From an uncultured Erysipelotrichaceae bacterium (GTDB lineage: Bacteria > Bacillota_I > Bacilli_A > RF39 > UBA660): a stretch of 51,577 bases of DNA. The stretch lies in the NCBI GenBank assembly GCA_902795755.1, contig CADBMO010000058.1, positions 1-51,577 of the forward strand. Reading direction: 5' to 3'. The notes under the pieces are model-generated. The model did no database searches. It was not told the DNA's origin and saw only the letters and a program-made list of their open reading frames with translations. The position numbers and the translations under genes were made by a program. Shown here piece after piece: positions 1-51,577 of this stretch (position 1 is its first letter; the number at the start of each line of letters is the position of its first letter).

Positions 1-129
1 AGCTCCAGAAAAAATACTAGAATCTAAGTCATTAATTTCTATTTCAGTTTTAAAATCTTTTATTTCGGCAACATACTTAAATAAATATTTACCAAAGAAA
101 TCAAATGTTTCATCTTTTTTCTTTTCCAT
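1..129 (-). CDS. hypothetical protein, first 43 codons only (runs off the left edge)
   Basis: ATG at 129-127 with GGGTGG 7 nt upstream. Frame is open to base 1 (MEKKKDETFDFFGKYLFKYVAEIKDF...). Missing from the ORF track only because it is truncated. Confidence 0.35.
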   Translation of the reverse strand, partial: MEKKKDETFDFFGKYLFKYVAEIKDFKTEIEINDLDSSIFSGA

Positions 130-218
130 TTGCAAAACCACCCATCTTTTTATATTCTTCAAGTTTTTTTCTTGAAGATGTTATATTATCATATAAACAA
201 CATCATGTCAATAGTTTT

Positions 219-1391
219 TTATTCATTATTATCTTCACCAACACTGGTCGAAGTTGTAGTTTCTTCAACGTTATACGAAGTAGTTTCATTATCATTTGAC
301 TCTGGAACAATTTTCTTTGGAATAACATATAAATCTATAGTTCTTACGTTACCGGTATTATACTCTTTTAATTTAAACCCTGTAGTGCTTTCTATAAAAG
401 ATATCCATTGGTCATTTACATCTTTTAACGCATCACTATTTTCATCAACGTAAAGTTCAAAACCATCATACCCTTCTAAATTATCAACAGCACTTTTATA
501 TTTATCATCTATTTTAACAAAATTTACATCAATTAAACTAGAATTCCCATTATTAGATACACAAAGATAACCATTTCTATAAACACACCTATGTTCATAA
601 CCTTGAAATTCCAATTCGTTGTTATCATCATATATAAATTGGTTATTATCATCAACTTTAGGGACCCATACGATTAAAGTATAATCTTTAGGCCTAGCAA
701 CACCTTTAGAAGACTCATTACGCCTTGTACTATCCTTACACATTTCGGTAATATGTAAAGTTTTAGTCTCTTTTGTTAAAGTATTTGTTATATGGGCACA
801 ATAAAAAAGATTTATACCATTGTCTTGAGCAGGTGCTGATATTTTATTAATTAACAAATCCCCACCATCCCATATGTCGCTAACATTTCTACTTATAAGA
901 TTATTAGATGAATCGTTAAAATAACCAATTTCATATTCTTTGTTATCATCATATAATGTTTGATATTTATCACAAGCTTTTTTAGTACCTATAGTAAACG
1001 AAATTTTAATATGATATTTTTTGTTTTCGTTTTCGTATTTTTTGCATCTGCCTGTATTTTCATCTCGTGTTTTGCAAAAGTTTTTAGGCCAATAAACCGT
1101 CCCAGTACTAGTTTGAATGGTAATTTTTTTATCACAATCAACGTTGTACCAGGTATCATCATCATATTGACATATATCATAATCCTGTGATTGCCCATAT
1201 TTTATTTGATCTTTAATTAATGTTTCATAAACTACAAAAGTATTACCGTTTACTATGTCATCATTGGAGGCGCCAACTATATCAACAGCTGAATCAAAAG
1301 ATGCTAGCACTACCATAGTAAATAAGGCAAATACTAATAAAAGAGAGTATAATACTGCACTAACTGCAAAACCTTTGTTATTTATTTTCAT
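219..1391 (-). CDS. Cys-rich secreted/surface protein with a pilin-like N-terminus
   Basis: 390-aa ORF. N-terminus MKINNKG|FAVSAVLYSLLLVFALFTMVVLA resembles a class III (prepilin) signal but lacks Glu5. Mature part is rich in Cys/Tyr/Asn/Asp. No family recognised. Confidence 0.6.
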   Translation of the reverse strand: MKINNKGFAVSAVLYSLLLVFALFTMVVLASFDSAVDIVGASNDDIVNGNTFVVYETLIKDQIKYGQSQDYDICQYDDDTWYNVDCDKKITIQTSTGTVYWPKNFCKTRDENTGRCKKYENENKKYHIKISFTIGTKKACDKYQTLYDDNKEYEIGYFNDSSNNLISRNVSDIWDGGDLLINKISAPAQDNGINLFYCAHITNTLTKETKTLHITEMCKDSTRRNESSKGVARPKDYTLIVWVPKVDDNNQFIYDDNNELEFQGYEHRCVYRNGYLCVSNNGNSSLIDVNFVKIDDKYKSAVDNLEGYDGFELYVDENSDALKDVNDQWISFIESTTGFKLKEYNTGNVRTIDLYVIPKKIVPESNDNETTSYNVEETTTSTSVGEDNNE

Positions 1392-1435
1392 ATGAATCCC
1401 CTACTCTATATAAATATATGATACCATAAAAACTT

Positions 1436-1466
1436 ATAAAAAACCATATTTATACTAAATATGGTT
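1436..1466 (-). terminator. rho-independent terminator after the ysxE-like gene
   Basis: Perfect 11-bp inverted repeat aaccatattta/taaatatggtt (1442-1452 / 1456-1466) with a 3-nt loop. On the minus strand it is followed by TTTTTT. Confidence 0.5.
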
Positions 1467-1508
1467 ACATTATTTTACATTTGAATATAATATAGTAAAG
1501 GTGATTTT

Positions 1509-1694
1509 ATGTTTAATAATATGTTTGGGGGTAAATTATTTAAGTATGTAATTATTATAATAGCGTTTGCATTCATTTGCTTTTACCAAGCGATACTTGC
1601 TCTTATAATATGTACAAGATTTCATATATTTCTTCTTTTTATAAACCTAATTATCCTTTTCTTCGGTATCTTTGGGCTTATTTTTCATAAATAA
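1509..1694 (+). CDS. small hydrophobic membrane protein (61 aa), hypothetical
   Basis: AAGGTGA RBS 5 nt before the ATG. Possible promoter GTTACA-16 nt-TATAAT at 1464-1491. Two predicted TM helices. The 3' end overlaps the convergent ysxE-like ORF, so it may be spurious. Confidence 0.3.
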   Translation: MFNNMFGGKLFKYVIIIIAFAFICFYQAILALIICTRFHIFLLFINLIILFFGIFGLIFHK

Positions 1695-2552
1695 ATCATT
1701 TACTTTATATAAATAATTACACAAATTATATACATCTTTGGTATTAGATATTTCAGCATCATTAAATTCTATTTTATCTGGTATATATAAAAGTGCAAAT
1801 AACAGTCTTTCTTCATCATTACTAAGTTTCATTTTTGAGTTATACTCTTTAAACAAAGCAATAAAATCAAAAGTATAATAATATTTTTTAAATAACATAA
1901 TAATATCATAAATACACATACCATCTTTAGAACTATCAAAACTTAATAGAATTTTATTTTCACCATTATTTATTTCGTGATCTAAAGATAAATTATTATG
2001 TAATAATACAAATCTTACTTTTCTATTATTACTTACGCTTTCATACCATTTTTTAATAACATTATTACTAAAATCAAGACAATTAAATATTAATGAACTA
2101 TTTCTTAATAACAAATAATTTGAAGGTGAATAATATAATTCATTTTCAATTTTATCTATTAAATTCATATAATAATCGTATGTATTCTTTATCTTAATAA
2201 TAATGTCTTCATATATTTCTTTTACTTCATCAGGTGATAATTCCTTATAATATGTTGTTTTACTATGTAATTGTATAAGTAGGTTTATTATATCTTTTAT
2301 TTTGTATTCATCTGGGTTCGTTATTGAATTTATTCTTTCATATACATATACATCATTATTATAATATGAAATATTAGGTACACTATTAAACCCCCTAGAT
2401 TTTAAATAATTATACTTTTCTATTATATTGTTTTTATTATGTTTTATGATATATGTTTTATTGCAATTTTTAAATGAAATAGAATTATTATTAAATACAA
2501 AACTATTTGAACCAGGAAAAATAGTATTTATACTAGATAATAAACTATTCAT
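1647..2552 (-). CDS. ysxE: CotS/YsxE-like spore-coat kinase-fold protein
   Basis: 301 aa, immediately downstream of a SpoVID-like gene as in B. subtilis spoVID-ysxE. Has an LLHNNLSLDHEINN segment where CotS-family proteins carry HxDxxxxN (the Asp is replaced here). Confidence 0.45.
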   Translation of the reverse strand: MNSLLSSINTIFPGSNSFVFNNNSISFKNCNKTYIIKHNKNNIIEKYNYLKSRGFNSVPNISYYNNDVYVYERINSITNPDEYKIKDIINLLIQLHSKTTYYKELSPDEVKEIYEDIIIKIKNTYDYYMNLIDKIENELYYSPSNYLLLRNSSLIFNCLDFSNNVIKKWYESVSNNRKVRFVLLHNNLSLDHEINNGENKILLSFDSSKDGMCIYDIIMLFKKYYYTFDFIALFKEYNSKMKLSNDEERLLFALLYIPDKIEFNDAEISNTKDVYNLCNYLYKVNDLFMKNKPKDTEEKDN

Positions 2553-3162
2553 TAGAAGGAATAATTAATTTACTACCTAACATAATGTTTGAGGTATCAT
2601 TGTATTCTTTTATTTTTTGAGTTGTTATATCATATTTTGCAGCAACATCATCTAATGTTTCGTTATTTCTAACAATATGTATTTTATAGGTACAATAATT
2701 ATCATCCATTGACATAACATCATTAATAGGTTTTGGTATATCTAAAACAGGTTCATTTATTTGTGGATCACTTTCTATTATTTTTATTTCTTCTTTAATA
2801 ACATCACCATTTCTAGCATCATTCTCTTCTTTTTTTAAATATGTTAAATTATCAACCAATACATCTATGTTTAATTTTAAAGTGTTGTCATTAATTATTT
2901 CATAATAAAAATTATCAATATCAATAGTTACTAGATTAGCATCATATTTATCATCCAATGTAATATCAATAGGTAATTTTTCCTCAAAAGTATCTGTTGT
3001 AATACTTATTTTATTTTTTTTGTATCTTCCTGATACAATAAATTCCCCTACTATGGAATCATTATTTAATAATTCTAATTTTTTATCAAGTGAAATACTA
3101 ATTATTTCAGCGATAGAATCATCAAATATAATATTTTTTTCAAATGGAATTGTTTGTTTCAT
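2545..3162 (-). CDS. spoVID: SpoVID/SipL-like spore coat morphogenetic protein with C-terminal LysM domain
   Basis: N-terminus (FDDSIAEIISISLDKK...) resembles the SpoVID N-domain. C-terminal YKIHIVRNNETLDDVAAKYDITTQKIKEYNDTSNIMLGSKLIIP is a LysM repeat. Synteny with the ysxE-like gene and lon. Confidence 0.55.
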   Translation of the reverse strand: MKQTIPFEKNIIFDDSIAEIISISLDKKLELLNNDSIVGEFIVSGRYKKNKISITTDTFEEKLPIDITLDDKYDANLVTIDIDNFYYEIINDNTLKLNIDVLVDNLTYLKKEENDARNGDVIKEEIKIIESDPQINEPVLDIPKPINDVMSMDDNYCTYKIHIVRNNETLDDVAAKYDITTQKIKEYNDTSNIMLGSKLIIPSNE

Positions 3163-3219
3163 AATATCTTCCTTTCATTAATATTTATGTACATAAATAA
3201 AAAATAGACTATTTAAAGT

Positions 3220-5550
3220 CTATTTTTTACTTTTAAATATATAATCAAATATTTCAGAATAGTTTGATACTAATTTAAAATCAATATTATCAACAACTTC
3301 TTTTGGAACATCTTCAATATCCTTTTCGTTATCAATAGGAATAAATATAGTTTTTATACCAGATTGATAAGCCCCCGTTGCTTTTTCCTTTAAACCACCT
3401 ATTGGTAACACTTTACCAGTTAAAGTGATTTCACCTGTCATGGCAATTGTACTATCTACCTTTTTATTAGTTAATAAACTTATTATTGCAGTAGTTAGTG
3501 CGGTACCCGCTGAAGGGCCTTCCTTTTTAACGGCAGTTTCAATAGCGTTAATATGAAGACAATTATCTTCTAATTTCGATAAATCTATCTTATATTTTTT
3601 TGCATGAGACTTTATATGACCAAGTGCTATTTGAACACTTTCTTTCATAACATCACCAAAGTTACCCGTTATTTTTATGTTATCTTTTGAAGGATACATA
3701 ACAACTTCAATTGGAAGTATATCACCTCCATATGATGTATATGCAAGGCCATTAACTACTCCTGAATCTTCCTTTGATAAAATATTATTATTTTGATACT
3801 TAATTTTACCTAAAAATTCATATAATTTTTTCTCAGTAATTTTTACCTTAATAGTATCTTTACCACTTTCCAACATTTTTTTAACGCATTTTCTAACAAT
3901 TCTATTAATAACACGTTCTAAATCACGAACTCCTGCTTCTTTAGTATAATTGTCTATTATTTTAATTATTACATCATCTTCAAATACTATGCTTTTTTCA
4001 TTTAAACCATATTCTTTTAAAGCAAGTGGTATTAAATGTTTTTTTGCAATTAACAATTTTTCATAATTAGTATAACTAGATAAATCAATTATTTCTAATC
4101 TATCTTTTAATTCTTCTGGAATATTTTCTACATAATTAGCCGTTAATATAAATAATACCTTTGATAAATCATACGCTTCTTCCACATAACTATCATAGAA
4201 TTTACTATTTTGCTCAGGGTCTAAAACCTCTAATAAAGCACTTGCAGGATCGCCTTTAATATCTTTGGTCATCTTATCTACTTCATCAATTAAGAATACT
4301 GGGTTATTAGCACCCGCTTTTTTCAAAGCGTTTATTATTCTACCTGGATTTGCTCCCATATAAGTTCTTCTATGGCCAATAATTTCAGTAGGGTCATTAA
4401 CTCCGCCAACACTTATTTTTACAAATTTTCTATTCATTGCATTCGCAATTGAAGATGCTAGTGATGTCTTACCTACCCCAGGAGGCCCAACTAAACACAT
4501 AATTGGTGCCCTGTTTGATACGCTTCTTGTTCTAACTGCCAAATACTCTATTATTCTTTCTTTAATATCTTCTAAACCATAATGTGATGCGTCTAATATT
4601 TCTTTAGCTTTCTTTAGATCACTTGAATCCTTAGTATAAGTATTCCAAGGTAAGTTTATTAATACATCTATATAATTTCTTATTATTCCCACTTCTGGAG
4701 ATGCCGATGGTGTTGATTCATATTTTTTTAACTCTCTATTTAATTTTTTAATAATACTTTTTGGAGCCTTTAGTTTATTAATCTTATTTTTTAACTCATC
4801 AACATCGTCATCTTTTGAAGAAATGTCACCTAATTCTTCTTTAATAATTCTAATTTTTTCTCTTAATATAAATTCTTTTTGTGATTTATCCAATCCCTTT
4901 TTTAAATTAGAATCTAATCTATTTTCTATCTCAAAAATATCTAATTCTTTTTGTATATCTTCAAGTAACATCATAACTCTAGTATGAGGGTTAGTAGTCA
5001 TTAAATAATCATGTTTTCTTTCAAAAGTTAACGGCATATAATTTGCAATTACATCTGCTAACTTAGAAACACTATTAATATCACTAATATTTGCTAAAAC
5101 ACTATTAGAAGCATACGAAACAGTATTAATATAATCTTCTAATTCTTGTTTTAATTTTCTAACTAAAGCAGCTTCATCTCTTGCTTCAATAGCATATTTA
5201 GTGGGTGGCTTAATAACTCCTGCAAATATATCTTCATAACCATTATATGATAAATAATCAGTTACTAAAGTTCTTTTCATGCCTTCTATAGTAATTCTTG
5301 TATTACCATTTGGAAGTGTATTTTTTTTAGTAATTTTTCCAATGATACCAAAAGATGGTAAATCTTTTATCTCAAGGCTTTCTTCTAAATAATCTCTAGG
5401 AGATACCAAAAGAACGTATCCACCATGATTATTATTTGCAACATCTATTATTTTCATGTCAAGTTCGTCGGTTAAATCTATTTTAAGTTCTGCATATGGC
5501 AAAACTATTATTCCTCTTAATAATATTACTGGTAAGTTTGTTTTTTCCAT
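3220..5550 (-). CDS. lon: ATP-dependent Lon protease (LonA type)
   Basis: Walker A GPPGVGKTS, catalytic GPSAG Ser and downstream Lys, N-terminal LON domain. Start moved to the ATG at 5550 (GGGAGGG RBS); the track ORF starts 5 codons upstream. Confidence 0.95.
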   Translation of the reverse strand: MEKTNLPVILLRGIIVLPYAELKIDLTDELDMKIIDVANNNHGGYVLLVSPRDYLEESLEIKDLPSFGIIGKITKKNTLPNGNTRITIEGMKRTLVTDYLSYNGYEDIFAGVIKPPTKYAIEARDEAALVRKLKQELEDYINTVSYASNSVLANISDINSVSKLADVIANYMPLTFERKHDYLMTTNPHTRVMMLLEDIQKELDIFEIENRLDSNLKKGLDKSQKEFILREKIRIIKEELGDISSKDDDVDELKNKINKLKAPKSIIKKLNRELKKYESTPSASPEVGIIRNYIDVLINLPWNTYTKDSSDLKKAKEILDASHYGLEDIKERIIEYLAVRTRSVSNRAPIMCLVGPPGVGKTSLASSIANAMNRKFVKISVGGVNDPTEIIGHRRTYMGANPGRIINALKKAGANNPVFLIDEVDKMTKDIKGDPASALLEVLDPEQNSKFYDSYVEEAYDLSKVLFILTANYVENIPEELKDRLEIIDLSSYTNYEKLLIAKKHLIPLALKEYGLNEKSIVFEDDVIIKIIDNYTKEAGVRDLERVINRIVRKCVKKMLESGKDTIKVKITEKKLYEFLGKIKYQNNNILSKEDSGVVNGLAYTSYGGDILPIEVVMYPSKDNIKITGNFGDVMKESVQIALGHIKSHAKKYKIDLSKLEDNCLHINAIETAVKKEGPSAGTALTTAIISLLTNKKVDSTIAMTGEITLTGKVLPIGGLKEKATGAYQSGIKTIFIPIDNEKDIEDVPKEVVDNIDFKLVSNYSEIFDYIFKSKK

Positions 5551-5591
5551 ATGACCCTCCCACATAAATAGTTAAATTAATTTTACTTTTT

Positions 5592-5619
5592 ATTATAAAC
5601 TATAGGGTTTAAAAGTCAA
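5592..5619 (-). promoter_or_regulatory. sigma-A type promoter for lon
   Basis: On the minus strand: TTGACT (5619-5614), 16-nt spacer, TATAAT (5597-5592). Confidence 0.5.
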
Positions 5620-5668
5620 GTAAATCAAATGAATTTTTAATTAAAAAAAGACATGTTGATGCCTTTAT

Positions 5669-6223
5669 TTAATTATATAATAATGGATCTTTATATAGTT
5701 GTTTAACAATACCATTATTTTTATCAGAATAAATGATTTCATCATTTAATAAAACAAGTATTTCTGTAGTTACCAAATACAATTTTATTGCGTATGATAA
5801 TGAGGTTTTTAACTCAAACAATTGCTTTTTCTTTATTAATTTGTTGCTTTCTAAATAAGTATGATATTTAACATATTCCTTAAAATAGTCTGCTATTAAT
5901 AATGCTTCACTAATTATTTTTTCATATTCAGAAGTTAGCAAAGAAAGATTAATATTAATAATAGATTGATAAATATCAAATGGCTTTTCTAAATTATGAA
6001 AATTCATTCTTTTAATACTTTCACATTCTGCAACGTTACCATTTAGATATTCTTCTCTTTTTTTCTTAAATACTAAACAACCATCTTTAAATAAATCAAT
6101 TTGATTATCAATGATATTAATGTTTTCTGATAAAGATTTTGTTTTATCTATAAGTATATCAACTTTTTTATATATAATATCTAAGATTATATTACTCATA
6201 TTCTCATAATCATTATATTTCAT
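5669..6223 (-). CDS. hypothetical helical protein, paralog of the upstream ORF
   Basis: Start set to the ATG at 6223 (GGTGA RBS, 5-nt spacer). About 184 aa, all-helical composition. Shares segment order with 6213..6767. Confidence 0.6.
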   Translation of the reverse strand: MKYNDYENMSNIILDIIYKKVDILIDKTKSLSENINIIDNQIDLFKDGCLVFKKKREEYLNGNVAECESIKRMNFHNLEKPFDIYQSIININLSLLTSEYEKIISEALLIADYFKEYVKYHTYLESNKLIKKKQLFELKTSLSYAIKLYLVTTEILVLLNDEIIYSDKNNGIVKQLYKDPLLYN

Positions 6224-6767
6224 GCGTATCACCAATAATATTACTATCATCATAATAATTATGAGTACTATTACATATAAGCTTTAAATTTAATGCTATA
6301 GTATATATACCAGAATAATTATTAATTGTGTTTATATATTTTTCATTAGTATTTTCAAATTTTTTTACTAAGTCGCACACTTCATCATCTGAAAGCTTAA
6401 TAGAAAACTTTTTAATTAAAGCAGATGTTGCATTAAGTGTTTGAGTAATATTTTTACATCTATTAATTATAACTTCAACTAAAGGATCGATGACATTTGC
6501 ATTAGTCTTAATAATTTCTGAATTAAAAATTAAAGGTATTTTATTATAATCAAAAATAATGTTTTTTGTATCTACCGATTCTGCAGCATTATTAATAAAT
6601 TCTTTTTTAAAAGATAAATACTTATCTCCAGCTTCTTTTAATTTATTACAGTCATCAACTAACTTATTTAAATATTCAACTAAACCACTAAAATTCCCAT
6701 TTAGCATTATAATTTCATTATCTATTTTTGATATGATAAACGATATTTTTTCATACATATCAATCAC
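6213..6767 (-). CDS. hypothetical helical protein, paralog of the downstream ORF
   Basis: 184-aa ORF that overlaps the next gene by 11 nt (translational coupling). No family recognised. Confidence 0.6.
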   Translation of the reverse strand: MIDMYEKISFIISKIDNEIIMLNGNFSGLVEYLNKLVDDCNKLKEAGDKYLSFKKEFINNAAESVDTKNIIFDYNKIPLIFNSEIIKTNANVIDPLVEVIINRCKNITQTLNATSALIKKFSIKLSDDEVCDLVKKFENTNEKYINTINNYSGIYTIALNLKLICNSTHNYYDDSNIIGDTHEI

Positions 6768-6830
6768 CCCTTAAATTTGCAACATATAATAGCATATGTT
6801 GTTTTTAAAGTCAATAAAAAAGAAGTATTA

Positions 6831-8096
6831 CTACTTCTTTAATAATTCAATTACTTTTTCAACTTTAACATCAAATTTTAACATTTCTAATCCACCAAAT
6901 GCTTTGATGTATTCTTCTTTATCAAGTCCGTGTTTCTTTGAGTTTTCTTCTGCTTTTTTCTCTGCTTCTTTATCAGTTGCAGTTATTTTTTCTTTATCAA
7001 TTATTTCTTCAATAACAAATCTTAGTTTTACTCTTTTTTCTGCTTCAGGATGCATTTGTGCTTCTAAAGCTTCAGCATTTGAGTTTGTAAATTGATAAAA
7101 TTGTTCTAAGGTAATTCCTTGCATTTTTAATCTTTCTTCGTATTCATGCATCATTCTATGAATTTCTTCATGAATAAGTTCATGAGGTATTTCAACGGTT
7201 GTTTGTTTTAATAATTCATCAAATAACGCATCAATATATTTATTATCAGCATCATATTCTCTTTGTTCTTTTAATGAATCTTTTATTGTTTTTTTAAACT
7301 CATCTACAGTTTTAACACCTTCCAAACCTAAATCTAGGAAGAATTCTTCATTTAATTCAGGATATACTTTAGTCTTAACTTCTTTAATAGTTACTTTGAA
7401 AACTACTTTCTTACCTTTTAAATCATCTTCAAAATAATCTTTTGGGAATGTTAAGTCAATATCTTTACTATCACCTTTTTTTAGTCCAATTAAAGCTTCT
7501 TCAAAGCCTGGTATAAATGATCCTGAACCAATTTCTAAAGAATAGTTTTCAGCTTTACCACCATCAAATGGTTTACCATCTTTAAAGCCTTCATAATCTA
7601 TTACGGCAACATCACCATTTTCAATCTTACCATCTTTTACCTCAAGGTCTGCATATTGTTTTTTTGCTTTTTCTATTTCTTCTTCAACATCTTTAGCTGT
7701 TACTTTAACAGTTTCTTTTTTTACACCTAGATTAGTATATTTTTTTATTTTTACTTCTGGTCTTGAAGTAAAAACAAATTTATAAGTAACGCTTTCTAAA
7801 TCAACTTTATCTATTGCAACAGAAGGTTGCATAATAGGTTCTCCCTTAAACTTTTCTAGTGCTTTTTTATATGCTTCATCTGCAGCCATATCAACTGCAT
7901 CTGGTAATAGAGCTTGTTTACCATATTTTCTTTCAAAAATCTCTCTAGGTACTTTTCCTTGCCTAAAACCATCTATTTTTACATTTTTAACAGCTTTATT
8001 AAAAGCTTTATCTAAAAATCCTTTCCAATCATCACCATCTATGGTAACTACTATTTCATGAATATTTTTTGCTTTCTTTTCTTTTTTTTCTGCCAT
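6831..8096 (-). CDS. tig: trigger factor (ribosome-associated PPIase chaperone)
   Basis: GFRQGKVPR ribosome-binding signature, FKBP-type middle domain, 421 aa. Confidence 0.95.
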   Translation of the reverse strand: MAEKKEKKAKNIHEIVVTIDGDDWKGFLDKAFNKAVKNVKIDGFRQGKVPREIFERKYGKQALLPDAVDMAADEAYKKALEKFKGEPIMQPSVAIDKVDLESVTYKFVFTSRPEVKIKKYTNLGVKKETVKVTAKDVEEEIEKAKKQYADLEVKDGKIENGDVAVIDYEGFKDGKPFDGGKAENYSLEIGSGSFIPGFEEALIGLKKGDSKDIDLTFPKDYFEDDLKGKKVVFKVTIKEVKTKVYPELNEEFFLDLGLEGVKTVDEFKKTIKDSLKEQREYDADNKYIDALFDELLKQTTVEIPHELIHEEIHRMMHEYEERLKMQGITLEQFYQFTNSNAEALEAQMHPEAEKRVKLRFVIEEIIDKEKITATDKEAEKKAEENSKKHGLDKEEYIKAFGGLEMLKFDVKVEKVIELLKK

Positions 8097-8195
8097 TATT
8101 TTTCCTCCTAAGTCTTAAGTATTATAACTTATTTATAAATCAAGTTCAAGTCTTTATTAAGAAAGTATTAACAAAATAGACAATCTATTGATTGC

Positions 8196-10802
8196 CTATT
8201 TATTATCAATATTGTAATTTTTATATACAACGTTTCTAATTTTATTAATTAAATCTTTGTTATATGTAAATGATACATTATCATTTGCATTTGTTTTAAA
8301 AAATGAATATGTTTCATTTGTTTGTGCAAGTGAAACACTTGTAGATCTAGTTATTGAATAATATAAAGATGTTGCAATTATATATTGACCATATGGTGCT
8401 GGATGTCTATTATCTTGCGCATGAAGTTGTCTTACCTGAAGTGGTGTTTTATATAAATCATACCAAGACGTCACAACTGGTGCAAATATAATCTTATCTT
8501 TCATAGCTGATTTAGTATTTATATATTCTTTAAGATCTTTTTCAAACTTCGCATATGCTTTTCGCATTATAAATTTAACTTCATCATTTGTAAATTTACT
8601 TGTAGAGTCAAGATTTAAAATGCTATTTAATTCTTCTGCTTCAAGCGTTGGTGGTATATATATAATAGTAATAACACTATTATCCTTGTCGTATATATAA
8701 TTTAGCCATTTTTTATATGAATAAAGTGCGGTCCATTTATCAGGCTCACCATTTGTTTCATATTTATAATCTTTTTCATCATCTTTTGTAAGTGTTTTTA
8801 ACTGTTTTTTAGCAGCGGCTATTCTATTTTTTGACTTTGTTGTGTTGCCCCCATTATCTATTAAATAATTATAAAATAGTTTAGTAGTTTGTTCTTGTAA
8901 AACTATATAATCAGGATTTTTATTAAATACTGCATTTAACGTTTCTTTACCATTTTTATGATTCTTACCTTTAAAAGCCTGTTCAAGTGATCTTCCGCCT
9001 TGCACAGTACTTTTTGATCCTTTATTATAATTACCTATATTGTTATTAATGTTTAAACCCTCACGTTCATAGTACTTATTAAGTATGTATAAACTTGAAT
9101 TAGCACGTATCTCATTTGGTGAATTCTTGTTAGTTAGTACGTTCCAAGTTAAACTATTACCTACAAATACCACACTAGCGGTAGGTACTATATCTACTGA
9201 ATAAACATAATTATTATTATATGTAACTTTTACAGTTATATTTGGTGTGTTTGCTTTTATTAATAATTGGCCAGTATTACTTACCGTAACGTTATTAGTG
9301 CTATCTTCAACCTTCCAATTACCAGATCTAACAATTCCGTTTTGTCTTAATTGATAACGTTTAGGCTTAGATGTACTTGAAAAGAATCTTAAATATTTGT
9401 TTACAGAACCAATACTTGATTTTACAGGTGCATTATAAACCGTATTTGATAAAATAGAATTATCACATAATGATGCACTATGATAAAACTCACATTCCTT
9501 ATTGTTTTTTATATATGTTCTGTACCCTTTATATGTTTTATTATTAATATTTGGATAATATACTTTTTTACCAATTAAATTATTAATTGGAATAGAATTA
9601 TATGTTTTATTTTTATTAATAGTATCATCATGTTGGGTAAATGAGACAAATAAATAGTCTTGTTTTGTTTTACCAATAACTTGTCCTTTATGTACCCTAT
9701 CATTTTCCTTAACTGTAATACTGCCTAAATTAGCATAAGTATGAATATAAGAATTATCTCCTATGATTGACTTTATTTGAACAATTTTACCATATGTATC
9801 CTTTTTACCTTCTGAGTTTCTAACTTTTATAACTGTCCCACTATCCATTGCATGGGCATTTACTTTTTTACTTACAGGTATTTCAACTCCGTACACACTT
9901 TTTCCATCAGAATTTTTTGTATATTTTGCCTTTGATAATCCATCTTTAGAATTCAATCTTGCATTTGTATTAGTAACAGGATTTAATAAGTACCCTGTTG
10001 AGTAATAACGTTGTGGTAAAGTTAGATTAAATGAACCAATATTGTTTGACATTTTAAAAGTTATTTTAGTAGTAGACTTACTTCTATTATTACCAACTTC
10101 AGCATCCTGACCAGTAGCTTTATATGAAAAAGCGGTTCTTTCTTTGTTTATTTTTAATACGTTTTTATTGCTAGAAGTAATAGATACTTTATCGTTTAAT
10201 CCTTTAATACTACCCTTAGGAGTTAAAATATTATAATTAGAAAACTTATATGTTCTAGTATAATTAGTAAGTGTCTCATTATTTTTAACTACATATCTGT
10301 AATAACATTTGTTGCTACCAGAAAATATTGCAATATACATGTATTTATCAAACATTATAGTATTAGTATAATAAGTTCCATTTGCTTTATAATTAGTGGT
10401 TAGTTTTTTTATTATTGCATCATTAAAGTTACCAATTAATTCTTTTTTCTTACCACCATTTATCTTATATTCTAAAGTCCTACTTGAATTATATTGTTTG
10501 GTTAATACATAAATATTTTTTAAATCATTATTAGATAAAGTTTCAACGTTAATACTTACTTTAACTCTATCAGTATAGTATGTAGTAGATGTTTTTGAAA
10601 TACTTTCAATAGTAGGAGCAACCGGGCATTTACCTTTTGGTAATTTATGTAAATTATCTAGTGTTATATCACTTTTTTGAGTAGTAGCACCTAGTAATTG
10701 GTTAAATAAACCACCATTTGCTTTAATAAAAACTAAATTACTAACAAATCCCAAAATAAATGCTATTAAAAAAGCATAGGTAATTCTTTTAAAGTAACCC
10801 AT
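8196..10802 (-). CDS. membrane-anchored multidomain cell-wall protein: degenerate LytM (M23) domain plus C-terminal SGNH-like hydrolase
   Basis: Start at the ATG at 10802 (AGGAG RBS), then a signal anchor. M23-like block YGVEIPV...DSGTVIKV...IHTYANLGSITVKENDRVHKGQVIGKT has all the usual His/Asp ligands substituted. C-terminal FVGNSLT ... DYIVLQEQT ... DNRHPAPYG matches the SGNH Ser and DxxH blocks. Confidence 0.75.
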   Translation of the reverse strand: MGYFKRITYAFLIAFILGFVSNLVFIKANGGLFNQLLGATTQKSDITLDNLHKLPKGKCPVAPTIESISKTSTTYYTDRVKVSINVETLSNNDLKNIYVLTKQYNSSRTLEYKINGGKKKELIGNFNDAIIKKLTTNYKANGTYYTNTIMFDKYMYIAIFSGSNKCYYRYVVKNNETLTNYTRTYKFSNYNILTPKGSIKGLNDKVSITSSNKNVLKINKERTAFSYKATGQDAEVGNNRSKSTTKITFKMSNNIGSFNLTLPQRYYSTGYLLNPVTNTNARLNSKDGLSKAKYTKNSDGKSVYGVEIPVSKKVNAHAMDSGTVIKVRNSEGKKDTYGKIVQIKSIIGDNSYIHTYANLGSITVKENDRVHKGQVIGKTKQDYLFVSFTQHDDTINKNKTYNSIPINNLIGKKVYYPNINNKTYKGYRTYIKNNKECEFYHSASLCDNSILSNTVYNAPVKSSIGSVNKYLRFFSSTSKPKRYQLRQNGIVRSGNWKVEDSTNNVTVSNTGQLLIKANTPNITVKVTYNNNYVYSVDIVPTASVVFVGNSLTWNVLTNKNSPNEIRANSSLYILNKYYEREGLNINNNIGNYNKGSKSTVQGGRSLEQAFKGKNHKNGKETLNAVFNKNPDYIVLQEQTTKLFYNYLIDNGGNTTKSKNRIAAAKKQLKTLTKDDEKDYKYETNGEPDKWTALYSYKKWLNYIYDKDNSVITIIYIPPTLEAEELNSILNLDSTSKFTNDEVKFIMRKAYAKFEKDLKEYINTKSAMKDKIIFAPVVTSWYDLYKTPLQVRQLHAQDNRHPAPYGQYIIATSLYYSITRSTSVSLAQTNETYSFFKTNANDNVSFTYNKDLINKIRNVVYKNYNIDNK

Positions 10803-10878
10803 GATATCACTCCTATTATATACTATAAATATAGTACACCATTTTATAATTATAGTCAATCAATTAAAAAAAGTAGCA

Positions 10879-11349
10879 TTAAGCTACTTTTAATATTTCT
10901 ATATCAAATGATCCGTTAGGCGAATCAACTGAAACGACATCTTTTTCCTTTTTACCCATTATTGCAATAGCAATAGGTGATTCATTAGAAATCTTGTTTT
11001 CAAATGGATCTGCCTCATTAGTTCCAACTATTGAGTACTCTTCTTCATCACCATCAGAAACATACTTAATAGTCACTACTGAACCAACTTTTACCTTCCC
11101 GTCATTATTATTTTCAATAATAATTGCATTTTCTAATATATATTCAATTTCTTTAATTCTAGCTTCTAATTTTCCTTGCTTTTCTCTTGCTGATGCATAT
11201 TCAGCATTTTCAGATAAATCACCAAGAGCCCTAGCTTCTTTAATAGCTTCTATTACTTCAGGACGTTCTACTTTCTTTAAGTGATCTAATTCTTCTTCTA
11301 ATTTAATAAAACCTTCACTGGTTAAATATACTTCTTTTGCTTTTGTCAT
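10879..11349 (-). CDS. greA: transcription elongation factor GreA
   Basis: 156 aa with the typical GreA coiled coil (GDLSENAEYASAREKQ) and C-terminal globular domain. Confidence 0.95.
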   Translation of the reverse strand: MTKAKEVYLTSEGFIKLEEELDHLKKVERPEVIEAIKEARALGDLSENAEYASAREKQGKLEARIKEIEYILENAIIIENNNDGKVKVGSVVTIKYVSDGDEEEYSIVGTNEADPFENKISNESPIAIAIMGKKEKDVVSVDSPNGSFDIEILKVA

Positions 11350-11408
11350 AAACTCACCTCAAAATAATTCGTATGTGCATAACATATTATCATATTTTTT
11401 ATATATTG

Positions 11409-12617
11409 TCAATCTAAAAAGTTGACACGCATTAAATCATTTTTATTTACCCTTTTTTCACAATTAATTTTAATAATTTCTCTAGGATGTCTTGCGGCAT
11501 CAAGTATATTATCATCAATATCTTTTATATATCCAACATTAAATGAATAATCTTTTCCAGATGGTGAAAAAATAGTAACTTTATCACCTGTTTTAAAGAA
11601 GTTTCTCTGCTCAATTACAGCCTCTTTTTTTAATTCATTATAATCTAATACTATTCCAAGAAAATCTTGATTAGACTCTTCTTTACGACCTTTATAATAT
11701 TGATCATTATGGTTTGGTTTAGTATTAAAAAATTGTGCCTTTACTTCTCTATTTGCACATCTATTAAGTATTATAGATGCTTTTGTGACATAATCAGTAT
11801 CAATATTTTTACTTAAATACATATCAATTAATCGCCTATAAACTGATAATATCGTTGATACGTAATATATAGATCGCATTCTTCCTTCTAGTTTTAATGA
11901 AGAAACACCAATATCAATCATGTCCTTTAAATTATCCATAAGGCATAAATCCTTAGGTGCAATTGAAAAGTTATTACCATCAGAAACAATATTTTTATCT
12001 TTATCATATAAGTTAAAATTAAATCTACATACCTGAGCACATCCACCTCTATTTGCATCCCTGTTTGTAAAATAATTAGATAATACACATCTACCTGAAA
12101 TATTTACGCACATTGCACCATGTACAAAACACTCTACTTCTAACCCTGTTTTATCTATTATGCTTTTAATATCAGATTTAGAACACTCACGAGCTAATAC
12201 TACTCTTTTTACGTTATTTTTCTTTAAGTATAATGCAGCATCACTATTAAAAGTTGAACCTTGCGTACTATAATGCAATTCTAGGTTAATATTATTATCA
12301 TTAACTATATCCATAACAAGTGGATCACTAAAAATAATAGCATCTACCTTTATTTTTTCTAACTCTTTTAGATACTCATTTATTCCATTTAAATCTTCAT
12401 TATGAAATACGATGTTTACCGCAACATATACTTTAGCATTATGATTATGCGCGTATAAAACCCCTTCTTTAATTTCTTCTATACTAAAGTTTTTAGCATT
12501 TGCTCTAAGTGAATATTTATTACCACCTAAATATACTGCATCCGCACCCCAATTAATTGCCCATTTAAGTTTTTCTAAACTTCCAGCAGGTGCTAATAAT
12601 TCGATTTTTTTATTCAT
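11409..12617 (-). CDS. trhP2: peptidase U32 family protein, YrrO/TrhP2-like (tRNA U34 hydroxylation)
   Basis: U32 signature ECFVHGAMCVNISGRCVLSNYF. Third gene of a yrrM-yrrN-yrrO-like operon next to greA, as in B. subtilis. Confidence 0.8.
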   Translation of the reverse strand: MNKKIELLAPAGSLEKLKWAINWGADAVYLGGNKYSLRANAKNFSIEEIKEGVLYAHNHNAKVYVAVNIVFHNEDLNGINEYLKELEKIKVDAIIFSDPLVMDIVNDNNINLELHYSTQGSTFNSDAALYLKKNNVKRVVLARECSKSDIKSIIDKTGLEVECFVHGAMCVNISGRCVLSNYFTNRDANRGGCAQVCRFNFNLYDKDKNIVSDGNNFSIAPKDLCLMDNLKDMIDIGVSSLKLEGRMRSIYYVSTILSVYRRLIDMYLSKNIDTDYVTKASIILNRCANREVKAQFFNTKPNHNDQYYKGRKEESNQDFLGIVLDYNELKKEAVIEQRNFFKTGDKVTIFSPSGKDYSFNVGYIKDIDDNILDAARHPREIIKINCEKRVNKNDLMRVNFLD

Positions 12618-13440
12618 AATTTTTCACCTTATATGTTGTTTTTTTATTTATAAATCCTTTTGTAGTACTTATATTATTTCTCACTTTGTAAATAAGATTT
12701 ACATCTTTTTTTACATATGCATTTACAACATCATTTATAATACTTTCATCTAATAAGTAAGTATCAATAACATAATAATCACAATTCATTTTATCTATTT
12801 CTTCAAATAAATCTAATATTTTAGATGTAAGAATATGCGTTCCAAAATACTCTTCATTAATTATGTATTCATCACCATTATTATTTTCTTTAATAAAATG
12901 AGTATTATTATCTAATTTTTTATTAAAGTAAGTCAAATAATTAGTAACAAGCTTTCTAACGGACGTTGATAAGTGTATGTGACCAAATACTTGTTTTAAT
13001 AAAATAGCACTTGTATTAGCGCGTATTTCGTTAATTTCATCCAATGTAATATCATTAGATAAAAATACACCACAATTATTATTTTGATAATGATTTATAC
13101 TTAAATATGAATTATTTAAATGTAATTGGTCAATTATTAATGGTGTTTTTAAATTATATGTTAATGCTGCTAAGTCACCAACAATTATTCCATCTAAGTT
13201 AAGCTCATCTAATTTTTTTAATGTTTCCTTATAGTTTTCTAATTCTTCTTCGTATATTACTCTGTTTAGTGATATAAAAAACGATTCATTAGGATATTTA
13301 TTAATTATTTTTTTTAGCTCATCAAGGCTAAAATATTTGTCAAAACATATAGCATAATTTTCCATACCTAAAATATATCCTAGATTATATCCAGGATATA
13401 TATTTACATCACTACTAATTTTTAATAAAAACTTACTCAT
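12610..13440 (-). CDS. trhP1: U32-related protein, YrrN/TrhP1-like
   Basis: Start at the ATG at 13440, overlapping the trmR stop (ATGAGTAA). About 276 aa. Call rests on operon position and weak U32-like similarity. Confidence 0.6.
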   Translation of the reverse strand: MSKFLLKISSDVNIYPGYNLGYILGMENYAICFDKYFSLDELKKIINKYPNESFFISLNRVIYEEELENYKETLKKLDELNLDGIIVGDLAALTYNLKTPLIIDQLHLNNSYLSINHYQNNNCGVFLSNDITLDEINEIRANTSAILLKQVFGHIHLSTSVRKLVTNYLTYFNKKLDNNTHFIKENNNGDEYIINEEYFGTHILTSKILDLFEEIDKMNCDYYVIDTYLLDESIINDVVNAYVKKDVNLIYKVRNNISTTKGFINKKTTYKVKNYE

Positions 13441-14035
13441 TATAACTCTTCTTTCTAACGGATATTGCAATTCCATCACCAACTTTAAAAAACCTAGTTT
13501 TGAATTCTTCGTTATCCTTTAAAAAATTAATATATTTTTCTAGTTTAGTTACAAGTTGTCTCAAATTTTTTGACATTACAGATTTATCACTATTAGTTAG
13601 TCCATGAAAATCAATATTATCTGTTACTATAAATCCTTTTTTAGCTAAATTTTTAGAAAATTTTTCAAAGAATTTAATATACTGACTCTTAGCAGCATCA
13701 ATGAAAATTAAATCAAATTCATCATCTATATCAACTTCTAATGCATCACATAATAATAATGTTATTCTATCTTCTAAATTAAATTCTTTAACGTTTTTAA
13801 TAGCTTGTAAGTATCTATCTTTATCACGTTCAATCGAAGTTACGGTAACACCATCATCTACCAAAGCCATATTAATAGCAGAATAACCAATAGCGGTACC
13901 TATTTCTAATATTTTTTTTACATTATTTAGCTTTATAAATTCTGTTAAAAAATTAATACCATCCTTTTCCATTATTGGAACGCCTTTTTGATCAGCATAT
14001 TTTTCCATTTTTGTAATCAAGTATTCATAATCCAT
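13433..14035 (-). CDS. trmR: SAM-dependent O-methyltransferase family 3, YrrM/TrmR-like (mo5U34 tRNA methyltransferase)
   Basis: LEIGTAIGYSA SAM motif and DLIFIDAAK. Start at the ATG at 14035 (GGTGGTGG RBS). Confidence 0.75.
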   Translation of the reverse strand: MDYEYLITKMEKYADQKGVPIMEKDGINFLTEFIKLNNVKKILEIGTAIGYSAINMALVDDGVTVTSIERDKDRYLQAIKNVKEFNLEDRITLLLCDALEVDIDDEFDLIFIDAAKSQYIKFFEKFSKNLAKKGFIVTDNIDFHGLTNSDKSVMSKNLRQLVTKLEKYINFLKDNEEFKTRFFKVGDGIAISVRKKSYNE

Positions 14036-14101
14036 AATAGCCACCACCAATTAAAAACATTATAGAATAAAATGATATAAATTGCAATATTATAATTATG
14101 A

Positions 14102-14135
14102 TTAAAAAAAGAAAAAACTAGAAAATCTAGTTTTT
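14102..14135 (-). terminator. rho-independent terminator after polC
   Basis: Minus strand AAAAACTAGA-TTT-TCTAGTTTTTTCTTTTTTT, overlapping the polC stop codon. Confidence 0.7.
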
Positions 14136-17100
14136 AAAATAGACTAAGTTGACTTGATTCCGGCATATCATCAAAGATGTTCATAGCTTTCATTCTATCA
14201 ATTAATGTTTGTGATATTTTACTTCTAATTTGTACATCTTCAATACTTAAAAACTCTGCTTTTTTTCTTTCAGATACAATGTTTTTAGCAACCGTATCAC
14301 CTAACCCATCAATTGAAGAAAATGGCGGATAAATAGAAGTTTCATCTTTTACACCCCAAATGGTTGCTTCACTATTATATAATTCAACTGGTAAAAATTT
14401 AATACCTCTAGCGGTTGCCTCAAGAGCAACTTTTAAACTTTCTAATTGACCCATTTCTTTGTTTGATGCCTCATATCCTTTATTTTGTATTTCAATAATT
14501 TTTTCTTTTATAGCATCATATCCTTTTATCATTACATCAACATCTACGTCAGTTGCTTTTGATGTAAACCATGAAGCATAAAAGTATACGGGCATATGAA
14601 CTTTATACCATGCAATTCTAAAAGCTGAAATAACATACGCTGCAGCATGTGCTTTAGGAAACATATATTTAATCTTACCACAAGAATCAATATACCAATC
14701 TGGTATACCTGCTTCTTCCATTGTCTTAACGTGCTCTTTCCAACCTTCTGGATCTTTAGAAGCCCTTCCCTTACGAACAAATTCCATTATTTTAAATGCC
14801 TTGATTGGTTTTACGCCATGATACATAAGGTAAACCATAATATCATCACGGCACCCAATTACTTCTTTAAATGGAACAATGTTTTTTTGTATTAATTCTT
14901 GAGCGTTACCTAGCCATACATCCGTACCATGAGAAAGACCCGAAATCTTTATTAGTTCGGCAAAAGTAGTTGGTTTGGTTTCACTTACCATTGAAATTGT
15001 AAATGGCGTACCAAACTCAGGGATACCTAACGTACCTGTTTTATTCATAATTTGTTCCGTAGTAACTCCAAGTGCCTTAGTAGATGTAAATATACTCATG
15101 GTATCTTTATCATCTAATGGTACTTTTGTAATATCCGTTTTAGTTAAATCTTGTATCATTCTAAGTTGAGTTGGATCAGAATGACCTAATATATCTAATT
15201 TTAACAAACATTCTTCTATTGAGTGATAATCAAAGTGAGTAGTTCTCCATGCACTATTAGGATCATCTGCTGGAAATTGAAATGGTGTAAAATCAGATAC
15301 ATCTTTATAATCTGGTACAACAACAATACCACCTGGATGTTGCCCCGTTGTTCTTTTAACACCTGTTACACCTTTTGCAAGTCTTTCTATTTCGGCAGAA
15401 CGTCTCATCATTCCATTATCCTCAAAATACCCTTTTACAAAGCCATATGCTGTTTTATCTGCAACGGTACCAATGGTACCAGCTCTATATACATTATCTT
15501 TACCAAATAACACCTTAGTATATGCATGTGCAGATGCTTGGTTTAAATCACTAAAGTTAAGATCTATATCTGGTACTTTATCTGCGTTAAATCCCAAAAA
15601 TGTTGCAAATGGCATATCTTGACCATCTTTAAATAAATCATTCCCGCAATTAGGACATTTCTTATCTGGTAAATCTATACCAGTTGAATACTCAGAACCT
15701 AATGGTCTTCCGTCTTCAAAATTAAAGATACTATGTGAACATTTAGTACATCTATAATGTGCTGGAAGTGGGTTAACCTCAGTAATTCCCATCATTGTTG
15801 CAACGAAAGATGAACCAACAGAACCACGAGACCCAACTAAATAACCATCATCATTAGAGTGCTTAACTAATCTTTGTGCAATAAGATATATAGGATCAAA
15901 TCCTCCACCTATGATTCCACCTAACTCTTTTTTAACCTTGGAATCTATCTCTGTTTCCTCAATTTTTTCTACGTCCATAAAATACTTTTTAAGTAATTTT
16001 TTTACCGAATCATAACCATTTACTAATACGTTATGTAACTTTTCAAATGTTTTTACCTTAATATCTTCATCACTATCTTTATTATTTTCTTCTTTTATAT
16101 AGTATTCACATACTTTATATACAATATTACCATATAATTCGGTTGCAATACGTTCTTCTATATTATATGGAAGTGGATTACCATACCATTGGGCTGCTTT
16201 TTCATATACTAAATTAGTTACAACAACTGGACAGTCTAAATATGATTTGCCATCATCAGATTTTATTCTTGGAGAAAAAGGTATACCATGAGTATCTGGA
16301 ATAACTTCAATTTCTTCAACCATATCAAGCATTTTATTAGTATTTTCAACCACTATTTCATATGCTAAATCATTACCTAAAAACGAAAAATCGTTTAACA
16401 TCTCAGATGTTGTTCTAAAATGTTGTGATGGTATTTCTTTTATATCTTTTTTTGCTAAAGGGTGCCTACCACCACCAGGTACTTTTTGATTCACTATTAT
16501 TTCTCTGTATATTTTATCTTCTCTTTTAAAATGATGTACATCACCAGTTGCAACAATCATCTTTCCACAATCTTTGGTTGCTGCAATTATTTTTTTAATA
16601 TGTTCTAATACTTCACTTTCATTTTTAAAGTCACTAGTTTGAATTAAATGACCATAAACTTCAGGTGGTTGAACTTCAACATAATCGTAAAAATTAATTA
16701 TGTTGTTTAATTCTTCGCCTTCTTTACTTTTTGCAAGTACAAATACTTCTGATTCATAACAACCACTACCTATTAATAAACCCTCTCTTAAGTCATTTAA
16801 AACACTTCTAAGTATTCTAGGAGTCTTGTATAAATAAGTTGTATTAGCAAGTGATATTATTTTAAATAGGTTCTTTAAACCAGTTTTATTCATAGCAATA
16901 GCATTAAAATGATATGTTCTACCAAATTTATGTATTTCATCTTTCGAAACCAATTTATCTAAATCAGATACTTTTTCATAATTTTGTGAATCTAGTTTAA
17001 CAAGCATTTTATGAAATACCTTTGCAGTTCCTTCGGCATCATAATCTGCCCTATGGTGGGCATCTTCGTCCCACTCAACATTATATCTTTTAACAAGAGC

Positions 17101-18714
17101 AGATAAACTATGCCTTGCATAACCTTGATCAAGCGTTCTAGATAATTCTAAAGTATCGATTACGGTATTAGTAAACTCGCCTAAGTTATATTTTTTCATT
17201 GCCATTTCAATAAATGACATATCAAACTTGGCATTATGTGCAACCACAGGTAAATCCCCTACCCAGTCTAAAAACTCTTTCGTAACAGTTTTTTCATCAT
17301 CACAGCCAGATACCATTGCATCAGTTATTTGGGTTAGCTCTGTAATTTTATCAGGTATATGCCTTTTAGGATCAATTAATTTATCAAATCTATCCAATAT
17401 TTCACCATTACATATTTTAACAGCACCAATTTCAATCATTTGATCATCACCAGCAGCATTAAAACCTGTAGTTTCAGTATCAAATACTACAAACGTTGAT
17501 TCTAGTAATGGTAAATCACTAGGACGAATTACAATATTTACAGTATCATCAACAAGTGTTAATTCAACACCATATAATCCTTTAAAATGTTTATTAGGAT
17601 CTTCTATACCCTTGTTATGAGATTTTATAATACCATATGCAATAGGAAAAGCTTGACAACCATTATGATCAGTTATAGCAACTCCGCGATATCCCATGTT
17701 AATTGCGTTAGAAACCAATTCACAAGTATGTTTTCCCAAATCCACCTTTGTTATACCATCCATTTGACTCATCATGGTATGAGCGTGCAATTCTACTCTT
17801 TTAACTTCAGCATCATCTGTAATAACAACATCCTTTGAAGGAATCTTAACAACGTTTCTAATATTAAGAACAAGGTCCTTAGCAAACTGATCTTGTTTTA
17901 CATAACCAGATATTCTAAACCACCCTTTACTCATAGCCTTACTAACTCTTTTAAACTCATCTTTATCGCGAGTAAAAAACTTAGCATATATACTATCTGT
18001 ATTATCACTAATTTTAAAAGTTAATATTTTAAATGCACTTTTACTTGATTCAAATTCATCAGTGCCAAAAACGTAAGCTTCTACAACAATATTATCCTCT
18101 TCAGTAATAATGTCTTTAATTCTCGTAATATTACCTTTTGGTTCATCACCCAAAATTATAGGCGATTCTTCTTTTTTTACATCAGTTTTAGCAATAGCCT
18201 TTTCTTTTTCTAACTCTTTTCTAACGTCAAGAGTGTTTTCTAAATTGATTTTTGTATTTATTTTAATATCACTATAACCTAGTTTTTTATAAAAAGAGAT
18301 AATACTTTCTTTAGCCTTATTAAAGATATTTTCTTCTGCAACATTATCAACTTCTACTTGTAATGTATTATCTATTACTTCTATTTTTTTGTTTTTAAAT
18401 AATAGTTTCATTGGTTTAGTTAAACTACTATTATCAATAGCAACTACGTAAGAATCAATACAAGTATTATAATCAACATCTTCAATAATATAATCAGCAC
18501 GAACTGATGATAAGTTGGGAAAACCATTATTAATAATTTTTTCTATATAATTTATAATTTCAAATGAAAGTGGTTTATCAATAGATATTACAAAAACTGC
18601 ATTTTTTCTAGATGCATCAAGTTTTAATTTGATAATTTTACCATTTGCAAATGAATCATAGTATCCTTCAGGTAATTTGATTTTATCTAAAAAAAGTTTT
18701 AATTTATCATCCAT
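14134..18714 (-). CDS. polC: DNA polymerase III PolC-type (Gram-positive replicative polymerase with built-in 3'-5' exonuclease)
   Basis: 1526 aa. DEDD exonuclease motif FVVFDTETTG, Cys4 zinc module (CTKCSH...CPNCG), GSRGSVGSSFVA and PDIDLNF polymerase motifs. Confidence 0.97.
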   Translation of the reverse strand: MDDKLKLFLDKIKLPEGYYDSFANGKIIKLKLDASRKNAVFVISIDKPLSFEIINYIEKIINNGFPNLSSVRADYIIEDVDYNTCIDSYVVAIDNSSLTKPMKLLFKNKKIEVIDNTLQVEVDNVAEENIFNKAKESIISFYKKLGYSDIKINTKINLENTLDVRKELEKEKAIAKTDVKKEESPIILGDEPKGNITRIKDIITEEDNIVVEAYVFGTDEFESSKSAFKILTFKISDNTDSIYAKFFTRDKDEFKRVSKAMSKGWFRISGYVKQDQFAKDLVLNIRNVVKIPSKDVVITDDAEVKRVELHAHTMMSQMDGITKVDLGKHTCELVSNAINMGYRGVAITDHNGCQAFPIAYGIIKSHNKGIEDPNKHFKGLYGVELTLVDDTVNIVIRPSDLPLLESTFVVFDTETTGFNAAGDDQMIEIGAVKICNGEILDRFDKLIDPKRHIPDKITELTQITDAMVSGCDDEKTVTKEFLDWVGDLPVVAHNAKFDMSFIEMAMKKYNLGEFTNTVIDTLELSRTLDQGYARHSLSALVKRYNVEWDEDAHHRADYDAEGTAKVFHKMLVKLDSQNYEKVSDLDKLVSKDEIHKFGRTYHFNAIAMNKTGLKNLFKIISLANTTYLYKTPRILRSVLNDLREGLLIGSGCYESEVFVLAKSKEGEELNNIINFYDYVEVQPPEVYGHLIQTSDFKNESEVLEHIKKIIAATKDCGKMIVATGDVHHFKREDKIYREIIVNQKVPGGGRHPLAKKDIKEIPSQHFRTTSEMLNDFSFLGNDLAYEIVVENTNKMLDMVEEIEVIPDTHGIPFSPRIKSDDGKSYLDCPVVVTNLVYEKAAQWYGNPLPYNIEERIATELYGNIVYKVCEYYIKEENNKDSDEDIKVKTFEKLHNVLVNGYDSVKKLLKKYFMDVEKIEETEIDSKVKKELGGIIGGGFDPIYLIAQRLVKHSNDDGYLVGSRGSVGSSFVATMMGITEVNPLPAHYRCTKCSHSIFNFEDGRPLGSEYSTGIDLPDKKCPNCGNDLFKDGQDMPFATFLGFNADKVPDIDLNFSDLNQASAHAYTKVLFGKDNVYRAGTIGTVADKTAYGFVKGYFEDNGMMRRSAEIERLAKGVTGVKRTTGQHPGGIVVVPDYKDVSDFTPFQFPADDPNSAWRTTHFDYHSIEECLLKLDILGHSDPTQLRMIQDLTKTDITKVPLDDKDTMSIFTSTKALGVTTEQIMNKTGTLGIPEFGTPFTISMVSETKPTTFAELIKISGLSHGTDVWLGNAQELIQKNIVPFKEVIGCRDDIMVYLMYHGVKPIKAFKIMEFVRKGRASKDPEGWKEHVKTMEEAGIPDWYIDSCGKIKYMFPKAHAAAYVISAFRIAWYKVHMPVYFYASWFTSKATDVDVDVMIKGYDAIKEKIIEIQNKGYEASNKEMGQLESLKVALEATARGIKFLPVELYNSEATIWGVKDETSIYPPFSSIDGLGDTVAKNIVSERKKAEFLSIEDVQIRSKISQTLIDRMKAMNIFDDMPESSQLSLF

Positions 18715-18796
18715 AATACCACCCTACTTCGTAATATTTATTATAACATTTATACCTATTAATTAAAATATAAAATACCAATTTTTTTAAAATAAT

Positions 18797-18832
18797 TAAA
18801 AACGAATAGTTGTTATTAACTATCCGTTTTTA
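18797..18832 (-). terminator. rho-independent terminator after the giant pilin gene
   Basis: Minus strand ACGGATAGTT-AATAAC-AACTATTCGT followed by TTTTAATTATTTT. Confidence 0.65.
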
Positions 18833-18848
18833 ATATATATATCATTTT

Positions 18849-21482
18849 TTATTTATCTGGAACTAAATAACATTTTGTTTCAGAACCACTACAACTGTTA
18901 GGAGCTCCTTTTTTTACACTGTAAAGCTTTCTACAATATCCGGTTTTACCACTTCCCTTATTTGCAACATTATAATTAGTACTAGTACAATTACCAGCCC
19001 TATCACAAGCATGTAAGTATAAAGTGGCAGAATCATTCTCTAAGAAATTAAAATCAAATCTAATTTTAAAATACTTATCTTGAGTTGTTCTTTTATATAA
19101 AGCAGCGTTTGCTCTAGCGAATTTAAGCATATTATCATTGCTAGCATCAGTTGAAGATACGCACCAAGAACCAGAACAAGATTTTCCACTGTGTTTAGAA
19201 TATTTATAATTATATGATGCATCTGCTATACCAGAAGATTTGCTTTCTTTACTTCCATCTTGTAAATATACATATCCCCTATGGTCAACTATATTAGACG
19301 ATAATTTTTCAAATGTTCTACAACTCGAACCATAACTACCACCATATGTAAAACTAGGTGATGTTTTATCTATATTAACTACTCCAGAATTACAAGTCTT
19401 TTTCAAAGTAGTAGCAGTTGCAGCAATTGTATAACTACACTTTTGCTTTATACCTTCACTCGTAATTGTACACAAAGTGGTTTTCCCATGTTTTACTTTT
19501 ACATTAGATCTATACCAATTTGTATCACTATTTTTAGTTCCTTCATAAGTTAAATTGCTATAACAACTTCCTTTACTTTTTTTCACTTCTCCAGAAGGAA
19601 TTGGTGTTGGATCAGGATCACTTTTTGCTATTCTAAATTGTTGTGTATAACAATATCTTGAATTTCCTGCCGCATCATATACTATTGCGTAACCTCTTTT
19701 GTGATATTTACCATAAGTTTTATTATTTTTTACATATGTATCATATGGTGATTCATTATCATATGCTCTAAAGAATTTAGTATCAGCGCCAAAATTATTT
19801 GAATAAGGATAATAATTTCCTGAATTACCATAATTAAGGTATGCATACCATTCCCAAGATTTAGTATCTGCTGATGGCGTATACGTAACAGCTATTTTAG
19901 TTCCTTCGGTACCATAACTACCATAACATACAAATAAGCTTCTTCCTAAATTTGCAGTATCAACCCAGTCTGTTTTTTGACTACAAGAACCCGCGGTTCT
20001 AGGTGAATTTGCATAAGTTCCCTTATAATATTCATATGAATAAGTCCCGCAATTTGGTGCAATTGTATCTTTTGTATAAGTTGGTGATGCACAAAATTGT
20101 TTTAAACCATATTTATTAATTACATACCCCTTATATTGGTGAGTTGCATTGGCAGTAAGCTTATGTAGAACACCACTTTTAAAATCATTTGTAGACCAAA
20201 GGGATTCGTTACCATATAAATTAACAGAATATACATCATCTGGTTTTTCTGTTTCCATTGATACTAAAATATCACTTACGTACGTTGAATCATCGTCTCC
20301 CAATTCTCCATCAGCCATAAACGTAGGGCAATCAGAAGGGGCTGAAACAATAAAATTAGTATTTGAATTTGAAGCTTCATTTCCGGCATAATCTTTTGCA
20401 GAAATATCAACTGCAAAATATTCATCTTCATCGAATTTACCAAATAAAGCCGTTGCATCCTTTAAAGGAGTATCAAATGAATGAAAATCTTCATTCATAT
20501 TAATATTATTAATCCCAGATGTATCATCTTTTGCATTTACAGAAGCATAAATGCCTTTATTAAAATCATATACAGGAAACCCTTGATATGTACTATCAAA
20601 AGAAAGCTTTTTACCACTAGAATCAACAATACCATTATATGTAACCGTAGGAGCTACGGTATCTTTCATTACGGTTACATTTTTACTCCAATATCCTCCA
20701 TCTTCATCCTCAAGGTACATATTTAGATCCTTATAAACACCATCATCATAAGTTTTACAATACACATTAGTACCATCTGAACCTATTTTAATTTGACTAT
20801 TTTCTTCCTTAGCATTTTTAATAGTTATTAGATCTTGAAAACTAATATTTCCTATTTTTATTGATTTATCATATACCTTAACTTTATTAGAAGGTTTTAA
20901 ACAAACATATAATTTATTATTAGAAACTCCAGAAAAAGAGTCTATATTAAACCACCCATTGCTATTTGGTTTAATAATACTTATATTGGAACTGCCCAAA
21001 TTAACATCATCAGAAAGATCCTTATCACTCTTTAAATATAAAACTTTAGCTTGTGGACCATTTATAGTTCTTATTTCTATAGAATCTAGACTTGCTTGAT
21101 AATCACAGCTTCCTTCTATATCGCCATCTTTAAAATCATAATATGTATACTTAGTGGACCCATTTTTAATAATTATTACTACTTTGCTACAATAACTAAC
21201 TTCTTTACCTGTTTTAGGATTTTTAACTACGTTTAAATAGCCTTCTTTAACAAGTTTTCCAACGGTAACGTAGGCTTCAACATTATCCATATTTTCGAAT
21301 AAATATTGATTTGCATTATAATATGATTTGGCAGAAGTCTCAATGGTTGATTTAACATTCTCCCATTCTTCATCTTTCCTTTTATCTGCTATTCCAATTA
21401 GACTTGTAACTGCAACAACACTTATACCTGCTATTAATGCAATTACTACCAATAATTCAACAAGTGTAAATCCTTTTTTCAT
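18849..21482 (-). CDS. giant modular type IV pilin/pseudopilin-like protein (877 aa)
   Basis: Start at the ATG at 21482 (GGAGG RBS). Canonical class III signal MKKG|FTLVELLVVIALIAGISVV with Glu5. Large Cys/Tyr/Gly-rich ectodomain containing three modules of the form 'D-(K/T)-x-x-P ... D-x-AGN'. Confidence 0.8.
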   Translation of the reverse strand: MKKGFTLVELLVVIALIAGISVVAVTSLIGIADKRKDEEWENVKSTIETSAKSYYNANQYLFENMDNVEAYVTVGKLVKEGYLNVVKNPKTGKEVSYCSKVVIIIKNGSTKYTYYDFKDGDIEGSCDYQASLDSIEIRTINGPQAKVLYLKSDKDLSDDVNLGSSNISIIKPNSNGWFNIDSFSGVSNNKLYVCLKPSNKVKVYDKSIKIGNISFQDLITIKNAKEENSQIKIGSDGTNVYCKTYDDGVYKDLNMYLEDEDGGYWSKNVTVMKDTVAPTVTYNGIVDSSGKKLSFDSTYQGFPVYDFNKGIYASVNAKDDTSGINNINMNEDFHSFDTPLKDATALFGKFDEDEYFAVDISAKDYAGNEASNSNTNFIVSAPSDCPTFMADGELGDDDSTYVSDILVSMETEKPDDVYSVNLYGNESLWSTNDFKSGVLHKLTANATHQYKGYVINKYGLKQFCASPTYTKDTIAPNCGTYSYEYYKGTYANSPRTAGSCSQKTDWVDTANLGRSLFVCYGSYGTEGTKIAVTYTPSADTKSWEWYAYLNYGNSGNYYPYSNNFGADTKFFRAYDNESPYDTYVKNNKTYGKYHKRGYAIVYDAAGNSRYCYTQQFRIAKSDPDPTPIPSGEVKKSKGSCYSNLTYEGTKNSDTNWYRSNVKVKHGKTTLCTITSEGIKQKCSYTIAATATTLKKTCNSGVVNIDKTSPSFTYGGSYGSSCRTFEKLSSNIVDHRGYVYLQDGSKESKSSGIADASYNYKYSKHSGKSCSGSWCVSSTDASNDNMLKFARANAALYKRTTQDKYFKIRFDFNFLENDSATLYLHACDRAGNCTSTNYNVANKGSGKTGYCRKLYSVKKGAPNSCSGSETKCYLVPDK

Positions 21483-21549
21483 ATGTCCTCCTATTATATA
21501 TATTATTTTATCATAAATAATAAAAAATAACAATCAGGTATTTTGATTG

Positions 21550-22383
21550 TTATTCTTTTAAAAGATTATCTAATAAAACAATATTATAATTTCTAGATTT
21601 AATAACATTAATAATATAACTATACTTTTTTATGTCAAACTGATCAGTTTCGTATTCTATTATTAAACCATTAGATAAATTACTTTTTAAATCATTAATA
21701 GACGGGTTAACAAGTGATGGTGAAATACTATACATTTTGTTTTTTTTGCAAATAGTTAAATCATCTATTATTTTGTTTTCATTTAAACAATACTTTGATT
21801 TATTATCAGATATTGTTTCTATTAATTCATTTGTTTTATTTATAGTTTTTTTATCATATTTACCATCATAACCCAGATTATATATTGGATATTTAATGTT
21901 CATATAATTATCAATATTTTTAATCAAAGTTATTCCATCAACAAAAAAGCTAACATTAACATTATTAATTATTGATAAGTTATAAATTGATTGCATATGT
22001 TTCACATTATTAACTTTAAATATGATTGCAACATTCTTTTTACTTATATTACCTTTTTCTATAAAATACGAATAATTATTATTTATAGTTATTTCAGGTT
22101 TTTTCTTTTCGTAAACAATTTGTTCTTTATTAAATTTATTACTTTTCTTCATTTTCTCATATGATGCATTTACATTAATAATAGAACCACTTGATCCAAC
22201 AAAAATCGTATCATTTTTAACCAATCCATTTGATGGTAATATATCATTATTCCTTTTATACTCTTTTATTTTTTTATATAATGGATCTTTTTCTTTAGCT
22301 AGCGTAAAAACTTTATTAGTATAAATAAAGCTTAATATTAATAATATAATTATTCCAAATAGTTTAAATGTTTTATTATACAT
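21550..22383 (-). CDS. membrane-anchored protein, divergent polysaccharide-deacetylase-like (tentative)
   Basis: N-terminal signal anchor. VAIIFKVNN...NVNVSFFVDG resembles the NodB TFDDG...TFF blocks, but the catalytic Asp pair is absent. Confidence 0.4.
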   Translation of the reverse strand: MYNKTFKLFGIIILLILSFIYTNKVFTLAKEKDPLYKKIKEYKRNNDILPSNGLVKNDTIFVGSSGSIINVNASYEKMKKSNKFNKEQIVYEKKKPEITINNNYSYFIEKGNISKKNVAIIFKVNNVKHMQSIYNLSIINNVNVSFFVDGITLIKNIDNYMNIKYPIYNLGYDGKYDKKTINKTNELIETISDNKSKYCLNENKIIDDLTICKKNKMYSISPSLVNPSINDLKSNLSNGLIIEYETDQFDIKKYSYIINVIKSRNYNIVLLDNLLKE

Positions 22384-22412
22384 ATAATCACCTATTTAAA
22401 TATTATTCAAAC

Positions 22413-22438
22413 ATAAAAAAAAGAGAACATAGTCTCTT
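22413..22438 (-). terminator. rho-independent terminator after the 317-aa VGRPKLAD protein
   Basis: Minus strand AAGAGA-CTATGT-TCTCTT followed by TTTTTTTT. The stem overlaps the TAA stop. Confidence 0.6.
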
Positions 22439-23390
22439 AATTTTTATATGCTTTAGAAGGTATAACCATATAAGAATTAGTAATATAATAATTCCCATTA
22501 GAATCTATTTTGGTCTCCCAATTATCTAATTTTACACTTTTTAAATCAGATTTATCATAACCGTCTACCCATACATATACTTTTACGTTAGTGGTTGCGT
22601 TCATATTAGGAATTTTAAAATATGTTTCATCATTATTATTGCTTTTTTTTGTTTCAACGTAATCTTCTTTTTCTATAGCATTATTATACTTAATCTTAGC
22701 CACAAAACTACTTGGAGCTTTTATATTTAATACTCTTGGATTATTTTTAGTAGTATATACATATACTTTTTCATCATTTTGTTTTTTTATTTCACTATAA
22801 GGAACAGGACTATAATAACCTTTAACAGTAAGCATCTTGTACGCATAATTGTTCTCAATTGTACTAGATGAATTAAAAGACCAATCATACGGCGTATAAT
22901 CTCTTTCAATTTTACTAGCATTTACTAATTGTAATTTTACTTTCCAAGTTATATTCTTGTTTTTTTTCGATTCAAAAATAATATTAAAACTATTAGTATC
23001 ATTTTCATAAGTTTTTGAATCATATTTTATCCATTTATAGTTTTTGTTTAAATAATAAGTTGTATACTTGTATGATGCAGATTTATTTCTTAATTTATTA
23101 GTTATCTTAACATTCATTACATAATCTTGATCATCATTATAATATTCTTTTATAATAAATCCATTCTTATTATTTATTGGTCCTAAAATCTTGCCGATAG
23201 TCATTTTATATAAAGTAGTAAGTGGTGATACCTTTTGCACATAACATCCAAATACAAAAGATAATGACACAACGACTAGTATCGATGCTATAAGCATGAT
23301 TCTAGATCTTCTTAATAACTTATCATCTGCAAGTTTTGGTCTACCAACTTTATTTTTCTTTTCATCTTCTTTTAATAGCCAGTCTATCAC
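22437..23390 (-). CDS. VGRPKLAD-motif membrane-anchored surface protein (paralog A)
   Basis: GTG start at 23390 with a GGGGTGA RBS 7 nt upstream that overlaps the ezrA stop. N-terminus ...EKKNKVGRPKLADDKLLRRSRIMLIASILVVVSLSFVFG, then a beta-rich Asn/Tyr/Lys ectodomain. Confidence 0.75.
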   Translation of the reverse strand: MIDWLLKEDEKKNKVGRPKLADDKLLRRSRIMLIASILVVVSLSFVFGCYVQKVSPLTTLYKMTIGKILGPINNKNGFIIKEYYNDDQDYVMNVKITNKLRNKSASYKYTTYYLNKNYKWIKYDSKTYENDTNSFNIIFESKKNKNITWKVKLQLVNASKIERDYTPYDWSFNSSSTIENNYAYKMLTVKGYYSPVPYSEIKKQNDEKVYVYTTKNNPRVLNIKAPSSFVAKIKYNNAIEKEDYVETKKSNNNDETYFKIPNMNATTNVKVYVWVDGYDKSDLKSVKLDNWETKIDSNGNYYITNSYMVIPSKAYKN

Positions 23391-23404
23391 TTCTAGCTCA
23401 CCCC

Positions 23405-25111
23405 TTATTTTTTATAGTCTAAGATTTTTTTATGAATACCAGGTTCTACAACATCAAGCGTAGAAATACTTAAATCTAGTGATTTTTTATAATTTCCATT
23501 AAAGAATAAGCTTTCAGCCTTACTAAGCCCCTCATTAATAACGGGCTTAAACGTACGATATCTATTACCATAAACTATTGCATATTCGGATAATAATGCA
23601 TATTTAACCATCTCAGCAGTAGTATTATGAAGTTTAAATACTAAATCTCTAGCAGTATTTACTCTTACGTTTAACGTATCGACATCTATTGGCTTTTTAT
23701 TTAATTCTTTTTGTATTTCAATTATTCCATCAGATGCTTCTCTTAACTCAACATAATAGTTTTCTGGAATTATAGGTAACCTGTTTTTTCTAATTTGATA
23801 TTTTGATTGTTTCAAAAGTAATTTTATGTCTTCTAATTGTCCTCTAGCCCTAGCTTCGTCCTCTTGTAAAGTACCTACTTTTTGTAAAAGATTTTCTACC
23901 TTATCATGTAACTTAGATAGTTTTAATACAATTATTTCTAGCTCATTGTTTAACTTAGAATAACTAAATGAATGGTTTTTATCAAGATTTATTAATCTAT
24001 CATAATCCTTCTTTATACTATCTAATTCTTTTTCATAGAGTTTAATTGATTCTAAAGTTTCATCTGTAATATTATAATTCTTTTTCATCTCAGGTAACTT
24101 TTTATCAAAGGCACCTAAAACCTTATATATATGCTTAATACTCTTTTCAAATTTCTTAATACCTTCTTCATAATACTTTCTAGATAACTTTTCTGTCTCA
24201 AAATCATTAAACAATGAATCATAATAATCTAATATCGTTTTAAGCTCAAAAGATACGTCTTCTAGATTTAATACTCTTACACGATCAAATATAGAGTTTA
24301 CTTTTTTTTCAGTTTCAACAATATTATACTCTACGTTTAAATAATCTAATTGATAGCCTTCTCTAGTTAATTTTATATATTCGTTTGATACATCTTCAGT
24401 TCTTTTAGGAATAAGACTCTTTCCCATAAGCATTATCTCAGGTATCTCATTAATAACTATTTGCATATGGTCAATCATTTCAGTTAAACCCTTAACTACG
24501 TAAATTACTTCTTCATAGTCTTTTTTTTCCATAACTATTTCAAATTCTTCAAATCTTTTTTCAATAGATTCAAATTGTAATTCAATAGTTTTTATAGTTT
24601 CTTCATAATCAGGCTTAGTTTCCTCAAATTTATTTTTAAGGGCTCTATAAGTACTCTTAAGTCTAATTACAGTTGCCCTATTTTTTTCTTCGCTTAAAGT
24701 TATTTCTTTTATTTCAGACATTATTTTTTTAATTTTTGTCTTTATTTCACTTAACTTAATTTCAATTTCTGCGATTGCTTTATAAACATCCGTACTGCTA
24801 CTTTTTTCAATTAAAAAGTCAGCTTCAATAAGCATATCATTAATCTCAGGTATTGTTTCTTTTTCAATGATATCAAATTTTAGTTTCCAACTGTTATATT
24901 TTTCATCTAATTTGTTATTCTTAATCAACGCCTCAACTTTTGAAAGTTCATTTAAAACTGGTACGTTGATTAAAAGATTTTTTTCTTTTTCTAATTCGTC
25001 TAGTGCGTTATACATTCTTTTTTTTCTTTTGCTCTTAACAATATTTAATAATACTATTAATAAAACTATTAATATAACAACTATTGTTCCTATGTATAAA
25101 CCTTTTGTCAT
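23405..25111 (-). CDS. ezrA: septation ring formation regulator EzrA
   Basis: Single N-terminal TM helix followed by about 530 aa of coiled coil. 568 aa. N-terminal region (ELEKEKNLLINVPVLNELSKV...W) is typical of EzrA. Confidence 0.85.
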   Translation of the reverse strand: MTKGLYIGTIVVILIVLLIVLLNIVKSKRKKRMYNALDELEKEKNLLINVPVLNELSKVEALIKNNKLDEKYNSWKLKFDIIEKETIPEINDMLIEADFLIEKSSSTDVYKAIAEIEIKLSEIKTKIKKIMSEIKEITLSEEKNRATVIRLKSTYRALKNKFEETKPDYEETIKTIELQFESIEKRFEEFEIVMEKKDYEEVIYVVKGLTEMIDHMQIVINEIPEIMLMGKSLIPKRTEDVSNEYIKLTREGYQLDYLNVEYNIVETEKKVNSIFDRVRVLNLEDVSFELKTILDYYDSLFNDFETEKLSRKYYEEGIKKFEKSIKHIYKVLGAFDKKLPEMKKNYNITDETLESIKLYEKELDSIKKDYDRLINLDKNHSFSYSKLNNELEIIVLKLSKLHDKVENLLQKVGTLQEDEARARGQLEDIKLLLKQSKYQIRKNRLPIIPENYYVELREASDGIIEIQKELNKKPIDVDTLNVRVNTARDLVFKLHNTTAEMVKYALLSEYAIVYGNRYRTFKPVINEGLSKAESLFFNGNYKKSLDLSISTLDVVEPGIHKKILDYKK

Positions 25112-25186
25112 ATACGCACCTCCTACTATATATCATTTTATCATAATATGTCGAAAATTGCACTATAATATTAAAAAATAAAGCGA

Positions 25187-26098
25187 TTATTTTCGCTCTA
25201 TTTTTTTATATTTATAAACTACACCACAGCTTAATATACTATCGCTTAATTCATCACATGATACATCATAATATGGTAATACATCTTTATAATTTGTATT
25301 TTCTTTTTTTAGTTCATAATTAAAACCATCATCTAAATCAAGTGCGTAGTCATATATAATACCATTTTCATTTAAAATATAATATAAATCATTTATAACA
25401 TATAAAGCATCTGATGGATACGCCATTCTTCCAATAATATTACTGGCATATATTACATCATATTTATTTTTTAACTTTGATGGTAATTCTTCTAAAGTAT
25501 AATCAATGTATTTTAAATTTACATTATTAATCTTTTCTTGTAATAATAAATATTTGTCAAACTCACCATAGGCATATTTGCGAATATTTCCGTAACTATA
25601 TTCCATCATTAAATGCATTCCTAACCAATATGTTAATTTTTCGTTATTTCTAATATCATAAAATCTTTTTTCAATTGCTTCAAAAAATTGTTGATGAGTA
25701 TCAGAAAGTGTTTTAATAACTGGATTTAAAGTATTAATATTTTTTATGCCGTCTTGAGAAAGTACGTTTGCCATCTTCCAAAAAGTAGAATAATCATATT
25801 TTTTTACCATTGTCATTTTTAAATCTACAAAATATTTACTAAATCTATTTATGTCAAATGCTGTTATATCAGTTGCCCCAGAAAGTATTGTGTGAAGTAT
25901 ATGATCTCCTCCTGCCGTAACAGATAATACTTTTTTATTCTGTAAATCGTCTACTAAATAATACTTAAGAGGTTCATTGGTCCATTGACAAACAGGCCCT
26001 ATTTCACAAAATTTAGTATAATTACTCCTTTTATTTATGTCATTTTTATATGTTTCTTTAGGTTCCATATATTTTGTTATTAATTTAATGTCGTCCAT
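25187..26098 (-). CDS. SAM-binding-fold protein, resembles the DUF3419/BtaA-like family (from memory)
   Basis: Start at the ATG at 26098. KVLSVTAGGDHILHTILSGATDITAFDIN is a Rossmann-type SAM motif. Confidence 0.4.
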   Translation of the reverse strand: MDDIKLITKYMEPKETYKNDINKRSNYTKFCEIGPVCQWTNEPLKYYLVDDLQNKKVLSVTAGGDHILHTILSGATDITAFDINRFSKYFVDLKMTMVKKYDYSTFWKMANVLSQDGIKNINTLNPVIKTLSDTHQQFFEAIEKRFYDIRNNEKLTYWLGMHLMMEYSYGNIRKYAYGEFDKYLLLQEKINNVNLKYIDYTLEELPSKLKNKYDVIYASNIIGRMAYPSDALYVINDLYYILNENGIIYDYALDLDDGFNYELKKENTNYKDVLPYYDVSCDELSDSILSCGVVYKYKKIERK

Positions 26099-26158
26099 AA
26101 TACCCCCCAAGGTGCTATATATATTAACATAATAATTTATAACAGACAAGCAAATTGC

Positions 26159-26187
26159 TTGACATATTGCATATAATTAGTTATAAT
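26159..26187 (+). promoter_or_regulatory. consensus sigma-A promoter for rpsD
   Basis: TTGACA (26159-26164), 17-nt spacer, TATAAT (26182-26187). Confidence 0.8.
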
Positions 26188-26356
26188 TACATGCGTGTAA
26201 ACTTAAAAGCAGCACTTTTTTGAATTTAATAACGTGTTTGTTTGCAATTGTTATATTAGTAATCTTTATAGCTGCTAAGGTGAAAGTATTAAAACAAACT
26301 CCCTATTAAATGGCAAACTAGTCCTTTAGTTTACAATATTTAAAGGAGGAAAGAAT
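26188..26356 (+). promoter_or_regulatory. long structured 5' leader of rpsD (candidate S4 autoregulatory site)
   Basis: About 165-nt untranslated leader between a perfect promoter and the AAAGGAGG RBS. B. subtilis rpsD is autoregulated through its leader. Confidence 0.4.
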
Positions 26357-26962
26357 ATGGCAAGATATACAGGTCCAATGTATAAAAAATCACGTCATTT
26401 AGGTTTTTCTTTATTAGAAAATGGTAAAGAATTAGTTAAAAAGCCTTATGGACCAGGTCAACATGGTACTGATAAAAGACGTGGTAAAGCATCAGAATAT
26501 AAGATGCAATTGATGGAAAAACAAAAAGTAAGATTAATGTATGGTGTTAATGAAAAACAATTCAGATTAACATTTGAAAAAGCAGCTAAAATGAAAGGTA
26601 TCCAAGGTGAAAACTTCTTAAAACTACTTGAATCAAGACTAGATAACGTAGTTTATAGAATGGGTATGGCTTCTACTAGAAGAGCTGCTAGACAAGTTGT
26701 TAACCATGGACACATCACTGTAAATGGTAAAAAAGTTGACATTCCATCATATCAAGTTAAAGCTGGCGACATAATCGCTGTTAAAGAAGCTTCAAAAGAT
26801 CATAAAGCTATTTTAGAAGCATTAGAAAAAGTTACAAAGACAGTTGAATATGTTGAGTTTGATAAAAAGAACTTAACTGGTAAATACGTTCGTATGCCAG
26901 AAAGAAGTGAACTTCCAGCAGATATTAAAGAATCAATGATTGTTGAATTCTACAATAAATAA
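26357..26962 (+). CDS. rpsD: 30S ribosomal protein S4
   Basis: MARYTGPMYKKSRHLG... plus the S4 RNA-binding domain, 201 aa. Confidence 0.97.
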   Translation: MARYTGPMYKKSRHLGFSLLENGKELVKKPYGPGQHGTDKRRGKASEYKMQLMEKQKVRLMYGVNEKQFRLTFEKAAKMKGIQGENFLKLLESRLDNVVYRMGMASTRRAARQVVNHGHITVNGKKVDIPSYQVKAGDIIAVKEASKDHKAILEALEKVTKTVEYVEFDKKNLTGKYVRMPERSELPADIKESMIVEFYNK

Positions 26963-26985
26963 GACTCTATAGAGTCTTATTTTTA
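26961..26985 (+). terminator. rho-independent terminator after rpsD (palindromic, may act on both strands)
   Basis: AAGACTC-TATA-GAGTCTT followed by ATTTTT. Confidence 0.75.
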
Positions 26986-26997
26986 ATATAAAAAAGA

Positions 26998-28389
26998 CTA
27001 TTTTCTTAGTCTTTTTTTGTAATTATTATATTTTAAAAACGATATGAGCATAACAAATCCAATTAATATAAATGTAAATATAATTGGTATTTCTATAAAA
27101 TTATAAATAAGCTTAATATCTTTTGTTATTGAACTATATGCTAAATTATAAGTAAGAGTTGCATTAAATATAGTGCTTATTAAATTATCGTTAAAAGTAT
27201 CTAATAAATCTGTAGACTTTCCCTTGTTAATGTTATATATGCACATACTTATTATTCCAATTATTAATGCAATTATAAAAGATTTTAAATTTAAATCATA
27301 AAAATTAAATGCTATTACTATAGAAGATAAAACACTAATAACTAGTAATATAATTAATAATACAATATTCCATTTTTTTATATCATTCATTACAAGCAGT
27401 TTTGTTTGATTAGTTTTTCTCTCTGATTCTTTATTGCCTATATGAGTAGATATTTCTTCATCAAACTCACTTATTTCATCTACAAATTTACTAAAACTAT
27501 CAATATTTTCACTAGTATGTTCGTTTAAATCATCACTTAATTTTTCAATATTCCCAGATATATATACTTCTTTAATACTATTTGATATGTTACCTTCATT
27601 ATCGGTATATAAATCATTTAAGTCTTCTTTAAATAATTTAGGTAATCTTAAAATAACACTCTTTTTTTGTTCAATATTAAAATTTATAGATTGTTCAACT
27701 TTTTCTAATTTGCTTTCTAAAGCATCTTTTTTTGCTTTAACCAATTTGCGCACATTACTATATTTGTCTTTTTTCTTTTTAAGAAGCATACCTGTAGTTA
27801 AGTTAGTTGTAAAGTAATTATAAATAATACTTAATCCATATATACCAAACGGAATAGTTATTATTAATAATATATTATTATATATTATATTAAAGATTAA
27901 ACAAATTGTTAAAAATATTCCTTTTATTAAATCATAAAAATCTAAAATTTTCTTTCCGTCTATACGATAAGTATTTAAATTATTGTTAACACTATTTAGA
28001 TAGTTTAATTTATCGTTAATTATACTTTTTTTCAAAACATTAGTAATAATATCTTTTTTTATTTTTTCAAGCGTATTAGCTTCACTAATATCATCTAAAT
28101 ATTCATTAAACTCTTTAGATATTAAATCTTTATTTTTTTTACTTGCAAGATTAATTCTAACATCATTTAGTTGCTTTAATTCCCTTAATAAATCTTGATT
28201 AATATATTTAGTATATGATTTAGTTATATACTCAATTTTTTTATTATAACCATAAATATTATTAGGATAATCTTTAATAATATTATCTAAACATTTTATT
28301 ATTTGATCTTCGTCATTATTACTTATTAAACTATCTAACTCTTCTTTATATCGCTTAAGCGATTTTGATTTTTTATTATTCTTTTTCAT
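26998..28389 (-). CDS. hypothetical multi-pass membrane protein with cytoplasmic coiled-coil segments
   Basis: 463-aa ORF with two clusters of TM helices separated by a charged helical region. No family recognised. Confidence 0.6.
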   Translation of the reverse strand: MKKNNKKSKSLKRYKEELDSLISNNDEDQIIKCLDNIIKDYPNNIYGYNKKIEYITKSYTKYINQDLLRELKQLNDVRINLASKKNKDLISKEFNEYLDDISEANTLEKIKKDIITNVLKKSIINDKLNYLNSVNNNLNTYRIDGKKILDFYDLIKGIFLTICLIFNIIYNNILLIITIPFGIYGLSIIYNYFTTNLTTGMLLKKKKDKYSNVRKLVKAKKDALESKLEKVEQSINFNIEQKKSVILRLPKLFKEDLNDLYTDNEGNISNSIKEVYISGNIEKLSDDLNEHTSENIDSFSKFVDEISEFDEEISTHIGNKESERKTNQTKLLVMNDIKKWNIVLLIILLVISVLSSIVIAFNFYDLNLKSFIIALIIGIISMCIYNINKGKSTDLLDTFNDNLISTIFNATLTYNLAYSSITKDIKLIYNFIEIPIIFTFILIGFVMLISFLKYNNYKKRLRK

Positions 28390-28396
28390 ATTTAAC

Positions 28397-29767
28397 CTAA
28401 AACTTTATTCTTTCATTTATATAATCAATAACTTCACTAACAGGTAATGTAATTTGTTTCATGGTATCCCTATCTCTAATTGTAACAGTGTTATTATTAA
28501 TTGTTTCATCATCTATTGTTATACACCATGGCGTACCAATTACATCTTGTCTTCTATATCTTTTACCAATTGAGCCAGTTTCATCATATGTACACATAAA
28601 TTCTTTTGAAAGCATATTAAATAATTCTTCTGCTTTATCGGTATGATATTTTTTAACAAGTGGTAATACTGCTACTTTATAAGGTGCAATAGCTGGATGA
28701 AAATGCATAACTTCTCTAGTATCATTTTCTAATGTTTCCTCTTCATATGCTTCGCATAGAAGCGCTAGCGTTAATCTATCTGCACCAATAGAGTATTCAA
28801 TTACATTTGGTATAAACTTCTCGTTAGTTTCTGGATCTTGATAATCCATTTTTTTGCCGGAAAATTCACTATGTCTAGAAAGATCCCAAGTACCACGATG
28901 ATGAATACCATTTAACTCTTCCCAACCTATTGGAAATTTATACTGTATATCACATGCAGCTTTTGCATAGTGTGCTAACTTATCATGATCATGATATCTT
29001 AATTTATCTTTATCTAAACCTAAATCAGTAATAAAATCAAATGCTCTTTTTTTATAATCATTAAAGAAATTCATACTATCTTTTTCGTGACAAAACTTTT
29101 GCAATTCCATTTGTTCAAATTCAATTGTTCTAAATAAAAAGTTACCAGGAGTTATCTCATTTCTAAAACTTTTACCAATTTGTGCTATTGCAAAAGGTAT
29201 TTTAGCTCTTGCTGTTCTTTGTACGTTAAGATAATTAACATATTCACCCTGACAAGTTTCGGGTCTTAAATATACCGCATCTTTTTCAGCTTCTATTGTT
29301 CCTCTTGATGTCTCGAACATAAGTTTAAATTGCCTTATTTCAGACCAATCAAATCCTTTACAATTAGGACAAGTAATGTGATTTTCATCAATATATTTTT
29401 CCATTTCTTCATTTGTCATTGCCTCTGCGGCAACTTCTCCTTTAGAAAAATCTTCAATTAAGTTATCTGCTCTAAATCTTTGTTTACATTTTTTACAATC
29501 CATCTTAGGATCAGAAAATGATCCAACATGGCCAGAAGCTTCCCAAACTCTTGGATTCATTAATATTGCTGCATCTACCCCATATGTTTTTGGATCTTCT
29601 TGAACAAATCTTTTCCACCATGCCTTTTTTACATTATTTTTTAATTCGACTCCAACTGGTCCAAAATCCCAAGTATTTGCAAAACCATCATATATTTCAC
29701 TTCCAGGAAATACAAAACCATATTGTTTACATACGTTTACTATTTTATCCATTGTTACTTTTTCCAC
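28397..29767 (-). CDS. glyQS: glycine--tRNA ligase (alpha2 homodimeric type)
   Basis: GFVFPGSEIYDGFANTWDFGPVG and class II motifs. GTG start at 29767 with GGAGG 8 nt upstream, inside the 3' end of the preceding ORF. Confidence 0.95.
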   Translation of the reverse strand: MEKVTMDKIVNVCKQYGFVFPGSEIYDGFANTWDFGPVGVELKNNVKKAWWKRFVQEDPKTYGVDAAILMNPRVWEASGHVGSFSDPKMDCKKCKQRFRADNLIEDFSKGEVAAEAMTNEEMEKYIDENHITCPNCKGFDWSEIRQFKLMFETSRGTIEAEKDAVYLRPETCQGEYVNYLNVQRTARAKIPFAIAQIGKSFRNEITPGNFLFRTIEFEQMELQKFCHEKDSMNFFNDYKKRAFDFITDLGLDKDKLRYHDHDKLAHYAKAACDIQYKFPIGWEELNGIHHRGTWDLSRHSEFSGKKMDYQDPETNEKFIPNVIEYSIGADRLTLALLCEAYEEETLENDTREVMHFHPAIAPYKVAVLPLVKKYHTDKAEELFNMLSKEFMCTYDETGSIGKRYRRQDVIGTPWCITIDDETINNNTVTIRDRDTMKQITLPVSEVIDYINERIKF

Positions 29768-30521
29768 TTTTAATTCCTCCTTTTAACACAAGTTTATTAC
29801 TATCTTTATGAACCTTGCCATTATGTTCATATACCGCTCTTCCTATGGCACTTTCTACATAAACTGATGGATTTTCAACCATAATGTTTACATTCCCAAT
29901 ATCAATCGAAATATTTCTAATTTTATTTTTAATTTCTTTTTCCATTAATGCTATACAATTACTATTTGAAAGTATTGTTTTTATTGCTTCGTACGAGAAT
30001 AAACTATCATCAATTTTATATGTATCTGATAAAATAAAGAGCACTTTTTTTCCATCATTTACATAATAACTAGTATCATTATTTTTAAATACAAACTCAT
30101 ATTTTTGTTTATTAAATCGTAACATTTTTTCTAAAAATTCGTTTCTAGATAAACAATAATTTGTACCAATTATTTCTAATAATGACTTCTTATTATTTAG
30201 CCCTACTAGATTAAGATTAATTTTTGGACTATCACAAATATCAACATAGTTTTTTTCTAAATACATAACTAAGTTGTTTGCCTTATATGATAATAATCTT
30301 ATATTTTTAGATAATAATATAGATTTTAATAATGCATATGTTTTATCATTAGTTTTATTTAATATATCATCATAATAATCAGCAATGCTAGTGTTTATAT
30401 CATTATTCATAAGCATATATGCGTTTTTAACTCCTATATACTCTTTATTCTTTTTGCCAATTTTTAACGCATCCCACCTTTGGCTTAATAATATCTTGGG
30501 ATCGTTTGTCTCATTAAACAT
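29745..30521 (-). CDS. hypothetical protein (258 aa), first gene of the T-box-controlled operon
   Basis: GAGGTGA RBS. Long open frame in stop-rich AT DNA. Overlaps the glyQS start by 23 nt. No family recognised. Confidence 0.65.
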   Translation of the reverse strand: MFNETNDPKILLSQRWDALKIGKKNKEYIGVKNAYMLMNNDINTSIADYYDDILNKTNDKTYALLKSILLSKNIRLLSYKANNLVMYLEKNYVDICDSPKINLNLVGLNNKKSLLEIIGTNYCLSRNEFLEKMLRFNKQKYEFVFKNNDTSYYVNDGKKVLFILSDTYKIDDSLFSYEAIKTILSNSNCIALMEKEIKNKIRNISIDIGNVNIMVENPSVYVESAIGRAVYEHNGKVHKDSNKLVLKGGIKSGKSNNG

Positions 30522-30537
30522 AATATCACCTCAAAAC

Positions 30538-30650
30538 AAAAAAACTTCTAAAATTATGTAGGGGTGATAAATACCACGGTTCCACCCTACTTATTCTAGA
30601 AGAATCACTCATTAATACTGCTGTTGGGTTTCCAAGCCCGTCATCGCACT
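30538..30650 (-). promoter_or_regulatory. T-box riboswitch leader (glycine-type, unusually short)
   Basis: Minus-strand RNA has the GA-motif UGCGAUGA (30648-30641) and the T-box sequence GUAGGGUGGAACCGUGG (30590-30574) with bulge UGGA. Helix GUAGGG/CCCUAC, then UAGAAG plus U7 (30550-30538). An extended -10 TGTTATAAT lies at 30668-30660. Confidence 0.75.
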
Positions 30651-30705
30651 TATGAATACATTATAACATATTACTAATTGTATTACCACTATATTTTATT
30701 CTATT

Positions 30706-31446
30706 TTACGAATTTTGTAACGTTTCCATACTTTTTAAAAAATTTTTACTTTTTAAATATAAGCCTGTATATCTATCATAGTATTCATCAATAAACGTAT
30801 TAATCTCACTTTTAACTAAGTTAGAAACATCAAGTTTACTTATCTTAGATATATCAACATATTTTAACATTCTAATTATTTTAATAGTTTTTTTAGAAAC
30901 TATATAATCATCATTCGCATGTTCTTTACATACAAAGCCACCCTTATAAGATGACAATGTTATAATATTTTGCCTACCACAAACAACACACCCATTAAGA
31001 TTTGGTTCAATACCTAAATACGATAAATATTTTAATTCAAGAATGTTTGTAATTAGCATTGGATCAAAACCATCTTCTATTTTTAATATAGCTGCTATCA
31101 AATTATCAAAAACATCATTTTTATATGTTTGTTTTAATACTTGTGATGTTAAATCACATAAAAAATTAATATATGATATTTTAACGATATCTTTTTTTAT
31201 ATTTTTTAAAGGATTAATAATACTTGCTGAAACTAAAGTACTTAGTTTGTTTTCTTTGTATACTATGTCAAAGTATGCGTAAGTAAAATTCTCAGAAACA
31301 CTTCTTAAATCACTTTTTAATCTTTTAGAACCTTTAGCAAGTACGTTAATTAACCCATATTCTTTAGTAATTATATTAAGTATTTCACTTGATTCTTTGT
31401 AATCTTTATCACTTGCAACAACACCGCATACTCTAACTACTTCCAT
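30706..31446 (-). CDS. recO: DNA repair protein RecO
   Basis: 246 aa with an OB-fold N-terminus and the CVVCGR...CKEH zinc motif. era-yqzL-recO synteny. Confidence 0.9.
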   Translation of the reverse strand: MEVVRVCGVVASDKDYKESSEILNIITKEYGLINVLAKGSKRLKSDLRSVSENFTYAYFDIVYKENKLSTLVSASIINPLKNIKKDIVKISYINFLCDLTSQVLKQTYKNDVFDNLIAAILKIEDGFDPMLITNILELKYLSYLGIEPNLNGCVVCGRQNIITLSSYKGGFVCKEHANDDYIVSKKTIKIIRMLKYVDISKISKLDVSNLVKSEINTFIDEYYDRYTGLYLKSKNFLKSMETLQNS

Positions 31447-31447
31447 A

Positions 31448-31531
31448 TTACTTATCCTTTCTTTTATATTCTAAATAGTACATTATGTCACCAGTTTTAC
31501 AAAACATTTCCCATAATCTATCTTTATTCAT
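31448..31531 (-). CDS. yqzL: YqzL-family small protein (27 aa), not in the ORF track
   Basis: GGAG RBS 8 nt before the ATG at 31531. MNKDRLWEMFCKTGDIMYYLEYKRKDK matches the W..F..TG.I..YL.YK pattern of YqzL. Same position between era and recO as in B. subtilis. Confidence 0.6.
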   Translation of the reverse strand: MNKDRLWEMFCKTGDIMYYLEYKRKDK

Positions 31532-31571
31532 ATTATCATCTCCAATAATATATTGGTATGAATAAATATAT

Positions 31572-32459
31572 TTATTCGTTAATATCGTAAAAACCTAATT
31601 CTTTTAAGTATTTTTCTTTATCTCTCCAATTTTTAATTGTTTTAACGTATAAATCTAAATGTACCTTTTTATTAGAAGCTTGCTCTATATCAGTTCTGGC
31701 CTTTATACCAATTTCCTTAAGCATTGATCCTTGTTTACCAATTATTATACTTTTTAGATTATCACGTTCAACTATTATAACAACGCTTGCAACTATCTTA
31801 TTATCATCTTCAACGTATTTTTCAGTAACACATGTTACGGCGTGTGGAACTTCTTCATGCGTTAATCTAAGTACTTTTTCCCTAACGATTTCTGATATTC
31901 TAAATTCTTTTGATGTGTTTGTTAACTCGCTATCTGGAAAATACTTTATATTATCTGGTAAATAATTTTTTAAAACCTTTATTAATTCATTAGTGTTCTT
32001 ACCTTTTAAAGCAGATACTGGAATGATTTCTTTAAAATCATATAAATCTTTATATTTAACTATTAATTTTATTAATTCTTCATTATTTATCTTGTCGACT
32101 TTATTAAGTACTAAAAAAACAGGCTTATTACTATCTTTTATCTTATTTAGTACAAATTCATCTCCTCGACCATATGGCATTGTAACATCAATTAAAAACA
32201 GTATTATATCAACATCATCTATTGAATAATATGCCTCATCATTTAATCTCTGTCCAAGTTTATGAACTGGTTTATGAATACCAGGAGTATCTACAAATAC
32301 TATTTGAGTGCCCGAATCATTATATATACCTTGAATTGTATTACGTGTAGTTTGTGCTTTGTTTGACGTAATTGCAATTTTATAACCTACCAAATTATTT
32401 ATTAAGGTTGACTTACCTACGTTAGGTCTTCCAATAATACTAACAAAACCTGATTTCAT
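31572..32459 (-). CDS. era: GTPase Era
   Basis: G1 GRPNVGKST, G3 DTPG, NKVD, C-terminal KH domain. Confidence 0.95.
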   Translation of the reverse strand: MKSGFVSIIGRPNVGKSTLINNLVGYKIAITSNKAQTTRNTIQGIYNDSGTQIVFVDTPGIHKPVHKLGQRLNDEAYYSIDDVDIILFLIDVTMPYGRGDEFVLNKIKDSNKPVFLVLNKVDKINNEELIKLIVKYKDLYDFKEIIPVSALKGKNTNELIKVLKNYLPDNIKYFPDSELTNTSKEFRISEIVREKVLRLTHEEVPHAVTCVTEKYVEDDNKIVASVVIIVERDNLKSIIIGKQGSMLKEIGIKARTDIEQASNKKVHLDLYVKTIKNWRDKEKYLKELGFYDINE

Positions 32460-32506
32460 AATTTCACCTCATATATATTATACATTTATAAAAGAAAAAA
32501 GACAAA

Positions 32507-34459
32507 TTAATTATTTGCCTTTTTCTTCTTATTTAAAAGTATTATTTCTATAATAATTATTATTAATAATATAATATTTATACAAATAAGTATCCAAAAA
32601 CTACAGTTACTTTTCTCATTTGAAATATTAACCTTATTTACAAAGTTTTTTGCCTTTGTTGTTTTTATTTTATTAACTGTTGTACTCACTTTACTAGTTT
32701 CTGTATTATTATTCATAATTGATTTAAAAGAAGTTCTAGATGCTTTTACAGTAGTAACTTTTTTAGTAGTACCTCTTTTAATTTCTTGTTTTTTTGTAGT
32801 AGTAGTTGTCGTAGTATTTAATTTTTTCAAATCATCTTTACTAACAGTTATTAAAGGTCTTACACCAGCACGTGTATTTTCCTCTTCAATGTTATAAGCA
32901 TCTACTACATTAGAATTATCAATAACCATTGCTATTGATGTAGCTTCTTCTGGATCTAAAACTAAACCGGCCGTCCAATAATTACCTTTGCTATACCAAC
33001 TAGGTATTTCTAAACCACCAGTATTAATATTAATAAATAAATCTATTATATCTTGGTAATCAAGCAATGTACCTTCAATTGAATTCATGTTTGTATTTTT
33101 CTTTAAATAATTCACATAATTATTAACATACTTATAAACTTCACTATTACTATTATAAACATATCCATATTCAGTAGTATCTCCAAACATTGTAACAGAT
33201 TTTAAATAACTATTATCAAAATTACCGTCACTATCTTGCCAATAATAATATTGTTCACCATTTTTTTTAATAGCAAAATCTACAACACCAACATCTTTTT
33301 GATATTCATCATCAATAAATCCTTTAGCATTACTATTTTGAATTCCATAACCAGGATCTGATTCAGTTATAGGAGTATGTGTATCATCAACATCATCAAA
33401 TATTTCACCAACGTATAAGTTATACTTTGGTAAAAGTTTAACAGTATCATCTTCTTGTTTAATTACATTAAATGATTCTCCTGCCAATTCAACTTTTTGA
33501 CCTTTTACATAATTATCATCATTAAATCCTCTATTATCTGGTATTTGTTCTTTATTAATTTCAATAACAGGTCTTACACCATAGAGAGTATTATTATAAT
33601 AATCATTATAAATCAATTCTGGGTCTGCAATACCAAATTTAGCGGTTGAAGGCCTTAAAACACCTCCTTGGCTACCTTCTTTTACAGATAATGCGTAACC
33701 AAGCCAATAAGATGAGTTTCTTAAAAAGCTAAAATCTTTATCAAGGTTAGCTTTTTGCTTTCCGCCACCTTCTATATAATTAGCAAATGCTTCATTAGAT
33801 ACATCTACACCTTGATTCAAATAAAATAAATCATTATAATTAATTAATCTTATATTAAAATCGAATCCCATTTCATTTAATCTATCTTTATAATTATCAA
33901 CATATTTACTGAATATTGCATTAGAATCATATATGTAAGAGATATGTTGTGTTGATGTACCACTTACAAAAGATACTTCTTCTTTATAACCATTTTTTAC
34001 CACATAATTTTGTTCATCCCAATAATAAATTCCAACTTTATCATCTAAAAATCCAACTACACCAACATACTCATCACTATCCTCAACATAGCCTTTTGCC
34101 TCTTCACTTTGAAGGCCATAACCATCTGTACTTTCTAAGATTTCTGTTAATGAATTATCATTTGCGTTATAAACGTTACCAACAAGCAAATTATATTTTG
34201 AAAGTGCAACCACACTATCTCCTTTATCCCTAATTGTTATAAAACATTCAGTATTTAAGCAAAATTCATCACCAATGTCATAATTATTAGAAACGTTTCC
34301 TTTAAGCTTAATAATATCTAATTTATATGCTCCTACTATTAATAACGCTATTATTATAACAGTACATATTATACACATTATAATACTGGTCTTTTTCAAT
34401 TTTGTATCTGCAAGCTTAGGTCTCCCCACACTTCTTTTTTTATTTGTTTTGTCCTTCAT
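32507..34459 (-). CDS. VGRPKLAD-motif surface protein (paralog B) with duplicated ectodomain, Thr-rich linker and C-terminal TM anchor
   Basis: Start at the ATG at 34459. MKDKTNKKRSVGRPKLADTKLKKTSIIMCIICTVIIIALLIVG. Two tandem modules of about 230 aa, each ending in GVRP(V/L)I. TTTTTTT linker. C-terminal WILICINIILLIIIIIEIILL-NKKKK. Confidence 0.8.
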   Translation of the reverse strand: MKDKTNKKRSVGRPKLADTKLKKTSIIMCIICTVIIIALLIVGAYKLDIIKLKGNVSNNYDIGDEFCLNTECFITIRDKGDSVVALSKYNLLVGNVYNANDNSLTEILESTDGYGLQSEEAKGYVEDSDEYVGVVGFLDDKVGIYYWDEQNYVVKNGYKEEVSFVSGTSTQHISYIYDSNAIFSKYVDNYKDRLNEMGFDFNIRLINYNDLFYLNQGVDVSNEAFANYIEGGGKQKANLDKDFSFLRNSSYWLGYALSVKEGSQGGVLRPSTAKFGIADPELIYNDYYNNTLYGVRPVIEINKEQIPDNRGFNDDNYVKGQKVELAGESFNVIKQEDDTVKLLPKYNLYVGEIFDDVDDTHTPITESDPGYGIQNSNAKGFIDDEYQKDVGVVDFAIKKNGEQYYYWQDSDGNFDNSYLKSVTMFGDTTEYGYVYNSNSEVYKYVNNYVNYLKKNTNMNSIEGTLLDYQDIIDLFININTGGLEIPSWYSKGNYWTAGLVLDPEEATSIAMVIDNSNVVDAYNIEEENTRAGVRPLITVSKDDLKKLNTTTTTTTKKQEIKRGTTKKVTTVKASRTSFKSIMNNNTETSKVSTTVNKIKTTKAKNFVNKVNISNEKSNCSFWILICINIILLIIIIIEIILLNKKKKANN

Positions 34460-34558
34460 ATCTTCACATCCTATCATTATATATGATACATCAAAACTCA
34501 ATTTTTAGTCAACAAACTCATCTATATAATTGTAAAAAAAATGTAAAAAAAAAGCAGA

Positions 34559-34846
34559 TTATTCTGCTTCTTCATTTTCACTAGTAAGTGATGTAAGTAT
34601 ACCTTCAATAAGTTTCCATTCTTCATCCGTTTCAATAGGTAAAAGAACTGGATTTTCTTCTTCTGGATTAAATATTGATGCAAATACTTTAGTATTTCCA
34701 TCATCATCTAAAGTATTATCAGTATATGCAATATAATTCTTTTTTGTTTTTTCATCTTCATAAGTAAACAAAACTTCGCATTTTACCTCTTTACCATCAT
34801 CACCTATTACTGTAAATGTATTTTCTTCTTTTACTTCGTTATTCAT
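34559..34846 (-). CDS. DUF1292 family protein (YrzB-like)
   Basis: 95 aa, acidic. Pattern FTVIGDDGKEVKCEVLFTYEDE...YIAYTD. ireB-ruvX-yrzB synteny. Confidence 0.8.
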   Translation of the reverse strand: MNNEVKEENTFTVIGDDGKEVKCEVLFTYEDEKTKKNYIAYTDNTLDDDGNTKVFASIFNPEEENPVLLPIETDEEWKLIEGILTSLTSENEEAE

Positions 34847-34847
34847 A

Positions 34848-35270
34848 TTATTCTCCCTTCTTTTTATCTAAATAATTTTGTAAAATTATTGTAGCTGCTA
34901 CGGTATCTACTTTTTCTTTTCTTTTCTTTCTTGAAATATCTGCATCTATCAGTACTTTATTTGCACTAACAGACGATAACCTCTCATCTTGCTCTTCAAT
35001 TGGAAAATCAAAAACAGTTCTTAAATATGAGACAAAATCTCTAGTGCGATTTACGGCGTCTCCAAGTGTATTATTCATATTTTTTGGAAGACCTATTACA
35101 ATTTTTTTTGCCTGATACTCATCAATAATCTTTTTTAAATCATTAATTATTTCTTTAGGATTATTTTCACTAAATCGTAACGTCGTTAAACCTGTTGATA
35201 TTGTTTCAGTTAAATCACTTACGGCTATTCCAAGTGTTTTTGTACCCAAATCTAATCCAATTATTCTCAT
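34848..35270 (-). CDS. ruvX: putative pre-16S rRNA nuclease / Holliday-junction-resolvase-like YqgF
   Basis: MRIIGLDLGTKTLGIAVSD... with the RNase H-like fold motifs. Confidence 0.9.
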   Translation of the reverse strand: MRIIGLDLGTKTLGIAVSDLTETISTGLTTLRFSENNPKEIINDLKKIIDEYQAKKIVIGLPKNMNNTLGDAVNRTRDFVSYLRTVFDFPIEEQDERLSSVSANKVLIDADISRKKRKEKVDTVAATIILQNYLDKKKGE

Positions 35271-35512
35271 TTACTTAGATATTCCTTAATTAAAATTTCA
35301 AGAATTTTACTTCTATCTATTTTTAAAATTTTGTTTCTAGCTTCTTTATGATTAGAAATATAACCAGGATCTCCACTCATTAAATAACCAACTAATTGAT
35401 TAACAGGATTATATCCCCTTTCTTCAAGCGCTTCACATACTTCCTTAATAGTTTCTTTTACTAAGGCTTCGTTTATGTTTTCTATATTAAATAAATAAGT
35501 TGTTGATGACAT
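35267..35512 (-). CDS. ireB: IreB family regulatory phosphoprotein (UPF0297)
   Basis: 81 aa. RGYNPVNQLVGYLMSGDPGYISNHKEARN is the family signature. Confidence 0.85.
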   Translation of the reverse strand: MSSTTYLFNIENINEALVKETIKEVCEALEERGYNPVNQLVGYLMSGDPGYISNHKEARNKILKIDRSKILEILIKEYLSK

Positions 35513-35576
35513 ATTATCACTCCTATCTTTATTATGTTATTATTCTACCATTTATTGCAAAAAATATCAATAAAGA

Positions 35577-35906
35577 TTAAACATTTAATAACGATAATAT
35601 TTTTGGTAAAAACACGTATAGTCCAACTACAACAGATGTAAACGCAGAAAGAACAACTGCACCCGCTGCAACATCTTTTGCAACCATTGCTAACTCTTTA
35701 AACTTGTTGGTATATGCATCCACTGCTAATTCAATAGAAGAATTAAATAATTCTGTCGTTATCACAAAGCTTATAACAAATATAATTAACATCCACTCAT
35801 AAAGATTAAGTTTCAATATTACTGAAGCAATAATAACAATTATAGATACACATATGTGAATTAGTAAGTTTTGTTCTCTATTAAAAAATGATACTATTTT
35901 TTTCAT
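35577..35906 (-). CDS. diacylglycerol/undecaprenol kinase family protein, short paralog
   Basis: 109 aa. ELFNSSIELAVD and the three-TM layout of DgkA, but without the N-terminal amphipathic segment. Confidence 0.7.
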   Translation of the reverse strand: MKKIVSFFNREQNLLIHICVSIIVIIASVILKLNLYEWMLIIFVISFVITTELFNSSIELAVDAYTNKFKELAMVAKDVAAGAVVLSAFTSVVVGLYVFLPKILSLLNV

Positions 35907-35908
35907 AT

Positions 35909-36346
35909 CTACCTAAATAATGCTATTATTTTTGGTAAGAAAACAACCATCCACATACCAAATGCAGTTATATTTGCAACAAAACATGCAGCGGATGCGG
36001 TATCCTTAGCAACTTTTGCGAGCGGATGATATTCACCAGTTACCAAATCTACAACGGCTTCGATTGATGTATTTATTAATTCAGTAACTAATATTAAATT
36101 ACCCATTACAAGTGTAATAACCCACTGAATTGCTGAAATGTGAAAACCAAATCCACAAGCAATGACAATAATCATTGCAATAACATGTAGTGCTAAGCTT
36201 TGTTCATGCAAGTATGCATATTTTAAACCATCAAAAGAAAATTTAAAACTCTTGCCAATTCTTTTTAGTCCTAACTTTTTTAATTCTAATGATTCTACGT
36301 ATTTACCTCTAGATATTTCTACTTTAACTTTCTTTTTTGATGCCAT
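35909..36346 (-). CDS. dgkA: diacylglycerol kinase / undecaprenol kinase DgkA
   Basis: 145 aa. FKFSFDGLKYAY, ELINTSIEAVVD, AKDTASAA motifs. Downstream of ybeY as in Bacillus. Confidence 0.85.
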   Translation of the reverse strand: MASKKKVKVEISRGKYVESLELKKLGLKRIGKSFKFSFDGLKYAYLHEQSLALHVIAMIIVIACGFGFHISAIQWVITLVMGNLILVTELINTSIEAVVDLVTGEYHPLAKVAKDTASAACFVANITAFGMWMVVFLPKIIALFR

Positions 36347-36770
36347 ATTCTTCTAACAACTCCTTCTGTAAACTAAACATTTTTATTTCATCTTCTTTAT
36401 TCATATGATCATATCCTAATAAATGTAATAAGCCATGAATTTGTAAAAAGCATAATTCCCTAATTATACTATGTCCATAGTCTTTTGCTTGTTTTAATGC
36501 CATGTCGTATGATATATAAATGTCGCCTAACACTCTAATATCAGTAGCATTATATTCTTTTTCGTCTTCTAAAGCAAAAGATATTACATCAGTTGCTCTA
36601 TCTATACCACGATATTTTTTATTTATCTCATGGATATCATCATCGTTTATAATTATAACATTAAATAATACGTTTTTCAATTTAAGTTTCTTTACGGAAA
36701 AATCTATAAAATCATTCATTATGTCAATATATTTTTTCTCAACACCATAATTATCTATTAACTCAATCAT
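36324..36770 (-). CDS. ybeY: rRNA maturation endoribonuclease YbeY
   Basis: HGLLHLLGYDH zinc-binding motif, 148 aa. Confidence 0.93.
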   Translation of the reverse strand: MIELIDNYGVEKKYIDIMNDFIDFSVKKLKLKNVLFNVIIINDDDIHEINKKYRGIDRATDVISFALEDEKEYNATDIRVLGDIYISYDMALKQAKDYGHSIIRELCFLQIHGLLHLLGYDHMNKEDEIKMFSLQKELLEEYGIKKES

Positions 36771-37384
36771 AAATTAATTCCCCCCAACAATAATCTATAT
36801 AAAGCATACATAATAATTGCTGTAACTATAACTGCAAGTATATCTAAAACGATATCTTTTTTCATAAAAGATGGTACTTTGTGCATAAAAGCATTTATTA
36901 AACAATAAATTATATATCCTACTAGCGCTCCAAAAGTATTTAAAATTACGTCATCTACATCACCTGTTCTACCTATTGCAATTTGTGCAAATTCAATGCC
37001 ACATGACGCAATTAAACCAAGTATAATAATTGGAATAAAAGTCTTATTCTTTAATAAATAACTAACAAATAGCCCAAATGGTACAAATAACAATATATTA
37101 CCGAAAACATTTTTAATAAATAATCTTGATGTTATGTTATATCTAAATATTTCTCTAAAAGGAACCCAGTTATTAGTACCATAATTATTATCTTGAAATG
37201 TAACAACATAATATAGTAGTAATATGTATATTATAAAACATAACATAAGTAGTTCTTTACGTAAAATAAATTTTTGCTTATTAATTATCAAATAAAATAT
37301 TCTAACAGACACAATAATTATTGTAAAAATAAATATCATTGGCCAAATATTAGATAAAGCATCTAATAGTATTCTAATAAACAT
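36767..37384 (-). CDS. VanZ family membrane protein
   Basis: NILLFVPFG ... EFAQIAIGRTGDVDDVILNTFGALVGY is typical VanZ. Confidence 0.8.
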   Translation of the reverse strand: MFIRILLDALSNIWPMIFIFTIIIVSVRIFYLIINKQKFILRKELLMLCFIIYILLLYYVVTFQDNNYGTNNWVPFREIFRYNITSRLFIKNVFGNILLFVPFGLFVSYLLKNKTFIPIIILGLIASCGIEFAQIAIGRTGDVDDVILNTFGALVGYIIYCLINAFMHKVPSFMKKDIVLDILAVIVTAIIMYALYRLLLGGINL

Positions 37385-37396
37385 AACATACCTCTT

Positions 37397-38524
37397 CTAT
37401 TCTATATTTTTATAATCAGTTATATCTTCATACACTTTAAAAAATATATCTACATCTATTTTACTACCTTTATCATAAAATTTCAAAGTTTTTTTAGATA
37501 TTATATATTCATCATTAGTTAATTGTTTTTTTATTTTTTTTGTTGCAAGTATAATAGCCTTCTCTTTTGCTTTATTTAAACTTATTTTTTGATTAACATA
37601 CTTTACTTCTTGCATATTACCCATAAAGTATTTAATTATACCTAATCGATCAATTTTTATTAAATGGTTTTTATGATATTTGGTATACAAGTTTTTTCTT
37701 AAACTATATTTATTATTTAAAAAGTTAATATCAATATTAAAACGTTCTTTATTTGTAAATAAAAGTTCTTTATATTGTAATGGATATTTTACGTTTACCT
37801 CGTACCAAACTTCTGCATATACTTTTCCATTAGCCGGAATCGTTTGTTTTATCTCTTCATCTTTAATAATGTTACCAGAAATTATGATATCCCCACTATT
37901 TACATAATCATTTGTTTTTTTTATAATTTCACCTTGATTGCATATTATTTTTTTTATAATACCATTTTTTTTAGCAACAATGTTTCTAGGTTTTATTGTT
38001 TTAGTTTTTTTAGTAATTTTTCTTTCAATTACATTTATAATTATGTTAGTACCCTTTTTTTCAATTTCTATCCATTCAATAATGTTTTTATTATTTATTA
38101 ATATATCTTTTTTAATGTTTTTTATCTTATTATAAGATGGCAGTAAATGAATTTTTTTTATACCATTACTATTTAAATATTCATAAATAGCATCTTTTAT
38201 TTCATTGCTATTATGATTAATGGTTATGTTAAACGTAAGTTTACTAAGTAGTATAACAATTATTAAAAATATGATAAATCCTATTAAAACATGAATATTA
38301 TTTGTTAATGATTGTTTTAAATAAATATAACCATAGTATTTTAAAACATCGATATTATACATTTTATAATATTTAGACAATTTAAGATAATCATCATATT
38401 TTAGTTTTAAAATAATGTTTTTATTACCTTTTACTAAATTACTATAATTTATACCCATATTAACAATTTTTTTCAAAAATAAATTAGGTTTATTTCCTAC
38501 TTTAATTAAAACATAATTATTCAT
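37397..38524 (-). CDS. yqfD: sporulation protein YqfD (stage IV)
   Basis: Start at the ATG at 38524 (GGAGA RBS). One TM helix near residue 85, about 375 aa. Follows a YqfC-like gene as in Bacillus. Confidence 0.75.
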   Translation of the reverse strand: MNNYVLIKVGNKPNLFLKKIVNMGINYSNLVKGNKNIILKLKYDDYLKLSKYYKMYNIDVLKYYGYIYLKQSLTNNIHVLIGFIIFLIIVILLSKLTFNITINHNSNEIKDAIYEYLNSNGIKKIHLLPSYNKIKNIKKDILINNKNIIEWIEIEKKGTNIIINVIERKITKKTKTIKPRNIVAKKNGIIKKIICNQGEIIKKTNDYVNSGDIIISGNIIKDEEIKQTIPANGKVYAEVWYEVNVKYPLQYKELLFTNKERFNIDINFLNNKYSLRKNLYTKYHKNHLIKIDRLGIIKYFMGNMQEVKYVNQKISLNKAKEKAIILATKKIKKQLTNDEYIISKKTLKFYDKGSKIDVDIFFKVYEDITDYKNIE

Positions 38525-38783
38525 TATATTCTCCAAACGATATATTGCTGATAGAACCAGATATGATTATTAACTCTTTGTATAAATTTTCAATAACTAA
38601 ATTATTACCTTTAAAAATAATTTTTTTGTTGTTATCTACTTTTATAACTATATTTTTATCATTAAAATCTAATATTTCATCATAATAAGATATTTTTATT
38701 TTGTTATGCTTATAAACCAATTCAAAAGTACCAACATTTGTATATTCATCTATTTTTCTTAAAAGTTTTATAATAATCACCAA
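38517..38783 (-). CDS. yqfC: YabP/YqfC family sporulation protein
   Basis: About 88 aa, beta-rich, ending ...LIIISGSISNISFGE like the YabP family. Start codon uncertain (TTG 38783 or GTG 38780). Confidence 0.65.
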   Translation of the reverse strand: MVIIIKLLRKIDEYTNVGTFELVYKHNKIKISYYDEILDFNDKNIVIKVDNNKKIIFKGNNLVIENLYKELIIISGSISNISFGEYNE

Positions 38784-38829
38784 TAAATTTTATGCAAAAA
38801 AAAACCTACTATTAATAGTAGGTTAAAAT

Positions 38830-39030
38830 TTATGAATTTCTCTCACGTTTAGCAGCTTTTCTTGCATTCTTTTTAGCAGCTTCACGTTTTACCTTTCTTT
38901 CTACCCCAGGTTTTATATATTCTTTTTTTCTTTTTACTTCTCCAAGGAGACCGCTTTTTGCCACTTTATTCTTAAATCTTTTAAGTGCGGCATCAACACC
39001 ATTACCTTTTACTGGAACTGTGATAGGCAT
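38830..39030 (-). CDS. rpsU: 30S ribosomal protein S21
   Basis: Start at the ATG at 39030 after GGGAAGGGGGG. MPITVPVKGNGVDAALKRFKNKV... basic C-terminus. Confidence 0.93.
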   Translation of the reverse strand: MPITVPVKGNGVDAALKRFKNKVAKSGLLGEVKRKKEYIKPGVERKVKREAAKKNARKAAKRERNS

Positions 39031-39063
39031 ATTTATCCCCCCTTCCCTGGTCATTTCTTAGAT

Positions 39064-39093
39064 ATTATAACATAAAGAATAAATATATTTCAA
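39064..39093 (-). promoter_or_regulatory. sigma-A promoter for rpsU
   Basis: Minus strand TTGAAA (39093-39088), 18-nt spacer ending in TG-n, TATAAT (39069-39064). Confidence 0.55.
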
Positions 39094-39141
39094 CATTTTT
39101 TTACAAAAAAGAATAATATTCATAAATTTTTAATTATAGTT

Positions 39142-39309
39142 TTATTTTAAAGGGCATTTACCTTTATAAATCCATCTTCTAATTGAACTACCAAAATATC
39201 TTCCAACATCCATAAAAGTATTGATTCCTCTCATAATACTATTAAGTAATGTTGCAGAAAGTGTTTTACCTGCTTTTATTTTTTTTAAATCTTTTTTGCT
39301 TAATATCAT
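39142..39309 (-). CDS. double-glycine-type (Ala-Gly) leader peptide 2, cationic bacteriocin-like precursor (55 aa), not in the ORF track
   Basis: AGGAGG RBS 5 nt before the ATG at 39309. MILSKKDLKKIKAG|KTLSATLLNSIMRGINTFMDVGRYFGSSIRRWIYKGKCPLK. Leader has L-12, D-8, L-7, I-4, A-2, G-1. Confidence 0.7.
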   Translation of the reverse strand: MILSKKDLKKIKAGKTLSATLLNSIMRGINTFMDVGRYFGSSIRRWIYKGKCPLK

Positions 39310-39318
39310 GCATTCCTC

Positions 39319-39459
39319 CTATCTACATTTAAATGGTCTAAAATAACCATCTAACACACCAATAAGAAACGTTATACCAGCAGCTATTCCAGCAGCTATC
39401 CAACCACCAGATGCTCCAGCTTTTACAATTTTTTGTTCATTTTTGTTTAGTTCTTTCAT
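39319..39459 (-). CDS. double-glycine-type (Ala-Gly) leader peptide 1, GxxxG-rich hydrophobic bacteriocin-like precursor (46 aa), not in the ORF track
   Basis: The ATG at 39459 overlaps the ABC-transporter TGA (ATGA), with GGAGG upstream. MKELNKNEQKIVKAG|ASGGWIAAGIAAGITFLIGVLDGYFRPFKCR. Leader has L-12, E-8, V-4, A-2, G-1. Confidence 0.7.
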   Translation of the reverse strand: MKELNKNEQKIVKAGASGGWIAAGIAAGITFLIGVLDGYFRPFKCR

Positions 39460-41462
39460 TTTACCTCCATTTCTTTTAGTATTCCTTTTTCTATTTTTAA
39501 TACTTTATCAAACAACTCCTTATTAGTACAATTATGAGAAATTAATATAAGTCCTAAATGTTTATAATTCTTTTTTATATTAATAAGTATTTGTTTTTCA
39601 GTTTCTTTATCAAGTTGACTAGTTGTTTCATCTAATATTAGTATATTACTACAATTACATAATGCTTGAGCGATAAGTATTTTTTGAATATCACCACCAG
39701 ATAAATTATCATTTATACTATCAATCTTATAATCATAACCAATATTATTATTTTTAAGCATTTTATCTATTAATGTTGTTTTAGCGGCTAATTCATAATT
39801 ATTACTATCAAGACAAATATTATTTTTAATAGTATCTGAAAACAATTTAGATTTTTGGTCCACATAAGTTATATTGTTCTTTATATCTTTATATAATACA
39901 CTATTTATATTATTATCATTAAAATATATATTTGCTTTTTTAGTTGAGATTTGTTTTGTAAGTATTTTAAATAATGTGGATTTACCAGATCCTGTTGGTC
40001 CAGTAACCATTATCCAATCTGAGTTTTTTATATTTAAATTTAATTTTTTTAAGATTAACTTATTATTATACTTAAAACTATAATTTTTTATTTTAATTCT
40101 ATATATTTTAAAGTTTGTTTCATCAAATCGGATGCTTTCATATTTAAAAAGTTCATTTATTCTTTTAATACTTGCATCATAATCTGGTTTTGTGCCATAT
40201 AAACTATATATCTCATTTAAAGAACCCATAAACATATTTGATAAAAATACTATAAAAACTAAATTATTTATGTTAATTTTCATAATTAAAGAACATATTA
40301 TTATACTAATATCAAATATAATATTTAAAATTCCAATAATCATTTCTCTTTTTAAATAATGTTTATATAAAGAATTATATATATTATGTAGCTTATTATA
40401 CTTTTCATTAATTTTAGATATAAAAAAACGTTCTTTAACATAGTTTTTTATTAATAATATATTGTTTAAGCAAGAAATAATTGTATCACTTAGTCCTTCA
40501 TTTTTTAACTGCAAATCATAATTTATATAACTATATTTCTTATAATAAGATTTATTTATAATAAAAGTTAAAATTGAAAATACAGCTAATAGAATTATTA
40601 AAAACGGTTCAAAAACCAAAAAAACTATAATTATACAAATGATTAATATAATATTTACAAAAAATATTTCAGTAATCTTACTAACCATTTCTTTTACATA
40701 AGATAAATCATTTATTTTTGATATTAACTCTCCAGATGGATGTGCTTGATAAAATTTACTGGGAAGTAATAAAGTTTTGGCAAATACGGGTACACTTAAC
40801 TTCTTATCTACTAATAATCTAAAGGATAATGTTAATTTGTTTCTTAAATAAAAAATCAATTCTTTTAGGATTCCAATGAATAAAAAAATAAGTAGTATAT
40901 AGTAAATAAAGGAGTAATTTAATTTTAAACTTAATGAATTAATTATGAATGAAATATTATATGAATATAAAATTGATAAGAATGACCATAGTAATGTTAC
41001 CATTGTTATCTTAATCATTTTTTTATTATTATAAGCATTTTTAATGTCAAACTCTTCATTTCTTTTAAACGTTATTCCCACTCCGGTAAATTCTTTTAAA
41101 AAATTGTCTTTTGGTACGTTTTTTATTCCAAATGAAGGATCTGCAATAAGTATGCTATCATTTGATACTTTGTATACCACAACAAAATGTTGAAGATTGT
41201 TTTCATTAACTGTATGTGCGATAAATGGTGTTTTAACTTCATTAATATTTATGCCTTTATAAGCTTGAGCGTCTAAAAGATGTTTTTTACTTTCTTTTAT
41301 AATTTCATATGCGCTAACACCTTCCATATCACATTTCATTTCCTTTTTTATTAATTCATAACTAGCATTTATATTGTGGTACTTAAATATCATAGAAAGA
41401 CATGCTATCCCGCAATCATTAGTATTAAGTTGTTTTGTGAACTTATATTGCAAATCTATCAC
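39456..41462 (-). CDS. bacteriocin-type ABC exporter with N-terminal C39 peptidase domain
   Basis: C39 catalytic Cys context QLNTNDCGIACLSMIF, six-TM domain, Walker A GPTGSGKST, signature LSGGDIQK, Walker B ILILDETTS. The likely true start is the TTG at 41453 (GGAGG, 8-nt spacer); the GTG at 41462 overlaps the RBS. Confidence 0.9.
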   Translation of the reverse strand: MIDLQYKFTKQLNTNDCGIACLSMIFKYHNINASYELIKKEMKCDMEGVSAYEIIKESKKHLLDAQAYKGININEVKTPFIAHTVNENNLQHFVVVYKVSNDSILIADPSFGIKNVPKDNFLKEFTGVGITFKRNEEFDIKNAYNNKKMIKITMVTLLWSFLSILYSYNISFIINSLSLKLNYSFIYYILLIFLFIGILKELIFYLRNKLTLSFRLLVDKKLSVPVFAKTLLLPSKFYQAHPSGELISKINDLSYVKEMVSKITEIFFVNIILIICIIIVFLVFEPFLIILLAVFSILTFIINKSYYKKYSYINYDLQLKNEGLSDTIISCLNNILLIKNYVKERFFISKINEKYNKLHNIYNSLYKHYLKREMIIGILNIIFDISIIICSLIMKININNLVFIVFLSNMFMGSLNEIYSLYGTKPDYDASIKRINELFKYESIRFDETNFKIYRIKIKNYSFKYNNKLILKKLNLNIKNSDWIMVTGPTGSGKSTLFKILTKQISTKKANIYFNDNNINSVLYKDIKNNITYVDQKSKLFSDTIKNNICLDSNNYELAAKTTLIDKMLKNNNIGYDYKIDSINDNLSGGDIQKILIAQALCNCSNILILDETTSQLDKETEKQILINIKKNYKHLGLILISHNCTNKELFDKVLKIEKGILKEMEVK

Positions 41463-41514
41463 CTCCCGATTTTATTGTTCAACAAAACTTTTAAAATCCC
41501 TCGTTTTTTTTGAA

Positions 41515-41546
41515 AAAAAATTAAAAAAACACGCATAAACGTGTTT
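41515..41546 (-). terminator. rho-independent terminator after tRNA-Arg
   Basis: Minus strand AAACACG-TTTATG-CGTGTTT followed by TTTTAATTTTTTTT. Confidence 0.65.
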
Positions 41547-41556
41547 ATAATCCAAG

Positions 41557-41633
<77 letters not shown>

Positions 41634-41680
41634 TTGTTTGTTCATAAAAGAACAAATCAATTATACAATAAAAACTTTAA

Positions 41681-42637
41681 TTATTCAATATCTTTTAACT
41701 CACTTTTTAGAATTTCTTTATTATTTACGTTAAATACTACTTGTTTTACATCCATATTATCTTTAATTGATAAACAGATGGAATATATAACTTCTTCTAA
41801 TACTTTTTCATCTTTTATATCATCAAATAAGTATTCATTAAAATACAGCGTTAATACATCTCCTGATACATTATAATCTTTTAATCTAGTATTATAGTTT
41901 AAAAAACTCATTAGGTTTTCATCATAAGTATTACTTGAAGTTAATTCATTAATAATAATTTCTATTTTTTCTTTATTACTATTATTTATTTTAGTTACTG
42001 GAATATAATAATAATCATTAAGAGATTTACCAACATAATATATTGTTGTTTTATTAATATTTTTATAATCCGTTTTTTCGTACTCTTTATTAACTCCGTA
42101 CTCTCTAGTTAGAGGTTGGGTAATCATTAACTTATTTTTTGGTAAATAATCTAATTGTTTACCATCTATATAAATATAAACATATTTTATGTTATTTATA
42201 AGGGTCATATTATATACAATTAGTTCAATTGCTTTTTCTTCATTTTGCATATCTAATTCATAAAAATCTTTTGAAATGTCAACGTAAATTATATTATTTT
42301 CAATCTTAACATTATTAATAATAGTACTACTTGGTAATACAGGTTTAAAACCAGTAGGTATTTTTGACTCATATTTACCATCTATTATCAATAGCTCTAA
42401 AACTTTTTTTGCATATTCAACATTAGACTCTTTTAGAAAATCAATTTTACATTTGGATACATAATTATTTTTATCTAATAAATATACTTTATTATCAAAA
42501 CTAGATGATACTTTTTTTGTATATGTATTATCTTCTAGTGAATACTCCTTACTAGCTGGAAATAGTAATAAGAACAAGAATAACATTAGCATTAAACTAG
42601 TTCTAAATATTTTATTATATGCAATTTTTCTAAGCAT
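41681..42637 (-). CDS. gerM: GerM-like spore germination/sporulation lipoprotein-type protein
   Basis: Start at the ATG at 42637 (GGAGG, 5-nt spacer). Signal sequence, then two GerMN-like repeats (...IYVDISKDF..., ...LTLYFNEYL...). Confidence 0.6.
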   Translation of the reverse strand: MLRKIAYNKIFRTSLMLMLFLFLLLFPASKEYSLEDNTYTKKVSSSFDNKVYLLDKNNYVSKCKIDFLKESNVEYAKKVLELLIIDGKYESKIPTGFKPVLPSSTIINNVKIENNIIYVDISKDFYELDMQNEEKAIELIVYNMTLINNIKYVYIYIDGKQLDYLPKNKLMITQPLTREYGVNKEYEKTDYKNINKTTIYYVGKSLNDYYYIPVTKINNSNKEKIEIIINELTSSNTYDENLMSFLNYNTRLKDYNVSGDVLTLYFNEYLFDDIKDEKVLEEVIYSICLSIKDNMDVKQVVFNVNNKEILKSELKDIE

Positions 42638-42683
42638 AAGATCCTCCAATTAATTATATGAAAAAAATCGCATATTATGCGAT

Positions 42684-42890
42684 TTATATAGAAATCTCAT
42701 TTAATTTTATTAATTCTATCACAGCACATGCTCTTCCTTTAACTCCTAGCTTTTGCATAACATTTGATATATGATTTCTAACTGTTTTTTCACTAATGTC
42801 TAATCTATTAGCTATTTCTTTTGTAGTTTTATTAGTAATCAAATAATCAAATATTTGTTTTTCTCGTTTAGTAAGAATTGTTCTTTTCAT
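42684..42890 (-). CDS. gerE: GerE, LuxR-type HTH sporulation transcription factor
   Basis: 68 aa. LTKREKQIFDYLITNKTTKEIANRLDISEKTVRNHISNVMQKLGVKGRACAV is nearly collinear with B. subtilis GerE as I remember it. Confidence 0.85.
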   Translation of the reverse strand: MKRTILTKREKQIFDYLITNKTTKEIANRLDISEKTVRNHISNVMQKLGVKGRACAVIELIKLNEISI

Positions 42891-42968
42891 GATTTCACCA
42901 CTTTCTTATATGTAAGAGGTATTTTAACATTTCTATAATATAATATGAGAAACCATGTTAATTGGAAA

Positions 42969-43472
42969 CTAAATTTTAAATCTTACCGAAACAAAAACCT
43001 TGTTTTCAAACTCTTCTTGTATTAATCTCATTACTTTGTTTGCAAGAGAATAATCATGATCTTTTTTCTTAACTACAACATTAATGTTATCATTATCAAT
43101 TTTTACATAACTTTCTAGCTTCATCTTATCTTTTATTTTTTTCACTAATTTTTCTTCCTTTGCTTTAATGTCATCTATTTCTTTTAATCCCTCGTATGCA
43201 TTATTTTTTTCTTCATCCGTTGATTTGGAATTTGTTAATATTTCATTATATTCAGCGGCCATAGATGCTCTTTCTTCATCTTTTTCAATCTCCAAAACCG
43301 CTAAATAATCCGTATTTTTTGCACTGACATTGCTAGATGCTTTTTTAGTAGTAGTTATTTTATTTTTTTCATTTATAACCGTTAACAATTCATTTGGCAT
43401 TGTTATATAATATACACTTAATATTAAAATTAAACTAAATAACGTTAAAAACCATATTTTTTGCTTATTCAT
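42969..43472 (-). CDS. spoIIIAH: SpoIIIAH-like protein
   Basis: MNKQKIWFLTLFSLILILSVYY N-terminal anchor, charged linker, and C-terminal YscJ/FliF-like block (...ESYVKIDNDNINVVVKKKD...VMRLIQEEF...VFVSVRF). Confidence 0.65.
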   Translation of the reverse strand: MNKQKIWFLTLFSLILILSVYYITMPNELLTVINEKNKITTTKKASSNVSAKNTDYLAVLEIEKDEERASMAAEYNEILTNSKSTDEEKNNAYEGLKEIDDIKAKEEKLVKKIKDKMKLESYVKIDNDNINVVVKKKDHDYSLANKVMRLIQEEFENKVFVSVRFKI

Positions 43473-43534
43473 AATATTGTCCTTTCTAATTAAGCATATG
43501 CAGTAGAAAAAAAATATTCACAAAAAAAAGAATC

Positions 43535-44860
43535 TTATGATTCTTTTTCATTTTCTAATACCGCATTTGCAAAAGGCATTATATTATTAATCTTTTTATC
43601 TAATTCTGCTTGCTTAGAATTAATCTCCGCTTCTTTTTCATCAAGCTCTTTCTCAAAATCATCTAACTCTTGTTTTTTCTTGGTTGCACTTTCAATAAGA
43701 TCATTTACAAAAGCTTCATCTTCCTTTATTTGTTCTTCCTCTTCATCATAAGTTGCTTCCCTTTTATTTATTTCATTTAACCTTGAAACCAATCTTTTTA
43801 TCATTTCTTCAACAACTTGTTTTTCATCAACTGGTGATATGTAATTATCTTCTTCAACCCTTATTGGTGAGATTTCTTTATAGTCATCTTTTTTCTCAGT
43901 AATAACTGGAGTTTTAGCAATTTCAAGAATTTTATCAATGTCATATGTTTCTGGAACAACAACATCTTTTTTCTCTTCTTTCTTTCTAACACTTGGTAAA
44001 ACAGGAGGTACGAATTCTTTAAGCTTTGGAAGTCTATCTTCATCAATTAATACTAATGGTTTATTAACATTTATAACGTCTTCCTCAGCTTGCTTTATAG
44101 TCTCTTCTTCGTTTTCTACTTCTGCATCAATTTCTTCAAGTGTTGGCGTTGATAACTCATTAATATCTAACGAGGTAACCTTTGGTATTTCTTCATCTAC
44201 TTTTTCTTCAACTTGTTCTTCTTTTGGTTCTTCACCTACATAATCAACTGCATTTGATAATGCACTAGATATTTCACTTACAAAATTATTTTGATATAAG
44301 TCACTAATCTTTTGTAATGCGTTTTTAATTAACTCATAAATATCATTTTTATATGAAACAATGGCATCATATGATACATCTTTAATATCACCATCTAGAT
44401 CATTTATAAAAGTATCAACAGCACTTTCAATAACTTCGTTATTTCCATCCTCATTTATAAATGGAGATCTTTTTATTTTAACTATTTCTAAATACTTATC
44501 ATTTAATAAAGTATCTAAACTATTAATAAAACTCTTTTTATCATCTTCCGATTCTATATTAGAAGCTTCAATTTTATCATTAATCTTTTCAAAAAATTGT
44601 TCATTAACTGATTCAACACTTCTTAAATCTTTAATAACGTATGTTTCAACTTCTTCACAAATTGGTGAAACTAAATTAGTTTTTGCACTTGATATCGTAC
44701 TTGAAAAATCTATTGTATAATTTGAATCTGTTACAATTTGACTTATAAAGTTTGTTGTTCTTTCATCAATTGAAGCATTTAAATCTCTAAGTTCTTTTCT
44801 ATAATCATTATTATTTTCACTAATTCTATCTAAAACATTATTAAATAATTTACTCATCAT
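43535..44860 (-). CDS. hypothetical highly acidic protein with C-terminal coiled coil
   Basis: About 441 aa. Start ATG at 44860 or 44857 after GGAGG. Overlaps the stop of the upstream ORF. Glu/Asp-rich linker, terminal coiled coil. Confidence 0.6.
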   Translation of the reverse strand: MMSKLFNNVLDRISENNNDYRKELRDLNASIDERTTNFISQIVTDSNYTIDFSSTISSAKTNLVSPICEEVETYVIKDLRSVESVNEQFFEKINDKIEASNIESEDDKKSFINSLDTLLNDKYLEIVKIKRSPFINEDGNNEVIESAVDTFINDLDGDIKDVSYDAIVSYKNDIYELIKNALQKISDLYQNNFVSEISSALSNAVDYVGEEPKEEQVEEKVDEEIPKVTSLDINELSTPTLEEIDAEVENEEETIKQAEEDVINVNKPLVLIDEDRLPKLKEFVPPVLPSVRKKEEKKDVVVPETYDIDKILEIAKTPVITEKKDDYKEISPIRVEEDNYISPVDEKQVVEEMIKRLVSRLNEINKREATYDEEEEQIKEDEAFVNDLIESATKKKQELDDFEKELDEKEAEINSKQAELDKKINNIMPFANAVLENEKES

Positions 44861-45863
44861 CACTACCTCCTATCTCAGAAGATTTAATGTTATTTAAACC
44901 CTTTAACAATGGTTTTATATTTAAGAATATTACTTCTGTTTCAGATAGCTTAGCATTTAATTTTACTTCTTTATCATTTAAACTTAGTTTCCTTTTACTT
45001 AACTCATTTTCCCTTTTAATATTTGCTTCAATATTATCATTAGTACTTTCTAATCTTTCTTCTACGTTACGTCTTCTTTCTTCTATCTTTTTTTCTCTTC
45101 TTTGTAACGTTTCTTCTTTTGTATTTAAACTTAGTAATACTTTATTAAATAAAGTCATATCATCATATTTTTCAAAATCATTTGTTGATTTTTCATCAAG
45201 TGCTATATCTTTAATACTATCAGTCATTGAAACTCCTCCTTTTTCTTCTTTTTCCTCATCATGATCTAATTCGCTTTCATCATTTAACTCATTTATTAAA
45301 ATAGTTAAATATTTTTCATCCACGTTATTAATTAAATCTTCCAATTTTTCTTCTAATTCTTTTTTTGAATTGTTAACCACATTCATAACGTTTTCAACCA
45401 ACGTCTTATTTTCTTCTATAACCTTAACAATACTATTTTTAACATAATCTATTACACTATCATAATATTCGGTTATATCAAGGTCCTCCGTCATGTTTAA
45501 TTGATTAGTATTTTTATTATTTTCTAGTTCCTTTATATAGTTCTTTTTAATATCTTTAATCTTAATTTTTTCATATACATAGTCTTCTATAAATGAATCA
45601 TTTGTTATTTGTAATGCCAATGAATCAATAAATAGTTTTCTTTTTATCTTTTTGACTAGTGATTGTTTTATTAATCCATCAATATTATCACGTATTTTAT
45701 CTTCGTTAAATTCAAAATCTATTGTTAAGCTTACTAAGTCTTCAGCTAAATGATAAATACATGAATCAATAATTGTTACTAGTTCATCAGATATAATTTT
45801 ATCGTTTAATGCATTACATTTAAAAAGAACTGCGTTTTTAATTCTTTCTATAGTACCTAGCAT
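44850..45863 (-). CDS. hypothetical acidic coiled-coil protein
   Basis: About 337 aa. Start ATG at 45863 (GGAGG, 6-nt spacer). Same architecture as the next gene: helical N-domain, acidic linker, coiled coil. Confidence 0.6.
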   Translation of the reverse strand: MLGTIERIKNAVLFKCNALNDKIISDELVTIIDSCIYHLAEDLVSLTIDFEFNEDKIRDNIDGLIKQSLVKKIKRKLFIDSLALQITNDSFIEDYVYEKIKIKDIKKNYIKELENNKNTNQLNMTEDLDITEYYDSVIDYVKNSIVKVIEENKTLVENVMNVVNNSKKELEEKLEDLINNVDEKYLTILINELNDESELDHDEEKEEKGGVSMTDSIKDIALDEKSTNDFEKYDDMTLFNKVLLSLNTKEETLQRREKKIEERRRNVEERLESTNDNIEANIKRENELSKRKLSLNDKEVKLNAKLSETEVIFLNIKPLLKGLNNIKSSEIGGSDDE

Positions 45864-45972
45864 CACTAGCCTCCTATCACAACATATTCCCCTTTATAAC
45901 ATAGCATATACAAATTACCATATTATAACTAAAATAATTTTAACATAAAAAAAGATAAATTTAAATACTAAA

Positions 45973-51577: not shown

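Follow-up and report, generated by a model that had tools for sequence, protein, structure and literature searches.

The 51,577 nucleotides analyzed here (the window) contain a gene for an 877-residue protein that begins like a type IV pilin and stands apart from the genes for a pilus machine, which raises the question of what such a protein does and whether it is part of a filament. The reading frame has no internal stops and its product begins MKKGFTLVELLVVIALIAG (features are compiled in Table 1). An alternative TTG-started frame of 894 aa extends to 21533 and enters the upstream hairpin; homologues of the 877-aa protein begin at the MKKG position. The candidate promoter matches the consensus at 9 of 12 positions and carries the TG extension, matches of this kind being no more frequent than in shuffled sequence. 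The terminator hairpins that an earlier note on this DNA had placed on both flanks of the gene fold far better than shuffled sequences. The downstream hairpin (18795-18834) has a 17-bp stem and folds with -16.8 kcal/mol (z -6.8), the upstream one (about 21522-21558) with -13.7 kcal/mol (z -6.1; none of 200 shuffles folds equally well), and each is followed by a U-run. The upstream hairpin overlaps the stop codon of the neighboring 277-aa gene, and a G+C-demanding terminator scan was passed by the downstream hairpin only. The upstream terminator is predicted to isolate the pilin transcript, making the gene its own transcription unit.

Table 1. Features of the large pilin gene and its flanks (positions refer to the window).
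Feature	Position	Strand	Basis
Complete gene, 877-aa modular prepilin	18849..21482	(-)	ORF list and translation; stop codon 18849-18851
Candidate sigma-70-type promoter: TTGTTA, 17 nt spacer, TG-extended TAAAAT	21505..21533	(-)	Consensus scan
Ribosome-binding site AGGAGG	21487-21492	(-)	4 nt 5' of ATG; direct sequence reading
Upstream hairpin and U-run, terminator of the 277-aa gene	21516..21558	(-)	Folding versus shuffles
Downstream hairpin and U-run, terminator of the pilin gene ahead of polC	18790..18834	(-)	Folding versus shuffles
Leader peptide MKKG (aa 1-4)	21471..21482	(-)	PF07963 and TIGR02532 above cut-offs
Pilin module (aa 5-125): alpha1 helix and small beta head	21108..21470	(-)	AF2, phmmer
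Beta domain A (aa 130-272)	20667..21095	(-)	AF2 strands, pLDDT ~75-85 outside insert
Ig-like module 1 (aa 273-382), DTVAP...DYAGN	20337..20666	(-)	AF2 beta-sandwich, pLDDT 85-92
Beta domain B (aa 383-470), Cys385 to Cys464	20073..20336	(-)	AF2 strands, pLDDT ~52-86
Ig-like module 2 with insertions (aa 471-622), DTIAP...DAAGN	19617..20072	(-)	AF2 strands 480-620, pLDDT 45-85
Pro-rich linker (PDPTPIP) and Cys-rich piece (aa 623-703)	19374..19616	(-)	AF2 confidence low
C-terminal module (aa 704-877), DKTSP...DRAGN	18852..19373	(-)	AF2 low except strands 806-839

The N-terminus is a canonical class III signal peptide, MKKG/FTLVE, with the leader followed by FTLVELLVVIALIAGISVVAV. The Pfam model N_methyl (PF07963) scored 21.8 bits against a cut-off of 21.2 and TIGR02532 25.6 bits against 16.3, which supports the earlier view of the protein as a prepilin peptidase substrate with Glu5. 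Residues G4, F5, T6, L7 and E9, among them mature G-1, F1 and E5, are invariant across 30-32 homologues; cleavage by PilD is predicted after Gly4 and would yield a mature protein with Phe1 and Glu5. AF2 modelled the pilin module with a 51-residue helix (7-57) and strands at 68-73, 100-106 and 109-115 (pLDDT 80-95), and of its cysteines Cys98 is near-invariant and Cys126 invariant. A phmmer search of the PDB matched alpha1 to solved pilins, namely geopilin (3e-6), S. sanguinis PilE1 (0.012) and Myxococcus PilA (0.013), the sequence resemblance being confined to this helix. Foldseek comparison of the isolated pilin module with the PDB returned no solved pilin among its matches (best E 0.64), probably because 3Di matching copes poorly with a helix of lollipop shape. 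When the genome contigs were searched with the GFTLVE pattern, unrelated pilins from many phyla were among the matches listed. A Tad/Flp pilin (about 50-80 aa, G/xxxxEY-type motif, TadV-type peptidase) was considered and rejected, as the protein shows GFTLVE and is 877 aa long. Judged by its sequence, the protein displays every testable feature of a type IV pilin.

The cargo that follows residue 125 comprises about 750 residues. AF2 predicted a string of beta-sandwich domains behind the pilin head, with at least five beta domains and a poorly modelled C-terminal third (pLDDT <50). The motif pairs DTVAP274...DYAGN364, DTIAP472...DAAGN603 and DKTSP705...DRAGN827, from which three modules had been deduced earlier, are all present, but the beta domains number at least five, in addition to the poorly modelled C-terminal third; the many cysteines noted for the ectodomain agree with the 22 counted in the protein, for which 11 disulfide pairs are predicted. 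A D-x-x-x-P domain start and a D-x-A-G-N domain end, as present here, are typical of bacterial Ig-like domains. Beta domain A contains a poorly modelled insert (201-232) and, like Ig-like module 2 (D603, G606, N607), has residues that are invariant in alignment A1 (W177 and C242), while C464 of beta domain B is near-invariant. The C-terminal module ends in a conserved tail, GYCRKLY...CYLVPDK, and is a candidate for the ligand-binding end.

Scanning the modules singly against Pfam, with E values up to 10, gave no significant match, and matches to Carb_bind (0.035), Agarase_CBM (0.14) and SPASM (0.085) were taken as noise. None of the bacterial Ig-like families (Big_x, DUF5011, OmpL47-type) scored above cut-off even in these single-module scans; below cut-off, Ig-like module 1 matched the OmpL47-type family (E 1.1e-4; 22.6 bits, cut-off 40) and DUF7743 (E 0.014; 15.5 bits, cut-off 27). 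Neither a recognizable lectin nor a vWA domain was found in the cargo in the Pfam scan of the modules. In Foldseek searches the stalk matched the tandem Ig-like adhesins SiiE, MpIBP and GhpA (E 7e-7 to 4e-6), as a local superposition with low TM-scores (0.15-0.20 over the query). Residues 620-877 as sole query retrieved one additional protein, P0191, giving an alignment too shallow for folding; the C-terminal module appears nearly unique. The protein combines a pilin module with about 750 residues of Ig-like beta domains, as predicted by AF2 and Foldseek, the architecture of a modular pilin.

Whether a machine exists that could use such a pilin was answered in the source genome, a 67%-complete MAG, in which contigs C3 and C88 carry machinery genes. 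PilD is encoded at C3:2-751 in a reading frame cut only by the contig start; it has the motifs CxxC...CxxC and GGGDIKL, and its prepilin peptidase (A24) match at C3:278-625 scored 55.3 bits (cut-off 26.5). A PilB/GspE-type ATPase follows (T2SSE at C3:775-2088, 432.9 bits), with 487 bits to GspE and 482 to PilB, both below the equivalog cut-offs, and a PilC fragment was detected as a T2SSF match at the end of C88 (45.8 bits). The earlier note had tied its pilin proposal to the occurrence of prepilin peptidase and filament machinery in the genome, and PilD, the ATPase and a PilC fragment are all there. A complete pilC-pilD-pilB cluster was present in all five relatives examined. PilD occurs in 24 of 24 same-genus genomes and in 27 of 27 genomes that carry the family, which is absent from all seven genomes without PilD. 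Each genome has one non-Tad type IV filament machine (PilD, PilB/GspE-type ATPase, PilC). Searches for machinery genes detected neither PilM nor a PilT-type ATPase, and no PilM/N/O-type alignment proteins were found. Since it lacks PilM and a PilT-type ATPase, the machine, known from its genes alone, is minimal. Three orthologous groups of small pilins are conserved and kept in each genome, and one of the three carries the classical A-x-P-N (Pro22) motif. In the source genome small pilins are encoded at C24:8881-9318 and C57:3200-4012, pilins of the cluster at C3:2208-3323 and C3:3308-3670, and a Glu5-less protein at 219-1391 of the window. Each genome has 3-4 sortase genes, and the idea that a pilin anchor substitutes for sortase display in a reduced genome was rejected on these grounds.

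The locus itself sits between polC (14134-18714) and the 277-aa gene. Of the two flanks named previously, polC stood, and the deacetylase-like gene has a sub-threshold YlxY/polysaccharide-deacetylase match only (E 1.3e-12; 47.6 bits, cut-off 391.5). The window also contains tadB/C-like T2SSF genes at 50233-51575; the Tad genes (50233-51575; contig C37) form a system separate from PilBCD. The pilin gene can be called an orphan in the window but not in the genome, where PilD, PilB and PilC are encoded on other contigs. The small pilin genes of the genus are all scattered in the same way, away from pilus genes, and because this is the norm for pilin genes in the genus, the isolation of the gene carries little meaning. 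Cargo of a prophage or island was ruled out, since the G+C content is like that of the surroundings and synteny with a relative includes the housekeeping genes on the flanks of the locus. The surroundings of the gene contain neither long inverted repeats nor simple-sequence tracts nor silent copies, and the in-genome paralogue has only about 72% DNA identity, across the first 450 nt; a shufflon, phase-variation or cassette mechanism at the locus was rejected for these reasons. Intact 877-aa versions were found in two other assemblies, and hypervariability within the species was discarded as only 4 of 877 residues differ among three independent assemblies, a small sample.

Related genes are numerous. 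Every one of the 24 same-genus genomes has at least one oversized pilin-like ORF (about 400-850 aa; several of these ORFs form tandem arrays), with 1-8 pilin-like matches per 1.1-Mb genome. Among 50%-identity cluster representatives, phmmer found 214 matches at E ≤ 1e-10; 128 of the best 150 of these have at least 450 aa, and the family reaches about 1000 aa. As to the question raised earlier, whether homologs in relatives are isolated from pilus operons, family members lie between pilD and pilB in the relatives G005 and G020 and directly upstream of pilC in a third, G014.

More than 200 cluster representatives show this carrier joined to many differing cargos. Over the whole protein, identity with the syntenic ortholog is 51%, with flanking genes at 73-93%; by part, identity amounts to 81% in the pilin module, 36-58% in the cargo and 58% in the C-terminal module, and 22 of 22 cysteines are kept. 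The Pro-rich/Cys-rich piece (aa 623-703) recurs in P0052 and P0191 behind other upstream modules, and the C-terminal module shares 42% identity with the C-terminus of P0054, a pilin whose middle modules are different. To judge from these likenesses, C-terminal modules are shuffled among family members (P0054, P0052, P0191). The alpha1 helices of large pilins are 71-100% identical among paralogues of one genome and 35-69% between species or genomes, appearing more divergent between species than those of small pilins; the alpha1 of large pilins was not seen to co-vary with the small pilins that share their genome. The divergence of 35-69% counts against a modular pilin, as a subunit that packs into a filament core might be expected to be more constrained; the minimal machine, in which neither PilM nor PilT was found, also counts against it. 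In comparisons of predicted proteins, the genes make up a large and rapidly diverging modular-pilin family of gut-type bacteria with small genomes.

Taken together, the gene probably encodes a modular type IV pilin, for which incorporation into a filament and a role in adhesion are predicted. It is best read as a PilD-processed minor pilin that displays an adhesive stalk, its predicted position probably being the tip, and the family members in the pil clusters of G005 and G020 and beside pilC in G014 strengthen the assignment as a modular pilin. PilD would cut after Gly4 and methylate Phe1, and the PilB/PilC machine would put the pilin module into the filament, most likely at the tip or at a sparse minor-subunit site because the cargo is bulky. 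There, a disulfide-stabilized Ig-like stalk would hold the C-terminal module outward, and this module would serve as adhesin for a ligand of host, dietary or microbial origin. In the multigene family the pilin module would be the one conserved carrier, paired with cargo that is swappable and diverges fast.

It is unlikely that the protein is anchored at the surface and never polymerized, with PilD cleaving it, alpha1 fixing the Ig-like stalk to the membrane or to a short pseudopilus stub, and the pilin module being a mere export and anchor tag. Such an arrangement resembles the archaeal class III signal-peptide sugar-binding proteins of the Sulfolobus bindosome, whose ATPase BasE was among the weak NCBIfam matches of the ATPase (E 6.8e-10, far below cut-off). 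It would be consistent with scattered and numerous genes (1-8 pilin-like matches per 1.1-Mb genome), with a very bulky cargo, with an alpha1 less conserved between species than in small pilins and with the failure to find PilM/N/O-type alignment proteins. However, every member has kept Glu5 and Phe1 as well as a complete globular pilin head in which Cys98/Cys126 are conserved, all superfluous for a bare membrane anchor, and members lie between pilD and pilB in two relatives. Sortases are at hand for ordinary wall anchoring, and in the studied precedent the modular pilins are in the filament (PMC8179133).

We consider it improbable that PilBCD builds a competence-type (Com) DNA-uptake pilus or a secretion-type pseudopilus, in which the large pilins would be accessory pseudopilins binding DNA or other cargo and not host-directed adhesins. 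ComEC is present in five of five genomes checked, each genome has a single non-Tad type IV filament machine, and large minor pilins of the ComZ type that bind DNA are known (cited in PMC8179133). The N-terminus also matched Com pseudopilin models weakly, but these matches extend little past the N-terminal helix and stay below the NCBIfam equivalog cut-offs (ComGC 20.6 bits versus 75, ComGE 20.5 versus 49, ComGD 15.1 versus 70), and the ComGA/ComGB scores, likewise below cut-off, lie under those for GspE/PilB and GspF/PilC. Moreover, the genes are not ordered as in comG, diversification into hundreds of unrelated cargo architectures would be unexpected for a DNA receptor, and the Ig-like, Cys-rich stalks resemble adhesins.

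Similarly improbable is a bottle-brush pilus with large pilins as bulk fiber subunits and Ig-like stalks along the whole shaft instead of rare tip subunits: the 71-100% identity of alpha1 among large paralogues of a genome would be expected of co-packing subunits, large members outnumber small ones in some genomes and occur in arrays, and a shaft location is possible given a flexible linker according to Raynaud et al. (PMC8179133), but recent duplication also explains that similarity, 750-residue cargos at an axial rise of about 1 nm would, from general T4P geometry, be sterically crowded, and the three conserved small pilins per genome, one with A-x-P-N (Pro22), fit the major-pilin role better.

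As a predicted modular minor pilin, the protein can be compared with PilB and PilC of S. sanguinis, which are modular minor pilins modelled at the pilus tip (PMC8179133, PMC9934059). It shares with them a canonical class III signal peptide that includes Glu5, non-pilin modules grafted behind a short pilin module, a monoderm host and the predicted role, filament-presented adhesion. The modules of S. sanguinis PilC are an Ig-like fold followed by a lectin (PMC9934059, PMC8179133), whereas the cargo studied here is about twice as long as those of PilB/PilC, with at least five beta domains, a Cys-rich end, 22 Cys and no recognizable lectin or vWA domain; past alpha1, no sequence similarity to PilB/PilC was found. 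The genetic setting differs as well: the gene forms a transcription unit of its own outside the pil cluster, the family has multiple copies with tandem arrays and shuffled modules, and the machine is without PilT and PilM. A survey of proteins with IPR012902 and extra domains counted more than 1,200 modular pilins in 264 architectures (Raynaud et al., 2021, PMC8179133), the largest being an 860-aa protein of Candidatus Falkowbacteria (PMC8179133). Design principle and size range are shared with these proteins; the expectation that the pilin would be much larger than the S. sanguinis examples holds against PilB/PilC, but its size is not unprecedented, given the 860-aa protein (PMC8179133) and a family that reaches about 1000 aa. 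Because its modules bear no InterPro or Pfam signature, the family would have been invisible to the 2021 survey, whose authors themselves predicted hidden modular pilins (PMC8179133).

A second parallel is CofB, a type IVb minor pilin of ETEC that contains beta-repeat and beta-sandwich domains and acts at the tip (PMC8179133). In both proteins the extra domains behind the pilin module are all-beta and lack database signatures; CofB, however, comes from a diderm T4b system and is a trimer that initiates assembly, and the likeness is one of design. The predicted string of beta-sandwiches can also be superposed locally on the stalks of giant adhesins, SiiE BIg (2yn5), MpIBP RII (4p99, 5irb) and GhpA (9fls). 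These adhesins use T1SS or other pathways and consist of dozens of near-identical Ca-binding repeats, whereas the domains here are few, dissimilar, Cys-stabilized and anchored by a pilin head.

A broader role than that of a tip-located minor pilin is rather unlikely: the single PilBCD filament of the genus would be a general display scaffold for a polymorphic, cargo-swapping repertoire of giant pilins, with large pilins possibly along the shaft too. A carrier that is near-identical within a genome may then present Ig-like/Cys-rich cargo swapped between genes and species, and if true, this would be the pilus-based counterpart of polymorphic adhesin and toxin systems.

To our knowledge, two modular pilins have been studied so far, both from one streptococcus. 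In 2021 modular pilins were proposed as a general way of functionalizing type IV filaments (PMC8179133), and the gene extends this known design; it represents neither a new mechanism nor a new kind of system. Uncultured gut-type Bacilli with genomes of about 1.1 Mb devote several 2-kb genes per genome to much larger modular pilins, the modules of which are unrecognized by current domain databases. If these large pilins are adhesins, they would offer handles on how bacteria with reduced genomes adhere to the mucus of a host, to food particles or to partner cells, as well as handles for antibody-based enrichment of uncultured lineages.

The modular pilin gene (Table) is preceded by AGGAGG at 21487-21492, with a spacer of 4 nt before its ATG. 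The ORF finder also gave a longer frame with a TTG start, reaching 21533; since this frame enters the upstream hairpin and homologues begin at the MKKG position, the correct product is the one of 877 aa. The protein starts with MKKG/FTLVELLVVIALIAGISVVAV and passes both curated cut-offs, those of Pfam N_methyl (21.8 bits, cut-off 21.2) and TIGR02532 (25.6 bits, cut-off 16.3), which bears out the pilin-type N-terminus proposed in the earlier note. The three modules with a D(K/T)xxP ... DxAGN signature and the many Cys described there were recovered, with pairs at residues 274/364, 472/603 and 705/827 and a total of 22 Cys in the protein, and the hairpins on both sides of the gene proved to be real. 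The interval from the upstream hairpin to the ribosome-binding site contains a candidate TG-extended -10, a type of promoter match not enriched in comparison to shuffles. The gene is flanked by polC, which is intact (1526 aa), and by the gene for a 277-aa membrane protein. Of the two neighbours originally named, polC was thus retained, whereas the deacetylase-like gene showed only a sub-threshold YlxY / polysaccharide-deacetylase-like match. As claimed, TadB/C-like genes are the only type IV filament genes within the window. The Tad-type system is apparently split across two contigs, with a CpaF-like ATPase, MinD/ParA-like and TadE-like proteins encoded on contig C37. The bacteriocin-exporter-type transporter listed in the Table also explains a weak T2SSE match inside the window.

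Table. Features of the window and of the 877-aa pilin, and loci of large pilins in relatives
Feature	Location	Strand	Details
Modular pilin gene	18849-21482	-	unbroken frame of 877 codons, ATG at 21482
Downstream hairpin of pilin gene	18795-18834		-16.8 kcal/mol, z -6.8, then U-run
Upstream hairpin of pilin gene	about 21522-21558		-13.7 kcal/mol, z -6.1, then U-run
Pilin-like protein lacking Glu5	219-1391	-	390 aa, Cys-rich, MKINNKG/FAVSAVLYSLLLVF
C39-peptidase ABC transporter	39456-41462	-	bacteriocin-exporter type
TadB/C-like genes	50233-51575		at window end
Alpha1 helix	residues 7-57		with small beta head, pLDDT 80-93 (AlphaFold2)
Beta domains	residues 135-270; 275-380; 385-470; 475-620		275-380 with pLDDT 85-92 (AlphaFold2)
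C-terminal part	residues 621-877		largely unmodelled (AlphaFold2)
Large pilins, first locus	between helicase-like gene and alaS		genomes G008 (1 copy), G024 (2), G016 (3)
Large pilins, second locus	between ftsQ-like gene and ftsA-ftsZ (division and cell-wall cluster)		G017:C92 = L022 4641-13897
Large pilins, third locus	between 277-aa gene and polC		this window and one metagenome contig (L086)

The MAG containing the window comprises 1.15 Mb in 131 contigs, is 67% complete and has about 25% G+C; its predicted PolC, EzrA and sporulation genes SpoIIIAH and Germane place it among the small-genome, low-G+C Bacilli. The earlier note had made its reading depend on a prepilin peptidase and filament machinery in this genome, and both were found. 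Contig C3 begins within a PilD gene (55.3 bits, cut-off 26.5) with the CxxC...CxxC and GGGDIKL motifs, which is adjoined on the opposite strand by the gene for a GspE/PilB-type ATPase of 437 aa and then by two small pilin-like genes; contig C88 terminates inside a PilC/GspF-type gene. By sequence, the genome thus clearly encodes a predicted cognate peptidase, ATPase and platform protein for the pilin. The full pil cluster (pilC, pilD, opposite-strand pilB and two minor pilins) is present in all five near-complete genomes examined from the same genus, together with a separate Tad system. The pilC product in these genomes has about 600 aa, including a 200-aa N-terminal extension. An extension of ~200 residues before the GspF-like part was observed at the pilC loci L020 (4164-5897), L024 (4663-6489) and L087 (8911-10746), and in G024 it is of Asn/Ser-rich low complexity. 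A PilT-type second ATPase was not found, and no PilM match attained the cut-off by itself in the genomes searched. Since ComEC is present, the single non-Tad PilBCD machine of the genus may also serve DNA uptake.

The architecture of the pilin was modelled with AlphaFold2 using a 30-sequence alignment (mean pLDDT 61, pTM 0.45). Folded separately, the pilin module (aa 5-125, the carrier) reached a pLDDT of 81.7 with the same elements as in the full model. Foldseek of this isolated module detected no solved pilin (best E 0.64), and sequence similarity to solved pilins is confined to alpha1 (geopilin 3e-6, S. sanguinis PilE1 0.012, Myxococcus PilA 0.013). Searching the PDB with the full model returned, at E about 1e-6 and with low TM-scores, tandem Ig-like stalks of the giant adhesins SiiE (2yn5), MpIBP (4p99, 5irb) and GhpA (9fls), while Pfam and NCBIfam gave a significant assignment for none of the modules. 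Sequence and model point to a canonical class III signal and a predicted pilin head carrying a bulky all-beta, Cys-rich ectodomain, the cargo.

Searching 24 genomes of the same genus with the 877-aa pilin gave three to eight pilin-like matches in every genome. One or more ORFs in each are oversized (about 400-850 aa), and similarity to the query is mostly limited to the first 120-200 residues. A phmmer census of 50%-identity clusters, each represented by a single sequence, yielded 1362 matches at E ≤ 1e-3, 214 at E ≤ 1e-10 and 13 at E ≤ 1e-30; among the best 150, 128 have at least 450 aa and most align over residues 2 to about 130 only. As judged from these alignments, the large-pilin family is a single carrier combined with very many cargos. 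The MAG itself encodes a second large pilin, P0007 (613 aa), whose gene is split by a contig gap (C116:17415-17824 and C102:6878-7570). P0007 and the 877-aa pilin share 69% identity across the first 140 residues, and P0007 also contains a thrombospondin type-1 repeat (PF19030, 28.7 bits, cut-off 23.8), a domain uncommon in bacteria. The query matched 17 pilin-like sequences in G030, a genome of about 0.9 Mb belonging to a different family within the class, and ORFs of 567 and 880 aa were among them; class III signal-peptide proteins have therefore expanded beyond this genus as well.

Large-pilin genes occupy differing housekeeping loci across the genus (Table). The array at the ftsQ-like locus contains four intact large pilin genes, a fifth broken by a TGA (116 + 581 aa) and an unrelated 427-aa gene. 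Family members are located between pilD and pilB in G005 (554 aa) and G020 (463 aa), and the best same-genus homologue (809 aa, G014) lies directly upstream of pilC. Isolation from pilus genes, raised in the earlier note, is not seen for these members of three relatives, in which a physical link between family members and the predicted pil machinery is evident. The small pilins (112-215 aa) fall into three groups of orthologs, of which one has the classical A-x-P-N motif; their genes likewise lie singly, scattered round each genome, so that an "orphan" location is the norm for the genus. The term applies to the pilin gene insofar as no machinery is adjacent in the window, but the machinery is encoded on other contigs of the same genome. 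PilD is present in 27/27 sampled family-carrying genomes, and the family is absent from 7/7 genomes without PilD; because these genomes are kin and not independent, the counts express consistency and not a statistical test.

We infer that PilD would cut after Gly4 and methylate Phe1, and that PilB/PilC would build the pilin module into a filament. The most likely position would be the tip or a sparse minor-subunit site, as modelled for S. sanguinis PilA-PilB-PilC at the pilus tip (PMC9934059), and the stalk would then offer the C-terminal module to a ligand. Rival explanations are that the protein is a pilin-anchored surface protein that is never polymerised, a Com- or secretion-type pseudopilin, or a bulk subunit decorating the filament shaft. 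The pilin-like protein of the window that lacks Glu5 has single-copy homologues of 164-213 aa in 5/5 relatives checked, encoded on the pil-cluster contig in four of them; in three of these four, the distance to the cluster is about 10 kb. By analogy with PilA/GspK, this protein could, speculatively, be a capping minor pilin, lengthened here by extra modules.

The gene order on the ENA contig L086 (277-aa gene, 817-aa pilin P0003, 876-aa pilin, polC, methyltransferase) matches that of the window, and the flanking products are 73% (277-aa gene), 82-93% (PolC) and 90% (methyltransferase) identical. Here polC appears as two overlapping ORFs (482 and 1060 aa; 6459-11041), reflecting either a frameshift or an error of assembly. 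The 876-aa pilin is a full-length ortholog of the 877-aa pilin with 51% identity, rising to 81% in the pilin module compared to 36-58% in the cargo domains. Retention of all 22 Cys (22/22) speaks for an extracellular protein with structural disulfides. P0054, a family member of 659 aa retrieved by the representative search, differs from the 877-aa pilin in its middle Ig modules and shares with it the C-terminal module, tail GYCRKLY...CY(L/I)VPD included. The Cys-rich piece of the 877-aa pilin at 640-700 recurs in P0052 and P0191. Modules are thus shuffled among family members. P0054 also has Ala instead of the usual Gly at -1 of the class III signal (KINNKA/FTLVELL). Alpha1 identity of large paralogues is 71-100% within a genome versus 35-69% between genomes, the exceptions being close species pairs (syntenic ortholog 93%, G017-G014 89%), whereas cargo identity inside one genome is 20-35%. 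Two readings would fit this contrast: a packing constraint shared by the paralogues, or recent duplication or gene conversion combined with replacement of the cargo. Hypervariability within the species was rejected, since the protein differs by only 4 substitutions in three independent assemblies. A switching device (inverted repeat, cassette, simple repeat) was not present at the pilin locus.

The papers listed by a full-text literature search for the term "modular pilin" all belong to one line of work, and none of them describes such expanded pilin families from gut Bacilli. Modular pilins have been published as a concept with a wide distribution, comprising >1,200 proteins in 264 architectures and one example of 860 aa (PMC8179133). 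The 877-aa gene therefore joins an already known class and shares its size range. What it usefully adds to this class is a connection to the machinery in relatives, a contrast in rate between carrier and cargo, and shuffling of modules.

Follow-up and report, generated by a model that had tools for sequence, protein, structure and literature searches.

The window (the whole stretch of DNA analysed, 51.6 kb) carries on its minus strand a three-gene operon which, read 5′ to 3′, encodes a C39-peptidase ABC exporter, a 46-aa ORF and a 55-aa ORF. The initial annotation had placed two small ORFs 3′ of an exporter on the same strand, and re-reading the sequence gave the same arrangement. The exporter ORF was listed as 668 aa from a GTG (39456–41462), but translation more likely begins at the TTG at 41453, giving a protein of 665 aa (39456–41453, minus strand); GGAGGTG precedes this TTG, and public calls of the same gene are also 665 aa long. 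The precursor of peptide 1 (46 aa; 39319–39459, minus strand) starts in an ATGA shared with the exporter stop codon (39456–39459). The precursor of peptide 2 (55 aa; 39142–39309, minus strand) follows on the same strand after 9 nt. It has its own ribosome-binding site, AGGAGG (39315–39320, minus strand), 5 nt before the ATG and overlapping the peptide-1 stop codon. Both of these details had been noted earlier and were found in place. The locus had also been described as unannotated, which is accurate for function, neither ORF having a name, but not for gene calling, as public metagenome assemblies include gene calls for both.

Boundaries and candidate promoter of the operon

Upstream, the operon is bounded by a terminator-like hairpin (41527–41546, minus strand) with an 8-bp stem, three G-C pairs and a T-run, which lies after tRNA-Arg(TCT) (41557–41633), the only known RNA element found in the locus. 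Its downstream boundary is a strong sigma-70-type promoter of rpsU (39064–39093, minus strand; TTGAAA-18-TATAAT, extended TG, 11/12 matches), located within the 87-nt gap between peptide 2 and rpsU; the stretch from the peptide-2 stop codon to rpsU showed no terminator. The genes around the operon encode tRNA-Arg, GerM, S21 (rpsU), YqfC/D, Era, RecO, RuvX and YfhO. Within ~10 kb on either side we found neither a modification enzyme nor a histidine kinase or response regulator, and the genes that surround the locus, whether in the window or in the gene tables of L001–L052, encode no histidine kinase or response regulator domain. The operon consists of the exporter and two peptides only, as is the case for the unmodified peptides of class IIb.

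A sigma-70 scan of the interval upstream of the exporter returned no candidate. The same interval contains a conserved bipartite motif, composed of a −35-like element GAGGGATTT (41494–41502, minus strand) and a −10-like element GTTGAACAA (41475–41483, minus strand), the second located 10 nt after the first and 21 nt before the start codon. Both position and sequence of the −35-like element are kept in the related loci L020 and L022, and the homologous element of subtype-B loci, AAAGGAAAT, fits the sigma-H −35 consensus RNAGGAWWW (PMC8510167). Together the two elements of the window match 13 of the 15 specified positions of the sigma-H consensus, a score of at least 13 being reached in 12 of 21 related loci compared with 11.9% of random 90-nt windows. 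A sigma-H-like match is present at this site in 15 of the 21 loci, and in most of these 21 nt separate its end from the start codon (range 17–25). Sigma-H drives transition-state and sporulation genes (PMC8510167), and we infer that the motif is a promoter which places the operon under sigma-H-like control.

Exporter, leaders and predicted mature peptides

The exporter contains the Pfam domains Peptidase_C39 (E 1.3e-33), ABC_membrane and ABC_tran, in that order, with the C39 domain (PF03412) at residues 6–136 of the 668-aa ORF (41055–41447, minus strand). It aligns end to end with PCAT1 (4RY2; E 6.8e-58, residues 3–659) and with ComA (E 1e-51). Its motifs KQLNTNDCG, QHFVV and ADP line up with the catalytic residues of PCAT1 (Gln, Cys, His and Asp), and these C39 motifs are kept in all 22 related exporters aligned. 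The translation also reads through a Walker A motif (GPTGSGKST), an ABC signature (LSGGD), a Walker B motif (ILILDE) and the H-loop His. A C39 domain at the N-terminus that retains the catalytic Cys and His, a six-helix ABC transmembrane domain and a nucleotide-binding domain identify the protein as a peptidase-containing ABC exporter of the PCAT/AMS type, which confirms the original assignment.

In its single-polypeptide architecture of C39, transmembrane and nucleotide-binding domains, the exporter resembles those of the PCAT1/CtA system of Clostridium thermocellum and the ComA/ComC system of Streptococcus. The similarity to PCAT1 and ComA is only ~200 bits, well below NCBIfam equivalog cut-offs, and the cargo in the window, unlike theirs, is a peptide pair. 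The leader of CtA is weakly similar to that of the peptide-2 family (7S5J_B, E 0.43). The top NCBIfam matches of the exporter are bacteriocin cleavage/export transporters, with every score below the equivalog cut-off; the third-best is the Mycoplasma Mbov_0121-type transporter (NF045998, E 8.4e-63). A ~140-aa accessory protein of subtype-B relatives is, in turn, weakly similar to the MAG1140 family (NF045999, best E 4.1e-6). However, all scores against these two mycoplasma families are below their cut-offs, and the window, like PCAT1, is without an accessory gene. We found no published function for the Mbov_0121/MAG1140 system.

The two precursors are predicted to divide into a 15-aa leader MKELNKNEQKIVKAG (39415–39459, minus strand) and core ASGGWIAAGIAAGITFLIGVLDGYFRPFKCR for peptide 1, and a 14-aa leader MILSKKDLKKIKAG (39268–39309, minus strand) and core KTLSATLLNSIMRGINTFMDVGRYFGSSIRRWIYKGKCPLK for peptide 2. 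Both leaders match the double-glycine consensus L(−12)xxxE(−8)L(−7)xxI/V(−4)xGG. The family profiles of both peptides have L(−12), E(−8), L(−7), I/V(−4), G(−2) and G(−1) and so reproduce the C39-domain recognition pattern described in PMC6363468, in agreement with the shared double-glycine-type leaders first proposed. G(−1) is invariant, and the Ala that the window leaders carry at −2 is a minority variant, replacing Gly in 14/35 peptide-1 and 6/104 peptide-2 relatives. The initial annotation called this Ala-Gly variant known; the canonical cleavage-site variants listed in PMC6363468 are Gly-Gly, Gly-Ala and Gly-Ser, Ala at −2 not being among them. As in class IIb systems, double-glycine-type leaders are encoded together with an exporter whose C39 catalytic residues are intact, and, judged from the alignment, both precursors would be processed by cleavage after K-A-G. 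Cleavage of peptide 1 after ASGG was considered and rejected because the GG of this site is not conserved and the −4, −7, −8 and −12 residues fall out of register. An attempt to relate C39 residues to the Ala or Gly at −2 by co-variation yielded a single discriminating column and was dropped, since this column is confounded by phylogeny.

Predicted mature peptide 1 is a 31-aa hydrophobic glycine-zipper (net charge +2, pI 9.3, ~3229 Da) with two GxxxG motifs, GIAAG and GVLDG; structure prediction returned a single helix over precursor residues 6–44 (pLDDT 79). Predicted mature peptide 2 is a 41-aa cationic amphipathic peptide (net +7, pI 10.6, ~4724 Da) with a GRYFGSSIRR motif that includes the GxxxG motif GRYFG. 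Its maximum helical hydrophobic moment is 0.70 (residues 16–33 of the core), and a helix is predicted over precursor residues 5–50 (pLDDT 66). The recomputed lengths and charges agree with the earlier figures of 31 aa at about +2 and 41 aa at about +7. Judged from their sequences, the peptides have a size, charge, amphipathicity and set of GxxxG motifs typical of class IIb, whose members are cationic helices of 25–60 residues with GxxxG motifs, helicity being in this case predicted.

Related loci and the third gene

In a word-indexed search we found 34 homologues of peptide 1 and 7 of peptide 2, and a full profile scan extended the peptide-2 family to 310 cluster representatives. The dN/dS of both peptide genes is 0.04–0.30, with dS near saturation; between the window and relatives lacking the third gene described below, omega is 0.04–0.19. 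These homologue numbers and dN/dS values put the peptide genes far beyond chance, and both small ORFs are real genes under purifying selection. In the peptide-1 family G15, A27, G28, F31, G34, D37 and G38 are invariant, as is the GxxxG of GVLDG, and C45 is nearly so. Among 17 closer relatives of peptide 2 the invariant residues are G36, R37, G40, R44, R45 and C52, while across a 104-sequence alignment G14, G40 and C52 are invariant and G36, R44 and R45 are conserved at ≥90%. A single Cys, near the C-terminus, is found in 32 of 35 peptide-1 relatives and in 90 of 104 peptide-2 relatives.

Members of the two peptide families are always found as a pair, one copy of each and in constant order, in lineages whose peptides are only 35–50% identical. 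Wherever enough sequence was available, peptide 2 lies directly after peptide 1 (26/26 related loci), and the exporter is directly upstream or separated only by the ~140-aa accessory gene (23/23). In one relative, P0149, both peptides are fused into one ORF. Class IIb operons likewise place two distinct peptide genes side by side.

The hosts of the family are uncultured, very AT-rich Firmicutes, recovered from gut samples of humans, rabbits and sheep; the metagenome-assembled genomes with related loci are labelled Bacilli, Mollicutes or “Clostridium sp.”. The S21 gene (rpsU) lies within ~350 nt of the locus in 15 of 28 related loci and within 3.1 kb in 20 of the 28. Every contig with an identical S21 protein and enough upstream sequence carries the peptides, indicating fixation of the locus in the species, and at least six independent metagenome samples contain identical copies of the peptide genes. 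Peptide 2 had no match in plasmid and phage collections. Its position beside rpsU looks like the result of vertical inheritance of the locus.

In 14 of 28 related loci the peptides are followed by a third gene, which encodes a small, leaderless membrane protein. This gene is under purifying selection and occupies the position in which class IIb operons keep their immunity gene, directly 3′ of the second peptide gene, and the C-terminal half of its product is homologous to the C-terminal half of peptide 2 (hhalign probability 92%). The product has a GRIxGTxIR motif. It is likely an immunity gene. Orphan copies are a signature of immunity genes; none were found, the three contexts examined all being complete loci. 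Class IIb operons normally include a cognate immunity gene, and an HMM profile and motif scan found no third gene anywhere in the window. The 87-nt gap between peptide 2 and rpsU is too short to hold one, and the nearest relatives (L020–L026) lack it too. Of the class IIb profile originally claimed, the exporter, leaders, pairing, GxxxG motifs, charge and predicted helicity are borne out, but the window has no immunity gene.

A class IIb-like reading and its alternatives

Like class IIb systems (lactococcin G, plantaricin EF/JK, lactacin F, ABP-118, brochocin C), the locus has a neighbouring pair of genes encoding distinct cationic/hydrophobic, here predicted helical, peptides of 30–40 residues, together with double-glycine leaders, GxxxG motifs, a dedicated C39 ABC exporter and a lack of modification enzymes. 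In contrast to them, it has leaders in which Ala takes the place of Gly at −2, a single conserved Cys near the C-terminus of each peptide and a chromosomal site beside rpsU, and its mature cores are without detectable similarity to any curated family or solved peptide. Neither window peptide gave a meaningful match in Pfam or NCBIfam, relatives' mature cores matched no curated family, and both family profiles gave only leader-level, non-significant matches to solved structures. A literature search with six core fragments, covering the full text of papers, returned none. These results accord with the earlier remark that neither sequence is a described bacteriocin. The closest named family is TIGR03949 (lactobin A/cerein 7B): peptide-1 relatives with GG leaders score 28.2 bits against a cut-off of 21.5 and carry the name “lactobin A/cerein 7B class IIb bacteriocin” in NCBI and JGI records. 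In contrast, peptide 1 of the window has no match at E up to 10, and a relative with a GG leader is no longer matched once that leader is removed. Because matches vanish without the leader, the likeness lies in the leader and glycine-rich start and not in the core.

We consider it somewhat probable (roughly 55%) that the locus is a new member of an uncharacterised family of class IIb-like, two-peptide, unmodified bacteriocins encoded in a three-gene operon. Each precursor would be synthesised with a double-glycine-type leader, of 15 residues in peptide 1 and 14 in peptide 2. The exporter's C39 domain would dock the leader helix via L(−12), E(−8), L/Q(−7) and V/I(−4) and cut after G(−1), here in K-A-G, and the transporter would expel the cores, one a hydrophobic glycine-zipper helix of 31 residues and the other a cationic amphipathic helix of 41. 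Outside the cell the helices would pair via GVLDG and GRYFG, perhaps also through their single C-terminal cysteines, and the pair would act on the membrane of related bacteria.

A vertical, fixed pattern of inheritance is unusual for bacteriocin loci. The apparently vertical descent of the locus next to rpsU and its fixation in the species leave room for a non-antagonistic role, in which the exported peptides would be directed at the producer itself or its kin, serving for instance as a stationary-phase/sporulation-linked signal or as a membrane or matrix component. This is possible, if on the unlikely side. The low omega, which is not that of diversifying genes, the sigma-H-like motif at a fixed position and the half of the loci, window included, without an immunity gene all favour it, and non-antibiotic roles of double-glycine peptides are on record (PMC4997328, PMC7595303). 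Other double-glycine peptides serve as pheromones or biofilm factors. However, the ComC pheromone is sensed by an adjacent two-component system, and the histidine kinase and response regulator expected at a ComC/BlpC-type locus are absent here, as is any other receptor gene in or near the locus. Typical double-glycine pheromones are, moreover, shorter and less hydrophobic than the 31- and 41-aa cores; two different GxxxG helices in obligate partnership are the class IIb signature, and half of the loci do carry an immunity-like third gene.

That the peptides are instead two independent one-peptide (class IId) bacteriocins sharing an exporter, rather than complementary halves, seems to us quite improbable. 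Exporter-linked loci commonly encode several unrelated double-glycine precursors, but one would expect independent bacteriocins to be reshuffled among loci, whereas the same two families are kept in constant order and number, are fused in one relative and each retain one invariant GxxxG and one Cys. Least credible, to the point of being very improbable, is a decaying remnant left by loss of the third gene, with peptides no longer produced or non-functional. The third gene is indeed missing from the window's clade, the exporter is split in one related sample (L025) and no clear sigma-70 promoter precedes the exporter. Against decay, all three ORFs are intact and have good ribosome-binding sites, no catalytic or ATPase motif of the exporter has been lost, purifying selection persists in comparisons with relatives that also lack the third gene, and identical peptide genes recur across independent samples.

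The class IIb-like reading can be extended to a more specific proposal, unlikely when taken as a whole, which joins an intermolecular disulfide linking the two helices, a membrane-anchored decoy immunity protein and a vertically inherited, sigma-H-timed system. The third protein may occupy the partner site on peptide 1, and the window's clade may have dispensed with this decoy. The system may serve the stationary-phase/sporulation transition, in kin discrimination or cannibalism-like killing, and not as a mobile weapon.

As a finding from a single window, this is an ordinary genome-mining result; thousands of double-glycine precursors have already been predicted in gut genomes, the count of unique ones being 4,186 in PMC12648112. 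If active, the peptides would give a first handle on a large, unstudied paired-peptide family and would be candidate narrow-spectrum antimicrobials against organisms not yet growable. The one Cys per peptide and the peptide-2-derived, immunity-like protein could extend knowledge of how two-peptide bacteriocins assemble and how their producers protect themselves, and the sigma-H-like promoter and fixed rpsU linkage are further family-level features that could add to that knowledge.

Two small genes behind an exporter gene

Three co-directional ORFs occupy the minus strand from 39142 to 41462, in a very AT-rich window whose G+C content is ~22–26% around the locus. The exporter ORF can be read as 668 aa from a GTG or as 665 aa from a TTG at 41453; because GGAGGTG lies six bases before the TTG, the shorter form is likelier than the mechanically listed GTG start, and 665 aa is also the length in public gene calls. 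Peptide 1 (39319–39459, minus strand, 46 aa) starts at an ATG overlapping the exporter's TGA stop (ATGA, 39456–39459), and peptide 2 (39142–39309, minus strand, 55 aa) follows nine bases past peptide 1, with AGGAGG ahead of it at 39315–39320. The initial annotation had described this locus correctly: the ORFs, the overlap and the AGGAGG are all present, and its peptide sequences, leaders and predicted cores (31 aa, net +2, for peptide 1; 41 aa, net +7, for peptide 2) agree exactly with the ORFs as re-read.

Both small ORFs are real genes. Peptide 1 has 34 homologues, almost all of 45–47 aa. For peptide 2, a word-indexed search returned 7 homologues, and scanning 1.84 billion representatives in full with a profile gave 310 cluster representatives at E ≤0.001, nearly all of them 50–57 aa long and matched end to end. 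Pairwise dN/dS was 0.04–0.30 for both genes, with dS near 1, and the same peptide genes recurred in six or more independent metagenome assemblies.

The two peptide families are obligate partners. Searching species-representative genomes with the peptide-1 profile identified 13 loci, in gut MAGs labelled Bacilli, Mollicutes, ‘Clostridium sp.’ and similar, and all 13 carried a peptide-2 homologue directly downstream. The peptide-2 profile identified 15 loci in metagenomes, with a peptide-1 homologue just ahead in every locus with enough upstream sequence. The peptides stood side by side in all 26 loci that had enough sequence, and an exporter was found in all 23 that had enough upstream sequence. 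One family representative (P0149, 101 aa) joins a peptide-1-like unit, a second leader and a peptide-2-like unit in a single ORF, either a natural fusion or the result of a lost stop codon. Each family has an invariant GxxxG (G34/G38 in peptide 1, G36/G40 in peptide 2) and exactly one Cys near the C-terminus (32/35 peptide-1 and 90/104 peptide-2 members). AlphaFold predicted a single long helix per peptide, with pLDDT 79 for peptide 1 and 66 for peptide 2. In its pairing, GxxxG motifs and predicted helices, the window's pair is built like a class IIb two-peptide bacteriocin.

Exporter, leaders and cores

The exporter carries three domains: Peptidase_C39 (E 1.3e-33), ABC_membrane and ABC_tran. 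PCAT1, a bacteriocin transporter of solved structure (4RY2; E 6.8e-58), and ComA (E about 1e-51) align with it along its whole length. In C39 the catalytic residues Gln, Cys, His and Asp line up and are kept in 22 of 22 related exporters, and Walker A, signature motif, Walker B and H-loop were all found in the translation. Its top NCBIfam matches are bacteriocin cleavage/export transporters, every score being under the equivalog cut-off; the exporter is of the PCAT/AMS kind, with no named subfamily. At one related locus from a single metagenome sample (L025, 1826–3840), the exporter is in two pieces of 194 and 379 aa with the C39 domain undetected. The gene may be a pseudogene there, or the sequence may have been misassembled; the peptides that follow it are intact.

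Leader profiles built on 35 peptide-1 and 104 peptide-2 relatives revealed an identical pattern. Position −12 is hydrophobic in 97–100% and position −4 in 100% of relatives, −7 is Leu or Met, and −8 is Glu in 34/35 peptide-1 and 79/104 peptide-2 relatives. Gly at −1 is invariant. Position −2 is Gly in 98/104 peptide-2 and 21/35 peptide-1 relatives, and Ala in the window and its near relatives. We found no confirmation that this Ala-Gly variant is already known, as had been proposed; the usual cleavage-site variants are Gly-Gly, Gly-Ala and Gly-Ser (PMC6363468). Cleavage after K-A-G is predicted from alignment alone. Cleavage after the second GG of peptide 1 (ASGG) was considered and rejected: that GG is unconserved, and the recognition residues would all be out of register.

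The window peptides matched no Pfam or NCBIfam model. GG-leader relatives match TIGR03949 (lactobin A/cerein 7B), TIGR01847 and PF10439, and some bear lactobin A/cerein 7B naming in public records; these matches disappeared once the leader was removed. Searched against PDB sequences, the profiles matched leaders only, and none significantly (CtA leader, precarnobacteriocin B2); six core fragments did not occur in the full texts searched.

A third gene in related loci

In 14 of 28 distinct loci, a 48–59-aa ORF overlaps the 3′ end of peptide 2 (for example L007 4236–4385, L014 6308–6457, L027 4147–4299 and L015 6298–6471, all loci from other genomes or metagenomes). Its leaderless product has a basic N-terminus and one hydrophobic/transmembrane helix, in which a Pro is conserved, and carries the motif GRI(I/V)GT(I/L)IR. 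The gene is under purifying selection (omega 0.23–0.50) and has 64 homologous clusters, none named; three further contexts each lay inside a complete locus. Its ribosome-binding site is apparently made by the ‘IGG’ codons of peptide 2. In both position and size it corresponds to class IIb immunity genes. The C-terminal halves of the third-gene protein and peptide 2 are homologous (hhalign probability 92%, E 5.9e-7) over 27 columns that take in the GxxxG and Cys positions, which suggests that the protein may act as a membrane-anchored decoy of peptide 2.

By profile, the third gene was found neither in the 51.6-kb window nor in its nearest relatives (L020–L026), and in the window the gap from peptide 2 to rpsU is only 87 nt. 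The class IIb reading of the initial annotation stands for predicted anatomy, pairing and exporter; the immunity gene expected of a class IIb locus is missing from the window. Class IIb membership of this pair is not established, and any antimicrobial activity or synergy is a prediction. Either immunity is encoded elsewhere, or it is unneeded, or the peptides are harmless to their producer.

Control, setting and interpretation

No sigma-70-type site was found between the tRNA terminator (41527–41546) and the exporter start. Alignment of the upstream regions of 21 loci revealed a bipartite motif at a fixed distance from the exporter start; in the loci whose match falls at this site, the second element ends 17–25 nt, mostly 21 nt, ahead of the start codon (homologous sites in L011–L019, L020, L022, L024 and L026). 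In subtype-B loci, which have an extra gene between exporter and peptide 1, the motif AAAGGAAAT-N11-RNNGAATGA fits the sigma-H consensus, RNAGGAWWW / RNNGAATWW (PMC8510167). The window has a degenerate copy, GAGGGATTT-N10-GTTGAACAA (41475–41502, minus strand), that agrees at 13 of 15 consensus positions. Scores of ≥13 occurred in 12 of 21 loci versus 11.9% of windows drawn at random from these loci; by itself this score is weak in DNA this AT-rich, and the constant position is the stronger argument. We infer that a sigma-H-like promoter may control the locus. Because no terminator follows peptide 2 in the window, transcription may continue into rpsU; rpsU also has a strong, near-consensus promoter of its own, with an extended −10. 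In two near relatives without the third gene, genes inserted between peptide 2 and rpsU (L024 4253–7255; L026 4245–4991) have weak Sigma70_r2/Sigma70_r4 matches and may specify a dedicated regulator.

In the window the locus is followed directly by rpsU (S21), in the stretch 38830–39093 that includes the rpsU promoter. S21 lies no more than ~350 nt away in 15 related loci and no more than 3.1 kb away in 20 of 28, and identical-S21 contigs with enough upstream sequence all carry the peptides. The rpsU side is kept in most lineages while the upstream neighbour changes: tRNA-Arg and GerM in the window, RsmD in subtype-B, a YegS-like kinase in others. The tRNA-Arg(TCT) gene (41557–41633), the sole Rfam match in the whole window, immediately precedes the exporter and has a promoter-like site and a terminator hairpin of its own; it is in the same place in L008. 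Neighbours within ~10 kb are housekeeping or sporulation genes, with no kinase, regulator, modification enzyme or CAAX-type protease among them, and peptide 2 had no match in plasmid or phage collections. Two minus-strand ORFs in housekeeping surroundings, 32507–34501 (664 aa) and 29745–30521 (258 aa), had no Pfam match at E ≤1e-5.

The extra subtype-B gene (L011 5585–6001, L015 5570–6004, L047 2749–3204, L052 2773–3207) encodes a 138–151-aa single-pass membrane protein with a weak match to NCBIfam NF045999 (MAG1140 family; best E 4.1e-6). The exporter in turn is similar to NF045998, the mycoplasma model neighbouring NF045999; together these likenesses hint at a system shared with Mollicutes.

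We favour, at a probability of roughly 0.55, the reading that this locus adds a new member to a widespread, uncharacterised family of two-peptide bacteriocins that are class IIb-like and leave the cell by PCAT-type export. A non-antagonistic role for the peptides seems unlikely, and is kept in consideration mainly because the locus is fixed and looks vertically inherited, a pattern unusual for bacteriocin loci. As a genome-mining hit the locus is ordinary; thousands of predicted double-glycine precursors have already come out of large-scale surveys of gut genomes (PMC12648112). What deserves a bench test lies at the level of the family: the one Cys per peptide, the apparently peptide-2-derived third protein, the sigma-H-like motif and the linkage to rpsU.
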